Origin: Neocallimastix sp. 'constans'
Taxonomy: Eukaryota
DNA length: 64,000 nt
Direction of reading: 5' to 3'
Assembly: GCA_050613775.1 (NCBI GenBank)
Contig: JBODTK010000012.1
Location: forward strand, 434,001 to 498,000
This document shows positions 1 to 64,000 of the stretch, piece after piece. Under the pieces are notes generated by a model. The model made no database searches. It was not told the origin of the DNA and saw only the letters and a list, made by a program, of their open reading frames with translations. Both the position numbers and the translations under genes were made by a program. Each line of letters opens with the position of its first letter. The first letter of the stretch is position 1.

Positions 1-3000
1 CCTTCATAGTAGTTAAAGAGGATACTGCACACATCCAAATACGAGTTTTATAAACCTTGAAAAGATCACGTACTAATTCACGGAAATCAATACGTCTTTC
101 AGAAACAAAATAGAAAGTTAACTTTCTTCTATCCCATTGATATTCAGCATCAACAACTTCCATTGGCATATTTCTTTGTCTAACCTTTTGTTGACAGAGA
201 AGCATAGAACTGTTTTCATCTGTATTCTTTTGAACTAACATATTAACTTCAGCTGGTTGAGCCATACGATAAATACGCTTTGGATGAATATCTTTTGGGA
301 ATTGTAAATTTTCTTCATTCACCTTTCCTTCATCACCTTCAGTAGTTGTAATAGTTGCATCGGTCTTTTCATCACCTGTTTTTTCCTTATTATCTTCCTT
401 TTTATCTTCTTCCTTTGTAATAGATTCTTTACCATCTTCGGCGGAGGTAGTATTAGCCTCATCTTTTTTGACTTCATCTTCAGCAGTTTTTTCTTTACTA
501 TCAGTAGTGGTTTTATCTGATGTTTTGTCTCCTTCAGTAGTACCAGTAGCACTGGCATCTCCAGCACCTTCTGATTTTGGCCAAGTAATAGGAATATTTG
601 GAACATTATTATTATTCATATCATCATCAATAATTAAGTGACGTGGATTACCACGTTCAGCATGATAGGCAACTAATTGAGCTAAATTCTTAATATTGTT
701 AACAATAACTTTACCAAGATCCTTACCACGATCAGCTTCAACAATAACCAAATCACCAATTTTTATAGTTAAACCACTATTTTCTGGAACATAGAAGTAA
801 TCGGTACGACCAGCCTTGAATTCAATGACATAAAGTGGCCAATGGTAAACATTTTGTTGCATTTGATGTAAATTCTTACCAGCTTCAACCCATGCACGAG
901 TTCTGTATTCAGTATTTTCAAAGTAATCATTAATGTCATTAATATACATATTATCACTATTCATCATCATACCATGACCACGGTTGTAATGTTGCATCAT
1001 CATCATATCATTCATACCATTATTATTCATTCCCATGTTCATACCAATATTCATACCCATTGGCATATTCTGATACATTCCTGGCATCATATTATTCATA
1101 CTCATACCACTATTTCTTCTCATATTAAATTGTTGTTGCATCATAAAGTCCATATCATTATTACCATTAAAGTTTTGATCAAAAGTTGGAGTATACATTG
1201 GTTGATTCATACCATTTTGATTACCATTATATATATTATTATTAAAGAAACGATTTCTTCTCTGTTGTTGACTATTTTGGACTTGTGCCATTCTATTGTT
1301 ACCATTCATACCTTGAGGTAAAAAGTCATTTGGACCATTAGGTTGCATCATACTACTATTCATTGCACCTAAAGCTTGTGGTTGTATTTGGTTTGGTTGT
1401 GGTGGTTGTGTTTGTGCTTGCTGAGATTGTTGACCATTCATATTCATGCCTGGCATAAAGTTATTTTGAGTAGAAAATACCTGATCATTGCTACTCAACG
1501 GACCAGTTGATGTACTAACATTATTAGTATTCCATAATGGGTAAACAGGTTGTGTATTTGAACGTTTATGAGCAAGTGCTTGATTTTCTGTGGTACTACG
1601 GAATGGCGATGAAGTGGTACTAGTAATACCAGTATTATTAGTCCATTGATTAGAAAGTATATTTACATTATTCATGCCAGTAGTGGTATTAGAATCAGCT
1701 ATAGTAGATGGTATATTCATATTAGAAAACATTAATTTATTTTGTTGTTGTTGAGTAAGTAATGAAGAATTATTATTAAGAGTAGATGGAGGAAGAGTGG
1801 TTGTCGGTGTAGTTAATAAAGAAGATGTATTTATGGTGGAGGATTCATTTGTTGAAAACATAAATCCATTATTGTTATTCAATTGAGAAGTTGGAGTAAC
1901 AGAAGAAGTTGTCATAATAGACGATAAACCATTACCATTACTATTACCACTTTGTAATGGAGATAAAAGAGTACTTTTAGATTGTAAATCAGTAGTGGAA
2001 GTTGATGTGGTATTATTTAATACACTTGAAAATAGATCTATATTATTATTGTTAAGGAAGGCAGAAGACAAATTATTATTTGTGGCACCCATAACATAAT
2101 TATTTAAATTCTTTTGTGAATGATATCTTTGATGATTATTTTGGAAGTTACTATTCATATTATAATTATTCATAATACCAAAGGTATCTGAAGAAGATTT
2201 TGAACGAGATCTAAATTTACTATTACCAAAACTATCCAAACCACCTAATCCTGAAGATTTACTATTATCTATAAGTTCACTTAATTTATCTAAATCACCA
2301 TTAACTTCATCAGCCTCATCAATTCTATTTTCATTTAAATTTAAACGTTGTAATCTTTCATTTTCTATTTCATCTTTTTCAGATAATGGAAATTGTGAAG
2401 TTAATGCTGCTGCTGCTGTTGCAGCTGAATTTAAATTATTTCCATAATTTTCATTCATTGGACCTAAAGCGCCAACTGAAACAGAGAAACTTCTATATTG
2501 TCTTGGTGGAGGTTGCTGAATACCTGATGAATTTGTACTACCAAAATTTGCAAAAAGATCATTTCTACCAGTACTAGCTGCAGAATTCAATAATGACGAT
2601 GATGGACCTCCTAATCCTGATGTCATTGAATAATTACTTTTCCAAATAGATGAACCTCCAGACCAGGAACTAGCTAAAGAATCCCACTGACTTGATGATA
2701 AATTTTGACCTGGTAAATTTTGAGGAATATTAACACCTTTATTAGAAGGTGTTTGAGTTAATAAAGATAAATTTTCTATTAATTAAAAATCATAAAATAT
2801 TGTTTAATTTTTTTAAAAATGAAAAAAAATTATTGAACGTTATCCATATATTTTTTTGTAAATGATTATAAATAAAATTAATAATTATTTTTTATGGTTA
2901 ATATTTATTTTTTTTTAAATATCGATAAATATAATTCATTTAAATAATTATTTTTTGTTAATTTGATTTAAATGTTTTACAAATAAAATCCATATCATAT

Positions 3001-3473
3001 TTTTGGTTTATTTTTTTAAATGAATAATAAATAAAAGCATATAGTTTTTAGTTTATTTTTTTTTAAAATTTTTATGAATAAAATTCATATAATTTTTGGT
3101 TAATTTTTTTAAATATTTTATAAAATAGACATAATAATAAGTTATATATATTAAAGTAAAAAATATTTAAAAAGTATATTTTTTATATTTATTAAATATA
3201 TATATATCATTAATAACAAATATATAAAAGTATAATTAATATTGAATTAGTATCACTTTTTATTTAATACTAAATATTGATATATTAATATTAAACATGA
3301 ATCAAACCTGCTGTATCTTCTTTGATTGATGGCACGCCACTATTTCTAAGATTCTGTGACATCATTGAACTACCATTAGTTGCAGTGTAACCAAGTGTAC
3401 CAGTTAAAGATGGTCTTCTTTGTGGACTACCAACAGCTTTCCATTGTTCATCTAATAAATCAGATAATTGCAT
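1..3473 (-). CDS. PSP1: PSP1-family protein (PSP1 C-terminal domain, long N/S/Q-rich N-terminus); exons 3473-3308 and 2775-<1; 3' end outside window
   Basis: Manual translation of the minus strand gives LYVIEFKAGRTDYFYV...IGDLVIVEADRGKDLGKV and EYQWDRRKLTFYFVSERRIDFRELVRDLFKVYKTRIWM, typical PSP1 motifs. GT-AG intron 3307-2776 (phase 1, G|AA=Glu) keeps the frame to position 1. The long exon is absent from the ORF track because it has no stop inside the window. Confidence 0.9.
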
Positions 3474-4687
3474 AATATAATAGATATATATATAATATAT
3501 ACTTTAATAATAATCAACTATAAATAAAAAAAAATTTTTTTTCTTTATTAAAAAGTTGTAATGGATCATAATAAATTTTATTATATATTAAATTTTGCAT
3601 CTTCCAATTTCAAAAAAAAAATTAATTATAATTTCAAATTATAGTTTAATTAAATTTTGTGAGATGTGATTGGCAAATTAAACTATTTACTAAATTGGTT
3701 TATATTCTAATTTAATAAATTAACCATAGTTTTTTTATATAATTTCATCACTTTAATTAATATTTTTTAGTGTTTAAAAATTTTAATTTTTATCAAATTT
3801 TTAAAAATTAATAATGCTAGAATTCTATTATATTATTTAGTTTATATTAGTAATATAATTTAATTATATTCTAATATGTTGACAGATTTAATTAATTAAC
3901 GATAAATGATTAATATATATTTACTTCTGGAAATTGTTTTTTTTTAATAAAACTGTTACTAATATAATACGTTTTTACTATAATATATTACATTTTTTAA
4001 TAATTATAATAACTATTATAGTTAAAATTAAATTATTACTTTATATTTATTATATTATAATTATTATTTATTATTTTTTATCATTTATTTATTGTTTATT
4101 ATTTATTTTATTAATTTATTATTTATTATTCTACTCATATTTATATTTTATTTACTATTTATTGATATAATTATTATTTTATATTGTAGTAATTATTCAT
4201 TATTTATTTATTTACTTATTTAATAACGATTATTATCAAAATAATTTATTTACTATTTATCTAACCATGATTTATTTGATTCTTTAGTTAAAATTTATTT
4301 CAACATAGAGATTCTCATTGATAAATAAATAAACTATTAATAATAAATTTATTTTAAAATAGCTTTTTTTATTTATTCAATCTATCAAAATATTATTTAC
4401 TTCTATTTTTACTAATTTTTACTATTTTTACTAAATTTTTACTGTAATTATTATACATTTAATAAAATTATTATAGTTTAAGTTTTTCATATTGCTAATT
4501 TTTTAATATCAAATAATCAATTCAATTATTTAATAATAAAATAATTATAAGCAACTTCGCTTTTTAAATTATTATTACATCCTATTAAAGAAATTTATTA
4601 TCTTAGTCATCCCGTTCTAATCTATTATATTCTTATTAATCAACTAATTCTTATTTTTAAAAAAAAAAACTAAATAAAATTCCTTAC

Positions 4688-4880
4688 CATCATTACCCCA
4701 AATATTCTTATTTTGACTATAAAGAATATGTGGCACAGAACCTCTTCTAAGTTGTTGTTGTGATTCACTTCCATTGAGCATATCCATCGTTTTACTTGAT
4801 GTATACTCTACCGACATTCTTCGGTATTTATTAAAGTCATTTATATCAACCATAGAGTATCTGTTTCTATTTGGTTGTTC
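4688..4880 (-). CDS. Probable upstream/alternative exon of the PSP1 gene
   Basis: Bounded by a ttaaacAG acceptor (4882-4881) and a G|GTAAG donor (4687). Reads EQPNRNRYSMVDINDFNKYRRMSVE...RRGSVP...WGND. Its phase-1 donor fits the 2775 acceptor. Confidence 0.6.
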
Positions 4881-6667
4881 CTGTTTAAATATTTATATAC
4901 TACAATATTATTTTTTTTAATTAAAAATATATTTTTAAGTTAATACTTCAATAATAATAATTATATATTAATTAAAAAATAAATATTTTATCTTTTTCTT
5001 CAAAAATATTATTTATATTTTTTCTTTCATCGTATATATTTTTAATCTATTATATTTTTCTTATTTAATTGAATTAAATAAACTTTGTTTATATTAATAT
5101 GTTTATATATATATTTCTATATATATTCAATAAATGGATATTAACACTTTTGTGTAAATTTTTTTATTTTTCAATTTTTTTTAATAAAAAAAATATTTAT
5201 TTTTGTTAATATGTTTGTATTTTTTTATTTGTTTTAATTTTTAAATATATTATTTATCCTTTATATATATTATATTTATATTTCGTATTTTACGTATAAC
5301 TTTTTAATATGAGATTATTCAAGATCTAATTATTTATTGATATTTAATATTGAAATGTAAAATTTCTTTTTCTATTATATTGTCATTTACGAAATTATTA
5401 TTATATTTTTCAGTTATATTTATTTTCCCTTACTTTTTATATTGTTTGATTGTTCTTAAAAGGTGCTAAAAAAAAAAAAAAAAAAGAAAATTATAAATTA
5501 AAATAAATTATATATTTATTTTTTATATCAATTTTATTCCTTATTCTTTAACTTTTTTATTATTATTATTATTTCTTTTTTCTTTTTTTTTTTTTTCTTT
5601 TTAAATCTCACTTATTTGAAAAAAATAATAATAATAATAAACAATTCTATTTAAATTATTTTCTAATTATTAATTAAAAATAAAAAAAAATAAAAATAAA
5701 AAGAATTAAAAATTATTATAATAATAAAATAAAAAAAAAAGAAATAAATTTCCTTAATAAAATAAAAAATGAAAAAAATGAAAGAAAGAAAAATCAGTGA
5801 AAAATATTTAATTTTTTTAAATAATTTTTTTATATAAATATTTTAATAAAAACAATAATAGGTAATTTATATTAATTTATACATTATTATTATTTACTAT
5901 TTATTATTTATTATTTAATTTTACTATTAATTATATTATTATTTTGAAAGTATTATTATTTATTAGTGATTAATTATTAGTAGTAATATTATTAGTATTA
6001 TTAATTTAATATGGTTAATTATTTAATATTATTATTATTATATAATTATTTGTTATTATTCATTTAATTATTAACAATTAATATATAATAAATTTTTTTA
6101 ATTTGAAAAAAAATTTTTTTCATCATAATTATATTATACCATATATTTTAATATATGGTTGAATTATATTAAAATTGTATTAAGTATTAAAATTTGTCAT
6201 TCATTTTAAGCTTAAATAATAATGAAAAAAGTTAATTAAGCTATATTTATATTTATTTACTATTTATTTATTTATTATTTATTTATTTATTATTTATTTA
6301 TTTATTTACTATTTATTTATTTATTATTTATTTATTTATTATTTATTTATTTATTATTTATTTATTTATTTACTATTTATTTATTTACTATTTATTTATT
6401 TATTTATTTTATTGTATTGAATAAACCATTTTAATTTGTATAAATTTATTTATATTGCAATATATGGGTCATTCAAATGATTAAATGAAAACCCTCTTTT
6501 TTATTATTTTTTTAATTATTTTAATTATATATAATATCACTCAAATTTTTATATATTGTAATTTAATCTCTTTTAAATTAATAAAGAACTAAAAAGAAAT
6601 TACTTTCTAAAAATTATAATTAGTTATTATTTATTATTAATATTTATTATTAATATTTATTAATAAT

Positions 6668-7215
6668 ATTTATTATTTATTATTTATTATTTATTATTTA
6701 TTATTTATTATTTATTATTTATTATTTATTATTTATTATTTATTATTTATTATTTATTATTTATTATTTATTATTTATTATTTATTATTTATTATTTATT
6801 ATTTATTATTTATTATTTATTATTTATTATTTATTATTTATTATTTATTATTTATTATTTATTATTTATTATTTATTATTTATTATTTATTATTTATTAT
6901 TTATTATTTATTATTTATTATTTATTATTTATTATTTATTATTTATTATTTATTATTTATTATTTATTATTTATTATTTATTATTTATTATTTATTATTT
7001 ATTATTTATTATTTATTATTTATTATTTATTATTTATTATTTATTATTTATTATTTATTATTTATTATTTATTATTTATTATTTATTATTTATTATTTAT
7101 TATTTATTATTTATTATTTATTATTTATTATTTATTATTTATTATTTATTATTTATTATTTATTATTTATTATTTATTATTTATTATTTATTATTTATTA
7201 TTTATTATTTATTAG
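6668..7215. repeat. (TTTATTA)n heptamer microsatellite, ~75 near-perfect units
   Basis: Directly visible; a degenerate (TTTA)n/(TTTATTA)n tract lies at 6255-6410. Confidence 0.97.
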
Positions 7216-8985
7216 TTATTATTTATTTATTTATTATTAGTTATCAGTTATTAGTTATTAATTTCAATTTAATATTTAGTTTTAGTTATTTATTATTTAT
7301 TATTCATAAATATAAATAGGATTTATACAATAATCTTAATTGATATTCCTCTATATTAAAATATAAATTTGTATTTCACTTAAAAACTATAAATTAAGCT
7401 ATTAATAAATTTTTGAATGATCAATTTTAAATTTTTATTAATTTATTTTATTTATTCAAAAAAATTTATTCTTTTTAATAAACTTTTTGTTATTATTTAT
7501 TCATATAATATTAGCATGTATATTTTCTATTTTTGTTCGAATATCATTAAACTATTTTAATTATATTGATTCTTTTATATTATTCATCATTATAATATGC
7601 TATAATGGAGCTAAACTATTAATTATTAATCAAATTACAAAAAAAAAGCAGTCAAGTACAAGATACTAGTTTTTTGTTTTTTGTTTTTTAATTTGATATT
7701 AAATATTTAAACTCTTTTATAAAGTGTTATTTTTCAAATAATTATATAATCAATTATTTATATATATATATTTATACTTTATTATATATACACAATGTAA
7801 TTAATTCCTTCTTTTTTTTTTTTTTATTCTTTTTCTTTTTTATTATATTTTATAATAAATATTGATAATAACTCCTTTTATTATTAATAATAATAATAAT
7901 ATTATTATTATTATTTTCTTTTTTATTATTTTTAAAATTATTTTTAATTATTTTTTGTTTTAAAATAAACTTTTTATCTATATTTAAATATGATCATTTT
8001 AAATTGTTTAAAAATATTATATATTTATATTTTTTTCACCTCAAAATATATTATTTTATTATTATATCACTTTTATAATAAAAGTATTATAATTAGCAAA
8101 CAAACAAAAACAATAATAAAGAAAAGTATCATAATACTTTTAGCATTTACTTTTATATAACCAAATAACTATTTTAAAATTATATTTCAATTTCTCTGAC
8201 TAAAAATAAATAAAAGTAATTATCAATAGATATTCTGTAATTGATAATATTTATTATAAATATTGTTAATCATTGGTGATTTTCTTTATATAATATAATT
8301 TTATTCATAATAAAATAATAATGGATGAACTATTTAATTATTATTTTTATTATTATTATTATTTATTATCATTATTAATTATAATAATTATTGTTATTTT
8401 TAATTATTAATATTACTATTAATTGATCTACTTTTTATTATAATTATTATTTTATTATTAATTATAATAATTATTGTTGATTCTTATAAAAACAAGTATC
8501 AAAATGGTATTATTTATTATTTATTAATTTAATTATATATTCATATATTTATTTTTATATTTTATTTATTTAAATTATTAATTTATTTATTATTTTATTG
8601 GTTGGTTGTAATATATATTAATAATATAAAGATTTATAAATTTACACTTTTAATATATAGAAAGTCTATAAATATTTTTTTCTTTATTTCATATTTTCGT
8701 TATAATTACTATTATTTTTATTTTTATTAATATATTTGTTATTTATTTATTACTATTATTATTATGTATAAAATAATGTAGCTATTATTTAAGTTGTATA
8801 ATTTAAAGTAATATACATATACATTTAATTTTCTTTTTCTAATATATTTCAATCTCTGTATAAATTATAATAATTCTCCATTATTTAATTTTTATTTTCA
8901 ATATTATTATTAAATATTATTTTTAAATATTCTCATTTTTCTATAAACAATTTATTTGTTTCTGATGTTTTTTTTTTTTAAAGAA

Positions 8986-9043
<58 letters not shown>

Positions 9044-9901
9044 ATAATAATAATAATAATAATAATATAATATATCGTTATACAATCAATTATTGATAAG
9101 TTCGAATTAATTTTTTATTAGGGTTTATTCAAACTTCTTAACATTTATATTAGTTATTTATTATATGAAATTTATTGTATTTATTTAATTAAATTCAATT
9201 TTAGTTTTCATTTTATTATTATTTTATATTAAATACGAAACTTCACTTTTTACAATAAATTGAAAGATCATTTATATATATGTATATCTAATTTTTTTTA
9301 AATAATAATTATTATTTAAATGACTAATACATATATTGAAAATAAGAAAGAATAAATAATAAAATAAAATATAAAATTTTATATATATAAAAATATATAA
9401 TAAAAAATAATATATTATATAAATAATAATAAATAAAAAGCAGTAAAATATTTAATAAATATTTTTTATAAAGTAATCAAAAAAAATAAAAAATAAAAAC
9501 TATCATAATTATATATATAAAAATAAACTCTTCTTAAACTATAAAATTTAAATATATTTCTATATATTCTTTAATAAAAAAAAAATCAAATAAAATATAT
9601 ATATAATATATATTTTAGCTTTTTACTCTAATAATAAAGAATAAAAAAAAATATTTAAAGAAAAGTAATAGCTAAAATCAAAGATTATCAAAAATTATTA
9701 AAATAATATTATGTAATTTTTTTTAAATAATATTTAAACGACTATTTAAAAATTAATATTATAATTAAGAAAAGATTAATAAATAAAAATTAAATAAAAT
9801 AAAAAGATTTAATATTTAAAATTTACAACTATATATGTAAATATTTATTTTATAATTTATATTAAAATTATAATTTATATAATATTATCAATAAAGAATT
9901 T

Positions 9902-9932
<31 letters not shown>

Positions 9933-10934
9933 GTATCTGATAGGTTTTTTAATTAATTATTAATTCAATTATTTTAATTATACTTTATTAATAATATGAA
10001 TGGAAATTGCAAAACTATATAATATATAATTTTATTTAATATTATTTAAATTTTAAAAAAATTTTTTTCTTTTTTATTTTTCAAATAAATTAATATCTAC
10101 TATAAATTGAGTCAATATGCATATGAATATTTAAGTTTTTATATAGCAATGAAAACTAATACTGCTTTAATATTTTAAATAAAAGCACATGATACAATGT
10201 ATTACTTTTATTTAAAAGTTAATTTTAATAATTGTTTTTATATTAATTATTCTTATAGAAGTAATCTATTTATTGAATATACCACAATTAACTATTTAAT
10301 TAATTGTTATTAACTCAATTGCTTTTTTTTTTAAAAAATAAAAACGGCGTTTAATAATAATAATTAAGTATAACATCTACTACATTATATATTTTTCTTT
10401 AACTATTCATAATATATTTTATATTTAATTAGATTTTTATTAAAAATAAAAAAAAAGAAAAAAAACACTTTATAGATATATGTCATATGTTCTTTTTTAC
10501 ATTTCCTATAACTATTATTATTTAACTATTTTAGTGAACTAGTAAACTAAATATTAAATATTCAATACACTAAATTTTTTTAAAAAAAAAAAAAAAAAAC
10601 ATTCTTAATCATTCCTAAAACCAAAAAATAATAACATGTTCTAACTTTAATTAATAACATTTTAAAATAATAGTATTTTGAATATATTACTTATTTTCAG
10701 ATATAGATATAATTTTATTAAATACTCCATAAATATTATGTTGATGGAGTATATTATAATATATTTAAATATATTTAGTAAAATAAAAATTTTACTATAT
10801 TATTTCATTATTTTATTTAAAAAACTAATTTTTAATTTTGGAATAATAAAAATTTATATTATTATTTTATTACTATTCAAACAATTCAATTATATATAAA
10901 GGATTAGAATTTTAATTAAAATGAAATACTACAT

Positions 10935-11110
10935 TTATTTATTTATTTATTATTTATTATTTATTATTTATTATTTATTATTTATTATTTATCATTCATC
11001 ATTTATTATTTATTATTTATTATTTATTATTTATCATTCATCATTTATTATTTATTATTTATTATTTATTATTTATTATTTATTATTTATTATTTATTAT
11101 TTATTTATTA
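10935..11110. repeat. (TTTATTA)n array with TTTATCA/TTCATCA variants
   Basis: Directly visible; source of spurious IIYYLLF ORFs. Confidence 0.9.
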
Positions 11111-12059
11111 TCTATTATTTGTTATTTTTCATTTATTATCATATGTTATTAATTATTTTATTTAATATTTAGTATTTAATATTTATTATTTAATATTTAA
11201 CATTTAATATTTAATATTTATTATTATTTATTTATCATCAAATTTTTTAATATTTAACATTTAATATTTATTATTATTTATTTATCATCAAATTTTAATT
11301 TTATTAATTTATATTTCTCCAGTAATTTTTTTAACTGGTATATTATCTACACTCTTTTGTCAAAACTCAATAAAATAAAAATTAATAGATGCTTTAATAG
11401 TAAGAACAAAATAATACAAGGCAAAACAAAGTTTCGTAGTTAAGTCTATAAAATTAGATTATTAAATAAAGCAATTAACTATAATGACTATAGTATTTAT
11501 ATTTATCCTTTTATATATATAAATTCTATACTTCAAACAATCATAGGAATATTGAGATGGTAAAAAGTGTAACCAATAATAATATCAAAAAAAAAAGTTT
11601 GTTTATTATATTTTAGTAATTAATAAGAAAAAGTAATTTTATATAATTTGCTAATTAATTTTATATTAAAAAAAAAAGTTTACATTAATATAATTGTAAA
11701 CTTTTTTTCTTTAGGAATATTTATAAATATAAATAAATAGTAAAAGGATATAAAATATTACTATTTACTTTATATGGTTAAAAATTATCCTGTAATGTAG
11801 TTTCCTATGCTCTATATATTAATATACCGCAAGCCACATTTATTAATATACATATTAGAATAAAGATGATATAATTATATTAAAAAAGAGTGATTTATTT
11901 TAAAATTAATATATATTAATTTTCCATAAATACTTTAATATATGCATAAAAGTATATATTAAAATATTTAATATTACCTTAAAAGGAAATATTGGATTTA
12001 ACAAATACTATTATTTCTTATATCAATATCATATTAATTATTAATTAATATATAATAGA

Positions 12060-12835
12060 TAAATTAATAATAAATAATAATAATATATAATAAATAATAA
12101 TAATAAATAATTAATAATAAATAAATAATAAATAATAAATAATAAATAATAAATAATAAATAATAAATAATAAATAATAATTAATAAATAATAAATAATA
12201 ATTAATAAATAATAAATAAGTAATAAAGTAATAAATAATAAGTAATAAATAATAAATAAGTAATAAATAATAAATAATAAATAATAAATAATAAATAATA
12301 AATAAATAATAAATAATAAATAATAAATAATAAATAATAAATAATGGAATAATAAATAAATAATAAATAATGGAATAATAAATAATAAATAATAAATAAT
12401 AAATAATAAATAATGAATAATAAATAATAAATAATACATATAAATAATAATTAATAAAAATAAATAATTAATTGAATAAATAATCAATAAATATTAATAA
12501 ATAATAAATAATAAATAAATAATAAAAAATAAATAAGTAATAAATAATAAATAATAAATAATAAATAATAAATAATAAATAATAAATAAATAATAAATAA
12601 TAAATAATAAATAATAAATAATAAATAATAAATAATGGAATAATAAATAAATAATAAATAATGGAATAATAAATAAATAATAAATAATAAATAATAAATA
12701 ATGAATAATAAATAATAAATAATAAATAATAAATAATCAATAAATATTAATAAATAATAAATAATAAATAAATAATAAAAAATAAATAAGTAATAAATAA
12801 TAAATAATAAATAAGTATAAATAATAAATAATAAA
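12060..12835. repeat. (TAATAAA)n array (same heptamer, opposite orientation) with an internal duplication
   Basis: Directly visible; variant units such as taatggaat and taatcaataaatattaat recur. Confidence 0.92.
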
Positions 12836-13762
12836 TTTAAGTTTAAGATTTAAACTAATACAAATTTACATGTATTTAGATGTTTAAATTGTGGCTTGCA
12901 TATTAAATTTATTACAATATGCATAAATATATTTAACATACATTAAATATGATATTTTAATAAGTTATTTAATATGTTTTTAATAAATATGATACTTATT
13001 TCATAGGTTTCCCATATTCTAACTAATTGTTTGAATAAAATAATTTGGTTTGTCGATGAATATGTGTATTATTTCTTTAAACCAAATTTTCTTAATTCCT
13101 AATTTCTCTAATTTTAATTATATTTAAAAGAGTTTCATAAAGCAATAAATAATTTCGTTTAAGTATAATTAATCGAATAATTTAGTTAAATTTTGAGAAT
13201 TGATATAATTATTCCCTCTCAGGTTTTTTATTTTTTATATTTTTTATTTTTTTATTTTTTATATTTATTCAAAAAATAATAATTTAAAATTGAGAAAAGA
13301 AAAAAAGTAAATGGATACATTATAAGTATATAGATTTTATATTTAAATAAATGAAAAAATTAAATATAAAATAAATAATTTATTAATTTTTATTTCAATA
13401 TTTAAGGTTTATTAATATATAATAATGGTTTTTGGTAATAACAAAGATTAAAATGTTTAATAAAATTTATCTTATTAATATTATTTGTAGCTTTTTAATA
13501 ATACCATGAAATTATTTAAACAAATAAAATAATGTATTTCATATAAAACAAGATTAATTTACAGATAATAATAATAATTATTATAATTAATATAATTCTG
13601 ACTAATGTAATTATTTTCTGTAAAGTAATCATATAAAAACTAAAATGAAAATGTAAATAAAATGTAAGGAGTGATAGACTATAAAAAGAATTCCCATCCG
13701 AGAATATCCTTTTATTGCTATGATTACACATAAAATATTATAAAAAAAAAAAAAAATAGAAT

Positions 13763-16700
13763 TTTTTTTTTTTTTATTTAATTTATAATAATAATAAAAT
13801 TACATGATATAAATGAAAAAATAACAAATAAAAACATGAAATAAAATATTATATATCATATAATTAAGTGCGTTAGAAGCAATAGCCTCTAAATTTTCCC
13901 ATTCATCGATGATAACACCACGTCCATTATTGCGAGTAATAATTTCAGTATTAGTGTTATCTAACGAATCTGTATTAGTTTTTTCACTGGGAGGTGAAAA
14001 TCCATACCTTATCATTTCGACGTCGACGATCTCGGCAACGGTAGATTCAACGGAATACCATTTCATCATCAATTTAAAAGATCGACAAATTAAAGGTATT
14101 ACGTTTGTTAGAAACTCCGCAATTCCCACAAAATACGGAATAATCAACAAAGTTGAACTTTGTTTAAAAATATTGTCAACTAATTATCTTTGTTTCCCAT
14201 CATTAACTTTAATTTTTTCATATATTGAACGTCCACCAAGAGGAGCACTCAATATAAAGTAATAAATATTATTATCATAATCCTTTTCTGAATCAAAAGA
14301 AACATCCAAGGATTTTTGTTCAATTATCATTGCAAACTTCAAAAAGAGATCATCTAGAAAAGGTTAAAGATTTATTTCTGTAATTTTCCAATTCTTTACA
14401 GGCAAAGATCCAGTGAGAAAAGCTAGGTACACTAACACCACAACAAGGGCAATATATAGGGCAATCTTCTGAGACTACTTTTCTTTTAATGGAAATACTA
14501 ATGTCAAATTTAAAACCACACCTAATTCAAGAAATCCAAAAGAATCCCAACTGATATTTAGGATGTTGAAATGTTAAGTTTTTGATTTCTGAAATAAATC
14601 CAAAATCATTCTCCTTGTAAATAATTGCTTTTTTAGCTTTTGAAGGTTTGAAGACATCTCTTTCCCAATAAAACATTTTTATTTCACTTTTTTTTTATCA
14701 TTTAATTTCTTATCCAAAGTCCTTGATTCTTTAGTTCATGAGTAATGTGACATAGTAGGAATATTATTAGTGAGATGATTAATAATACATAATGAGCTTT
14801 TCCATTTTCTAAAGAAGCGTAATTGAGATATAGCACTGACAGCTGAAAGAGGAGGTATTCTCAATTCACGAGTGGTATCATAGAGACTAAAATAAGAATT
14901 GCGAGATTTAAATCCATAACTCCAATAAAATCCTCTATTAATAATTTTTTGAGCTTTAGAACATCTACTCTTATTTGAACTAAAGAGAGGAACATAATAT
15001 ATATCAAGATTAAGAATTAACGAAATTAAAATATATTTCTTCAATGGGAGAGTAATAGATTTATTAATAATAAATCGAAAGTACGAATTTAACTTGACAT
15101 TTAAATTACTGTTTAATTTGGATTGCATAGGTTTCAATGATAAAGATTCATTAAAAGGAATACCCAAGATAAGTATAGTTGTCAGTTTAAAGATGGATCA
15201 CAAGAAACTTTAGCATGAACTTTATCACCAGCTTTAATAGTTGTTTCTATAAATTTATTGACCATTTTATTAGAACTTAATTCTTCATTATCATCAAATT
15301 CATTAAGAAGAATTGAGAAGTAATTACTTGAGAAAATTTCATTATGCTTTTCATTACACATGTGTTTGGACCACTTGAATCTTCTAGATGGAATAGGAGC
15401 ACAAAAACCTTCTGAGTCATCATTTTTACAGGAAAGGATAAGAGGGAAGTGGTCAGAAATATCATTGAATGTACTACAAATAGATACCTTATTAATGTAT
15501 TCCTTCATTTTACAATTAAATAAAACATGATCAATACAAGACGATCTACCATCCCGAGCCCATGTGAAATCGAGACCTGATAAATTTTTAGTGAACCACT
15601 GATGAGATGATTTATTAAGTAAACTTTCTAATTGGGATTTAGACATATTAAAGTCACCTGCAAGAATAGAAGGTGTATTAATATGTTCTTTTATCCAATT
15701 AGAAATTTCTGAAAAGGCATTCTTTCTTTCTTCCTTATGAGTGACCGAAGGAACATAAATATTACCAATAGTGTATTTAATTTCCCAAAAAGAAGTAATG
15801 TTGACAGAAATGATATATTTATATTCAAAAGGATCTGGAGAAAATGAACATGAACGATGTATACTTTTACTAAGACCTCTCATACCTGGTATATTTGAAT
15901 CAGCTTTTCATAAAATTGTATTATAGTGACAAAGAAATGGATAATTATTTGAATGTACATTAAGGTATTGGCTATTACCGACCTCTTGCAAGCAAATACA
16001 GACAGGTTTAAAAATTTCATTAAAGTATCTAATACCATCATGTTTTTCAGCATTCTATCCATTAATGTTCCAATTGACTCAAAGATTGAAGAATTGAGTA
16101 GACGGTGAGTAAATGCTATTATAAAGAAAATCTTTTACCATTAATTTAGTTTCAAAAGAAGAAAACTTATTGTTGAAATTCTTAGCATAACTGAAAGTTC
16201 GAATTTCGTTGGTTTTGATCCAATTAATTTTATATTTAGGAAGGTATCTAGTAAGAAGAAATAAAATATTTAGATAATAGGTGGGTTTATCATAGTTTAT
16301 TCTTAAAATGAAGTAATTTCCATATTTGGTGTGTGTTTTTTTGTAATTCCATGAACTATTTTATTACAATTGGAAATAGGCATACTAAGAAATTCCCAAA
16401 GTTTATTAACAGACCATGATTGAAGATCATGAATAAAGATAAGAATGAAATCTTTATTCAGAATATCGTATCTTCGAAGGCCTCGCCGCAAAATAGGTAT
16501 AGTTACTGAATTTGAAGAACTGTTATCCATTTCAAGAAAGCCAAAAAAAAATAAAATAAAAAAAGTGTAGAAAATAATAATAATAATAATAAAAAATAGA
16601 TAAATTTTTTTTTTTTAATATATATAATAAAATAAAAATAAAAGAGAAAGTAAATTCCCTTTAAATAGTATATAAAAAAATATTAGTGTTGAATATATGA

Positions 16701-17424
16701 AAGCTTGAATTATATAGTTGTTCTTGATGATTTTATAGTTTTTTGATTTTGTAAAATATTGATTTTATCAGGTATTACTGTTATAGTATTTATAAATTTA
16801 CACAAGGGTTAGAAATTTATTGATACAAAACTACTAGTATATAAAAATGAATGATCATTTCTTTTATCTTTTGGCTGAATGTAATTCTTTCAATTAATAA
16901 AGCTCTTTAAGACGTTAAAAATTTTCTGTTGATTAATAATAAATTAGCAAAAAGTATATTTAAAAAAGAAATAAATATTAGTAGAGAAAGACCATAAAAA
17001 AGATTCCTATCCTTTAAATAATTTCTTAAACACAAGCTTTGGAGTGAATAAATCTCCTACATTTCCATTTTACAATAGCTACATGAAAGTATAAATAATA
17101 CTATAGAAAAATACATATACAAAATAATGCTAAAGAAGAAAAATACAATAGATTCATTACAATGATAATATGTAGAAACTACATGATATTATTAATTATA
17201 CAACTCCAATGTTACTACATATCCAGTTTAAAACAATATAAAACATCAGGTTCATTTTCTACAGTCTTCCAGTATTCCAGTTTTCTCTCTTAGTACTAGA
17301 AGCTACTTTAGAAAGGATAACCATCGATTATTATCAGAATCACAGAAATCTGCAATTAGTACACCTGATATAAGCTATTCCTTTTCCATCAACCCTCTAT
17401 GGACCTGGAAAAACAGTCCACATC
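13763..17424 (-). mobile_element. Degenerate L1/Tx1-like LINE: 5' region, ORF1 remnant, APE endonuclease, RT core deleted, C-terminal zinc-binding region, poly(A) tail
   Basis: APE motifs WNING...CLQE, ILAGDFN, SCIDHVL, ISDHFPL (15182-16080). YLGIP-type post-RT region starts at ~15170, directly after the endonuclease. A CPCCG...HWIFAC motif lies at ~14400-14455. A-tail at ~13763-13776; AATAGAAT is duplicated at 13755-13762 and 17430-17437; the other arm has the empty site at ~26750. Confidence 0.88.
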
Positions 17425-18194
17425 AAAAGAATAGAATAAATAAATAAATTTTTTTTAAATGACATAACGTGAAATTAATAAATATGTAAATATAGTAAAC
17501 TATTTATATATAATATTTTTTAGGATAAGAATTAAATACAATAAAAATAAATAAATAAATATTTTATGTGATGAAACTAAATCAAATGAACTCCTAAATA
17601 TTAAAAAATCTTTCTAATTTTTATTAGTATTATAGTAAAATTGTTTTTTTTAATATATATATATATATACATATTATAACTGAATTTATAATTTATAATA
17701 AATAAATTTATTTATAAACACTCCTCAACACTTTACAAATTTAAAATAAAAATAAAGATTATATATATATTATTTTTTTTTAATCTTTTAATTATTTTTA
17801 TTATTATTATTAAAAAGAAAAAATCCTTGTTCGATATTGTTATATTACAAATTATATATAAGATATTAATGATTGCTCTAATAAATTTTTTTAATATATA
17901 TATCAAATATATATATTTACAAAAAAAATAAAAATTTATAAAATTTTTTTAATATATATATCAAATATATATATTTACAAAAAAAAAAAAAAAATAAAAA
18001 ATTATAAAGTATTTTTTAATATATATATATATATATATATATCAAATATATATATTTACAAAAATAATAAAAAATTATAAAATTTTTTTTTAATATTTTA
18101 TCTTTACTTTTTTTTGCATTTAAACTATATAAGGACTTAATTCAATTTTTTTTTTTTTTTTTTTTTTTTGTTATCCTATATTATTTCATTTCAT

Positions 18195-19796
18195 TTAGTT
18201 TTGCCAAATCTTATTACAGTTCTTAACAATATCTTCACATTTACTGGCATCCCCTTGTGAGGTCCAACAGCCGTCTACTTCTTTATAACATTTATCGGCC
18301 ATACTTTGCTTACAGTTCCAGTCATCCTTTGGACAGCTCAAATAGTCACCTGATGGAGCTGGTGAATCTTGTTGTTCAGTTGGTTTTTCTGGTTGAACTG
18401 GTGGAGCTGGTAGAGCTGGTTGAGCTGGCATATTGTTATTGTTATCATTATCATTATTTGGAAGAGTCTTTGGTGGTAAAGAAGTGGATGGAGTATTATT
18501 ATTATTATTATCAGTAGCTGGGATTTCGGTAGGGACTTCAGCTGGAAGTTCATTTGGAAGAGATTTTGGTGGTAAATCAACTGGAGCATTATTATTATTA
18601 GCATTAGCATCAGCATTAGCATTAGCATCCATTGGTGGAGCATTTGCGTTGGTTTCATTACCTTGTGGAGAAGCAGAAGTTTCTTCTTTGGTTGAGGTAA
18701 CAGGACCAGTGGAACCAATACCCTTCATTAAACTGTTAACAACTTCTGGAGCCTTAATTTCAAAGGTAGTTCTATCAATAAGACCAAAACGTTCACCAGT
18801 ACCTTCAAAGACACCATTATCCCAAATAACACATGGAACACCAATAGCTTTAGCACCCTTAGTGTAATATTCAGCCCATTTAGCACGTTCAGCATCATTT
18901 TCACGACTCATAGCACCAAATTCACCAATAATAACTGGAATATTTTGACTAATAAATTTGGTCTTAATTAAATTGAAGAGGGAATCTAATTCACTTGGAT
19001 TATCGAAGGTGGTAACAGCACCATCAGCATTATTTAAGGCAAAGTTGTATGGAGTATAGGCGTGGAGTGAAACGATTAAGTTATTATCACCAGATGGTAA
19101 TTTGAAGGCATTGATGGCACTATCTTGGGTTGTGGCAGCATAAGTTGGAATCATTAAATGACGTTTAGCATTTTCACCACTACAACCACGAATGGTTTTA
19201 ACGAAAAGTTCATTCATTTGATTAACGAAATCCCAACCTTCACTATCACCACCAGTCCATTCAACTGGATCACCAACCTTTCTTGGTTCATTTAAACCTT
19301 CAAAAATTAGGTGTTCATCATAATCTGCAAATTCAGCAGCAATTTGTTTCCAGATAGCGACTAAAATAGTTTTAGCTTTTTCTAAGTTGTTAGCAAAAGC
19401 ATAGTTCCATTTTTCATGATGAATATTTAAAATAACATAGGCTCCATTTTTATAGGCATAATCTACTACTTCATGAACTCTCTTCATCCAGGCACTATCG
19501 ATCTTATAATCTGGACCTTCGCCAAAGTGACCATCCCATGTGGTTGGAATACGGAAAGTATCAAAACCATCCTTCATTAAAGCAGTGAAAAGTCCTTCAG
19601 TAGTTTTCACATTACCCCAACAAGTTTCAGAAGCAGTTTGATCCTTAGAATAATCAAGTGTGTCGGCACAATTGGCATCTAAAGTATTACCTAAACTCCA
19701 ACCAATTTTCATATTTTTAGTTAATTCCATAGAGGACATAGCATGGCATCCTAAAATAGATAAACCAGCTAAAGTTAAAGTACTAAATAATCTCAT
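18195..19796 (-). CDS. Secreted GH5 (likely GH5_4) endoglucanase with P/T/N linker and C-terminal 6-Cys module, copy 1 (533 aa)
   Basis: Signal peptide; GWSLGNTLDA, RIPTTW, ILNIHHE, FEGLNEP (acid/base Glu), HAY, IIGEFG (nucleophile Glu), WDNG; intronless. Confidence 0.97.
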   Translation of the reverse strand: MRLFSTLTLAGLSILGCHAMSSMELTKNMKIGWSLGNTLDANCADTLDYSKDQTASETCWGNVKTTEGLFTALMKDGFDTFRIPTTWDGHFGEGPDYKIDSAWMKRVHEVVDYAYKNGAYVILNIHHEKWNYAFANNLEKAKTILVAIWKQIAAEFADYDEHLIFEGLNEPRKVGDPVEWTGGDSEGWDFVNQMNELFVKTIRGCSGENAKRHLMIPTYAATTQDSAINAFKLPSGDNNLIVSLHAYTPYNFALNNADGAVTTFDNPSELDSLFNLIKTKFISQNIPVIIGEFGAMSRENDAERAKWAEYYTKGAKAIGVPCVIWDNGVFEGTGERFGLIDRTTFEIKAPEVVNSLMKGIGSTGPVTSTKEETSASPQGNETNANAPPMDANANADANANNNNAPVDLPPKSLPNELPAEVPTEIPATDNNNNNTPSTSLPPKTLPNNDNDNNNNMPAQPALPAPPVQPEKPTEQQDSPAPSGDYLSCPKDDWNCKQSMADKCYKEVDGCWTSQGDASKCEDIVKNCNKIWQN

Positions 19797-20304
19797 TTTA
19801 TTTATTTATGAAAGTTAATAATAATAATTGAATTATAAAAATAAAAAAAGTTTTATATGAAGATTTAATTTTAATTTGTTTATTATAAAATAAAATATAT
19901 ATATTTTCTGTTTGAAATCTTCTAATTATATTTAAAAAATAAAATAATAATCTATAATACAAATTTTATAAATAAATAAAAAATGATAATAAATATTTTA
20001 TATTTATATATACAAAAATAAAAATACAATTTATATATATTAAAATTAAAATTAAAATTGGAATTAAAAAAAAAAAAATTACAAATGGAAAGGAAAAAAT
20101 GATGTTTTTATATACAATATTTTTTATATTTACTTATTTATTTATAGTAATGATTATAATATAATTAATATTTAAAATTTTATTTCATTTTAATTTTTTT
20201 TACTTAATTTTATTTAATTTTATGTATAATAATTTTTTTTACTTATATCTTTAATTTTATAATTATTAATTATAAATTTATACCAATAAATTTTTGTTAT
20301 CCTA

Positions 20305-20800
20305 TATTAATGTCCTCAATAAATGATTAGTTTATGTCAGAATATTTAATTTTTTTTTTTATTTTTTATTTTATTATTAATTGGAATTTAAATTTTTATT
20401 TTATTTTATTATTAATTAGAATTTAAATGTCCTCAATAAATTATTAGTTTGTGTCAGAATATTTAATTTTTTTTTTTTATTTTTTATTTTATTATTAATT
20501 AGAATTTAAATTTTATTTTATTTTATTATTAGTTAGAATTTAAATGTCCTAAATAAATTATTAGTTTGTGTCAGAATATTTAATTTTTTTTTATTTTATT
20601 ATTAATTAGAATTTAAATGTCCTCAATAAATGATTAGTTTGTGTCAAAATATTTTTTTTTTTTATTTTTTATTTTATTATTAATTAGAATTTAAATTTTT
20701 TTTTTATTTTTATTTTATTATTAATTAGAATTTAATTTTATTTATTTTATTATTAATTAGAATTTAATTTTTTTTTTTTTTTATTTTTATTTTATTATTA
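20305..20800. repeat. Compound tandem repeat upstream of GH5 copy 1 (4 copies of aatgtcctcaataaa..ttagtttgtgtcagaat)
   Basis: Units start near 20310, 20426, 20544 and 20616, interleaved with ttattattaattagaatttaaat units. The mirror region is 23545-23878. Confidence 0.85.
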
Positions 20801-21063
20801 ATATATATATATACATATATATATTAATATGAAATAAAGGAAAATATATATAATAAGTTCTTTCTTTTTTTTTTTTATTTTATAACGAAAAAGATAAAAT
20901 AATCTTATTAATAAATAATATTAAATATGCTAATTGTATATTAAAGATTTATTAGATCAAAGTATTAAAATAAAAGAAATAAACCTGAACTAATACGGAA
21001 AATTTAAATAATAATGAATAATTAATTAATTAAATAATAATATGATAAAGTATGCGAGTGTGT

Positions 21064-21200
21064 GGTATTTCGCAAAATTTCATTTAGGAAAAGTTTCAAT
21101 TCGCAAAATTTTTTGTCTCATTTCGAAAAATTTCAAATGAAATTATTTATGTAAATTTTCCGAAATGAAACTTTCCGAAATGAAATTTTTCGAAATGTTC
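21064..21200. mobile_element. Small MITE-like palindromic element built of catttcg/cgaaatg subrepeats; internally shortened mirror copy at 22170-22254
   Basis: ggtatttcgcaaaatttcatttaggaaaagtttc is approximately the inverse of gaaactttccgaaatgaaatttttcgaaatgttcc. Confidence 0.55.
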
Positions 21201-21889
21201 CTCCAAAGTACGCAATGTTCAGTATCTCTTACTGGGAGAAGTTTTATTTATTTATTTATTTATTTATTTATATAATTTATTAATATAAATAATATTTTAC
21301 TTATTTATTTATTAAAAATTTATTTATTTATTTTATAATTTAAATTTATTTAATTAAATACTAAATTTTATAAATTTAGATTTTAATATTACTAAACTAA
21401 TTTTATTAATAAAAATATATTTAATTTGGCAATTTTACTATTGCAATTTCAAAGAATTAACATAAAAAAAAGTATTCGTTATATAATTTTCTTTAACTAT
21501 AAACTATTTTAAAATAATTAAAATTAAATATTTAGTTAAATATTACAAAAAGTATAATAAATAATAAAATATTTATAATAATTATAACATATAAAAATAT
21601 AATAAAAATATAATAAAATAATTAAAATGAAATAAAATAAAACTTTATAAATTATTTACATATTTACATAACATAAAATTTATGTCATAAATTTTATTTT
21701 TACATTAATTTTATGTGCTTTATGGGGAGGTTGCATTAAGCCAATATACACGCGATATATATAAATATGTGGCTATAATTATATTATGCTAAATATTATT
21801 ATTTTATTGTATTATTTTGTTATTTCAATTTTTAATTAATTATTAAGTGAACAATTATATAAATCATATAATGGTTAGTTTTATGATTT

Positions 21890-22055
21890 TAATTCTTTTA
21901 TTTAAATGTTATTAATAAAAGAATTATATAAAAATATAAATGTCATTAATAATTATTCTTTATTTAAATGCTATTAATAAAAGAATTATATAAAAATATA
22001 AATGTTATTAATAATTATTCTTTTATTTAAATGTTATTAATAAAAGAATTATATA
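21890..22055. repeat. ~61-bp tandem repeat, ~2.6 copies, in the palindrome spacer
   Basis: ttctt(t)tatttaaatgYtattaataaaagaattatata occurs three times. Confidence 0.8.
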
Positions 22056-22096
22056 TTTTTAAATAAGTAAAATATTATTTATATTAATAAATTACA

Positions 22097-22127
<31 letters not shown>

Positions 22128-24388
22128 AACTTCTCCCAGTAAGAGATACCGAATATGGCGTACTTTGGAGGAACATTTCGAAAAATTTCATTTCGAAAAG
22201 TTTCATTTCGGAAAATTTACATAAATAATTTCATTTGAAATTTTGCGAAATACCACACACTCGCGTACTTTATCATATTATTATTTAATTAATTCATTAT
22301 TCATTATTAATATTAAATATTATTATTTAATAATTCATTATTCATTATTATTTAAATTTTCCGTATTAGTTCAGGTTTATTTCTTTTGTTTTAATACTTT
22401 GATCTAATAAATATTAAATATACAATTAGCATATTTAATATTACTTATTAATAAGATTATTTTATCTTTTTCTTTATAAAATAAAAAAAAAAAAAAGAAA
22501 TTCATTATATATATTTTCCCCTTTATTTCATATTAATATATATATGTATATATAAAACTACAAAGATTAAAACTTTTTTTTTTTTTTTACCTCTCTACTT
22601 ATATTTATTAATAAATTAATAAATAAATTTCTATAAACTATACTTTTATAATTGTTAATAACGATATTAATAATTTTTAATAAATTATATATTAAATATC
22701 TTTTTTTTTTTTTTTTTTTTAATAAATAATTTAATATCTTTTCATCTATAATTATTATGAAAATGAAACAACTATTTAATTTTAGATATTTTATATTTAT
22801 TATTAATTAGCTGTTATTTATTATTAATTAATATTTATTTATTATAAAATAGTTATTATTATTAAATAATATTTATTTATTATTAAATAAGAGCTATTAT
22901 TATTAATTAATAGTTATTATTAAATAATATCTAATTGTAGATATTTCATTAATTAGTTATTATTTATGATTTATTATTCCAATTATTTTTATTTAATAAT
23001 AAGTTATAATTAATAATAATATTATCATATTTATTAATTAAATAATAATAATTAATATTAAACTATTTTTATTTTTAAAAATTTTAATTTTTTTGTTTAA
23101 AATGAATAACAATGATTTTGAGATTGTGCTAAAAAAAGATATTGAATAAAGCTATTTTAATGTAAATAGGAAAAGAACCAATTATTCAAAATAAAGCAAT
23201 CATAAATAATAATAAATTAATGAAATAATGAAATAAAAATAAAATAAATTAAAACAACGAAAATAAAATCAAAAATTTTAAATAATATGATTATAATCTA
23301 ATAATAATAAATAATATGATTATAACCTAATAATAATAAATAATAATATGTAATATGAGAGAGATATTTAGCCAATGTGTAACAAATTTGTTTTATGTAT
23401 GAATTGCATAAAACAAACCATAAAAACAGTTAATTAACTCTTTATTTTTTATATTAAATTTTTATGCCGCTTTGAACATAAATTAAGTAATGGATAAATA
23501 ATAAAATTATGAAATAATTTTTTTTTTTATTTCAACGGCCATAAATTTAAATTCTAATTAATAATAAAATAAAAATAAAAAAAAAAAAATTTAAATTCTA
23601 ATTAATAATAAAATAAAAATAAAAAAAAAAAATTTAAATTCTAATTAATAATAAAATAAAAATAAAAAAAAAAATTTAAATTCTAATTAATAATAAAATA
23701 AAAATAAAAAAAAAAAATTAAATATTCTTACACAAACTAATAATTTATTGAGGACATTTAAATTCTAATTAATAATAAAATAAAATAAAAATTTAAATTC
23801 CAATTAATAATAAAATAAAAAATAAAAAAAAAAATTAAATATTCTGACATAAACTAATCATTTATTGAGGACATTAATATAGGATAACAAAAATTTATTG
23901 GTATAAATTTATAATTAATAATTATAAAATTAAAGATATAAGTAAAAAAAATTATTATACATAAAATTAAATAAAATTAAGTAAAAAAAATTAAAATGAA
24001 ATAAAATTTTAAATATTAATTATATTATAATCATTACTATAAATAAATAAGTAAATATAAAAAATATTGTATATAAAAACATCATTTTTTCCTTTCCATT
24101 TGTAATTTTTTTTTTTTTTAATTCCAATTTTAATTTTAATTTTAATATATATAAATTGTATTTTTATTTTTGTATATATAAATATAAAATATTTATTATC
24201 ATTTTTTATTTATTTATAAAATTTGTATTATAGATTATTATTTTATTTTTTAAATATAATTAGAAGATTTCAAACAGAAAATATATATATTTTATTTTAT
24301 AATAAACAAATTAAAATTAAATCTTCATATAAAACTTTTTTTATTTTTATAATTCAATTATTATTATTAACTTTCATAAATAAATAAA

Positions 24389-25999
24389 ATGAGATTATTT
24401 AGTACTTTAACTTTAGCTGGTTTATCTATTTTAGGATGCCATGCTATGTCCTCTATGGAATTAACTAAAAATATGAAAATTGGTTGGAGTTTAGGTAATA
24501 CTTTAGATGCCAATTGTGCCGACACACTTGATTATTCTAAGGATCAAACTGCTTCTGAAACTTGTTGGGGTAATGTGAAAACTACTGAAGGACTTTTCAC
24601 TGCTTTAATGAAGGATGGTTTTGATACTTTCCGTATTCCAACCACATGGGATGGTCACTTTGGCGAAGGTCCAGATTATAAGATCGATAGTGCCTGGATG
24701 AAGAGAGTTCATGAAGTAGTAGATTATGCCTATAAAAATGGAGCCTATGTTATTTTAAATATTCATCATGAAAAATGGAACTATGCTTTTGCTAACAACT
24801 TAGAAAAAGCTAAAACTATTTTAGTCGCTATCTGGAAACAAATTGCTGCTGAATTTGCAGATTATGATGAACACCTAATTTTTGAAGGTTTAAATGAACC
24901 AAGAAAGGTTGGTGATCCAGTTGAATGGACTGGTGGTGATAGTGAAGGTTGGGATTTCGTTAATCAAATGAATGAACTTTTCGTTAAAACCATTCGTGGT
25001 TGTAGTGGTGAAAATGCTAAACGTCATTTAATGATTCCAACTTATGCTGCCACAACCCAAGATAGTGCCATCAATGCCTTCAAATTACCATCTGGTGATA
25101 ATAACTTAATCGTTTCACTCCACGCCTATACTCCATACAACTTTGCCTTAAATAATGCTAATGGTGCTGTTACCACCTTCGATAATCCAAGTGAATTAGA
25201 TTCCCTCTTCAATTTAATTAAGACCAAATTTATTAGTCAAAATATTCCAGTTATTATTGGTGAATTTGGTGCTATGAGTCGTGAAAATGATGCTGAACGT
25301 GCTAAATGGGCTGAATATTACACTAAGGGTGCTAAAGCTATTGGTGTTCCATGTGTTATTTGGGATAATGGTGTCTTTGAAGGTACTGGTGAACGTTTTG
25401 GTCTTATTGATAGAACTACCTTTGAAATTAAGGCTCCAGAAGTTGTTAACAGTTTAATGAAGGGTATTGGTTCCACTGGTCCTGTTACCCCAACCAAAGA
25501 AGAAACTTCTGCTTTTCCACAAGGTAATGAAACCAACGCAAATGTTCCACCAATGGATGCTAATGCTAATGCTGATGCTAATGCTAATAATAATAATGCT
25601 CCAGTTGATTTACCACCAAAATCTCTTCCAAATGAACTTCCAGCTGAAGTCCCTACCGAAATCCCAACTACTGATAATAATAATAATAATACTCCATCCA
25701 CTTCTTTACCACCAAAGACTCTTCCAAATAATGATAATGATAACAATAACAATATGCCAGCTCAACCAGCTCTACCAGCTCTACCAGCTCCACCAGTTCA
25801 ACCAGAACAACCAACTGAACAACAAGATTCACCAGCTCCATCAGGTGACTATTTGAGCTGTCCAAAGGATGACTGGAACTGTAAGCAAAGTATGGCCGAT
25901 AAATGTTATAAAGAAGTCGATGGCTGTTGGACCTCACAAGGGGATGCCAGTAAATGTGAAGATATTGTTAAGAACTGTAATAAGATTTGGCAAAACTAA
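24389..25999 (+). CDS. Secreted GH5 (likely GH5_4) endoglucanase, copy 2 (536 aa)
   Basis: Same motifs as copy 1. Differs by one catalytic-domain substitution (NNADG/NNANG), five linker substitutions and a 3-aa PAL duplication. Confidence 0.97.
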   Translation: MRLFSTLTLAGLSILGCHAMSSMELTKNMKIGWSLGNTLDANCADTLDYSKDQTASETCWGNVKTTEGLFTALMKDGFDTFRIPTTWDGHFGEGPDYKIDSAWMKRVHEVVDYAYKNGAYVILNIHHEKWNYAFANNLEKAKTILVAIWKQIAAEFADYDEHLIFEGLNEPRKVGDPVEWTGGDSEGWDFVNQMNELFVKTIRGCSGENAKRHLMIPTYAATTQDSAINAFKLPSGDNNLIVSLHAYTPYNFALNNANGAVTTFDNPSELDSLFNLIKTKFISQNIPVIIGEFGAMSRENDAERAKWAEYYTKGAKAIGVPCVIWDNGVFEGTGERFGLIDRTTFEIKAPEVVNSLMKGIGSTGPVTPTKEETSAFPQGNETNANVPPMDANANADANANNNNAPVDLPPKSLPNELPAEVPTEIPTTDNNNNNTPSTSLPPKTLPNNDNDNNNNMPAQPALPALPAPPVQPEQPTEQQDSPAPSGDYLSCPKDDWNCKQSMADKCYKEVDGCWTSQGDASKCEDIVKNCNKIWQN

Positions 26000-26024
26000 A
26001 TGAAATGAAATAATATAGGATAAC

Positions 26025-26055
<31 letters not shown>

Positions 26056-26957
26056 ATTAAGTCCTTATATAGTTTAAATGCAAAAAAAAGTAAAGATAAA
26101 ATATTAAAAAAAATTTTATAATTTTTTATTATTTTTGTAAATATATATATTTGATATATATATATATATATTAAAAAATACTTTATAATTTTTTATTTTT
26201 TTTTTTTTTTGTAAATATATATATTTGATATATATATTAAAAAAATTTTATAAATTTTTATTTTTTTTGTAAATATATATATTTGATATATATATATTAA
26301 AAAAATTTATTAGAGCAATCATTAATATCTTATATATAATTTGTAATATAACAATATCGAATAAGGATTTTTTCTTTTTAATAATAATAATAAAAATAAT
26401 TAAAAGATTGAAAAAAATAATATATATATATAATCTTTATTTTTATTTTAAATTTGTAAAGTGTTGGGGAGTGTTTATAAATAAATTTATTTATTATAAA
26501 TTATAAATTCAGTTATAATATGTATATATATATATTAAAAAAAACAATTTTACTATAATACTAATAAAAATTAGAAAGATTTTTTAATATTTAGGAGTTC
26601 ATTTGATTTAGTTTCATCACATAAAATATTTATATATTTATTTTTATTGTATTTAATTCCTATCCTAAAAAATATTATATATAAATAGTTTACTATATTT
26701 ACATATTTATTAATTTCACGTTATATCATTTAAAAAAAAAAAATTATTTATTCTATTCTTTTTTTTTTTTTTTATTATTATTATTTTTTATGTGTAATCA
26801 TAGCAATAAAAGGATATTCTCGGATGGGAATTCTTTTATAGTCTTTCACTCTTAACATTTTATTTACCTTTTCATTAATTTTTATATGATAACTTTACAG
26901 AAAATAATTACATTAGTCCGAATTATATTAATTATATTAATTATATTATTATTATTT

Positions 26958-27065
26958 TTTTATCTTTTTTTTTTATTATTTTATTACATGTATTTTATCA
27001 AATATTTAATTAATAAAGATGAAACAAGTTTGTTGCCGTTAAAAAAAAAAAAAAAAAAAAAAAAA
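26958..27065 (+). mobile_element. Short poly(A)-tailed retroposed insertion
   Basis: Absent from the left arm (~13570-13580); ends in ~A25; flanked by ATTATTATTATTT at 26945-26957 and 27066-27078. Confidence 0.6.
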
Positions 27066-27299
27066 ATTATTATTATTTGTAAATTAATCTTGTTTTATAT
27101 GAAATACATTATTTTATTTATTTAAATAATTTCATTGTATTATTAAAAAGTTATAAATAATATTAATAAGATAAATTTTACTGTACATTTTAATCTTTGT
27201 TATTAACAAAAATCATTATTATATGTTAATAAACCTTAAATATTGAAATAAAAATTATTAAATACAATCAATAATAAGTTGTTTATTTTATATTTTAAT

Positions 27300-28438
27300 G
27301 TTAGTCTCTATAATATTACTCGAGGATTGAGAATAATTCTTCTTTCAGCTGTCTGTGTTATTTCTCAATTACGATGCTTTAGAAAATGGAAAAACTCATC
27401 ATGTATTATTAATTATCTCACTAATAATATTTCTACTATGTCACATTACTCATGAACTAAAGAATCAAGGACTTTGGATAAGAAATTAAATGATAAAAAA
27501 ACAAGTGAAATAAAAATGTTTTATTGGGAAAGAGAAGTTTTCAAACCTTCAAAAGCTAAAAAAGCAATTATTTACAAGGAGAATGATTTTGGATTTATTT
27601 CAGAAATCAAAAACTTAACATTTCGACATCCTAAATATCAGTTGGGATTCTTTTGGATTTCTCGAATTAGGTGTGATTTTAAATTTGACATTAGTATTTC
27701 CATTAAAGAAAAGTAGTCTCAGAAGATTGCCCTAAATGTTGCCCTTGTTGTGGTGTTATTGTATCTAGCTTTTCTCACTGGATCTTTGCCTGTAAAGAAT
27801 TGGAAAATTACAGAAATAAGTCTTTACCTTTTCTAGATGATCTCTTTTTGAAGTTTGCAATGATAATTGAACAAAAATCCTTGGATGTTTCTTTTGATTC
27901 AGAAAAGGATTATGATAATAATATTTATTACTTTATATTGAGTGCTCCTCTTGGGGGTTCAATATATGAAAAAATTAAACTTAATGATGGGGAACAAAGA
28001 TAATTAGTTGACAATATTTTTAAACAAAGTTCAACTTCGTTGATTATTCCGTATTTTGTGGGAATTGCGGAGTTTCTAACAAACGTAATACCTTTAATTT
28101 GTCGATCTTTTAAATTGATGATGAAATGATATTCCGTTGAATCTACCGTTGCCGAGAGCGTCGACGTCGAAATGATAAGGTATGGATTTTCACCTCCCAG
28201 TGAAAAAACTAATACAGATTCGTTAGATAACACTAATACTGAAATTATTACTCGCAATAATGGACGTGGTGTTATCATCGATGAATGGGAAAATTTAGAG
28301 GCTATTGCTTCTAACGCACTTTTATAATTTTATGATATATAATATTTTATTTCATGTATTTTATTATTTTTTTTTTAAAATCATGTAATTTTATTATTAT
28401 TATAAATTAAAAAAATTTTTCTATAAGTCAAAAAAAAA
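27300..28438 (+). mobile_element. 5'-truncated copy of the same LINE family as 13763-17424
   Basis: Aligns to the reverse complement of ~13775-14889 and ends in an A-tract. Flanked by atattt(t)aat; the left arm has the empty site at ~13360-13370. Confidence 0.88.
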
Positions 28439-28714
28439 ATATTTAATTTTTTCATTTATTTAAATATAAAATTTATATATTTATAATGTTATTATTTACT
28501 TTTTTTCTTTTCTAAATTTTAAATTATTATTTCTTGAATAAAAATAAAAAAAAAATAAAAAATAAAAAAATAAAAAATAAAAAATAAAAAGAATTCCTAT
28601 TTTTACTATTATTACACAAAACAATAAAATTAACAAAAATAAACACATTGATTTTTAAATTTGCTTATTTTATTATATATTTATTTAATGTAATCTTATT
28701 TATATATTAAAATA

Positions 28715-28751
<37 letters not shown>

Positions 28752-29028
28752 TTTTTATATTTTTTGTATTTATTTTTTATTATTAATTTATTATCATTTT
28801 ATTTACAAATTTCTTTTTTTTATTTATTTTAGTACTTTTATAATATTATATTTAAAATAAAAATATTAAAAATAATATATTAAAAGAAGAAATATTGCTT
28901 AACATATTTTTCTTTCTATATTATAATTTCTATTATTTTTAAATCAAATATAATTTATTTTATACGCTTTAGAAAAAAATTTTTTTAATTTAAATTTTAA
29001 TTTATAAAATTGAATTAAATAAAAAAAT

Positions 29029-29277
29029 TGTTAGAATTAAATAATATGTTTTTACATCTTGTTTATTTATATTAATTATATATGAAAAATCTATAAATAT
29101 TTTAAGATAAAGGTTAAAAGTAAAACAAAATTACATTTGTCTATTTTATAAATTCTTACAGGGAATTATTATTGGACAATAAACAGGAAAAATAATATTT
29201 TAACATCTTATATTCTAAGAAATTATGATTGTATATCAAATAGAATAAGAAATATTTTAACCTTTTATATTCTAACA
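29029..29277 (-). repeat. 3' LTR of the Copia element (249 bp)
   Basis: Terminal inverted repeat TGTTAGAAT...ATTCTAACA; preceded on the minus strand by the polypurine tract GAGGGGGGAC (29278-29288). Confidence 0.9.
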
Positions 29278-32050
29278 GTCCCCCCTCAAATCAAACTTTC
29301 CTGCTGATAGTTTGATTTGATATTTAATACTTAGTTAGTTATTTCAATTGAAAATTCATTCCTGAATCTTTCCATAAGTGACCTGTTCAAGTACTTTGTA
29401 AATCCATCTGCCAGGTTATCTTGTGTTCTTACGTAAGAAAGTTTTATTTTCTTATCATTAATTAATTCTCTTATATGATGGTATCTAATATCTATGCGCT
29501 TTGATATTCTATTTGTAGATTGATTTATGCTATTATGGATTGCTGCCTTATTGTCGACATTAATGTTTACACAATTTAAATTAATATTAAGTTCCTTAAA
29601 TAAGTTCATGCACCATAGAGTGTGTTTTGCACATTCACTAAGGTTGTAGTACTCTGCTTCTGCTGTGGATGTTGCAACACATTGTTGCAGTTTTGAACAC
29701 TAATTTGTTGGTGAGTCTCCAACAATAAACAGAAAACCTGAGGTTGATCTTCTTGTTTTAAGATCTCCTGCATAATCCGCATCTGCCAATATTCTTAATG
29801 AATCCTTTTTTGAAAGTTTGATACAACAATTAATTGTTCCTTTTGGTATCTAAAAATTCTTTTAACATATTCCTAGTCTTCTAGGGTCTAGTACTTGTGG
29901 CTAAATAGAGTAGGTCTCTTATAGCGCTTCTATACTCCGTATCATTAAATTTCATTTTTCTTAGTTGATCATCCTCTATCGGATTTGGCGCCCTTACGGG
30001 TTTACTTGTGTTTAACTCAAATTTCTTTAATAAATCATTTATATATCCTTTTTGGAGTAATATATATCAGTCTTGGAATCTTACAAATTTTATTCCGATA
30101 ACCAATCTACATTTCCTGCATCCTTTATATTAAAGACGCTCTTAATTAAATTTTTGTTTAGTTTTATATCTTCTTTATTTCCTGCTATCAATATGCCGTC
30201 TACATATACTAATAAGATGCAAACTATTTTACCATTATTGTCTTGTTTAATATGTATACAAGGTTCACTAATTAGTCTCTTGAATTTCATTTGTAGTAAT
30301 TCTTTATTTAATTTATTCGTTCTATTCCCTTCTGGATTGTTTTAAACCATATAACGCTTTATTTAATTTCCAGTAACCCTTTCTATAAGATGAGTGCCCT
30401 TCTGGTGCTCACATTTAAATTTCTCCGTTCAGAGTTGCATTAAGGTAAGCAGAATTAATATCTATTTGTACAATTTCAAAATCCTTTTGAACCGTAATTG
30501 CTGTTATTAATCGAAGAGAGTCTTGTTTTAATGTTGGTGAAAATGTTTCTTTATAGTCGATTCCATATTTTTGACTGAAGCCTCTTGCTACCAGTCTAGC
30601 AATTCTTTTTATGATATTGCCGCAATCATCCTTTTTATATTTAAAGACCCACTTTGATGACACTAAGTTTGAATTATGTGGGATGTTGAATACTAATGTG
30701 TTAGGTTCACTTAAATTATTCTTTGCTGTTGTTTTTTTCATACTTGTTTTTTGTTTCCTGATACTAGGGTCTGTGGTTCAGTTTTCTGTTTTTTTCCTAT
30801 TTGTTAATATTTGATTGATTTCTCTGTCTGTATTATTAATAAATGGGATGCTTGTGGTGTTGTATGGTGGGACACTCCCCCTGATTTCGGAAGGAGGAAG
30901 AAAATTTGATTGAATATTAGATAGGGAAAATGTAATCCTGGAATTAGCAGCGCTATCCTCGAAAAATTCAACAGTACGGGAAAAAATAATTTTATTGTTG
31001 ATAATATCCAAAATTTTATAGGTTTTAGGATTTTCACTATAACCAAGAAAAATTCCAGGTGAAGCATTGTTATCAGACTTGCTCCTAAAAGACTTAGGAA
31101 TGTAGAAGAAAACTCTACAACCAAAAACTTTAAAGCGAGAATAGTCTACTTTGAAATTTGTGATAATTTCGAAAGGAATTTTATTATTAATGCCACGATG
31201 AGGTATACGATTATGAATATAATTAGCTGTATCTGCAGCATATTCCCATAATTGGTGGCTTAATTGTGAGTCACTAAGAAGACTTTGGAATTTGATATTG
31301 CTGAATTCTGTACCATTGTCTGTTTGGATGTAAGAGATAGTCTTGTTTAAAATGTTTTTAACTTTGATATACCATGTATAGAAAATGGAGAAAACGTCAC
31401 TTTTGTTTAAGATAAAGAATACCCATCCAAATTTGGAATAATCGTCAAGGAAGGTAAGGATGTATTTGTTTCCATGTAGAGATTCATTTAGTGGTCCTAT
31501 TAAGTCCATATAGATTAAAGTGAAACATGATTTCATACCGATATGAATTCTGTTAAATGGTCTGTTTTTCAATTTGGATTGTGAGCAAATGTCACAATGA
31601 TTATCTATATTAATTTCAATAATTTGTTTTTAATGGTATTGATACCAAAATAGCCTAATCGTCGATGCCATAATTTAATTTTATCAATCTTGGCAATATT
31701 ATATGTATTGGTAATAGTTATTGACTTTTGTTGGTATTGATTGAATGTTAATGGCTTACTAGAGGTCCAGATTGTGAAAATGTGTTGATTATTAGCTATT
31801 ATGTCAGAGATTCGGATACCATTATTGTCATATATAGAGACTGCTGATTTATTTCGAATATTATGAAAGACGATTTTGAACTTTAGTTGTAAAAGCCTAC
31901 TAACTGACATGATATTCTTTTTAACTCCTGGAATATAATATATATCGTTCAATGTGAATTTCTTTTTGCCAATATATCCAATAAATTGTCCTGAAATTAC
32001 TGCTGTCATTAATTCTCCATTAGCTGTAGGGATAGGTTCATTACACTTCT
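29029..32050 (-). mobile_element. Degenerate 5'-truncated Ty1/Copia LTR retrotransposon (PR remnant, IN, RT, RNase H, PPT, 3' LTR)
   Basis: LWHRRLG; YMDLIGP...LDDYS...TDNGTEF; SKWVFKYK...ARLVARGFSQKYGIDY.ETFSP; LVYVDG; VDNKAAI...IDIRYHHIRE...NLADGFTK. IN precedes RT. Many stops and frameshifts, plus an internal deletion in the integrase. Confidence 0.95.
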
Positions 32051-34271
32051 TTATTTAATTTTTTTTTTATATTTTATAAAATTCTTTATTTTATTTTTAA
32101 ATTTTTATCATTAATTAATTATTATTTTATTTAAAAATTTCTTTTAATTTTTTATTCATTTAATATTTTAATTAGTTATAATATTATATTTGAAATAAAA
32201 AAAAAACAAAAAAAAATATATAAAAAAGAAATATTGTTTTATATATATTTCTTTCTTTATTATAATTATTATTATTATTATACTAAATTTTTTAATTTAT
32301 ACGTTTTAGAAATAAATTTTTTTAATTCATATTTTAATTTATAAAATGGAATTAAATGAAAAAAACTTATTTTCTTTGTTTTTTTGAATACTAGACGAGT
32401 GCTAATTCTTTTATTAAATTAACTTTTTTTTTAATTAACTTATATTAACATTTTATTATCTTTATTATATATATTAGTAAAATAATTAAAATATATATTT
32501 ATAATTATTTTATTTTAATAATCTATTAAAATTTTCCAAAATAAAATAAAATTCAGATGATTTATATGGAAGGTTATTTTATAAAATTTTAAATAAAAAG
32601 GATTCATTATTTATAAAGCTGTAACTAATTATTTTTTTTTCTAAGAGGAAAATGGTTTTAAATTATGAAAAACAATATTAAGTTTACCAATTATAAAATG
32701 GAAATAATAATGATATTGTTATATATATATATATATAATTATTTATATAATATTAATATTAATTTCTAATATTAAACAAATTCTTACTTATAAAATAATA
32801 TTGTCTTTTCATTCTATATTAAGAAAAATCATTATTTTAAAAAAAAAAAAAAGATTAATAAACTGATTTGTATTAATGATTAAGATTAATAAACTTTTTT
32901 TTATATCTTATTTTATTTTATTTTACTTTATTTTATTTTAATTTATTTTATTTTACTTTATTTTAGTATTTTGATTAGTTTTCCATATATATACAACTTT
33001 ATCTAGTTTTTTTAACTGAATATCAAAAATTAAAATCCTTTTCTTAATGTATTTCTGGAAATAAATAGTTTTTACATGTAAAAAAATTATTACTATTGTA
33101 CAATGCAATATTTTACTATATTTATATGATATTTTTATAGAAGAAAATACTAGAAGAAACGCTTAGTAATTGTAATATATATATATATATATATATAAGT
33201 AAATAAAACATTTAATTATCTTCTTGGAAATGACAAATTATTTTTATAAGTTAAATTTTTTTTTTTTTTTTTGTAGAATAAAAGAAATAGATGAAATATT
33301 ATATTTTCATGGTTACCTTCAGTAGTATGAGGAAAATAAAAGAACAATATTAATTTTTGATTCATTAATTCATATATTTTATTCTATTTAAAGATAGAAA
33401 GAATCATTTATATTATATTTACCAAGATAAAATTAATAAAAATTAAAATTATGCATTAAAAAAAAGAAATTAAAATTAAAAAAAAAATTGATTGTATTTA
33501 TTCTACTAAAAAATGAATAATTTTAATAGTGATAGTAATGTATTTTATTTATTATATAAATATTTGTAGAAGAGTAATATCTATACTAGTTAACTATTAG
33601 AGAAAATTGAAAAAAAATTTTTTTAAAGAATTTTTATTGAAACAATGTCTCAAACGCTTGTCAAAATGTTGACGATAGCTGTACCTCGACTTCTCTGACC
33701 AATATTAAGTACCCTATCTAATATACTATCTAATATGCTGTAATGCATTAGGAAAATAAAAAAGACTTCATCTTTAAATTTTAAATAAAACGTTTATTTT
33801 CTAATTTTTATTGGAAATATAATTCAATATGTATATATATAAGCCATGATTGTCTTTAGAATAAAATAATTTTAGATAACTTGTCATTTAATCCAACAAA
33901 AAAAATTATTATATTATAAATTTAATTTATGATTAACCTTTTTCTTGTTTATTATTTTAAGAATATATTTTTGAAACTTTTTTTTTTTATTATTTATATT
34001 GATGATGTATAATGAAAATTTGTCATTATTTATATTTTAGTTATCATTCTTTTTCTTACCTTTTTTTTTTATTTATATATAATTAATAATGCATAATTAT
34101 AAATAAATCCTAAGAAATGCTAAAGAATCCATTTTTGTTGAGAAATGTAGATGAATATTCTATTTATTATTAAAATAATTTTTTTAAAAAAATGATATTT
34201 ATGGTAATTAATGGTTACACAATGATAAAGATTTTATTTTTTAATTTTGTTTTTAAAAAGATAGTTTTTTT

Positions 34272-34583
34272 GGGAGTGGAGCATTTCGCCAAATTGCATT
34301 TCGTCAGGTTGCATTTCGCCATTTTTTGAAAGCATATGGCGAAAAAAAAAAGTGGCATTTCGCTAAATTTAAAATTATTAAATAAATAAATAAATAAATA
34401 AATAAAATTAAATATTAATATTGAATAAAAACAAGTTTAAAAAAATTTTTTTAAATTAATATTTATTTATTTATTCATTTATTTTTATCAATACTCCACT
34501 TAGCGAAATGCAACATTTTAATACTACGCCACTTGGCGAAATACAACCTGGCGAAATGCAATTTGGGGAATTGCAACTCTCCC
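34272..34583. mobile_element. MITE (312 bp) with ~50-bp imperfect TIRs, possibly Mutator-like
   Basis: Left gggagtggagcatttcgccaaattgcatttcgtcaggttgcatttcgcca versus reverse complement of the right end gggagagttgcaattccccaaattgcatttcgccaggttgtatttcgcca. TSD unclear. Confidence 0.85.
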
Positions 34584-34877
34584 AATATTTTTTGTTTATT
34601 CTTTTTTTATTATTTCATTATATTATATTATATTATTTATTTATTTATTAAATATAACATATTTATTTATTTTAGTTTTTTATTCAATTTTACATTCGAA
34701 ATTTGAAATTTTAATCTATATTTTTATTTTTATTTTTTTTCTTATTTTAAAAATTTTATAATACATGTATTACATTTAAAATTAAATATAAAGTAATTAT
34801 TTTAAATCATAAGATATATATCGATTTTAATTTTAATTAGAAAATTTAAAAGTATATAACAGGTATAGTTAATAAAA

Positions 34878-34916
<39 letters not shown>

Positions 34917-35378
34917 TTTTTTTTTTTTTTTGCTTTAATTAATATTATAATAATAAGAATAAATAATTAAATAATTATTACATATATTTAATATTTTATG
35001 AAAATTAAATTAATATATATATATATTTATCAATTATTGTATTATATTTATTTTAGTAAATATTATTACTAATTATTTATTAATAAGCCATTTAGAAATT
35101 CTAATCAGTAGTACTTCATATATAAACATCAAGTAAATTTCAATCAATTTCATTTTATAAAGTGAACTATAAGATTATTATTATAAATAAATAGTTCATA
35201 AAAATTAAAAATAGATGAAAAAATAACAACCAAAAGGAAACTTTAATGTATATAAAAAATATATATTTTTTCAATATTTAGTATAAAAAAAAATTGTTTA
35301 TTCACAAATTGATTGTTAAAAATTAAAAACAAACGAACAAACAAACAAATAAACTAATAAATAAATAAGAAAGAAAAA

Positions 35379-38300
35379 ATGATTTCAATAAAAAAAAGAA
35401 ATTCCTCTAAAAGTAAATTAAATAACTTTGCTATAACAAATTACAATGACAATATATTTATTGCGAGTAAAAAGGGAAAATTAAAAATTATTAAATTTTT
35501 AGTAGAAAGAGGTATTGATGTCGATGTTATCGACGAAGAAGGCAATACTATTTTAATGTTGGCCTGTCAACGTGGTCAATTAAAAATTGTTGAATATTTG
35601 GTTTCAAAAGGGGCAAATATTAACTATAAAAATGAATTAGGTAAGACGGCTTTTATGTTCGCTTGTGAAAGCGGTCATTTAAATATTGTTAAATATTTAT
35701 TTAATCAAGGAGCTGATATTAAAGCTCGTGATAAAAATGGTTATACTGCCTTCATTTATGCTTGTCAATTTAATGATACTCCTGAAGTAGTGGACTTTTT
35801 AGTATCAAAATTTGTTAATATATTTGATACCAATAGTTTAGGCCAAAATGCTTTAATGTTGGCCTCGAGTGAAGGTCATATTAATATTGTTAAATATCTT
35901 TCTGGTCAACATCAAATGGACGTAAATAAAAGAGATTCAGAAAAGAGGACAGCATTAATTTTAGCTGCTCTTAATGGTCATGAAGACGTTGTTCGTTATT
36001 TAATTTCTAGAGGGGCAGATGTAAATAGTATGGATCATCGTTTAAATTCAGCATTAATGTTAGTAGCAGAAACAGGTAATGTAATTATCACTCATTTATT
36101 AATTAGAAATCATGCTAATATTAATGCTAGAAATTGTTATGGAGATTCCGCTTTACATGCAGCTTGTAATGAAAATCATATAGAAATCGTAAAACTTTTA
36201 GTTGAAAATGGAGCTGATATTGATGATAAAGAAAAGAGTGGTATGACTCCATTAGCATATGCTAGTAGAGCAGGCCATCTTGATATTGTTAAATATTTAG
36301 TGGAACATGGTGCCAATATTAATCTTCAAGTTTCAAATGGCTATACCCCATTATTGTTTGCCATTGAAAATGGTCATACAGATGTCGTAGAATATTTAAT
36401 TGAACAAAAAGCAGAATTCAATATAAACAATCAAAAATATCAAAATGTTTTCCTTGAATCAAATTCTGAGATAACTAATATAATTATTAATCATTTAGCT
36501 TCAAATAATTTAGAGAGTAATGATTGGTCAAATTTTAATACTATTATGAAGAATGATCGTATGTCTTTCTTTGATTACTTAATTAAGGAAGGAATTCAAA
36601 ATGGTTCATTTAATAATTATAATATTTTCATGGATTCTTGTATTCATGGCTATAAACCTATTATTGAACTTTTACTTCATCATCAAATAGATATTAATGT
36701 TCAAGATAGCCTTGGTCGTACAGCTTTAATGTATGCTACTGAAAATAGCCAATGGGAAATTATTAAACTATTAGTAGAATATGGTACTGATGTTAACATT
36801 TGTGATGGTAATGGATGGACAGCTTTAATGTACGCCTGTAGTAAAAATAAAAGTATAATCGTTGAATATTTAATAGACAATGGGGCTGAAATTAATACTG
36901 CTAATTCCGAAGGATGGAATGCCTTAATGTTTTCTTGCGTTTCAGGAAATGAAATTATTATTAAATATTTAATTCAAGAGGGAGCTGATGTTAATTCAAA
37001 AAGTAAAGATGGACTCTCTCCATTACTTCTTGCTTGTCAATATGGCAATTTAAATATCGTTAATTATTTAATTAAGCATTCTGCAAATATTATGGTTAGA
37101 GATAAGGAAGGTAAAACCGCACTTATGTATGCTACCGAATATGGATTTCTTTCTATTGTAGAATTATTAATTAAGGAAGGTATTGATGTGAATGCTGAGG
37201 ATCAATATGGTGATACGGCCTATACTATTGCTAAGCGTAAAGAATTACGTGACATTAAAAAATTGGTAAAGAAGGCGATGACGGATAATATTGATTTTGA
37301 TTATGATTTTGATGCCAGCCAACAGGATCAGTGGAAAGAATTTCATGTAAATATTAAGTATGGTGATATAGAAGCTGTTAAAGAATACGTGGAACAAGGT
37401 GAAGGGGATATTAAGGAGGATACTGAAGATCATTGGTCACCCCTTCATATTGCTGCCTATTATAATCAATTAGATATTGTAAAATATCTTGTGGAGAATG
37501 GATTTGATGTTAACATCAAATGTAATGGTTTTACCTCACTTTATTTTGCTTGTCGTAATTGTAATATGGATATTGTGAACTATCTTTTAGAGGAAGGAGC
37601 AGAGGTGAATACCATTAATCAGAATCGTTTAACCGCATTAGAAATTGCCTGTTATTCAAATGCTTATCAAATTATGAAAATCTTATTCCGTCAAGGTGTC
37701 GATATGGAAGTCAATCCATACTTGGAATATAATCTTTTAAAGATTGCTGTTGATAATACAAATTTACGTATGATGAAACTCCTATTAAATGTTGGTGAAA
37801 TAGATATCAATGCCAGAAATGCTAATGGTTCCACGATCTTACATTACATTGCTCATAAAAATATTTATATGATGGCCAATGCTTTACTTAAATTAAGTGT
37901 GATAGATGTAGATTGTGAGGATGACTTTGGTAATACCCCACTTCATATTGCATGTGAATATGGGCATGTACATTTAATACAACTTTTAATTCATTATCGT
38001 GCCGATATCAATTTTAAAAATCATCATTCTTATACCCCACTTCTCATTGCCAGTGAGAATGGGCAAATTGATGTTGTTCGTGTATTAGTGGAAAAACGGG
38101 CAAAATTAGAAAGTACTAATGATCAACATTTGAATGCACTTCATATAGCATGTAAAAATAATAATCGCAAAATTGCCCAAATTCTTTTGGATCATAAAGC
38201 TAATATTAATGCTGCAACTATTACGGGCTGGACCCCTCTTCATATTGCCGTTCAACATCAATACCCATTATTATTGAAATGCCTTCTCAATTATAAACCT

Positions 38301-38834
38301 GATTGTAATTTAGAGACCAATAATCGTCTTACACCGATGGATATTGCTTACCGTAATAAGGATGGCTATGCATTAAGCATTTTGGAAGGATATTACAGCC
38401 AAAATCTTGAAATTATTTCCGATGCCAATACCATTATTAATGAAATTAAAAATGGTAATTTATATGTAGCTTCTAATATGATTCGATCAGGAGAAATTTC
38501 TTTGGATTATGTTGATGAATATGGATGGACTGCACTTCATTGGGCCAGTTACAAAGGTTACACCGAGGTTGTTCGAGATTTAGTGAACTATGGTGCCGAT
38601 TTAGAAGCGAAAACAAGGGATACATTTGATGAACGTGAGCCATTGAAAGGAAAAACCGCTAAAGATCTTGCAGAGATGTATCAATATAAGGATATTGAAG
38701 CTCTCATTAAATCGAAGATCACTGAACTTACTATCTGTAAAATTATTAATACGTCTTCTGAAATGGCCGAAAATGCTAAAGATTTTAATGAAGCTTTCAG
38801 TGGATTAAATGATGCTCTAAAAGCTAAAAAGTAA
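35379..38834 (+). CDS. Intronless ankyrin-repeat protein, 1151 aa (roughly 27-30 ANK repeats)
   Basis: Recurring G.T(A/P)L..A...G...IV.YL...GA..N units along almost the whole length. Confidence 0.96.
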   Translation: MISIKKRNSSKSKLNNFAITNYNDNIFIASKKGKLKIIKFLVERGIDVDVIDEEGNTILMLACQRGQLKIVEYLVSKGANINYKNELGKTAFMFACESGHLNIVKYLFNQGADIKARDKNGYTAFIYACQFNDTPEVVDFLVSKFVNIFDTNSLGQNALMLASSEGHINIVKYLSGQHQMDVNKRDSEKRTALILAALNGHEDVVRYLISRGADVNSMDHRLNSALMLVAETGNVIITHLLIRNHANINARNCYGDSALHAACNENHIEIVKLLVENGADIDDKEKSGMTPLAYASRAGHLDIVKYLVEHGANINLQVSNGYTPLLFAIENGHTDVVEYLIEQKAEFNINNQKYQNVFLESNSEITNIIINHLASNNLESNDWSNFNTIMKNDRMSFFDYLIKEGIQNGSFNNYNIFMDSCIHGYKPIIELLLHHQIDINVQDSLGRTALMYATENSQWEIIKLLVEYGTDVNICDGNGWTALMYACSKNKSIIVEYLIDNGAEINTANSEGWNALMFSCVSGNEIIIKYLIQEGADVNSKSKDGLSPLLLACQYGNLNIVNYLIKHSANIMVRDKEGKTALMYATEYGFLSIVELLIKEGIDVNAEDQYGDTAYTIAKRKELRDIKKLVKKAMTDNIDFDYDFDASQQDQWKEFHVNIKYGDIEAVKEYVEQGEGDIKEDTEDHWSPLHIAAYYNQLDIVKYLVENGFDVNIKCNGFTSLYFACRNCNMDIVNYLLEEGAEVNTINQNRLTALEIACYSNAYQIMKILFRQGVDMEVNPYLEYNLLKIAVDNTNLRMMKLLLNVGEIDINARNANGSTILHYIAHKNIYMMANALLKLSVIDVDCEDDFGNTPLHIACEYGHVHLIQLLIHYRADINFKNHHSYTPLLIASENGQIDVVRVLVEKRAKLESTNDQHLNALHIACKNNNRKIAQILLDHKANINAATITGWTPLHIAVQHQYPLLLKCLLNYKPDCNLETNNRLTPMDIAYRNKDGYALSILEGYYSQNLEIISDANTIINEIKNGNLYVASNMIRSGEISLDYVDEYGWTALHWASYKGYTEVVRDLVNYGADLEAKTRDTFDEREPLKGKTAKDLAEMYQYKDIEALIKSKITELTICKIINTSSEMAENAKDFNEAFSGLNDALKAKK

Positions 38835-40395
38835 AAAAAAAAAAAAAAAAAAGTCAAATCAAATCAATAATAAATGTAGATGTAATTTATTTTATATTAA
38901 TAAAAAAAAAATACATATATATATATATATTAATTAATTATCTTAAATAAATTATAAATTATTTAATAAATAAATATTACATTAAATAAATAAATACATA
39001 TTGCATTAAATAAATACCTGTTAAATACAGATACATTAAATAAATAATTAATTAATTCTTTGATTTTAAAAAATTTTTTTTTTTTTTTTTTACTATTAAC
39101 ATTATATTAATTAAGAAGAATTTCAATAAACACTTCTTGTGATATGTAAATAGTATTATTATCTTTTTTTTAATACTAATTATGAGTCCATGTCGTTTAT
39201 ATATGAAATGATTAACGATATTATAGTTTTAAAATAATAAAACTTTATATTATATGAAATATGGAATATTATTAACCTAAATAATCAAATTAAAAATTTT
39301 TAATAAAAGGATCAGGAAAACCAATAATTTGTTAATGAATAAAAAAAAAAAATTAAAAAAGTTTTTGATTTTTTTTTTTTTTTTTTTTATATTCATCAAA
39401 AATTATAAGATTTCTGTTTAGAGGAATTCTTATTCGGGATTAGGGTTTGAATTGAAAAAAACTAAAAAGAAATTATGGTCTTCTCCTTCAGAGGCATTTC
39501 CCCTATTAAGCCTGTCCTACTAGATTTTCAGCATGGTTAGTTTACGTATAAATATATACATTTTAGACATACAAATCTAATGTATTAAAACTAATATAAT
39601 TAAAATATATATATAATACATATATAATATATAATATATAATATCATTTTCAATTACAAATTTTTTTTTTTCTTTTTTATTTTTATTATTATTTTTATTT
39701 TTATTATTATTTTTATTTTATTATTAAAATTTTTAAAACTTTTTCTTTTTTTTTTTTTTTTTTTTTCTTTTTATAACTTTATCCTTTAAAAAATTGAAAT
39801 AATTCACTTTTATTCAAGGATATAATTAAAATAATAATACTAAAAAAAAAAAAAAAAAGAAAAGAAAAAGAAAAAAGAAAAAAAGAAAAATAATAATAAT
39901 AAATTTAAATTTAAAAATTTATATTTAATTATAATATTAGGAAAAAAAAATTATAAAAAAATATATATATATAAATATATATATATAACATATTATAAAA
40001 AAAAAAAAAAAAATAAAATTTTGTTTTTAAAAATAATAGTTCATATTTTTAATAAATTAGTTATATTGAAAAATAAAAAGTAGTTATCTTAACTTTTTAT
40101 TTTTATTTTATTAATTTATTTTTTTATAATTTACTTTTTTTTTTTTTTTTTTTTTCTAATATTATTTTTCATTGAAATAAAAATCTTTAATAATTAGAGT
40201 ATTTTAAATAAAATTAATAATATTATATATAATTCTTTCATTTTTTATTATAAAAAAAAATAAAAAAAAAAAAAATTAAAAGATTTTATCATTTTTTATT
40301 GCATTATTATTATTATTATAATTATTATTACTTCTTTTTTAATATTTAAAAATAAATAGTTATTACTTCTCATTATAATATATTATTTTTGTTTC

Positions 40396-40432
<37 letters not shown>

Positions 40433-42383
40433 ATTAATACTACTAAATATATTTATTTTTATATAAATATTATAAATTATAAATTATAATTTAAAATGTT
40501 TATTTTTTTTTTTTAACTGAATGTGTAAAAATATAATAATTATAACAATTATTATTATTATTAATTTTTTTTTATTCTTTTTTTTTTTTTTTTTATATTT
40601 AATTGTTATATATTTTTTATTTTTGTATTTTAAAAAATTACTATATCTTTTTTTTTTTTTTTTTTTTTTTATTTTATTATTTTTTCTTCCGCTCATATAT
40701 ATAATATAAAATTTATTATTTCTTTATTTTTAATATTCATAAATAAAAAAAAAAATTTAAATCAATTTTTTTTTCTGTATATTCTCTTTTTTTTTTTTTT
40801 TTTTTGTGGTTTGTTTTTTGTTTTGATTTTTTTGTTTTACTTTGTTTGAAATAAAGAAAATAATGTTAATGAATAAAAATGTATAAGAAAAAAAAATATA
40901 AACGAAAAAACAAAAGAAAATATTAATAAATATTGTACATTTATTAAAAATAAAAAATAAAGAGCATTGTACCGGATTTTGAAATGAAAAATTAGAATAA
41001 TAAAGAAAAAATTCAATACTTTAGAAAATCAAACTTTCTTTTTAATTTTTCGTTTTTTTTTTTTTTTTCTTTTTTTTATATAAAGTAAATATAAAAATAA
41101 GAAGAGAAGAAATAAAGAAAAAAAATATCATCTTATTTCTTTTCCTTCTCTATCTTATCTTTATCAGACTTTCTAAATCTGAATTTTAAAAGATTTAAAA
41201 AAAATATAGGGACTATTTTTTTTTTTAAATTTAAATTTATTCACCATCCTCCGGCTTACAATTTTTTTTTTTTTATTTTTTATTTTGAATAAAATATATC
41301 TTATTAATATTTATTTAATTTTCATTTTTCTTTTCTTTTCTTTTTATTATTGTTTTATTTTTTTTCTTAAAAAAAGGTTTGTTTTTTATCATTATTTTTC
41401 TATATATTATATATATATAAAAGGAAGAGGTATTAGTTATATAAATTAAAAAATAAAAAAAAAGATAATTGATTTTTTTTTAAATAAGAAAAAATAATAA
41501 CAATAAAAATAATAATAATAAAAAAATAACAAAAAATAAATATAAGGAATTTATTAAACAATTAAAATTAAAATAAAATTTATTTATTATATATTATTTG
41601 AAACTATTTAATAACAATTACTGTATGGGTATTAATACTTATTTAATAATAAAAAAAAAAAAATTAAAATAAAATAACTATATCTAAAATAAAAAAATAA
41701 ATATATATTATTTAATAATAAATCTATCAATAATGTTAATAAAATCATATAAAAAAATGATATTAATATGAAGGCTTCGAATATTTACCTACTATCTCTT
41801 TTTTTTTATTTTTTTGTTTTTATTTTTTTTTTAAATAAAAGGTGTGCTATTTTTTTAACTAAATATATTTTTTCATATTTAGAAGGTATTAAAAGTTTAT
41901 AATAAATAAAGGGTATGGGTATATCAATCTCATCATGATAATGGTATGATCTTAATAACATTTTATTTTTTTTTCATTGTTATTTTTTTTTAATTTTTAT
42001 TGATATAAAATGAATTAAAAAAATTTATTCCATGATATATAATTATTATAAACTTTTTTTTCTTTTACCATTTCTTCATCATTAATACAACGAAATTATA
42101 TATTAAAATGAATATTGCTTAAAGATAAATATATAAAAAAAATTTCATTTCAATTGTATTAAAAGTTTTTTTTGTCATGCCCATTTTAAAATATATAAAA
42201 TATTATTTGATTTTAAATACTACTAAATTAATTTTTTTTCTATATAGGTTGGTAAGTACTAATTTTTTTAGTAAAATGTTTAAAAAAAATAATAAAAATG
42301 TTGTTGATTTTTGTAAATAAATTAATATTGTGTATATACAATTCAATTTCTTTTACAGTAAATTATTATTGAAATATTGCTAT

Positions 42384-43548
42384 TTAGAGGTTTTGGTTAG
42401 CTAAATCAACTCTGTAACTGTTACCATCCCAGAATTCAGCATCAACATGTTGAACTACTATTCTCTTTCCCTTAAAGAATCTCTTCTTTTCCATCATATA
42501 TTTCTTAGCTTCTTCAGCATAAGCTGGTAAAATGTAAACTAATGAAAGATGACCTGGACCTTCATATGGAATTTTTCCTTGAGTTTCCTTAGCAGCCTTT
42601 TCACGTAAAGCTCTTAATGTACCATCTTTATCACCAACAGCAATACCAATACAGTGAACACCTTGAATTTCACGAATTCTATCAACTCTTGAAAAGAATA
42701 ATTCACCAAATCTTTTATTATTATTATCACAATAAAAAACACCAAAATTTTTTATATATTTTGATTAATATACATCATTAAATTAATAATTTAATAAAAT
42801 AAAGATTACTAATTATATATTATATATATTCAAATATTTATTGTTAAATAAAATTATAATTTTAAATATATATTATAATATATATATTTAAAATTACCTG
42901 ATTGAGAAAGATGGGGTAGAACTAAGTAATGATTCGAGATTTTGCATAACTTGTTCTTGCTTTCTAGCTGGAAGATTTAATAAAAATGTAATATTGGTAC
43001 TAGTTTTATCATCAGTACTTTCAGTTATTGGTCTGCCATAATAATCACACTATTTAATATTTAATATTTAAATATAATAAATATATCATTAATAAAGTAC
43101 AGAGTATAAAAAAAAAACATTTTCTTTGTTTATTAAAGTAATCTTTTTTTTTCCTTTTTATAAATATTAATTGTAATTAATATTGTAATTAATTTAAATT
43201 TTGTTTAACAAAACTTTTTATGATATATACATATAATAATTTATGGATTATTATAAATATATTTATATATAATTTTCATTATGGACATATAAAATATATA
43301 TTCTTGTATTCCTTATTTATTTTTAATAAAGTTTATTGTTACTTCAATTATTAACAATAAAGATTATATTGAGAATTTTTCATAAATATATATATATATA
43401 TTGTAAAAAAAAAAAAAAAAAAAAATTTTCCTTGTTTATAAATTTCTCTGATTTATACCTGCCATTCCTTTGGAATATTTTGTTTGAAGGCAATGATATC
43501 ATTTTTAAGATCTCCAGTTAATGGAATATAAGCCCAATTTGATGGCAT
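42384..43548 (-). CDS. 189-aa 2H-phosphoesterase-fold protein (LigT/CPDase-like); exons 43548-43459, 43049-42898, 42711-42384
   Basis: Two GT-AG introns join an open frame: MPSNWAYIPLTGDLKNDIIAFKQNIPKEWQ/CDYYGRPITESTDDKTSTNITFLLNLP...TPSFSIR/FGELFF...YEGPGHLSLVYILP...RVDLANQNL*. The gene model is well supported; the fold call rests on NITF and HLSL motifs ~85 aa apart plus PSFSIRFGEL. Confidence 0.75.
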
Positions 43549-44716
43549 TTTGTATATTATATAATATTTAAAAAGTAGTAAATTTTAAAATGGTAATAAT
43601 TAAATTAATTTTTTTAAATTAAATTGGTTTATTATTAGTTTGCGAAGAAATAGTAATAAAACCTTCTTCCCTATATTTTATTATTTCAAAAGTGATTTTA
43701 AAAAGAAAAAAAAAATTATTTTTTTTAATATCCTTTATCCTATATAATTTTACTATTTATTATTTATTAATAATAAATTATATAATGTATTATTTATAAT
43801 TTATTATTTAATTTTATTATGAATACAATTTTTTGATTATTTATTATTTATTATTTAATGTGTATTAATTGAAATCTGAAATCCAAAAAACAATATTTAC
43901 TATTGTGAACATTACTTTATTATATTATAATACATTTCAATCTATTCTTCATTAAATAGGTGCATATATAAGTTAAAATACTATAAATCATAATTAAATA
44001 AAAATATTATATTTAAAGTGATGTTTAATAATTTTTTATATATCTCTATCCATATATTAAATTGAAAAGTAAATTATTTAAAATATATTGGAGTACATTT
44101 GTCATTTAAATGAATGATGGAAAGTCATCAATTTTCATTTAAACAAGTACTAAATAGAGTTTAAAAAAAAAAAAAAATTTTTTTATTTTATTTTTGTATT
44201 ACCCTAAAAAAGAAAAAAAAAAAAAAAAACTTTAAAAAAAAAAGTTATTCTATTTATTAAATTATTACGAATATATTAAATATATTACACAATTATTTAG
44301 TAGAACGATATTTCAATTTATACAAAAATGCTTTTTTAATTATTACATTTATATTAATGAAATAAAATTAATTATCATAAATCATTGAGTAATATCAATT
44401 ATATTAAATATTAAATATTAAATATTAAATATTATATATTAAATATTATATATTAAATATTATATATTAAATATTAAATTCAATAATACATATTAAATTT
44501 CAAATAATAAATATTAAATATTAAATATTAAATATTACAAAATATTATATTGAAAATAAAAAATAATAATAAAGAATATTTATTTTTATTTTTATAAGCC
44601 ATGAAACATAAGCCATAAAAAAAATAACAGTTTTTTTTAATTTTTTTTTTTTCTTTATAAGCCAACATTAGCAATAAATAATATAAACTTTTTTTTTTAA
44701 ATATAGAAGTTCGAGA

Positions 44717-44755
<39 letters not shown>

Positions 44756-46494
44756 GTATTAAATAATAAAATAATATATTAAAATAATATATATTTTAAT
44801 ACTTTAAATACAAAATAAATCAATGTAATGTTCACTTTATATAATCAAAAAATTCATACGAAATTATACTATTTTAATTATTTGAATAAATAAACTAAAA
44901 ATAAAAAAGAAATATTTCATAATATAGTTTAGGTAATTTTTTATTATAAAATGAAAAGTTCTCTTTTCTTCTTTTTTCCAATTATAACTAAAGTTTTATA
45001 TATATATTATTATTATTATTTTATGATATAATAATCAAATGAATACTTAAAGGGTAACTATATATTTCAAAAAAAAAAATTAACGCTTAATTATAATTCA
45101 TATTATTATTGGAAATAGTAGTTGATGTTGAAGTAGTAATAATACAAGTAGTAATAACCTATTTGTTATATATCAATTTATTATTACTTTTTATTTTATT
45201 GTTTGTTGTTTATTATTAATTATTTTTTTGTTTGTTTTTTATTATAAATGCAGTTTTTTTATTATTTATTATTATTATTTATAGTTATTATTTATTTATT
45301 GATTGATTGATTATTTAATTATTTATTATTTAATTATTTATTTTTTATTTATTTATTATTTATTATATATTATTTATAATTTAATTATTTAATTATTCAT
45401 TATTTATTATTTAATATTTACTATATATAGTGTAAAGATGTATAATAACTTTGAAAGAGTCAAAACCAAGATAATATTTTATTATCATCAATTATTATCT
45501 GCTATTATTATAATTAATATTAGTTTTATTATCAAATATTATTAATATTATAATTAGTATTATTTTTATAATTGATGTTGTAGTTATAGAAATTGAAGTA
45601 TTAAATATTATTATTAATTATTATTATTAATATAGGTAGTGGTAGTGGTAGTAGTCGTAGTAATGGTAGCATGGTAGAAGTAGTTTTTATAAGAAATGAA
45701 TAAATACGAAATAAAATTTCATTGAATTAAAATGAAAATAAAATTAATTACACTCTAATATACATACAATATTATTGGTTAATATATGCAATAAATTAAT
45801 CTATATTTAGATAATTTCAGAGAATATAAAAAAAATTTCCATATTTGAGAAAATTTTCAATTTTTGGCAAATGGTCTATCAAATTTAATTTAATTGTAAA
45901 CATTGTTCTAAACGTATACATTACATGATGTAAAGAAATTGGTATATATATATTGGAGTGTATTTACGATATATAAAATAAACAGTAGATAGAAAAACTT
46001 GATTTCCTTTTTTTTTTTTATTGTTATCCTTTATCATTAATTTGAAATTAGAAAAATTTGAAAATAAAATCTGCAAAATATATAGAATCTATAATAAAAT
46101 AGAATATGTAAAATATCATGAAAATATATATAGAATATATATATAATATAGTATATATATTAGAATAAGCAAACCTATTATATAATAACAATGTTAGCTT
46201 AATAATAATGGGGGATGCTAAATAAAATTGTTTAAATGTTATCTCAATAATAATAATAAATTAAAAAAATTAAAAACTAAAATATAAAATAAATGAACGT
46301 ATAATAAATAAATAGATAAATAATAATTAAAATAAATAAATAGATAAATAATTAAATCATCACTTACAAGATATCAATTAAATAAGTAAATAAATAAATA
46401 ATAATTAAAGAAATGATTATATTACAAATAAATGAACAAATTAATCTATCTGTTATTTATTATTATAAATTATAAATTATAATTTATAAATTAT

Positions 46495-46775
46495 AATTTA
46501 TTATTTATTATTTATTATTTAATTATTTATTATTTATTATTCATTTATTTATTATTTATTATTTAATTTTTTATTATTTATTATTTATTATTTATTATTT
46601 ATTATTTATTATTCAATTATTCAATTATTTGTTATTTATTATTTATTATTTATTATTTATTATTTATTATTTATTATTTATTATTTATTATTTATTATTT
46701 ATTATTTATTATTTATTATTTATTATTTATTATTTATTTATTATTCAATTATTTATTATTCAATTATTTATTATT
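46495..46775. repeat. (TTTATTA)n array; short (TAACATG)4 nearby at 46930-46960
   Basis: Directly visible. Confidence 0.9.
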
Positions 46776-48241
46776 ATAATCATCTATGTATTATTTACTA
46801 TTTTAATCTCAATCACAACAAAAACACCATTAACAATAAAATATGACATAATTTTTGCACATTTGGATGTACAATACTATGTTATATTATTAATAATGTA
46901 ATGTATACTTAGAAATACAATTTTTTGTGTAACATGTAACATGTAACATGTAACATGTAAAAATCAAAATCTTTTTTTAATCTTCAAAATGGTAAAGGGA
47001 AAAAAAATTTAGTATTAAAAGAATAAATAAATGATGCTATATATATATAAATACAATGTAAAAAAATAAAAATAGAAAAAAAGAGATAAGGTGCTTAGTA
47101 TATATAAATTTATTTATAACAGCAATATATATTAAATACTGATAATAATAAAATAGGTTTTATTACGAATATTGAAATAATAAAAAAGATTTGATTATGA
47201 ATATTGAAATAAAAAATGCAAGAAAAATTACATATATAAATAATATAAAAATATATTTATATTACTATTAGAATTATGTAATGTAAAAATATATATAATT
47301 AGAACAATTATATTAAAAAGTATTTAAAATACTATTAAATATTAATTAATTATTTTTATTGATTAGTATTTATTTCGTTTTTTAATTTGTTAAAAGAATT
47401 TTTCAAATTTTTTTAAAAAAAAAATAAAATTTTAATTTAAAACACGTGTAAACAAAAACTTTAAATAATTATTTACTTTTTTTTTTTTTTCGAGTATACA
47501 AAAAGGGTAATAATAAAATTGAAAAATTATCAAATATAAATAAGAAATCCAATAAAAGCTTATAAATTCAAAAAAAAAAAAAAAAAAAGTGTTAATAGTA
47601 TAATTAAAAAAATTTCAAAATTTATAATTTCCACAACTATTTATTCAATAAAAATATATATTATGTTTTAACAATAATAATATTAATTTTTTTTAAACTA
47701 AGCATTTAATAATAAATAAAAGCGAAATAAATATTATTAAAAATACTAAGTAATAATTATATTATGTAAAAGGTAATTCAAACAACAAACCTTTAATTTA
47801 AAATAAATTAATTAAAATATATTTAGAATGAAACAAGATTTGAATTTGAATTCTTTGTACAAATGAGTCAATTTCTTCAAAGATCTTGACCCTAAAAATG
47901 TATCATTCAATTTTTTTCTGTATTGACATTTTTAGCTTTGATAGCTCATAATTTATTGAATATTACTGGATAGGAAAAAATAGATATATATAACAACTAA
48001 AAATGAAATAAAAAAAATTATTTTTCTAGAAATCTATGAACAAAAAATAAAGCAAAAAAAAAAATAAAAAATAAAAAATAAATATTAAACTTTTTATTAT
48101 TCCATCATAACTTTTTTTATTATATATATATGTATATCATAATTAATATTCATAGCACTAATTAAAACAACTTAAAGATGGAAAAAAGTATTATTTATTT
48201 ATAAATATCAATTAATTATTAATATTATTTTATTTTAATAC

Positions 48242-48281
<40 letters not shown>

Positions 48282-48379
48282 AAAAAGTTTTTTTTTCTAA
48301 ATGTATATAAGTAATCGCATAATTTAATAAATTTATCAAGTTTTTTTATAATAAAATTTTTTCTTTCTTTTTTTTTCTT

Positions 48380-48421
<42 letters not shown>

Positions 48422-48790
48422 TAATATTATTTAAATATAATGATATTATATATTTTTATAACTAACACTTTTTTTTTATTACGCTATTTTATGCTATTTT
48501 ATAATATATATATTATAGTATTATATGAATTTCTAGTTTACTTTTTTAAACATATATAATTTTTTAATATTAAATATTAATAGGATATTCAAAGATATTA
48601 TTAAAATGATAAATTTATAGAATTGTTTGTAGTTTAGTTAAATAAATATAGGTAATAATATATATATATATAAAAGGCAATTTTAATATTCATAATTACA
48701 TTTAATAATTTACAATAATATTAAACTATTTTAATATTTATTCGAAACTTCTCCTTGTTTTTTTTTTTTTTTTTTTTCATTTTAATTTGT

Positions 48791-49897
48791 TTATAGTGTT
48801 CTATTATTTCTAGCAATTTCGCTTTTACAGTTTGGACAATGGTGAACTGCATCCTTTAGGTCATTAATAAAGAATGGAAGACAACAACAACAACCTGTAA
48901 ATATACATAGAACCATACAAAAAATCCAAACAAAAATATTATCTTCATATATAACTTTAGTTTTAACTTCTTTATTACAATTGGGACATTTAGTTTTAAA
49001 ACTTTTCCGTGGTATTTTAGTATCATCTACTCTTTTTTATCAGTATAAATCATACAATAATAATAAATAGAAATATAAAAATACAATGTAATACAATGCA
49101 ATACATAAAAATAAAAATAAAAATATAAATAAAAATAAAATAAAAAAAAAAAATTTAGAATTATAAGTAATTGAAATTCATATTAATATATATCTATATT
49201 AATAATAGATTTATATTACTGATAGAATAAGAAAAAAAAAATACTATATTATAAAAAATTCTAATTTTATATTAATGAATATCTAGTTATTTTTATTAAA
49301 AAAAATGTATACATATGATATTTACATTATTATAACTTCTGAATTATTTATTCCATCTGTTTTTCTTCCTTGTTCCTGGTTTTCTGGTGGTGGAACTGAA
49401 GTATTTTGTACTAATCTATCATTCATCGGTGGCTCATAAGGGGGAGGAGCATTATCTATAATATCAGAATGAATAATGGGATAATTATTTTGAGATGGTA
49501 GATTATCTGGATTGTTATTAGATTGATTATAAAGATTAACATTTTGAAGTGGTGCATTAGTATTATCTGGTGAATAAATATTTTGAGGAGATTGATTGAT
49601 TAGAACACCATTATCTGGTGGAATATTTGAATCAGCATTTGAAAGAGATGGATAGATTAGAGCTGCATTATTTAATGGAATATTTGAATTAATATTTGGA
49701 GGAGGTGGATTAACTGGAACACCATTATTTAATGGAATATTTGAATTAATATTTGGAGGAGGTGGATTAACTGGAATACCATTATTTAATGGAATATTTG
49801 AATTAACATCTAGAGGAGGTGTAACACCATTATTTTGTGGAATATTTGAATTAGTATTTTGAGTAGGTGGGATATTATTATTAATCGGTTGACTCAT
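48791..49897 (-). CDS. LITAF-domain protein, 270 aa; exons 49897-49326 and 49031-48791
   Basis: Pro/Asn-rich N-terminus with a PPPY motif and a 60-nt internal repeat. Exon 2 reads CPNC...VWIFCMVLCIFTGCCCCLPFF...HHCPNC (CxxC-hydrophobic-HxCxxC). In-frame GT-AG intron. Confidence 0.92.
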
Positions 49898-50276
49898 TTT
49901 TTTTTTTTTTAATTACATTTAATTTTATTTTTTTTTTATCTTGTTAAGATACTTACATATATATTAAAATAATATTATATATAAATATTAAAATAGATAG
50001 GTTCTATGAAAACTAAATGTATTTTAATTAATTATATATTAGGATAAAATTTAAATGTATAAATGCTTTTATTATTATTATTATATAAATATCTAAAATA
50101 ATATAAAATATTTATTAAACTAAATTTTTTATTATTATATAAAATAATAAAATAATAATAATAATAATAATAATATTAAATTTTTATATTTATTAATTTA
50201 TAAATGACAATAAATTATTATCCCTTGACTTTTATTTTCATATTAATTTTATTCCTTCATAGTAAAAATTTCTTTA

Positions 50277-50310
<34 letters not shown>

Positions 50311-51354
50311 TTTTTTGTAATTCTTATTAAAACTTTATTCTTTTTAAAACTTAATTCTTATTGAAATTAATAATAAATTATTATAATAATATATATTAAT
50401 AAACTTTTTTTCTTTTTTATAGTTTTTAATTTTATAATTTTTTTTTTTATTTTTTGTCATAGTTTTTTTTTTTTTTTTTATTGTCATATTTAAATTATAC
50501 ATAGAAATAAAAAACTGATATTAATAAAGACTGTAATATATTAATAAATAAATTTGTATTGATTATAAAAGTATTTTTTTTAAATATTTTTTATAACTGT
50601 ATTGATTATATAAGTATATTTCATATTATTTTTAAAAACTTTATTGATTATGAAAGTATTCTTTTCTTATCAATTTTAAAAACTTTAATTTGAACATATT
50701 CATTTTGATATGAATTCTTTTTTGTTTTTTTTATTGAAAACTATTTTTTTTTTTAATTAAGAAAATATAAATATATATTATTAATAAAACATTCTTGATG
50801 AACATCTTTTATTCTTAACGAAAGGGGAGGTCAATAAGTCATCCAGTCTCTTCCTTAAATGTATCTGACACTCATTGTATTCTTTACCCTACCGTTTCTT
50901 AGACGAACGAAATTTAATTTATTTAATAATATTTTATACTGTTAAAAAAAAAAAATTAAATATTCTTTATTTAAATAATTAAATAGTATATTATAAACAT
51001 AGTTAATTATAATGTATTGTATTATCATATTTTTTTTTTTTTTGTACTAATCTCAATTACTATTTAGTTAAGTTTACAGTATATCATTTAACATGTTTGA
51101 TTAATAAATAGAGTATGGAATAAAAAAATTAAAATTTAAATTATTATTAAATATCAATTAATTATAGAATGTCATTATATATATATATATTATAATATTA
51201 AAGTATAATACTTATATGTATATATATTATATTATAACATATTATTTAAGTTTTTTTTTTTTTTTTTATTAAATAAATATATATTTTATTTAAAAAAACA
51301 ATTTTTTTTAAATATATATATCTTTTTAATTAATAATTCGTTATTTCATAACCA

Positions 51355-51436
51355 AAAGATAATTGAAATAATAAAAAAATAAAGATAATTGAAATAATAA
51401 AAAAATAAAGATAATTGAAATAATAAAAAAATAAAG
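51355..51436. repeat. 26-bp tandem repeat x3
   Basis: aaagataattgaaataataaaaaaat repeated. Confidence 0.85.
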
Positions 51437-51764
51437 AAAGAAATAATATATATATTAATTAAAATAAAAAAATATTAAATTTAAAATAAAATAGTTAATT
51501 TTTACAATTAGTTTTATAATAAATTTTATAATTAAATTTATAATTAAATAATAATTTTATAATAACAAAATTAATTAATTTAAATAACAAAATATTTTTA
51601 ATTATTTTTATAATAAACAAATTAATTTATTTTATTAATAAATATTTATTTTATTATTCATTTTATTACTTTTATTTTATTTAATTATTCTCTTTATTTA
51701 TAAATCATAAATAGTTTAATTTTAAAGAAAAATATAAATACTTATAAATATTTCATGTAAATAA

Positions 51765-51810
<46 letters not shown>

Positions 51811-52792
51811 TAGTTTTATAATTTTAATAATCACTTTTAATTTTCATAATGTTTAATAAATTTTAATAAAGATTTAAAATTAATTATTAGAAAACAAGTG
51901 TTCTAATAAACCAAATTTTTAGTGTTATTTTAATAAAACATTTTTAATTCGTAAATAACTTATACAGTTATTATTTGAATAAATTGAAATTATCACTTTT
52001 TAATTCTATAATAAAATTAAGATAATTTCTAAAATATATCATTTGTGATACGAAACCACTATAAATATCATATTTAGGTAGAATCTTTAGGTTAAAGAAA
52101 TACTTAAATATTATTGGTCAGCAGTAATTTAATAGTAATATATATAATTTTATAATAATAATTTTAAACGGAGAATTCTTTTATTTATTAGTTTATACTT
52201 ATGGTAAATTAATTCGCATAAATAGCTATTTTTTTATATTTTAGTTTATGTAACGGAGGTGCTTCTATTGTAACGGCGGGACGTGATATAGAAACACAGA
52301 AAGGAAAAAACTCAATAGGTTTACACTATCTTTATAAATAATTCGTTTTATTAGAAATATTTTTTTATTAATTATAAAATTTAAAATAATTATTAATATT
52401 AATCAACAAGGTAATATTTCGAATTACTTATACGTTAATTATTATTAATAAAAGCACGAAGAAAAATATTTTCATTCGTGAAGTTCGCACTATTTATACT
52501 TTTAACGGAAAAACAGTTTTAACATGTAAAAATAATTTTAAAGAAATATTTAGAAATATGTTTGTAATAATTAATAATGTAAAGTTTCTAGAATATAGAT
52601 TTTAATTGATGAAAATGAATCTTATCAAAAAAGAATAAAATAATTTATATAATAAGAATTTCTAAATTCATTTCGGTTGAATTACGAACCGAAAGAATCT
52701 TTAACTTTCTATAATTTTATACAGAAAGAATATTCAAGAAGATATTATTAATAATTAATAAAATAATTAATAAAATAATTATTTATGCAAAA

Positions 52793-52865
52793 TGGGTTGA
52801 GGTGTGAGTCGAACCCATGAAGTATTGATCATGGTCAATGTAACTAACCATTGAACCAGAGTTCT
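52793..52865 (-). ncRNA. tRNA-like Pol III cassette (pseudo-tRNA/SINE head), not a canonical tRNA
   Basis: A box TGGTTCAATGG (52858-52848), stem ATTGA/TCAAT with a 6-nt loop CCATGA, B box GGTTCGACTC (52815-52806), 3' CCA then TTTT. The acceptor stem does not pair. Confidence 0.7.
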
Positions 52866-52879
52866 AATTTTACTAACTG

Positions 52880-53684
52880 TAATACAGAATGAACAAATAA
52901 TACTAATTGTGCTAGAATAATATAAATTATTCTAACCTTATAGATTATTCTAACCTTATAGATTATTCTATTCTATATAATTGGAACTTTCCAATATTCT
53001 TCAAATATTACTAAATAGAAATCTTAAGTTAATAAATCACTAATTAACTTATAATTCCTTTTTGAATTATCGATCCGATTCTATTATAATGTATTAAAAA
53101 TCTTTAGCCAAGAATATTGTCCTTGCCACTTAATATATTAATATTATATTTCTTTTGTATTATGTTATATTGAAAATAATCAAATCTATTTAATTAGTTA
53201 TTAAAATTTTCGTTATCAATTTAAATTTATTTTTAATTACTAAATTTAACTAAACCACAATAAAATATTCTGTATAATCTCTTTATTTTTATTTTATATA
53301 TATTAGTATTAAACTATTATTAAATAATTAATAATTCAATAATATATAACTACTATTTATAACAATAATATTATTAACTAAAATAATAATTCAATTTCAA
53401 TTTAAATGTTTTATTTATAAAAATAATTAGTAATTAGTTTATTAAAAAAATAGTTAGGCTTTACAAATTTTAATTTGATAAAAAAATATAAATACATGTA
53501 ATTTTAGTGAAATAAAATATAATCAATAACTTTCTTTTTATTAAATAAATAATTATATTATTATTTTTCTTTTATAAATTTAAATAAATAAATATTGATT
53601 TTAAAACAAATTATTTTTTTTTATTGTAATTTTATTATTTGTGTTAATTATTATTATATTCCTAAAATTATATGAACCATACCA
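52880..53684 (+). repeat. 5' LTR (TAATAC...ATACCA)
   Basis: Direct repeat of 59123-59927. Confidence 0.95.
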
Positions 53685-53692
53685 TGAAAAAT

Positions 53693-53710
53693 TGGTGGAG
53701 ATATCGGGGA
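53693..53710 (+). promoter_or_regulatory. Primer binding site, tRNA-Ala type
   Basis: TGGTGGAGATATCGGGGA resembles the complement of a eukaryotic tRNA-Ala 3' end (...CCCCGGCAUCUCCACCA). Confidence 0.8.
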
Positions 53711-54192
53711 ATATAATAATAAATTAATACATTGGGGATAAAATTATAATATTAATAAATAATTTTTCTAATAAAACAAATATTTTTTTAAAAAAGAAAA
53801 CAATTTTTATATTTTTAACTAATTATTATTAATTGTTAAAAATATTAATTAATATTAAATTAAACTAATATTCGTGCATAGATTTCCGGGTTAAGTTTAT
53901 CCTACATAGTAATTGGGCTAGTAGGCTCTGGACTGCTATTTTTTATATTGAAAATAGTAACCGTGGCACACGCGTGGCATGACACCTTTCAAGAGGTAAG
54001 CTGCACGTCAGATAGTGTGTACTATCAGATTGCACGATTATTATAATTTAATAAATGATTAATAATAATAAATAATTAATAATTTTATTAGTTAAAAGAT
54101 TTATTTTTTTTAATTTTTTTTTATTTTTACTTTTTATAACAATTTATACATTACGAGGTTTAGCATTCTATAGATACAATAAATTTTATTTA

Positions 54193-55110
54193 ATGAGAAC
54201 ATCCAGTACTTCCAGTACTCCAACAGAGAGTACTCCAGAAAGTAAGCTTAGCTTCCGAGAATTAAAGAAAGAATTAAAAGATTTTGAAAAGCTTACTAAA
54301 CAAAACCTAGACATCAATTCCTGGGCAAACGAGTTAAAGGCATGGATAAAATACCAACATATCAAGGATCCTGAAACTATTTTTACTGCTTGTATATTAA
54401 CGGCTTCTGGAGAACCAAGAGAAATTATCCAAGAACTAGAAGATGGAAATGACCTTATTGAAGATGAAGATTCTGATTTCGATAGCGATAGTGAAGGAGA
54501 AGATGATGAAGAAAGTGAATCTACTAGCACCTACCCAAGCCTTGATGAAATCATAAATCATCTGAAGACTTTCTATGGACTTAAAGAAGATCAAACCAAT
54601 TTGTTACGAGAATTGCGTTCCATGAAAATAAAGAAGAACGAGAAAGTTAAAGATTTTAATGTCCGTTATAGATCTTTGTACCATAAATTGGATAAAAAGA
54701 GAAGAAGAAAAATTAGTGTTTTAGATTATGCAGATTCCTTAACCAATAATCCCGACGCATGGAGAAAGGTTATGCTTAAAGACAATATTTCTATTACTAA
54801 AGCATTCGCTATAGCTGAAAAAGTTGATCGTTTATCTATTAAAAATAGTACTGAATATTATGATAAGACTCGTTACAATCTCCTTAACTCTAAAAGTAAT
54901 TTTAATAAGAACATTTCAAATGATTTTAACAAACCAAAAACCCACAAAAATGTATCTATAGAAAATCTCACTAACAAGATGAAAGAAATGAAAATTAGTA
55001 CTTGCTGGTTTTGTAGCAATGAAGGACATACCAAACGAAACTGTCCTAAATTAAATTCTATATTGGAAAATAACCGCATAAAGTTTTATGAAAATCATTT
55101 AAACCACTAA
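54193..55110 (+). CDS. gag: Gag (305 aa) with CCHC zinc knuckle
   Basis: CWFCSNEGHTKRNC; retrotransposon gag-like NEKVKDFNVRYRSL; acidic insert. Confidence 0.93.
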   Translation: MRTSSTSSTPTESTPESKLSFRELKKELKDFEKLTKQNLDINSWANELKAWIKYQHIKDPETIFTACILTASGEPREIIQELEDGNDLIEDEDSDFDSDSEGEDDEESESTSTYPSLDEIINHLKTFYGLKEDQTNLLRELRSMKIKKNEKVKDFNVRYRSLYHKLDKKRRRKISVLDYADSLTNNPDAWRKVMLKDNISITKAFAIAEKVDRLSIKNSTEYYDKTRYNLLNSKSNFNKNISNDFNKPKTHKNVSIENLTNKMKEMKISTCWFCSNEGHTKRNCPKLNSILENNRIKFYENHLNH

Positions 55111-55150
55111 AAGGGAGTAGAAGCACTCCCATCGTCAAAAAAATTGCTTC
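55098..55150 (+). promoter_or_regulatory. -1 programmed ribosomal frameshift signal (U UUA AAC + H-type pseudoknot)
   Basis: Heptamer 55098-55104 is in the gag frame; 8-nt spacer; stem GGGAGT/ACTCCC (55113-55130); loop GAAGC is complementary to GCTTC (55146-55150). Confidence 0.88.
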
Positions 55151-58100
55151 AGTCTGCCATCGTTCCAAAACAGTTGACTTAAAAGAAGATGATGATTATG
55201 AAGAAACTGCTGATTTCCAAGAAGGTACTACTACGGATTATTACGAAGATTTTGATGATGAGTCGGATGGTTCCAAAGAATTGGATTACTTAGTAAACGT
55301 TATAAAGAGAAAGGCAAATCCTAAAGACGAAGAGACTAGTGACCAAAGAGGAAAGAGGGTTCACCGTAGTCTAAGAGATGATCCTAAGCCAATAGTTACT
55401 CCAGGTTTACGAAAACAAAAAGAAAATCAATTAAGGGGAACATCGCGACCAGTCAAAAAGCCAACAACTCAATTACATCCTTCGATTATGGCTCAACCCA
55501 GAATAGAGAAAGAAAAGAGGATTGAGAAAGAGCTAAGAGATAAGGAAAGAGCTAGTACTAGTACTTCTGTGGAAAATAATAAAAATAGTAATGTTAATAT
55601 TATTAATGAAGAAACTTCTCAGGAAGGAAATAATTCTAAACAAACTTTAAATAAATTAATTCAAGAAAAATCATCAGAAAAGTCAACTGAAATTATGCCA
55701 ACTAGAATTCCAAAAAGAATACAAATGCAAACTGATTGTGATAGTTATGACGTGATCAAAGATTTAAACTCCAGTAATTGCAATATTACATTTGGACAAT
55801 TATTGGACGTTGCTCCAAAGATACGGTCTCAAGTATCACAAGGACTTAAATTAGAAAAGAATAATACTAAAATTTCAGGTGCAGTGGATAATATGTGTGC
55901 TACTACAATAATAACGAACAATATAGATCATACATATAAAAGTAAACATCATGAACCACAAGAAGATGATATTGCTATGGTTGATGTAATAGTAGATGGA
56001 GTTCGTGGTAAGGCTTTAATAGATTCATGTAGCAACTTAAGTATTATCACAAAGCAATTTTTAGATAAATTACCTTATCAGTATGAACCTATAGGAGTTA
56101 GTGCAGGACGAATACGTTTAGCAACAATGAATGATGATTACTCAGAAGATGTGTTAATCAAAGTTCCCGTAAAAATTAATGAACTAGAACTACTTGTTAC
56201 GTGTAGAATTATAGACAAGGAGGATCCATTCTATGATATATTAATCAACCTCAAAACTCAAATTGATAACCAGTTATTTATACATCCAATTAGATATAGT
56301 CTTTGTCGATTTAATGATCAAGGTTTAATTGAAGAAATTGCACCTATTAATAATGAATATGATGACGAAGAAAAATTATTATGTGTAATCAAAGCATTGA
56401 ATCACCAAGAAGCTAAGCAACAATTGAAAACGATTGAAGGATTACCACCCATAAAATATATATATGACACAGTTTTTCAAAGTACAATTAATTCAAATTA
56501 TAGAGAAGCTATTACTAAATTACTTGAAGAATATATTGATATAATTGTAACTTCTTCTGAAGAATTAACACCTTCAGATTTATCACCACACAAAATTATT
56601 CTTAAGGAAGGAGTTAAACCTATTAAACAAAAATTTTATCGACTTAGTAAATTAAAAACAGATATCTTAAAAGAAGAATTAACCAAACTCATATATAAAC
56701 GATTAATTGAATCTTCATGTTCAGAATGGTCATCACCAGTAGTACTTGTGCCTAAAAAGAACGGTAAATGGCGCCTGTGTATTGACCATAGGAAAGTAAA
56801 TGAAGCAACTAAGAAGGATTCTTATTCTTTACCAAATATTGAGGAAATTTTTGATAGCTTAGATGGAGCAAAAATCTTCTCAACATTAGATCTTTATTCC
56901 GGTTATCATCAAATATTAATGGATGATGATAGTGTTGAAATCACTACCTTTACAACTAAGTTCGGAAACTACCAATTCAAGGTAATGCCCTTCGGTTTAA
57001 CAGGTGCTCCAGCTACATTCCAAAGAGAAATGAACCGTATACTATTTCCCTTAATAGGAAAATGCGTCTATAACTTTATCGATGATATTTTAATCTACTC
57101 AAGAACTGAAGAAGAACACCTAGAACATCTTAAACAAGTCTTAGAAATATTCAAGGAACATAAGTTAAAAATCAATATTGAAAAATGTTCTTTCATGCAA
57201 ACTGAAGTAGAAGTACTTGGACATAAGGTATCCTCAGAAGGTTTAAGTCCATTGGAAAACAAAGTTGAAGCTATTAAAGAATGGAAGGCTCCCTCTAACA
57301 TTCATGAACTTCGATCATTTTTAGGAGCCATTGGATATTATAGAAATTTTATTAAGGACTTTGCAAAAGTTACTGCTCCTCTCTGCACTCTATTAAGAAA
57401 AGGTATTAAGTTTGAATGGAAAAAGGAACAAGAAGAAAGTTTTAAAATTCTTAAGGAAAGATTAATCAATGCCCCAATATTAAGATTTCCTAGATTTGAT
57501 AGAGAATTTATTATAAGAACAGATGCTTCCTATGATGGAATAGGAGGTGTGCTTTTACAAAAGGATGATGAAACTGGAAAGGAGCATCCCGTTCATTATA
57601 TTAGTAGAAGTTTATCTAAATCGGAAAAGAATTATGGAATTACGGATCTAGAAGGTGCTGCTCTAATTTACTGTATTAATAAATTAAAATCTTATATTAT
57701 GGGAAATCCTAAGCAAACTATAGTATATACAGATCATAGACCATTAATCGGATTACTTAAAAGTAAGGAACCACAAAATTCTCGTCATACTAGATGGTGT
57801 TTGACTGTCAGTATGTTAGGAATTGATTTACGATATGAAACTGGAAAGAATAATGTTGTCGCAGATGCTTTATCAAGAATGAAAAATGAAAAAGAAAAAG
57901 TTGTCTTAACAACACAAATTATCAAGGAACAAGATGAAAACCTGCTTTCAAGAACCATTAAGGAATTTATTGAAGAAAAATTTACGACAATTGATGGTGT
58001 GGACTACTTTGTTGATGGCAATAATTATAGAAAATTAGTTACAGATACAAAAGAAAAACTTCAATTAATTTTTCAAGCGCACAGTATAGGACACGAAGGC

Positions 58101-59099
58101 TATTACAAGACATATCAACGTTTGAAAAAGAGCTACTATTGGAACAATATGGTTAATGACATTAAGCGAATTATAGGTAAATGTGAAAAATGTCAATTAA
58201 ATAAATCTCAACCATACCCTGAACCAACGGAAGATAAACCAACTGAAGTGGAAGGACCATTTACACACTTAGGATTGGACATTATAGGACCTCTAAGTAA
58301 AACCAGAAATAATAATCAATATATAATCGTTGTGGTTGATTATTTTACTAAATGGGTTGAGGCAGAGCCCACTGAAAATGTTACTTCTCAGGATGTGATA
58401 AAATTTTTAATTAATGTATTTGCTCGACACGGTGTACCTCAAATTATCACTACTGATAATGGAACACAATTTACATCAGATATGACAAAAATCTTCCTTG
58501 ATTTATATGATGTATATGTTAAATTTATCACTCCATATCATCCTGAAAGCAATGGTTTAGTTGAGAATCGTAATAAAGAAATTGGAAAATTATTACGATT
58601 ACTAGGACAACAACACAAAGAATGGGATGAAATTTTACCATCTGCACTTTGGGCTTTAAGAACTACTAAAAACTCAATCATCAACCATTCAAGTTTTGAA
58701 TTAGTTTATGGAAGGGAGGACCAACAACCTTTTGACATTGCTGCCAGACCAACTAAGGGTATAAATAAGTCTTCTGACGAAATTCTACTGGAAAAATTTG
58801 TATCACACTACCAATGGGTAATGGAGGCCGCATCTAATATCAAAAATGCTTCGAAATATTGGGCTACTAGGAGAGAAGAAAAGACCAGTATGAATCAAGC
58901 TAAAAGAATAAAACCAGGTGATTTAGTACTAGTAAGAAATTTTAATCGAACTAAATTAGAACCTTACTTTGTTGGACCTATGAAAGTGGTAAAGAAACAA
59001 TTCAATACAGTCACTTTAGCCGATCCTGCTACTAATATACAAATGAATCGTAATGTTCATTTGAAAAATATTGTCAAGTTTAACTCAGCTTCTACCTAG
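55098..59099 (+). CDS. pol: Pol (PR-RT-RH-IN), entered from gag by -1 frameshift
   Basis: LIDSC protease; WSSPVVLVPKK, MPFGL, FIDD RT; TDAS...DALSR RNase H; HHCC + D-D-E integrase with GPM (GPY/F-like) tail; no chromodomain. Frame is open from TTTAAAC at 55098. Confidence 0.95.
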   Translation, partial: FKPLKGSRSTPIVKKIASVCHRSKTVDLKEDDDYEETADFQEGTTTDYYEDFDDESDGSKELDYLVNVIKRKANPKDEETSDQRGKRVHRSLRDDPKPIVTPGLRKQKENQLRGTSRPVKKPTTQLHPSIMAQPRIEKEKRIEKELRDKERASTSTSVENNKNSNVNIINEETSQEGNNSKQTLNKLIQEKSSEKSTEIMPTRIPKRIQMQTDCDSYDVIKDLNSSNCNITFGQLLDVAPKIRSQVSQGLKLEKNNTKISGAVDNMCATTIITNNIDHTYKSKHHEPQEDDIAMVDVIVDGVRGKALIDSCSNLSIITKQFLDKLPYQYEPIGVSAGRIRLATMNDDYSEDVLIKVPVKINELELLVTCRIIDKEDPFYDILINLKTQIDNQLFIHPIRYSLCRFNDQGLIEEIAPINNEYDDEEKLLCVIKALNHQEAKQQLKTIEGLPPIKYIYDTVFQSTINSNYREAITKLLEEYIDIIVTSSEELTPSDLSPHKIILKEGVKPIKQKFYRLSKLKTDILKEELTKLIYKRLIESSCSEWSSPVVLVPKKNGKWRLCIDHRKVNEATKKDSYSLPNIEEIFDSLDGAKIFSTLDLYSGYHQILMDDDSVEITTFTTKFGNYQFKVMPFGLTGAPATFQREMNRILFPLIGKCVYNFIDDILIYSRTEEEHLEHLKQVLEIFKEHKLKINIEKCSFMQTEVEVLGHKVSSEGLSPLENKVEAIKEWKAPSNIHELRSFLGAIGYYRNFIKDFAKVTAPLCTLLRKGIKFEWKKEQEESFKILKERLINAPILRFPRFDREFIIRTDASYDGIGGVLLQKDDETGKEHPVHYISRSLSKSEKNYGITDLEGAALIYCINKLKSYIMGNPKQTIVYTDHRPLIGLLKSKEPQNSRHTRWCLTVSMLGIDLRYETGKNNVVADALSRMKNEKEKVVLTTQIIKEQDENLLSRTIKEFIEEKFTTIDGVDYFVDGNNYRKLVTDTKEKLQLIFQAHSIGHEGYYKTYQRLKKSYYWNNMVNDIKRIIGKCEKCQLNKSQPYPEPTEDKPTEVEGPFTHLGLDIIGPLSKTRNNNQYIIVVVDYFTKWVEAEPTENVTSQDVIKFLINVFARHGVPQIITTDNGTQFTSDMTKIFLDLYDVYVKFITPYHPESNGLVENRNKEIGKLLRLLGQQHKEWDEILPSALWALRTTKNSIINHSSFELVYGREDQQPFDIAARPTKGINKSSDEILLEKFVSHYQWVMEAASNIKNASKYWATRREEKTSMNQAKRIKPGDLVLVRNFNRTKLEPYFVGPMKVVKKQFNTVTLADPATNIQMNRNVHLKNIVKFNSAST

Positions 59100-59109
59100 C
59101 TTGAGTCTT

Positions 59110-59119
59110 AGCGGGGGCA
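59110..59119 (+). promoter_or_regulatory. Polypurine tract
   Basis: AGCGGGGGCA, 3 nt before the 3' LTR. Confidence 0.8.
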
Positions 59120-59122
59120 TCT

Positions 59123-59927
59123 TAATACAGAATGAACAAATAATACTAATTGTGCTAGAATAATATAAATTATTCTAACCTTATAGATTATTCTAACCTT
59201 ATAGATTATTCTATTCTATATAATTGGAACTTTCCAATATTCTTCAAATATTACTAAATAGAAATCTTAAGTTAATAAATCACTAATTAACTTATAATTC
59301 CTTTTTGAATTATCGATCCGATTCTATTATAATGTATTAAAAATCTTTAGCCAAGAATATTGTCCTTGCCACTTAATATATTAATATTATATTTCTTTTG
59401 TATTATGTTATATTGAAAATAATCAAATCTATTTAATTAGTTATTAAAATTTTCGTTATCAATTTAAATTTATTTTTAATTACTAAATTTAACTAAACCA
59501 CAATAAAATATTCTGTATAATCTCTTTATTTTTATTTTATATATATTAGTATTAAACTATTATTAAATAATTAATAATTCAATAATATATAACTACTATT
59601 TATAACAATAATATTATTAACTAAAATAATAATTCAATTTCAATTTAAATGTTTTATTTATAAAAATAATTAGTAATTAGTTTATTAAAAAAATAGTTAG
59701 GCTTTACAAATTTTAATTTGATAAAAAAATATAAATACATGTAATTTTAGTGAAATAAAATATAATCAATAACTTTCTTTTTATTAAATAAATAATTATA
59801 TTATTATTTTTCTTTTATAAATTTAAATAAATAAATATTGATTTTAAAACAAATTATTTTTTTTTATTGTAATTTTATTATTTGTGTTAATTATTATTAT
59901 ATTCCTAAAATTATATGAACCATACCA
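59123..59927 (+). repeat. 3' LTR
   Basis: Direct repeat of 52880-53684. Confidence 0.95.
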
Positions 59928-61475
59928 ACTGTGATAAAGAATAGAATAATAATGATATTTTTAATTAAATTTTTAATAATTTATTATATAAAAATATATT
60001 ATTATATTCTTTACTATTAATAATTTTCTTATATTCTATATTAATAATTTTTATATTAGTTATATTTTATTATTTTTTTATATTAAATTTATGTAATAAA
60101 TTAATTTATATGATTGGTTTTAATAATGTAATTAAATAATATAAAATATGTATTATCCATATTATTTTATGAAGGGGGCCTTTCTGAGAAAAGAAATAGT
60201 AGAAATAGTAGTGATAATGAAATAGGAATAATAATTGAAAGGTTTCCCATATTGTTATAATAATAAATATTAATATTAATAAAGTTATTTTTAACAATAA
60301 AATAATTATATAATTTATAAATAATAAATATTTTTAATAATAGTTCTTTAAATAAAATTTATAATGTGTAATAATAAATTCTTTTAGTGTAATTTAGTAG
60401 TTATTTAATTTATCTATTTATTTAATGTTCACACTCCTTTTCTAATATGAACCTCAACAACTGAAGATTTCGTTACAGTTTAGTATAGTTAAAGAGAGAT
60501 ATTAATGTTTTATTATATTTATTGATTTATAAATTAGATGAATATATATATTTGAGATAATTAATTATAATATTTATATGTGTAATAATAATTGATGTAA
60601 TAATTAATAATTAATAATAAATAAAGAGAATATTAAAAAGATATATTTATTACTTTATTTTGTACTTTTGTATGTGTTATTTCTATTTAATATTAGAATA
60701 TATTATTTTGTCATAATTCCTTATTGTCATTGCCCATAACTAAATATTAATTTAGATACATAAATAAAATATCGTGCTACAGTATTTAAATAAAAATGGA
60801 AAATTGTTAATAAAATTATAATAAAATATAATAAAGAATTAATTAGTTAAATTATATATATCACAATAATAAATAATAATATAAAATTATTCAAATTTAT
60901 TTAATTAGTTAATAGCCAATAGGATTTAATTTATAGTAAATTAGAAGTATAAAAAGAAAAATTATTATAAATTTTTTAAAGGGTGGTTTTTTTGGAGAAA
61001 ATAGATATACATTAGTTAAAATAAATATATTCGGGGAATATATTTATTTATAAAAATAATATAGTAATAAGTTAGAAATAAATAGTTAATAAGATTTTTA
61101 ATAATATTTTATTATAAAATTGTATTACGACATAATAAATTAAATAAAATAAAACGACAAAACTATAATTCTTAAAATTCTGTTATAAAATAACGTGTGT
61201 AGTAATTATATATTTCTATATTAGAATATACTATTTTATTTTATACTATCTTGCTAACTCACAAAAATATTGATACTAAAAATATTAATAAAAAAATTAA
61301 TAAAATAACGTATCAAAATTTTGGAGCCCAACATGGGGGGAAGCAAGATTTAATAAAGAAGTATGAAAATAATAAGAAAATAATAATTACAAATTAATTA
61401 TTTAATAATAAACCATAATCTTATAATTTTTTTTTTTATATATTCATTATCATTAAAAATTACAAAAATCCTAAA

Positions 61476-62803
61476 ATGTTTAATGCGGCTAAATTGCAAA
61501 GAATCTTACCATTGTTAATCAACTATGGTAAAGATGTGGAAAGTTGGATAACAGATTTTTCAAAAACGATGGAACTTTATGATATAATGGAACTTCGACG
61601 CATTTTTACATGGGCTAAAGAGGCCGTGGAAGAAGATACTCAAGGCGCATTAAATTCATTAATAAAAGGAAAAGGTGACTCAATCAGATAATCCTACATT
61701 AAAGGAGATTCAAGATACAATAGAAGAACATTTACATATAACTGAGAATGATAAATGTTCTGTTCTTAAATCTTTAAAAATTAATGAAAACGAATCGTTA
61801 AAAAAGTTTAATTACAAATATAAAAAATTATATAATAAACTCAGTTTGGAATATAGAAGACTTATTTCGGTCAAAGATTATACAAATGCTATTAGTTCTC
61901 GAGTATTTCCCTATTCAAGAGTTATGATAGCGGAATGTGAAACAATAAATGAAGCATTTAAAATAGCTGAAGTAGCTGAAGAAGCTGAAAAAGAAATATC
62001 CAATGCAAATCAAAGGAGAAAAATTAATAATAATATGGGAACAAACATCATGTTTACTCAAAATCATACTAATAATAATGTATTATTGAATCACCCCTTT
62101 TTACGAAAATCTTCACTCAAGACAACTACCAATGAATCAAGATGGAAATAATACCTTTATTAGAGAAAACAATTGGAATTTTAGAGCTAGCTCATGGAAC
62201 AATAATAACTCTAGGAATCCAAATTATTCGTATCATGCGGTAAACTTAAGAAATAATAGAAATTATTATTCAAATAACAGTAATAATTACATTAATAGAA
62301 TGCCAAGAAGGAATTCAATAAAATGGATATAATAATAAAATCAATTATGATAGGCATTCGAACAATAACAAAATCAACAATCCTTATATGAATTTTAATA
62401 AAATGAATAATACGAACAAAATGAGTAATAATCAATTACTCAATGAAGGAGAAGAAAACCAAAATAATATTGATTTAAAAAATATAAATAATATGATGAC
62501 TAATAATAATAAAGAATATAATAAACAAATGACTAATGGTAACACAATTAACACTAATAATATGACTCAATCGTTTAGCTACCAAAATAGGAAAAAAGTA
62601 TCATAATAGAACAGAAAACAACAATGTCATTAATACCTTAGTAACCAAAAATAATAATAATTTTAATGATGATAAACAATTATCATGTGAATTGTTATCG
62701 TTGTACATTGGAGGGACATAGAGCTTCAGAATGTCCGTACAAATTCAAACAATTGGCTGAAATGGAAGAACAGGGTTTGAGTAATAAACCTTTAAACCAA
62801 TAA
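61476..62803 (+). pseudogene. gag: Decayed gag of the older Gypsy element
   Basis: Fragments DVESWITDF..., LKSLKINENESLKKFNYKYKKLYNKL (compare LRSMKIKKNEKVKDFNVRYRSLYHKL); CYRCTLEGHRASEC knuckle at 62693-62734; stops and frameshifts; ends P-L-N-Q-* at TTTAAAC. Confidence 0.88.
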
Positions 62804-63800
62804 ATGGGAGAAGGATAACTTCCATTAACCAAACCAAAAAAATAATGTTCAAAAATAATGACTCATGTAACAATAAAAATAATATAATGACAATGGTAGA
62901 TGATCAAACAATACTACTAATAATTAATAATAGTATTAATGAAAAACAAAATTGTAATTACCTTAACATAAACAATAATAATAATACTACACAAAATATA
63001 TTAAATAGACCAATTGAAATTGTAACAGCAGCTACTCGAAATTCAAGAAATAATATTAGCAAATATAATGAAAAGTCATACAATAGAAAAGAAGTGAGAT
63101 TTAATTTAAAAGACAATCCAAAACCAATACAAACGGCAGCTATGAGTCATAATAATATTAATAAGAATAATAATAGTAATAATAATTATAATATTAAAAA
63201 TAAAAATAATACCAATTATAGTAATACGAATGCTAATAACAATTATAATAATATTAATAATCATAATAATAATATGAATAATGATCATGAAAATAATAAT
63301 ATGAATAATAATAATAAAATTAATTATAATATAGATAATTATAATGGCAATAATAACGACAGTAATAATGAAGAAAATAATATTTATAATACCTTTAAGG
63401 AAAATATTGACATAAATAATGATGATTATATTACTAATAATATAAACACTAGTCAAACAGTTGAACTAGGAAGTATAGAATCTAATGAATTGTAATCATG
63501 ATAGAAGAATCTGAAAATAATGAAAACAATGGTGATGCTGATGAAAGTAATAATATTAAAAATCATAATAAGTCCTTATTATGATAATGTAGAGAATTCC
63601 ATTAGAGCAAATAATAAAAATAAGAATGAAGCTCCTAATAAAAAAAAATTGTAATACGCAAAAACTAGAGTATCTTGATCCTTCTTTTATCACAAAAAAA
63701 AAATATTAGAAAAGTTAAAAACAAAAATAAAGAAGAGAGAATTAAAGATATAAAAAAATAAAATGAAAGAAATGAATACCAATACCAAGACAAGTGAAAC
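62791..63800 (+). pseudogene. Asn-rich N-terminal pol remnant of the older Gypsy; no protease or RT visible before AT-rich DNA resumes
   Basis: Follows the frameshift site; KEVRFNLKDNPKPI resembles KRVHRSLRDDPKPI of the intact element's pol N-terminus. Confidence 0.6.
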
Positions 63801-64000
63801 TCCAATATATTATTTTTCTAAATTTTTTGATTTTTAAGAACTTTTTAGAAACTTTTATTTTTTATCTTTTAATAACTTAAACTTTTGAAAAAAAAATATA
63901 AATATGTGTAAAATTCATGATAAAAAATATTCTTTCTTTGTGTTTTTTATTTTAATTCTTTAGTTAATAAAACTTAATTTTTAATAAAACTTTTTGTAGA

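Follow-up and report, generated by a model that had tools for sequence, protein, structure and literature searches.

Two LTR insertions at one ACTG beside a predicted Pol III promoter inside a gut-fungus mobile element

In the anaerobic gut fungus Neocallimastix sp. 'constans', an intact Ty3/Gypsy element (A) and a second, different LTR (B) occupy one and the same ACTG, 11–14 nt upstream of the notional start of a tRNA-like cassette that is itself the head of a third, apparently mobile element (H). The stretch of DNA analysed here, hereafter the window, comprises 64,000 nt of contig JBODTK010000012.1 (positions 434,001 to 498,000; GC content 19.5%). On the sequence evidence, we propose that the Gypsy clade to which A and B would belong targets Pol III start regions, anchored in this case by the cassette, and for this single locus we put the probability of that reading at roughly 65%.

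The tRNA-like cassette and the element that carries it

The features of H and its cassette, in window coordinates, are as follows.

52244–52248, plus strand: left 5-bp target-site duplication of H, GTTTA
52249–52879, minus strand: main part of H, 631 bp, non-coding
52792–52789, minus strand: T4 run directly past the cassette
52793–52865, minus strand: tRNA-like cassette, 41% GC, without a cloverleaf
52815–52806, minus strand: B box, GGTTCGACTC
52858–52848, minus strand: A box, TGGTTCAATGG
60464–60477, minus strand: displaced 14-bp end of H, whose letters occur nowhere else in the window
60478–60482, plus strand: right 5-bp target-site duplication of H, GTTTA

Without its inserts, H consists of 52249–52879 joined to 60464–60477, which gives an element of 645 bp with TG...CA termini and 7-bp inverted ends; the insertions split it 14 bp from one end. 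Its end motif occurs twice, at 52249 and, 20 bp away, at 52269, and the target duplication is found only at the outer copy. An earlier note on this DNA had treated the cassette as a free-standing tRNA mimic, a view that no longer holds given its position within an apparently multi-copy mobile element.

That H is repeated follows from contigs of four out of 24 listed public sequencing runs (X1, X2, X10 and X15 are among the run labels), which we aligned to positions 52300–53760. Among the loose contig ends listed for run X1, six continue from 52879 straight into the letters of 60464–60477; with such uninterrupted copies of H present, both inserts must be real additions. Sequencing depth in run X15 was 5632 for the H-flank contig and about 9400 for the LTR contigs, against a low-depth contig median of 29, and in run X10 the corresponding values were about 2300, 3830 and 16 (14 non-zero of 15 rows). 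If the low-depth contigs represent single-copy DNA of the same fungus, and with contig depth being a rough proxy for copy number, these values correspond to about 150–190 copies of H and 245–325 units of the LTR of A. H is thus apparently a multi-copy mobile element. In the window copy we saw neither a second LTR nor a primer site or polypurine tract, and a two-LTR miniature element is ruled out for this copy by the absence of an internal direct repeat. An element of this kind without a second LTR is what a solo LTR would look like; alternatively, H may be a MITE with 7-bp inverted ends.

The A and B boxes of the cassette are placed as in a tRNA gene, with 45 nt from T8 to T54, and they form the sole such pair in the window; among Markov-simulated windows, 1 of 200 contained one. 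The first T6 downstream of the cassette stands 233 nt past the notional +1. The A box, B box, CCA and T4 reported earlier are all present, although the CCA falls at notional positions 72–74 instead of 74–76 and the acceptor strands (positions 1–7, AGAACTC, and 66–72, CTCAACC) cannot pair. ARAGORN predicted no genes, and Rfam returned no tRNA match, so that a +1 at 52865 is notional; counted from it, the reported distance of 11–14 nt to the ACTG at 52876–52879 was confirmed. Folding (z = −1.76) gives no cloverleaf, and the acceptor, D, anticodon and T stems are not those expected of a tRNA gene. A stand-alone tRNA or tRNA pseudogene is ruled out by the ARAGORN and Rfam results, the unpaired acceptor and the location inside H. 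We regard the cassette as a likely internal Pol III promoter. A sigma-70 promoter scan gave an output on par with shuffled sequences and has no bearing on Pol III.

Variation among the run copies adds two details. Almost every run copy (16975 of 17210 depth units in X1) has another letter at 52828 than the window copy, which means that the short stem found where an anticodon would lie is less well formed across the H family than in the window copy. The variant table holds 29 rows for 52300–52795 and one for 52796–52879, with none in the A or B box; since AT-rich chance matches inflate the 29-row count, the scarcity of variants across the cassette is a weak hint.

Among described elements, H most resembles Helenus (TRIMp3), for which we refer to the accessible parts of PMC10886601. 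Helenus LTRs bear non-functional tRNA-like A/B cassettes and often persist as solo LTRs, fungal Helenus elements produce 5-bp target duplications, and the families reach hundreds of copies, with a longest named LTR of 323 bp. H shares with them the TG...CA ends, the 5-bp duplication, a tRNA-like cassette without a working cloverleaf followed by a T run, and an apparently high copy number. By eye, its cassette is similar to those of Helenus-6_PGr, Helenus-10_PTrit and several Puccinia families, and the distance from the end to the A box is 36 nt in H and 35 nt in Helenus-9_PSt. In contrast, H at 645 bp is longer than the LTRs, of at most 323 bp in that paper, that Pol III could read through, and it extends about 540 bp past the cassette and through the T6. 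The Helenus supplement has no entry under Neocallimast-, chytrid or Mucor. On sequence features, H thus resembles Helenus and would be better called Helenus-like than Helenus.

Gypsy element A and its integrase

Element A adjoins the cassette-bearing part of H and contains the following features.

52876–52879, plus strand: ACTG copy 1, the target site, 11–14 nt upstream of the notional +1 (52865)
52880–53684, plus strand: 5′ LTR, 805 bp, TA...CA
53693–53710, plus strand: primer-binding site, 8 nt past the LTR
54076–55110, plus strand: gag frame, first Met at about 54193
55092–59099, plus strand: pol frame, open over 1335 aa
59110–59122, plus strand: polypurine-tract region
59123–59927, plus strand: 3′ LTR
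59928–59931, plus strand: ACTG copy 2

The two LTRs are identical at 805 of 805 bases, which together with the ACTG on both sides and the open pol frame bears out the earlier description of a young Ty3/Gypsy. Hallmarks of that class were found: two LTRs, a primer site (which we take to be of the tRNA-Ala type), a polypurine tract similar to one that precedes the LTR of a Gypsy relative, L090, a target duplication, and gag followed by reverse transcriptase, RNase H and integrase. Gag shows a weak CCHC knuckle (E = 0.0025, below the Pfam cut-off). Pol lies in the −1 frame relative to gag, with a TTTAAAC at 55098–55104; Pfam identified reverse transcriptase, RNase H and the zinc finger and core of integrase in it, and for the protease a DS motif was recognized by eye. 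An A-rich spacer of 8–9 nt separates the LTR from the primer site in both A (53685–53692) and L090 (29–37); this spacer usually measures 1–3 nt.

The Pfam search detected no chromodomain in A pol, upholding the previous statement that its integrase lacks one. That statement had been paired with the claim that Ty3 lacks a chromodomain too, which is incorrect according to the accessible part of a cryo-EM preprint (10.1101/2021.07.27.453949): Ty3 has a vestigial chromodomain, residues 446–511, that contacts Brf1. The absence in A is therefore a difference from Ty3 and not a likeness. The same source reports that the SH3 domain of Ty3 touches TBP, and that TFIIIB upstream of the start site sets the cuts at −2 and −6. 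The integrase of A aligns with Ty3 Gag-Pol residues 1099–1439 of 1547 (E = 1.2e-18), a match that takes in the long linker and the SH3 domain, and ends 10 residues past the end of the SH3 alignment, so the 108 Ty3 residues holding the Brf1-binding chromodomain have no counterpart. When the C-terminal part alone was searched against the PDB, Ty3 was not among the 60 matches listed. The tail of A comprises 38 aa after the GPM motif. Among 106 proteins examined, 74 yielded this motif, and 72 of these have a tail of 33–48 aa.

Short tails of this kind have a precedent in DGLT-A, Ty3/gypsy elements of Dictyostelium. As described in the accessible part of PMC5006619, the DGLT-A integrase has a 32-aa tail without a chromodomain, and the families insert 10–19, 13–16 and 13–33 bp upstream of tRNA coding regions; DGLT-A thus provides an example of targeting in a chromodomain-free layout. 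A shares with DGLT-A the Gypsy layout, the short chromodomain-less tail (38 and 32 aa) and an insertion distance of 11–14 nt compared with about 10–19 bp, inside both the 10–19 and the 13–33 bp windows. It differs in that its host is an anaerobic gut fungus and its target the tRNA-like head of another element. With Ty3 of Saccharomyces cerevisiae, A has in common a position near a predicted Pol III start and an integrase alignable as far as the SH3 domain, linker included, but it makes a 4-bp instead of a 5-bp duplication and has no Brf1-binding chromodomain. Other fungal Gypsy elements found just upstream of Pol III genes are Candida beta/Tca8 and Yarrowia Tyl3, Tyl6 and Ylt1 (PMC5911963, accessible part), and Tj1 of Schizosaccharomyces japonicus inserts within 12 bp (PMC4600332, accessible part). 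Tj1 self-primes and makes 5-bp duplications, whereas A has a tRNA-type primer site and a 4-bp duplication, and the hosts of these elements are all ascomycete yeasts, unlike that of A (PMC4600332, PMC5911963). According to PMC5911963, Ty3 also inserts at the tRNA relic ZOD1, so a functional tRNA is not required of a target.

Stacking at one ACTG and readings of the site

Two further features lie between A and the displaced end of H.

59932–60459, plus strand: insert B, with TG...CA ends and 528 bp long, probably a solo LTR from a related family
60460–60463, plus strand: ACTG copy 3

Between the two pieces of H the order is therefore ACTG, A, ACTG, B, ACTG. The earlier account of the locus was real as far as it went, but it had overlooked the third ACTG, LTR B and element H. 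Both ends of B resemble the ends of A; a global alignment of B with the LTR of A scored 99, compared with a maximum of 83 among 30 shuffles, and one contig of run X10 fuses a B-like end to the primer-site spacer of A. With such an end on A's own spacer, B probably represents a sister family, of which it would be a solo LTR. For both inserts, a 5-bp duplication (AACTG) would fit the letters, but the LTRs would then end in C. In L090 the LTR is followed by an A of its own before a different flank; because this A belongs to the LTR, and because the LTRs then end in CA, we prefer a 4-bp duplication.

Placement to the base, as proposed earlier for A, is strengthened by the finding that a different LTR uses the same ACTG. 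For any one duplication, we estimate the probability of being hit again by chance at about 1.5–6 per million (assuming 150–300 random insertions and a genome of 100–200 Mb), which makes chance very unlikely for two insertions at one 4-bp site. The sequence thus indicates a site that is targeted to the base. The earlier caution that one insertion cannot exclude chance is largely answered by the second LTR at the same ACTG. Accidental nesting among abundant repeats, or an assembly error that joined collapsed repeats, could be suspected because the region is repeat-dense, with a decayed second Gypsy about 300 bp to the right, and among the listed run contigs none spans the whole of 52300–53760. 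Yet the three ACTG copies and the outer GTTTA pair close in register, a misjoin would not duplicate every junction, and the empty site is present in the sequencing runs; we regard this explanation as highly improbable.

If the site is targeted, the question becomes what is recognized. Intact A adjoins the cassette, and B has been displaced away from it. From the solo state of B, we infer that B entered before A. With the cassette as anchor, the newest insert should adjoin the cassette, and A, the newer one if B is older, does so. The principal competing explanation is that the integrase recognizes some feature of the DNA itself, a sequence or structure close to H's terminus or LTR ends in general, with the A and B boxes as accidental neighbours. 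It can draw on the position of the ACTG, which is also 14–18 bp from the terminus of H, on a match of this terminus to the LTR start of L090 at 14 of 19 positions, on the lack of a Ty3-type chromodomain in A, and on the depths of H (about 150–190) and of LTR A (245–325), which are of the same order, as for a dedicated target. Against it, an anchor at the 14-bp end would place the newest insert beside that end, whereas intact A lies on the cassette side, and its spacing from the A box is within the range known for Pol III targeting. We therefore consider it improbable overall, at perhaps a one-in-five level of expectation; if B were younger than A, it would have landed 7 kb from the cassette, and recognition of sequence would be favoured.

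Alternatively, B could have hit H by chance, after which A joined B through a family preference for its own or related LTR ends. A abuts the start of B exactly, the ends of A and B are alike, and in L090 the 3′ LTR is directly followed by another TG-starting repeat, all of which would fit such tandem growth. However, B would still need a chance hit in a 10-bp window, at about 1–2.5 in 100,000 per insertion (assuming 200–500 Pol III units and 200 Mb), and we judge this course of events to be quite unlikely.

Targeting of the Pol III start region through the cassette, our preferred reading, could proceed in four steps. H would first insert, making its 5-bp duplication. TFIIIC would then bind the A and B boxes of H and position TFIIIB just upstream. 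Next, a B-family element would integrate where transcription is predicted to start, duplicating 4 bp, and would subsequently collapse to a solo LTR. Finally, A would enter at whichever ACTG was closest to the A box, as the boxes would still set the distance, and push B away. The integrase would make contact through its SH3 domain or some other part of its surface, which is presumably how DGLT-A does it; since the integrase of A ends before the Brf1-binding region of Ty3, this contact must differ from that of Ty3. In a wider and more tentative form, which we think doubtful but worth stating, a chromodomain-less Gypsy clade of gut fungi may have independently evolved base-precise Pol III targeting, with a high-copy Helenus-like promoter and not host tRNA genes as its main landing pad, where it would land 14 bp inside the end, sever it and stack serially; one transposon would thereby offer another a safe harbour.

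Further copies, significance and neighbourhood

Other insertions of the family would extend the argument beyond this locus. Among the contigs listed as coming loose before 52880, the 21 of run X1 agree at 0.68 with the polypurine tract; the 10 of run X2 agree at 0.96. Given the 0.68 agreement in X1, A probably has other left flanks besides H. A metagenome scan yielded two matches, one of which (L001) is a 3′ LTR of the A family (97.6%) and the other a bacterial chance match, with no 5′ flank between them. H had no matches in the genome contigs, where 76 distant Gypsy loci were found, and AT-rich chance matches only in five MAGs; four viral contig scans gave 0, 0, 1 (distant) and 0 matches, and none for H. 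Relatives in MAG contigs were 44–61% identical at best, with no tRNA-box pair beside an LTR. Several bacterial and archaeal MAGs of rumen or gut origin contain AT-rich, fungal-looking Gypsy contigs (L003–L006, L029 and L090–L109), which probably reflect binning contamination. In the literature searched, subscription papers and Repbase aside, we found nothing relevant on tRNA targeting or LTR biology of gut fungi, nor on Pol III-targeted nesting in tRNA-derived elements.

As a behaviour, Pol III targeting is known; what would set this case apart is its host group together with a duplication of 4 bp, a short integrase and the use of another element's promoter as target. In the accessible parts of PMC5911963 and PMC5006619, targeting of Pol III starts is described in social amoebae and in ascomycete yeasts, and it is accounted for there as adaptive in a compact genome. 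If our reading is correct, a repeat-rich, early-diverging fungus would put this explanation to the test, and the integrase of A would show the minimal surface sufficient for targeting without a Brf1-gripping chromodomain. Read in reverse, the insertions are possible evidence that Helenus-type cassettes recruit Pol III factors, a point left unvalidated in the accessible part of Kojima 2024 (PMC10886601). Gut fungi are hard to engineer, and an intact element that aims precisely might serve as an integration tool there.

The window contains several further features. The decayed second Gypsy lies at 60775–63772, about 300 bp to the right of H, is 72–80% like G001:C133 (L110/L095), and has broken frames; its primer site, at 61322, is a different one. 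A large inverted duplication at 13329–28467, with main arms 93–97% alike, includes two GH5 cellulase frames (18195–19796, minus strand, and 24380–25999, plus strand) and a LINE-type endonuclease fragment (15182–15907). Of the 14 proteins in the 90% cluster of a neighbouring cellulase, 3 are named, and all 3 are from Neocallimastix (N. californiae and N. lanati), in keeping with the host. The fragment at 30778–31629 derives from an integrase and includes an SH3 domain of retroviral type; we take it to be Copia-like, and it may represent a helper class for H. A frame of 1157 aa with about 20 ankyrin repeats occupies 35361–38834.

Follow-up and report, generated by a model that had tools for sequence, protein, structure and literature searches.

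Gypsy retrotransposons that insert a few bases upstream of type 2 Pol III units are represented by Ty3 of S. cerevisiae, Tj1 of S. japonicus and DGLT-A of Dictyostelium (PMC5911963, PMC6673722, PMC4600332, PMC5006619). The target site duplication (TSD) of Ty3 lies within 20 bp of the mature tRNA 5' end (PMC6673722), Tj1 is inserted at 5-11 bp (PMC4600332) and DGLT-A at 13-33 bp, with 10-11 bp for Dp_DGLT-A.3; DGLT-A carries a short integrase tail of 32 aa and no chromodomain (PMC5006619), and the Ty3 chromodomain contacts Brf1 (10.1101/2021.07.27.453949). Long terminal repeats (LTRs) that themselves hold a Pol III promoter include those of Cassandra, in which RNA runs from the 5S unit of one LTR to that of the other, and those of Helenus and TRIMp3, in which a tRNA-like unit keeps boxes A and B without a functional cloverleaf and which also occur as solo LTRs (PMC10886601). 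According to that paper, Helenus elements are non-coding TRIMs of 311-1263 bp with LTRs of at most 323 bp and, in fungi, a 5-bp TSD; they occur in rusts and Agaricomycetes and are tied to Copia. Autonomous partners with Pol II LTRs lacking Pol III units are expected, one Helenus shares internal ends with its helper and not LTRs, and tRNA-like parts are noted in 'not a few' of the LTRs in Repbase, the non-TRIM ones not being described (PMC10886601).

Nested structure of the locus

The window, that is the whole stretch analysed here, comprises 64,000 nucleotides of Neocallimastix sp. 'constans' (GCA_050613775.1, contig JBODTK010000012.1, positions 434,001 to 498,000). The original prediction had placed in it a single LTR of about 2.2 kb, belonging to an older Gypsy and carrying an antisense tRNA-derived Pol III unit, with a second Gypsy nested inside. 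Excision of 52880-59931 did yield a 2218-bp segment with the ends TGATACG and CGTATCA, followed after 6 nt by a primer-binding site and a broken gag, and the inner Gypsy was confirmed as nested and intact, its LTRs being identical at 805/805 positions. However, the segment is the exact sum of 1036 bp of the older Gypsy (D), 645 bp of a solo LTR (A), 528 bp of another solo LTR (B) and the TSDs GTTTA (5) and ACTG (4), and the intact Gypsy (C) sits exactly at the target site of B. Four mobile elements are thus nested in the window, with three TSD pairs, and D was inserted before A, and A before B and C. Contigs from 4 of the 24 listed read runs were compared over 51980-53000, the small-share runs X20-X24 being left out, and related loci (L numbers) were drawn from other collections. 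The elements are as follows.

52046-52248, + strand: left part of the D 5' LTR, starting TGATACG (X5 contig, boundary comparison)
52244-52248, + strand: left copy of the TSD GTTTA of A (right copy at 60478-60482)
52249-52879, - strand: bases 15-645 of solo LTR A, counted in its own sense; multi-copy family
52880-53684, + strand: C 5' LTR, 805 bp; primer-binding site from 53693
54076-55110, + strand: C gag ORF
55092-59099, + strand: C pol with RT, RNase H and integrase (Pfam)
59123-59927, + strand: C 3' LTR, with the polypurine tract before it
59932-60459, + strand: solo LTR B, 528 bp, TG...CA; 3'-terminal motif common to C and L008
60464-60477, - strand: first 14 bp of LTR A, cut off from the remainder when B and C inserted (X1 and X5 contigs with loose ends at 52879)
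60483-61315, + strand: right part of the D 5' LTR, ending CGTATCA (boundary comparison, X4 contig and L053)
61322-61339, + strand: D primer-binding site, 6 nt after CGTATCA and at the same position in L053
61476-63806, + strand: broken gag and pol start of D, with stops and frameshifts

Contigs with loose ends at 52879 run on into the 14 bp of 60464-60477 (six from X1, one from X5), and one X13 contig spans 52249-52879 and terminates at 52249; the boundaries of A, B and C are supported because these loose ends come from independent reads. The right-hand junctions at 59927-61315 rest on the loose-end letters together with the window sequence. X13 is an RNA run and contains LTR A as a contig, contig presence not being equivalent to transcription.

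For D, 52046 is the true LTR start, as an X5 contig links a polypurine tract to it, and an X4 contig carries D unbroken across the insertion site of A; once the insertions are removed the 5' LTR measures 1036 bp, and no second D LTR was found within the window. The D-related family L053 (71% identical over 751 nt, with gag pieces 75-81% identical) carries an LTR that is short, agrees with D in its ends and primer site, and lacks the A/B-box cassette. The cassette is not part of the D LTR; it is antisense to D alone and sense in its carrier A, and the proposed role as a source of antisense RNA falls away with this orientation. A single 2.2-kb LTR with an antisense unit would draw on 7-bp inverted ends, a primer site and a gag that are all real, but the TSDs and inverted ends inside the segment mark out two LTRs nested in it, and with D unbroken in X4 and L053 free of the cassette that reading is very improbable.

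The A/B-box cassette of LTR A

LTR A is 645 bp long, lies on the minus strand with the 5-bp TSD GTTTA on both sides, and bears TATA and poly(A) signals; its orientation is given by a purine tract adjoining the TGTAACG end in X5 and in L001, a relative from another metagenome whose LTR is 71% identical to A. Its internal features and the adjoining target site are listed below.

52447-52461, - strand: block conserved downstream of the TATA box and likely to mark the start of R; near-complement of 52268-52259
52491-52498, - strand: TATA-like box, kept in L001
52627-52632, - strand: first T6 run downstream of the cassette, likely Pol III stop
52793-52865, - strand: tRNA-like cassette of Pol III type 2 with degenerate stems; +1 predicted at LTR base 29 (52865)
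52806-52815, - strand: B box, 43 nt from the A-box start (44 in L001)
52848-52858, - strand: A-box-like motif, at base 36 of the LTR both here and in L001
52876-52879, + strand: target ACTG, -14 to -11 relative to +1 of the cassette, with further copies at 59928-59931 and 60460-60463

The cassette is sense relative to LTR A and starts at LTR base 29. It holds the sole A+B pair in the window, where two B-box matches occur and an A box lies upstream of one; such a pair appeared in 0 of 5000 LTR resamples and did not occur in 100 resampled windows. A third A-box variant was present in four X4 contigs. No tRNA genes were reported by ARAGORN in the window and 14 loci, and Rfam gave no tRNA match with E up to 10 over 10.5 kb and two isolated cassettes; for this reason 'tRNA-derived' refers only to box sequence and spacing. 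The acceptor stem is broken, as had been predicted, and no cloverleaf was found in which the acceptor, D, anticodon and T stems all pair. The CAT in a 6-nt loop was rejected as a meaningful anticodon, since the neat stem depends on an A at 52828 that is private to this copy: nearly all other copies read G there, at depths of 16982.8/17217.4 in X1, 16560.6/16655 in X4, 232.6/232.6 in X5 and 18.8/18.8 in X13, contig depth in the runs being no measure of copy number. The hairpin of the original prediction near 52672-52693 was confirmed (z -3.75) and is not kept in L001.

Both boxes of L001 lie at the same offset, tRNA stems are not kept, and the TATA-like box and downstream blocks of A are conserved. 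Identity between the two LTRs is 18/19 over the A box and linker, 14/15 over the B-box region, 11/22 between the boxes and 304/522 (58%) over the remaining LTR, a contrast inflated by the pattern with which L001 was found, which fixed 22 of 34 box positions. All 22 pattern bases are kept and 10 of the 12 unselected positions match; because of this ascertainment the Fisher tests of box conservation, with p about 1e-6 to 7e-6, were not relied on. The metagenome scan with the cassette pattern returned five loci including L001, and L002-L005 (41-43% GC) were dropped as unrelated. Cassette patterns had 0 matches in 3 MAGs and one, unrelated, in 5 MAGs; comparison of LTR A with 57 MAGs gave short AT-rich matches in 31, none over the cassette, which were taken as noise.

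The A/B-box unit likely works as a Pol III promoter. A T4 at 52792-52789 directly follows the cassette and is a likely Pol III stop; the T6 begins 183 nt beyond the B-box start and further T5-T6 runs follow. A Cassandra-type RNA is unlikely for A because of the T6 runs, and the internal-promoter role once proposed is unlikely in view of the T-runs. The tRNA-like length and terminal T-run would also suit a free-standing SINE or a tRNA pseudogene next to which the elements inserted, the alternative raised with the original prediction. However, in two diverged sources the cassette stands at one and the same offset within an LTR flanked by TSDs, and it shows no TSD or tail of its own, which leaves that alternative with hardly any likelihood.

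Insertions upstream of the cassette

Element C has the paired LTRs, primer-binding site, polypurine tract, RT-RNase H-IN order and TSD of a Ty3/Gypsy element. Its pol gave no Pfam Chromo match, and 41 aa separate a GPY/F-like motif from the end. The LTRs of B and C share the terminal motif only, and the two are therefore separate insertions. Both hit the same 4-bp ACTG, 11-14 bp upstream of the cassette +1, and both face away from the Pol III unit with a TSD of 4 bp. The distance of -11 to -14 matches the windows of Ty3, Tj1 and DGLT-A and so supports Pol III targeting, and the short integrase tail without a chromodomain resembles that of DGLT-A (41 aa versus 32 aa). The locus differs from these known elements in its TSD (4 bp versus 5 bp in Ty3 and Tj1), in the lack of a Ty3-type chromodomain in C, in orientation (Tj1 is co-directional with its unit) and in its target, which is a degenerate unit inside the LTR of another element and not a host tRNA gene. 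The absence from C of the chromodomain used by Ty3 for Brf1 contact counts against Ty3-like tethering; B and C would nonetheless likely aim at Pol III-type promoters, as Ty3 does.

The suggestion that the unit offers a mobile landing pad to a tRNA-targeting relative came out stronger than claimed: with two insertions in the same 4 bp it gains support, on the basis of one locus. One X1 contig joins the left flank of D to the C LTR start (23-nt side), which could mean that C also lands at sites remote from any Pol III unit. Further insertion sites of B or C were not recovered in metagenome, viral and GTDB searches. The viral collection gave no match to the C LTR start and one distant locus for the C alignment; the GTDB scan gave eight loci, among which L007-L009 are AT-rich C relatives binned in bacterial MAGs and none shows a tRNA-adjacent insertion site.

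The explanation considered probable, with moderate confidence, is that a solo LTR (A) within the LTR of an older Gypsy bears a likely Pol III promoter and that the chromodomain-less Gypsies B and then C landed just upstream of it, likely tethered by TFIIIB. In such a sequence of events TFIIIC would bind the boxes and load TFIIIB over the first bases of LTR A, the B or C integrase would dock on TFIIIB and cut at the start site, and each newcomer would land promoter-proximally and displace the older one, which would leave the young C adjoining the cassette and the solo LTR B farther off. It is rather unlikely that the cassette is instead a functionless relic, left in the LTR by a SINE or tRNA that inserted long ago, with B and C sharing the site through a sequence or LTR-end preference of the integrase. 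The negative ARAGORN and Rfam results, the ascertainment bias in L001 and the possibility that C beside B is a tandem-type insertion would agree with a relic, as would the visible side of D, where no A/B boxes were found to the left of D in the window (D being of the same broad lineage as C). Against it stand the 22/22 pattern and 10/12 unselected bases kept in an LTR otherwise 58% identical, the position of the target within the narrow window of known Pol III-targeting elements and, weakly, as one of two choices, the promoter-proximal position of the younger element.

Affiliation of family A and implications

The L001 LTR is located 3' of a chromodomain Gypsy ORF, a single gag-pol frame of 1409 aa on the same strand that ends 327 bp upstream of the LTR and shows Gypsy domain order with SH3_Tf2-1 and a C-terminal Chromo domain. 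These domains, the 5-bp TSD of A and a possible self-priming complement recall the chromoviruses (Tf1/sushi-like Ty3/Gypsy), and family A is possibly autonomous; the window copy of A is a solo LTR. L001 is a single contig in which paired matching LTRs round the ORF were not found, the LTR-like end 5' of gag failing to match the cassette-bearing LTR; given this mismatch and the single contig, a chimera could account for the link to a chromodomain element. No B box was found in the flanks of the gut-fungal chromodomain Gypsies L052, L065 and L066 (a long LTR stretch being present only in L066), the viral collection had no match to the L001 protein or the cassette pattern, and the literature searches yielded no chromodomain-Gypsy LTR that begins with a Pol III-type unit.

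Helenus and TRIMp3 are published examples of LTRs that hold a tRNA-like unit. The proposed tRNA-based analogue of Cassandra is borne out in that LTR A carries a Pol III promoter arrangement, of tRNA type and not 5S, and is anticipated by Helenus (PMC10886601). A differs from Helenus in its LTR, twice as long (645 bp versus a maximum of 323 bp, two A LTRs alone exceeding the 1263-bp maximum of a whole Helenus element), in its TATA and poly(A) signals and T-runs, and in that the one linked internal region is a chromodomain Gypsy. That A is nevertheless a non-autonomous element of Helenus/TRIMp3 type, with the unit as promoter of its genomic RNA, the L001 link an assembly chimera through a shared 3' region and B and C still targeting the unit, is an improbable reading. 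It would account for the conserved boxes without stems, the 5-bp TSD and solo LTRs known from fungal Helenus and the mismatched LTR-like ends of L001, for which the Helenus with its helper's internal ends and different LTRs offers a parallel (PMC10886601). However, in addition to the LTR length, it is opposed by the T4 directly after the unit and the T6 and T5-T6 runs beyond, by the conserved TATA-like box and downstream blocks, by the link of fungal Helenus to Copia and not Gypsy in that source, and by the lack of a second LTR in L001 between purine tract and pol.

Rather more tentatively than the TFIIIB-tethered landing of B and C itself, family A may be an autonomous chromodomain Gypsy with a tRNA-derived TFIIIC/Pol III unit at both LTR starts, acting as a portable heterochromatin barrier that a second Gypsy hijacks via TFIIIB. 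Pol II transcription of the element might then be driven by the TATA box, some 370 bp farther into the LTR; the Pol III unit might yield only a short RNA and be retained as a portable chromatin barrier, and A might lose its end sequence where a 3' LTR is hit at base 15-18. The boxes suggest that the unit could bind TFIIIC and Pol III, as in tDNA/TFIIIC barriers (PMC2040200, PMC3395662), whose activity has been shown for tDNAs in fission yeast (PMC2040200); the known barriers are host loci, whereas this unit would travel with a mobile element.

The long 'LTRs' of such AT-rich genomes can be nests, which is a warning for annotation, and the calling of tRNAs and Pol III units may be misled by A/B boxes that are mobile. 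Descriptions of small-RNA promoters in LTRs concern for the most part short elements that are non-autonomous; a conserved A/B-box unit in a long LTR of Pol II type would widen the class, and its boxes would have to be kept for another reason, e.g. as a barrier. By analogy, the stacked insertions at -11 to -14 would amount to a natural TFIIIB footprint on a degenerate unit. The locus suggests Pol III-targeted Gypsies in anaerobic gut fungi with an integrase unlike that of Ty3 and, if true, one retrotransposon would spread the landing pads of another and be disabled by the latter.

Structure of the nested insertions

Excision of positions 52880-59931 rejoined a segment of 2218 bp with TGATACG...CGTATCA ends, as the original prediction had stated, and the second Gypsy proposed to lie inside it (C) was found intact, with identical 805-bp LTRs, reverse transcriptase, RNase H and integrase. 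The primer site placed 6 nt past the segment and the gag following it were both present, but the coding region of this older Gypsy (D), gag included, was broken, and its second LTR was absent from the window. However, the 2218 bp did not constitute a single LTR. Contigs of four sequencing runs (X1, X4, X5 and the RNA run X13) were aligned over 51980-53000: X1 and X5 contigs ran past 52879 into 14 letters matching window positions 60464-60477, an X4 contig departed at 52237 with continuation letters matching position 60479, a single X13 contig spanned 52249-52879, ending at 52249, and in an X5 contig a polypurine tract was joined to 52046. Using these loose ends together with reading of the window, the locus was redrawn as follows.

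Components of the nest
52046-52248 + 60483-61315: D, 5' LTR, 1036 bp
A: solo LTR, 645 bp, inverted ends TGTAACG/CGTTACA, target site duplication (TSD) GTTTA
52793-52865, minus strand: A-box/B-box cassette, inside LTR A
B: solo LTR, 528 bp, TSD ACTG
C: inserted at the same ACTG as B

The three LTRs and two TSDs (1036+645+528+5+4) sum to 2218, the exact length of the rejoined segment. In L053, a D relative, the LTR end and primer position are the same as in D and no cassette is present. The nest, its TSDs, the insertion order and the orientation are established; the original observation was confirmed in part and its interpretation supported in part.

Genomic setting and related elements

The window has a GC content of 19.5% and carries GH5 cellulase and ankyrin genes, and Orpsp1 gene models were found among the relatives of C pol (among the 120 matches listed). 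Parts of 52046-52879 were found in 20 of the 24 listed runs, from 13 studies; faecal and sheep-gut metagenomes were among the runs carrying the stretch. Taken together, these features make an anaerobic gut fungus the likely source.

Other features of the window
2-2782: ORF with PSP1 domain
13378-15907: LINE-like, endonuclease-bearing fragment; partial inverted copy at 26755-28467 (88-94% identity)
17425-20618 and 23545-26762: 3.2-kb inverted duplication, 97% identity, a GH5 cellulase ORF per arm
30778-31629, minus strand: ORF with integrase and SH3_retrovirus, likely a Copia-type remnant
35361-38834: ankyrin-repeat ORF, 1157 aa
49571-49870: tandem array of a 57-bp unit within a 196-aa ORF

Kin of the window's elements were found on AT-rich Gypsy contigs (L007, L008, L009, L052, L053, L065, L066) binned in bacterial MAGs (G001-G003, G041), likely as contamination from gut fungi. 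Both C LTRs (52880, 59123) begin TA, not TG, while in L007, L008 and L053 the LTR starts TG after a similar purine tract. At about 55097-55110, the last codons of C gag are CAT TTA AAC CAC TAA and pol lies in frame -1 to it; the T TTA AAC would fit a -1 slippery heptamer.

The cassette of LTR A

Scored against a general box consensus, the minus-strand A-box/B-box pair of the cassette is the sole such pair in the window, and none was recovered in 5000 resampled LTRs. This consensus agrees, one A-box position apart, with the description of Helenus (PMC10886601). As to the tRNA derivation originally proposed, neither ARAGORN nor Rfam called a tRNA at the cassette, a cloverleaf fold was absent both here and in the cassette of a relative, L001, and the tidy stem of the CAT loop depends on a base that run contigs show to be private to the window copy.

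A two-box pattern scan of metagenome contigs returned five loci, of which L001 was the one relative of A, aligning outside the cassette at 71% over 335 nt (E 2e-28). On its cassette strand, L001 carries a gag-pol ORF of 1409 aa in which SH3_Tf2-1 and Chromo domains were identified, ending 327 bp upstream and followed by a purine tract resembling that in X5. Therefore the minus strand of the window is the sense strand of A, and the cassette, predicted to be antisense, is sense within its carrier LTR, at the U3 start. The A box lies at LTR base 36 in both copies, counted from the terminal TG; T4, T6 and T5 runs follow downstream, and beyond them LTR A contains two conserved features, a TATA-like box and a further block, together with AATAAA signals. 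The boxes were kept in this one relative (18/19 and 14/15 positions, against 11/22 in the arm between them and 58% identity in the remaining LTR), although this contrast is inflated because the search pattern preset 22 of the 34 box positions; among the 12 that it left open, 10 agree. Against autonomy of A, the LTR-like end that precedes gag in L001 fails to match the LTR bearing the cassette, and no B box was found in the available flanks of three other gut-fungal chromodomain elements.

At the pattern match, the other four loci (L002-L005; unrelated contigs, 41-43% GC) have in common a long palindrome that leads into a sequence resembling the 3' half of a tRNA, and ARAGORN found no gene in them. 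Four X4 contigs carry another A-box variant and other upstream sequence at 52850, which suggests a third cassette-bearing family. At the LTR A terminus (52249-52275, minus strand; about 935-960 in L001) CGTTACA is doubled, the inner copy being the end of two X5 contigs and the outer that of one X13 contig. The 10 nt between the copies are nearly complementary (fully in L001) to the 52447-52461 block after the TATA box, resembling self-priming of the Tf1/Tj1 type.

The tRNA-based Cassandra analogue originally envisaged exists but is already known as Helenus, with which A shares the box feature and a 5-bp TSD; A lies outside the size feature and was therefore not classed as Helenus, although it may work partly like it (PMC10886601). 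The main text of that paper does not mention Neocallimastix or chytrids, and one supplement contains none of five gut-fungal genus names. Literature searches, covering few subscription journals, returned no paper on LTRs of this type or on tRNA-targeted Gypsies in gut fungi.

Integration upstream of the cassette

With the A box numbered as in a tRNA gene, +1 of the cassette is predicted at 52865 and the ACTG target lies at -11 to -14. A motif at the 3' terminus is common to B and C and occurs in L008 too; apart from it the two are unalike, indicating two separate insertion events; the proposed landing pad thus received two insertions at one ACTG, albeit at a single locus. For comparison, Ty3 TSDs lie no more than 20 bp from the mature 5' end (PMC6673722), and the upstream distances are 5-11 bp for Tj1 (PMC4600332) and 13-33 bp for DGLT-A, with one family at 10-11 bp (PMC5006619, PMC5911963). 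C resembles DGLT-A in having a short tail (41 aa) without a chromodomain, unlike Ty3, whose chromodomain contacts Brf1 (10.1101/2021.07.27.453949).

As an overall explanation, we favour with moderate confidence a Pol III-type unit on which TFIIIC would occupy the boxes and TFIIIB the first bases of LTR A, the B/C integrase being tethered to TFIIIB. The young element, C, is promoter-proximal, matching the prediction of a tether on the cassette side. More tentatively, the cassette may yield a short RNA rather than the genome of element A, and A may retain it so that a barrier protects its Pol II promoter, the analogy being with tDNAs that act as barriers in fission yeast (PMC2040200). Against targeting, no further B or C insertion flank was recovered in metagenome/MAG and viral-collection searches, no A/B boxes were found on D's visible side, and a weak X1 contig joint puts the C LTR start (52880) at D's left flank (52046). 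The joint has a 23-nt side and a depth of 7.5, the flank itself being high-depth in X1; it may represent a second shared hotspot, or an AT-rich chance match. In sum, the locus contains a long LTR in which a type 2 Pol III unit is conserved and has apparently been used twice as an integration target.
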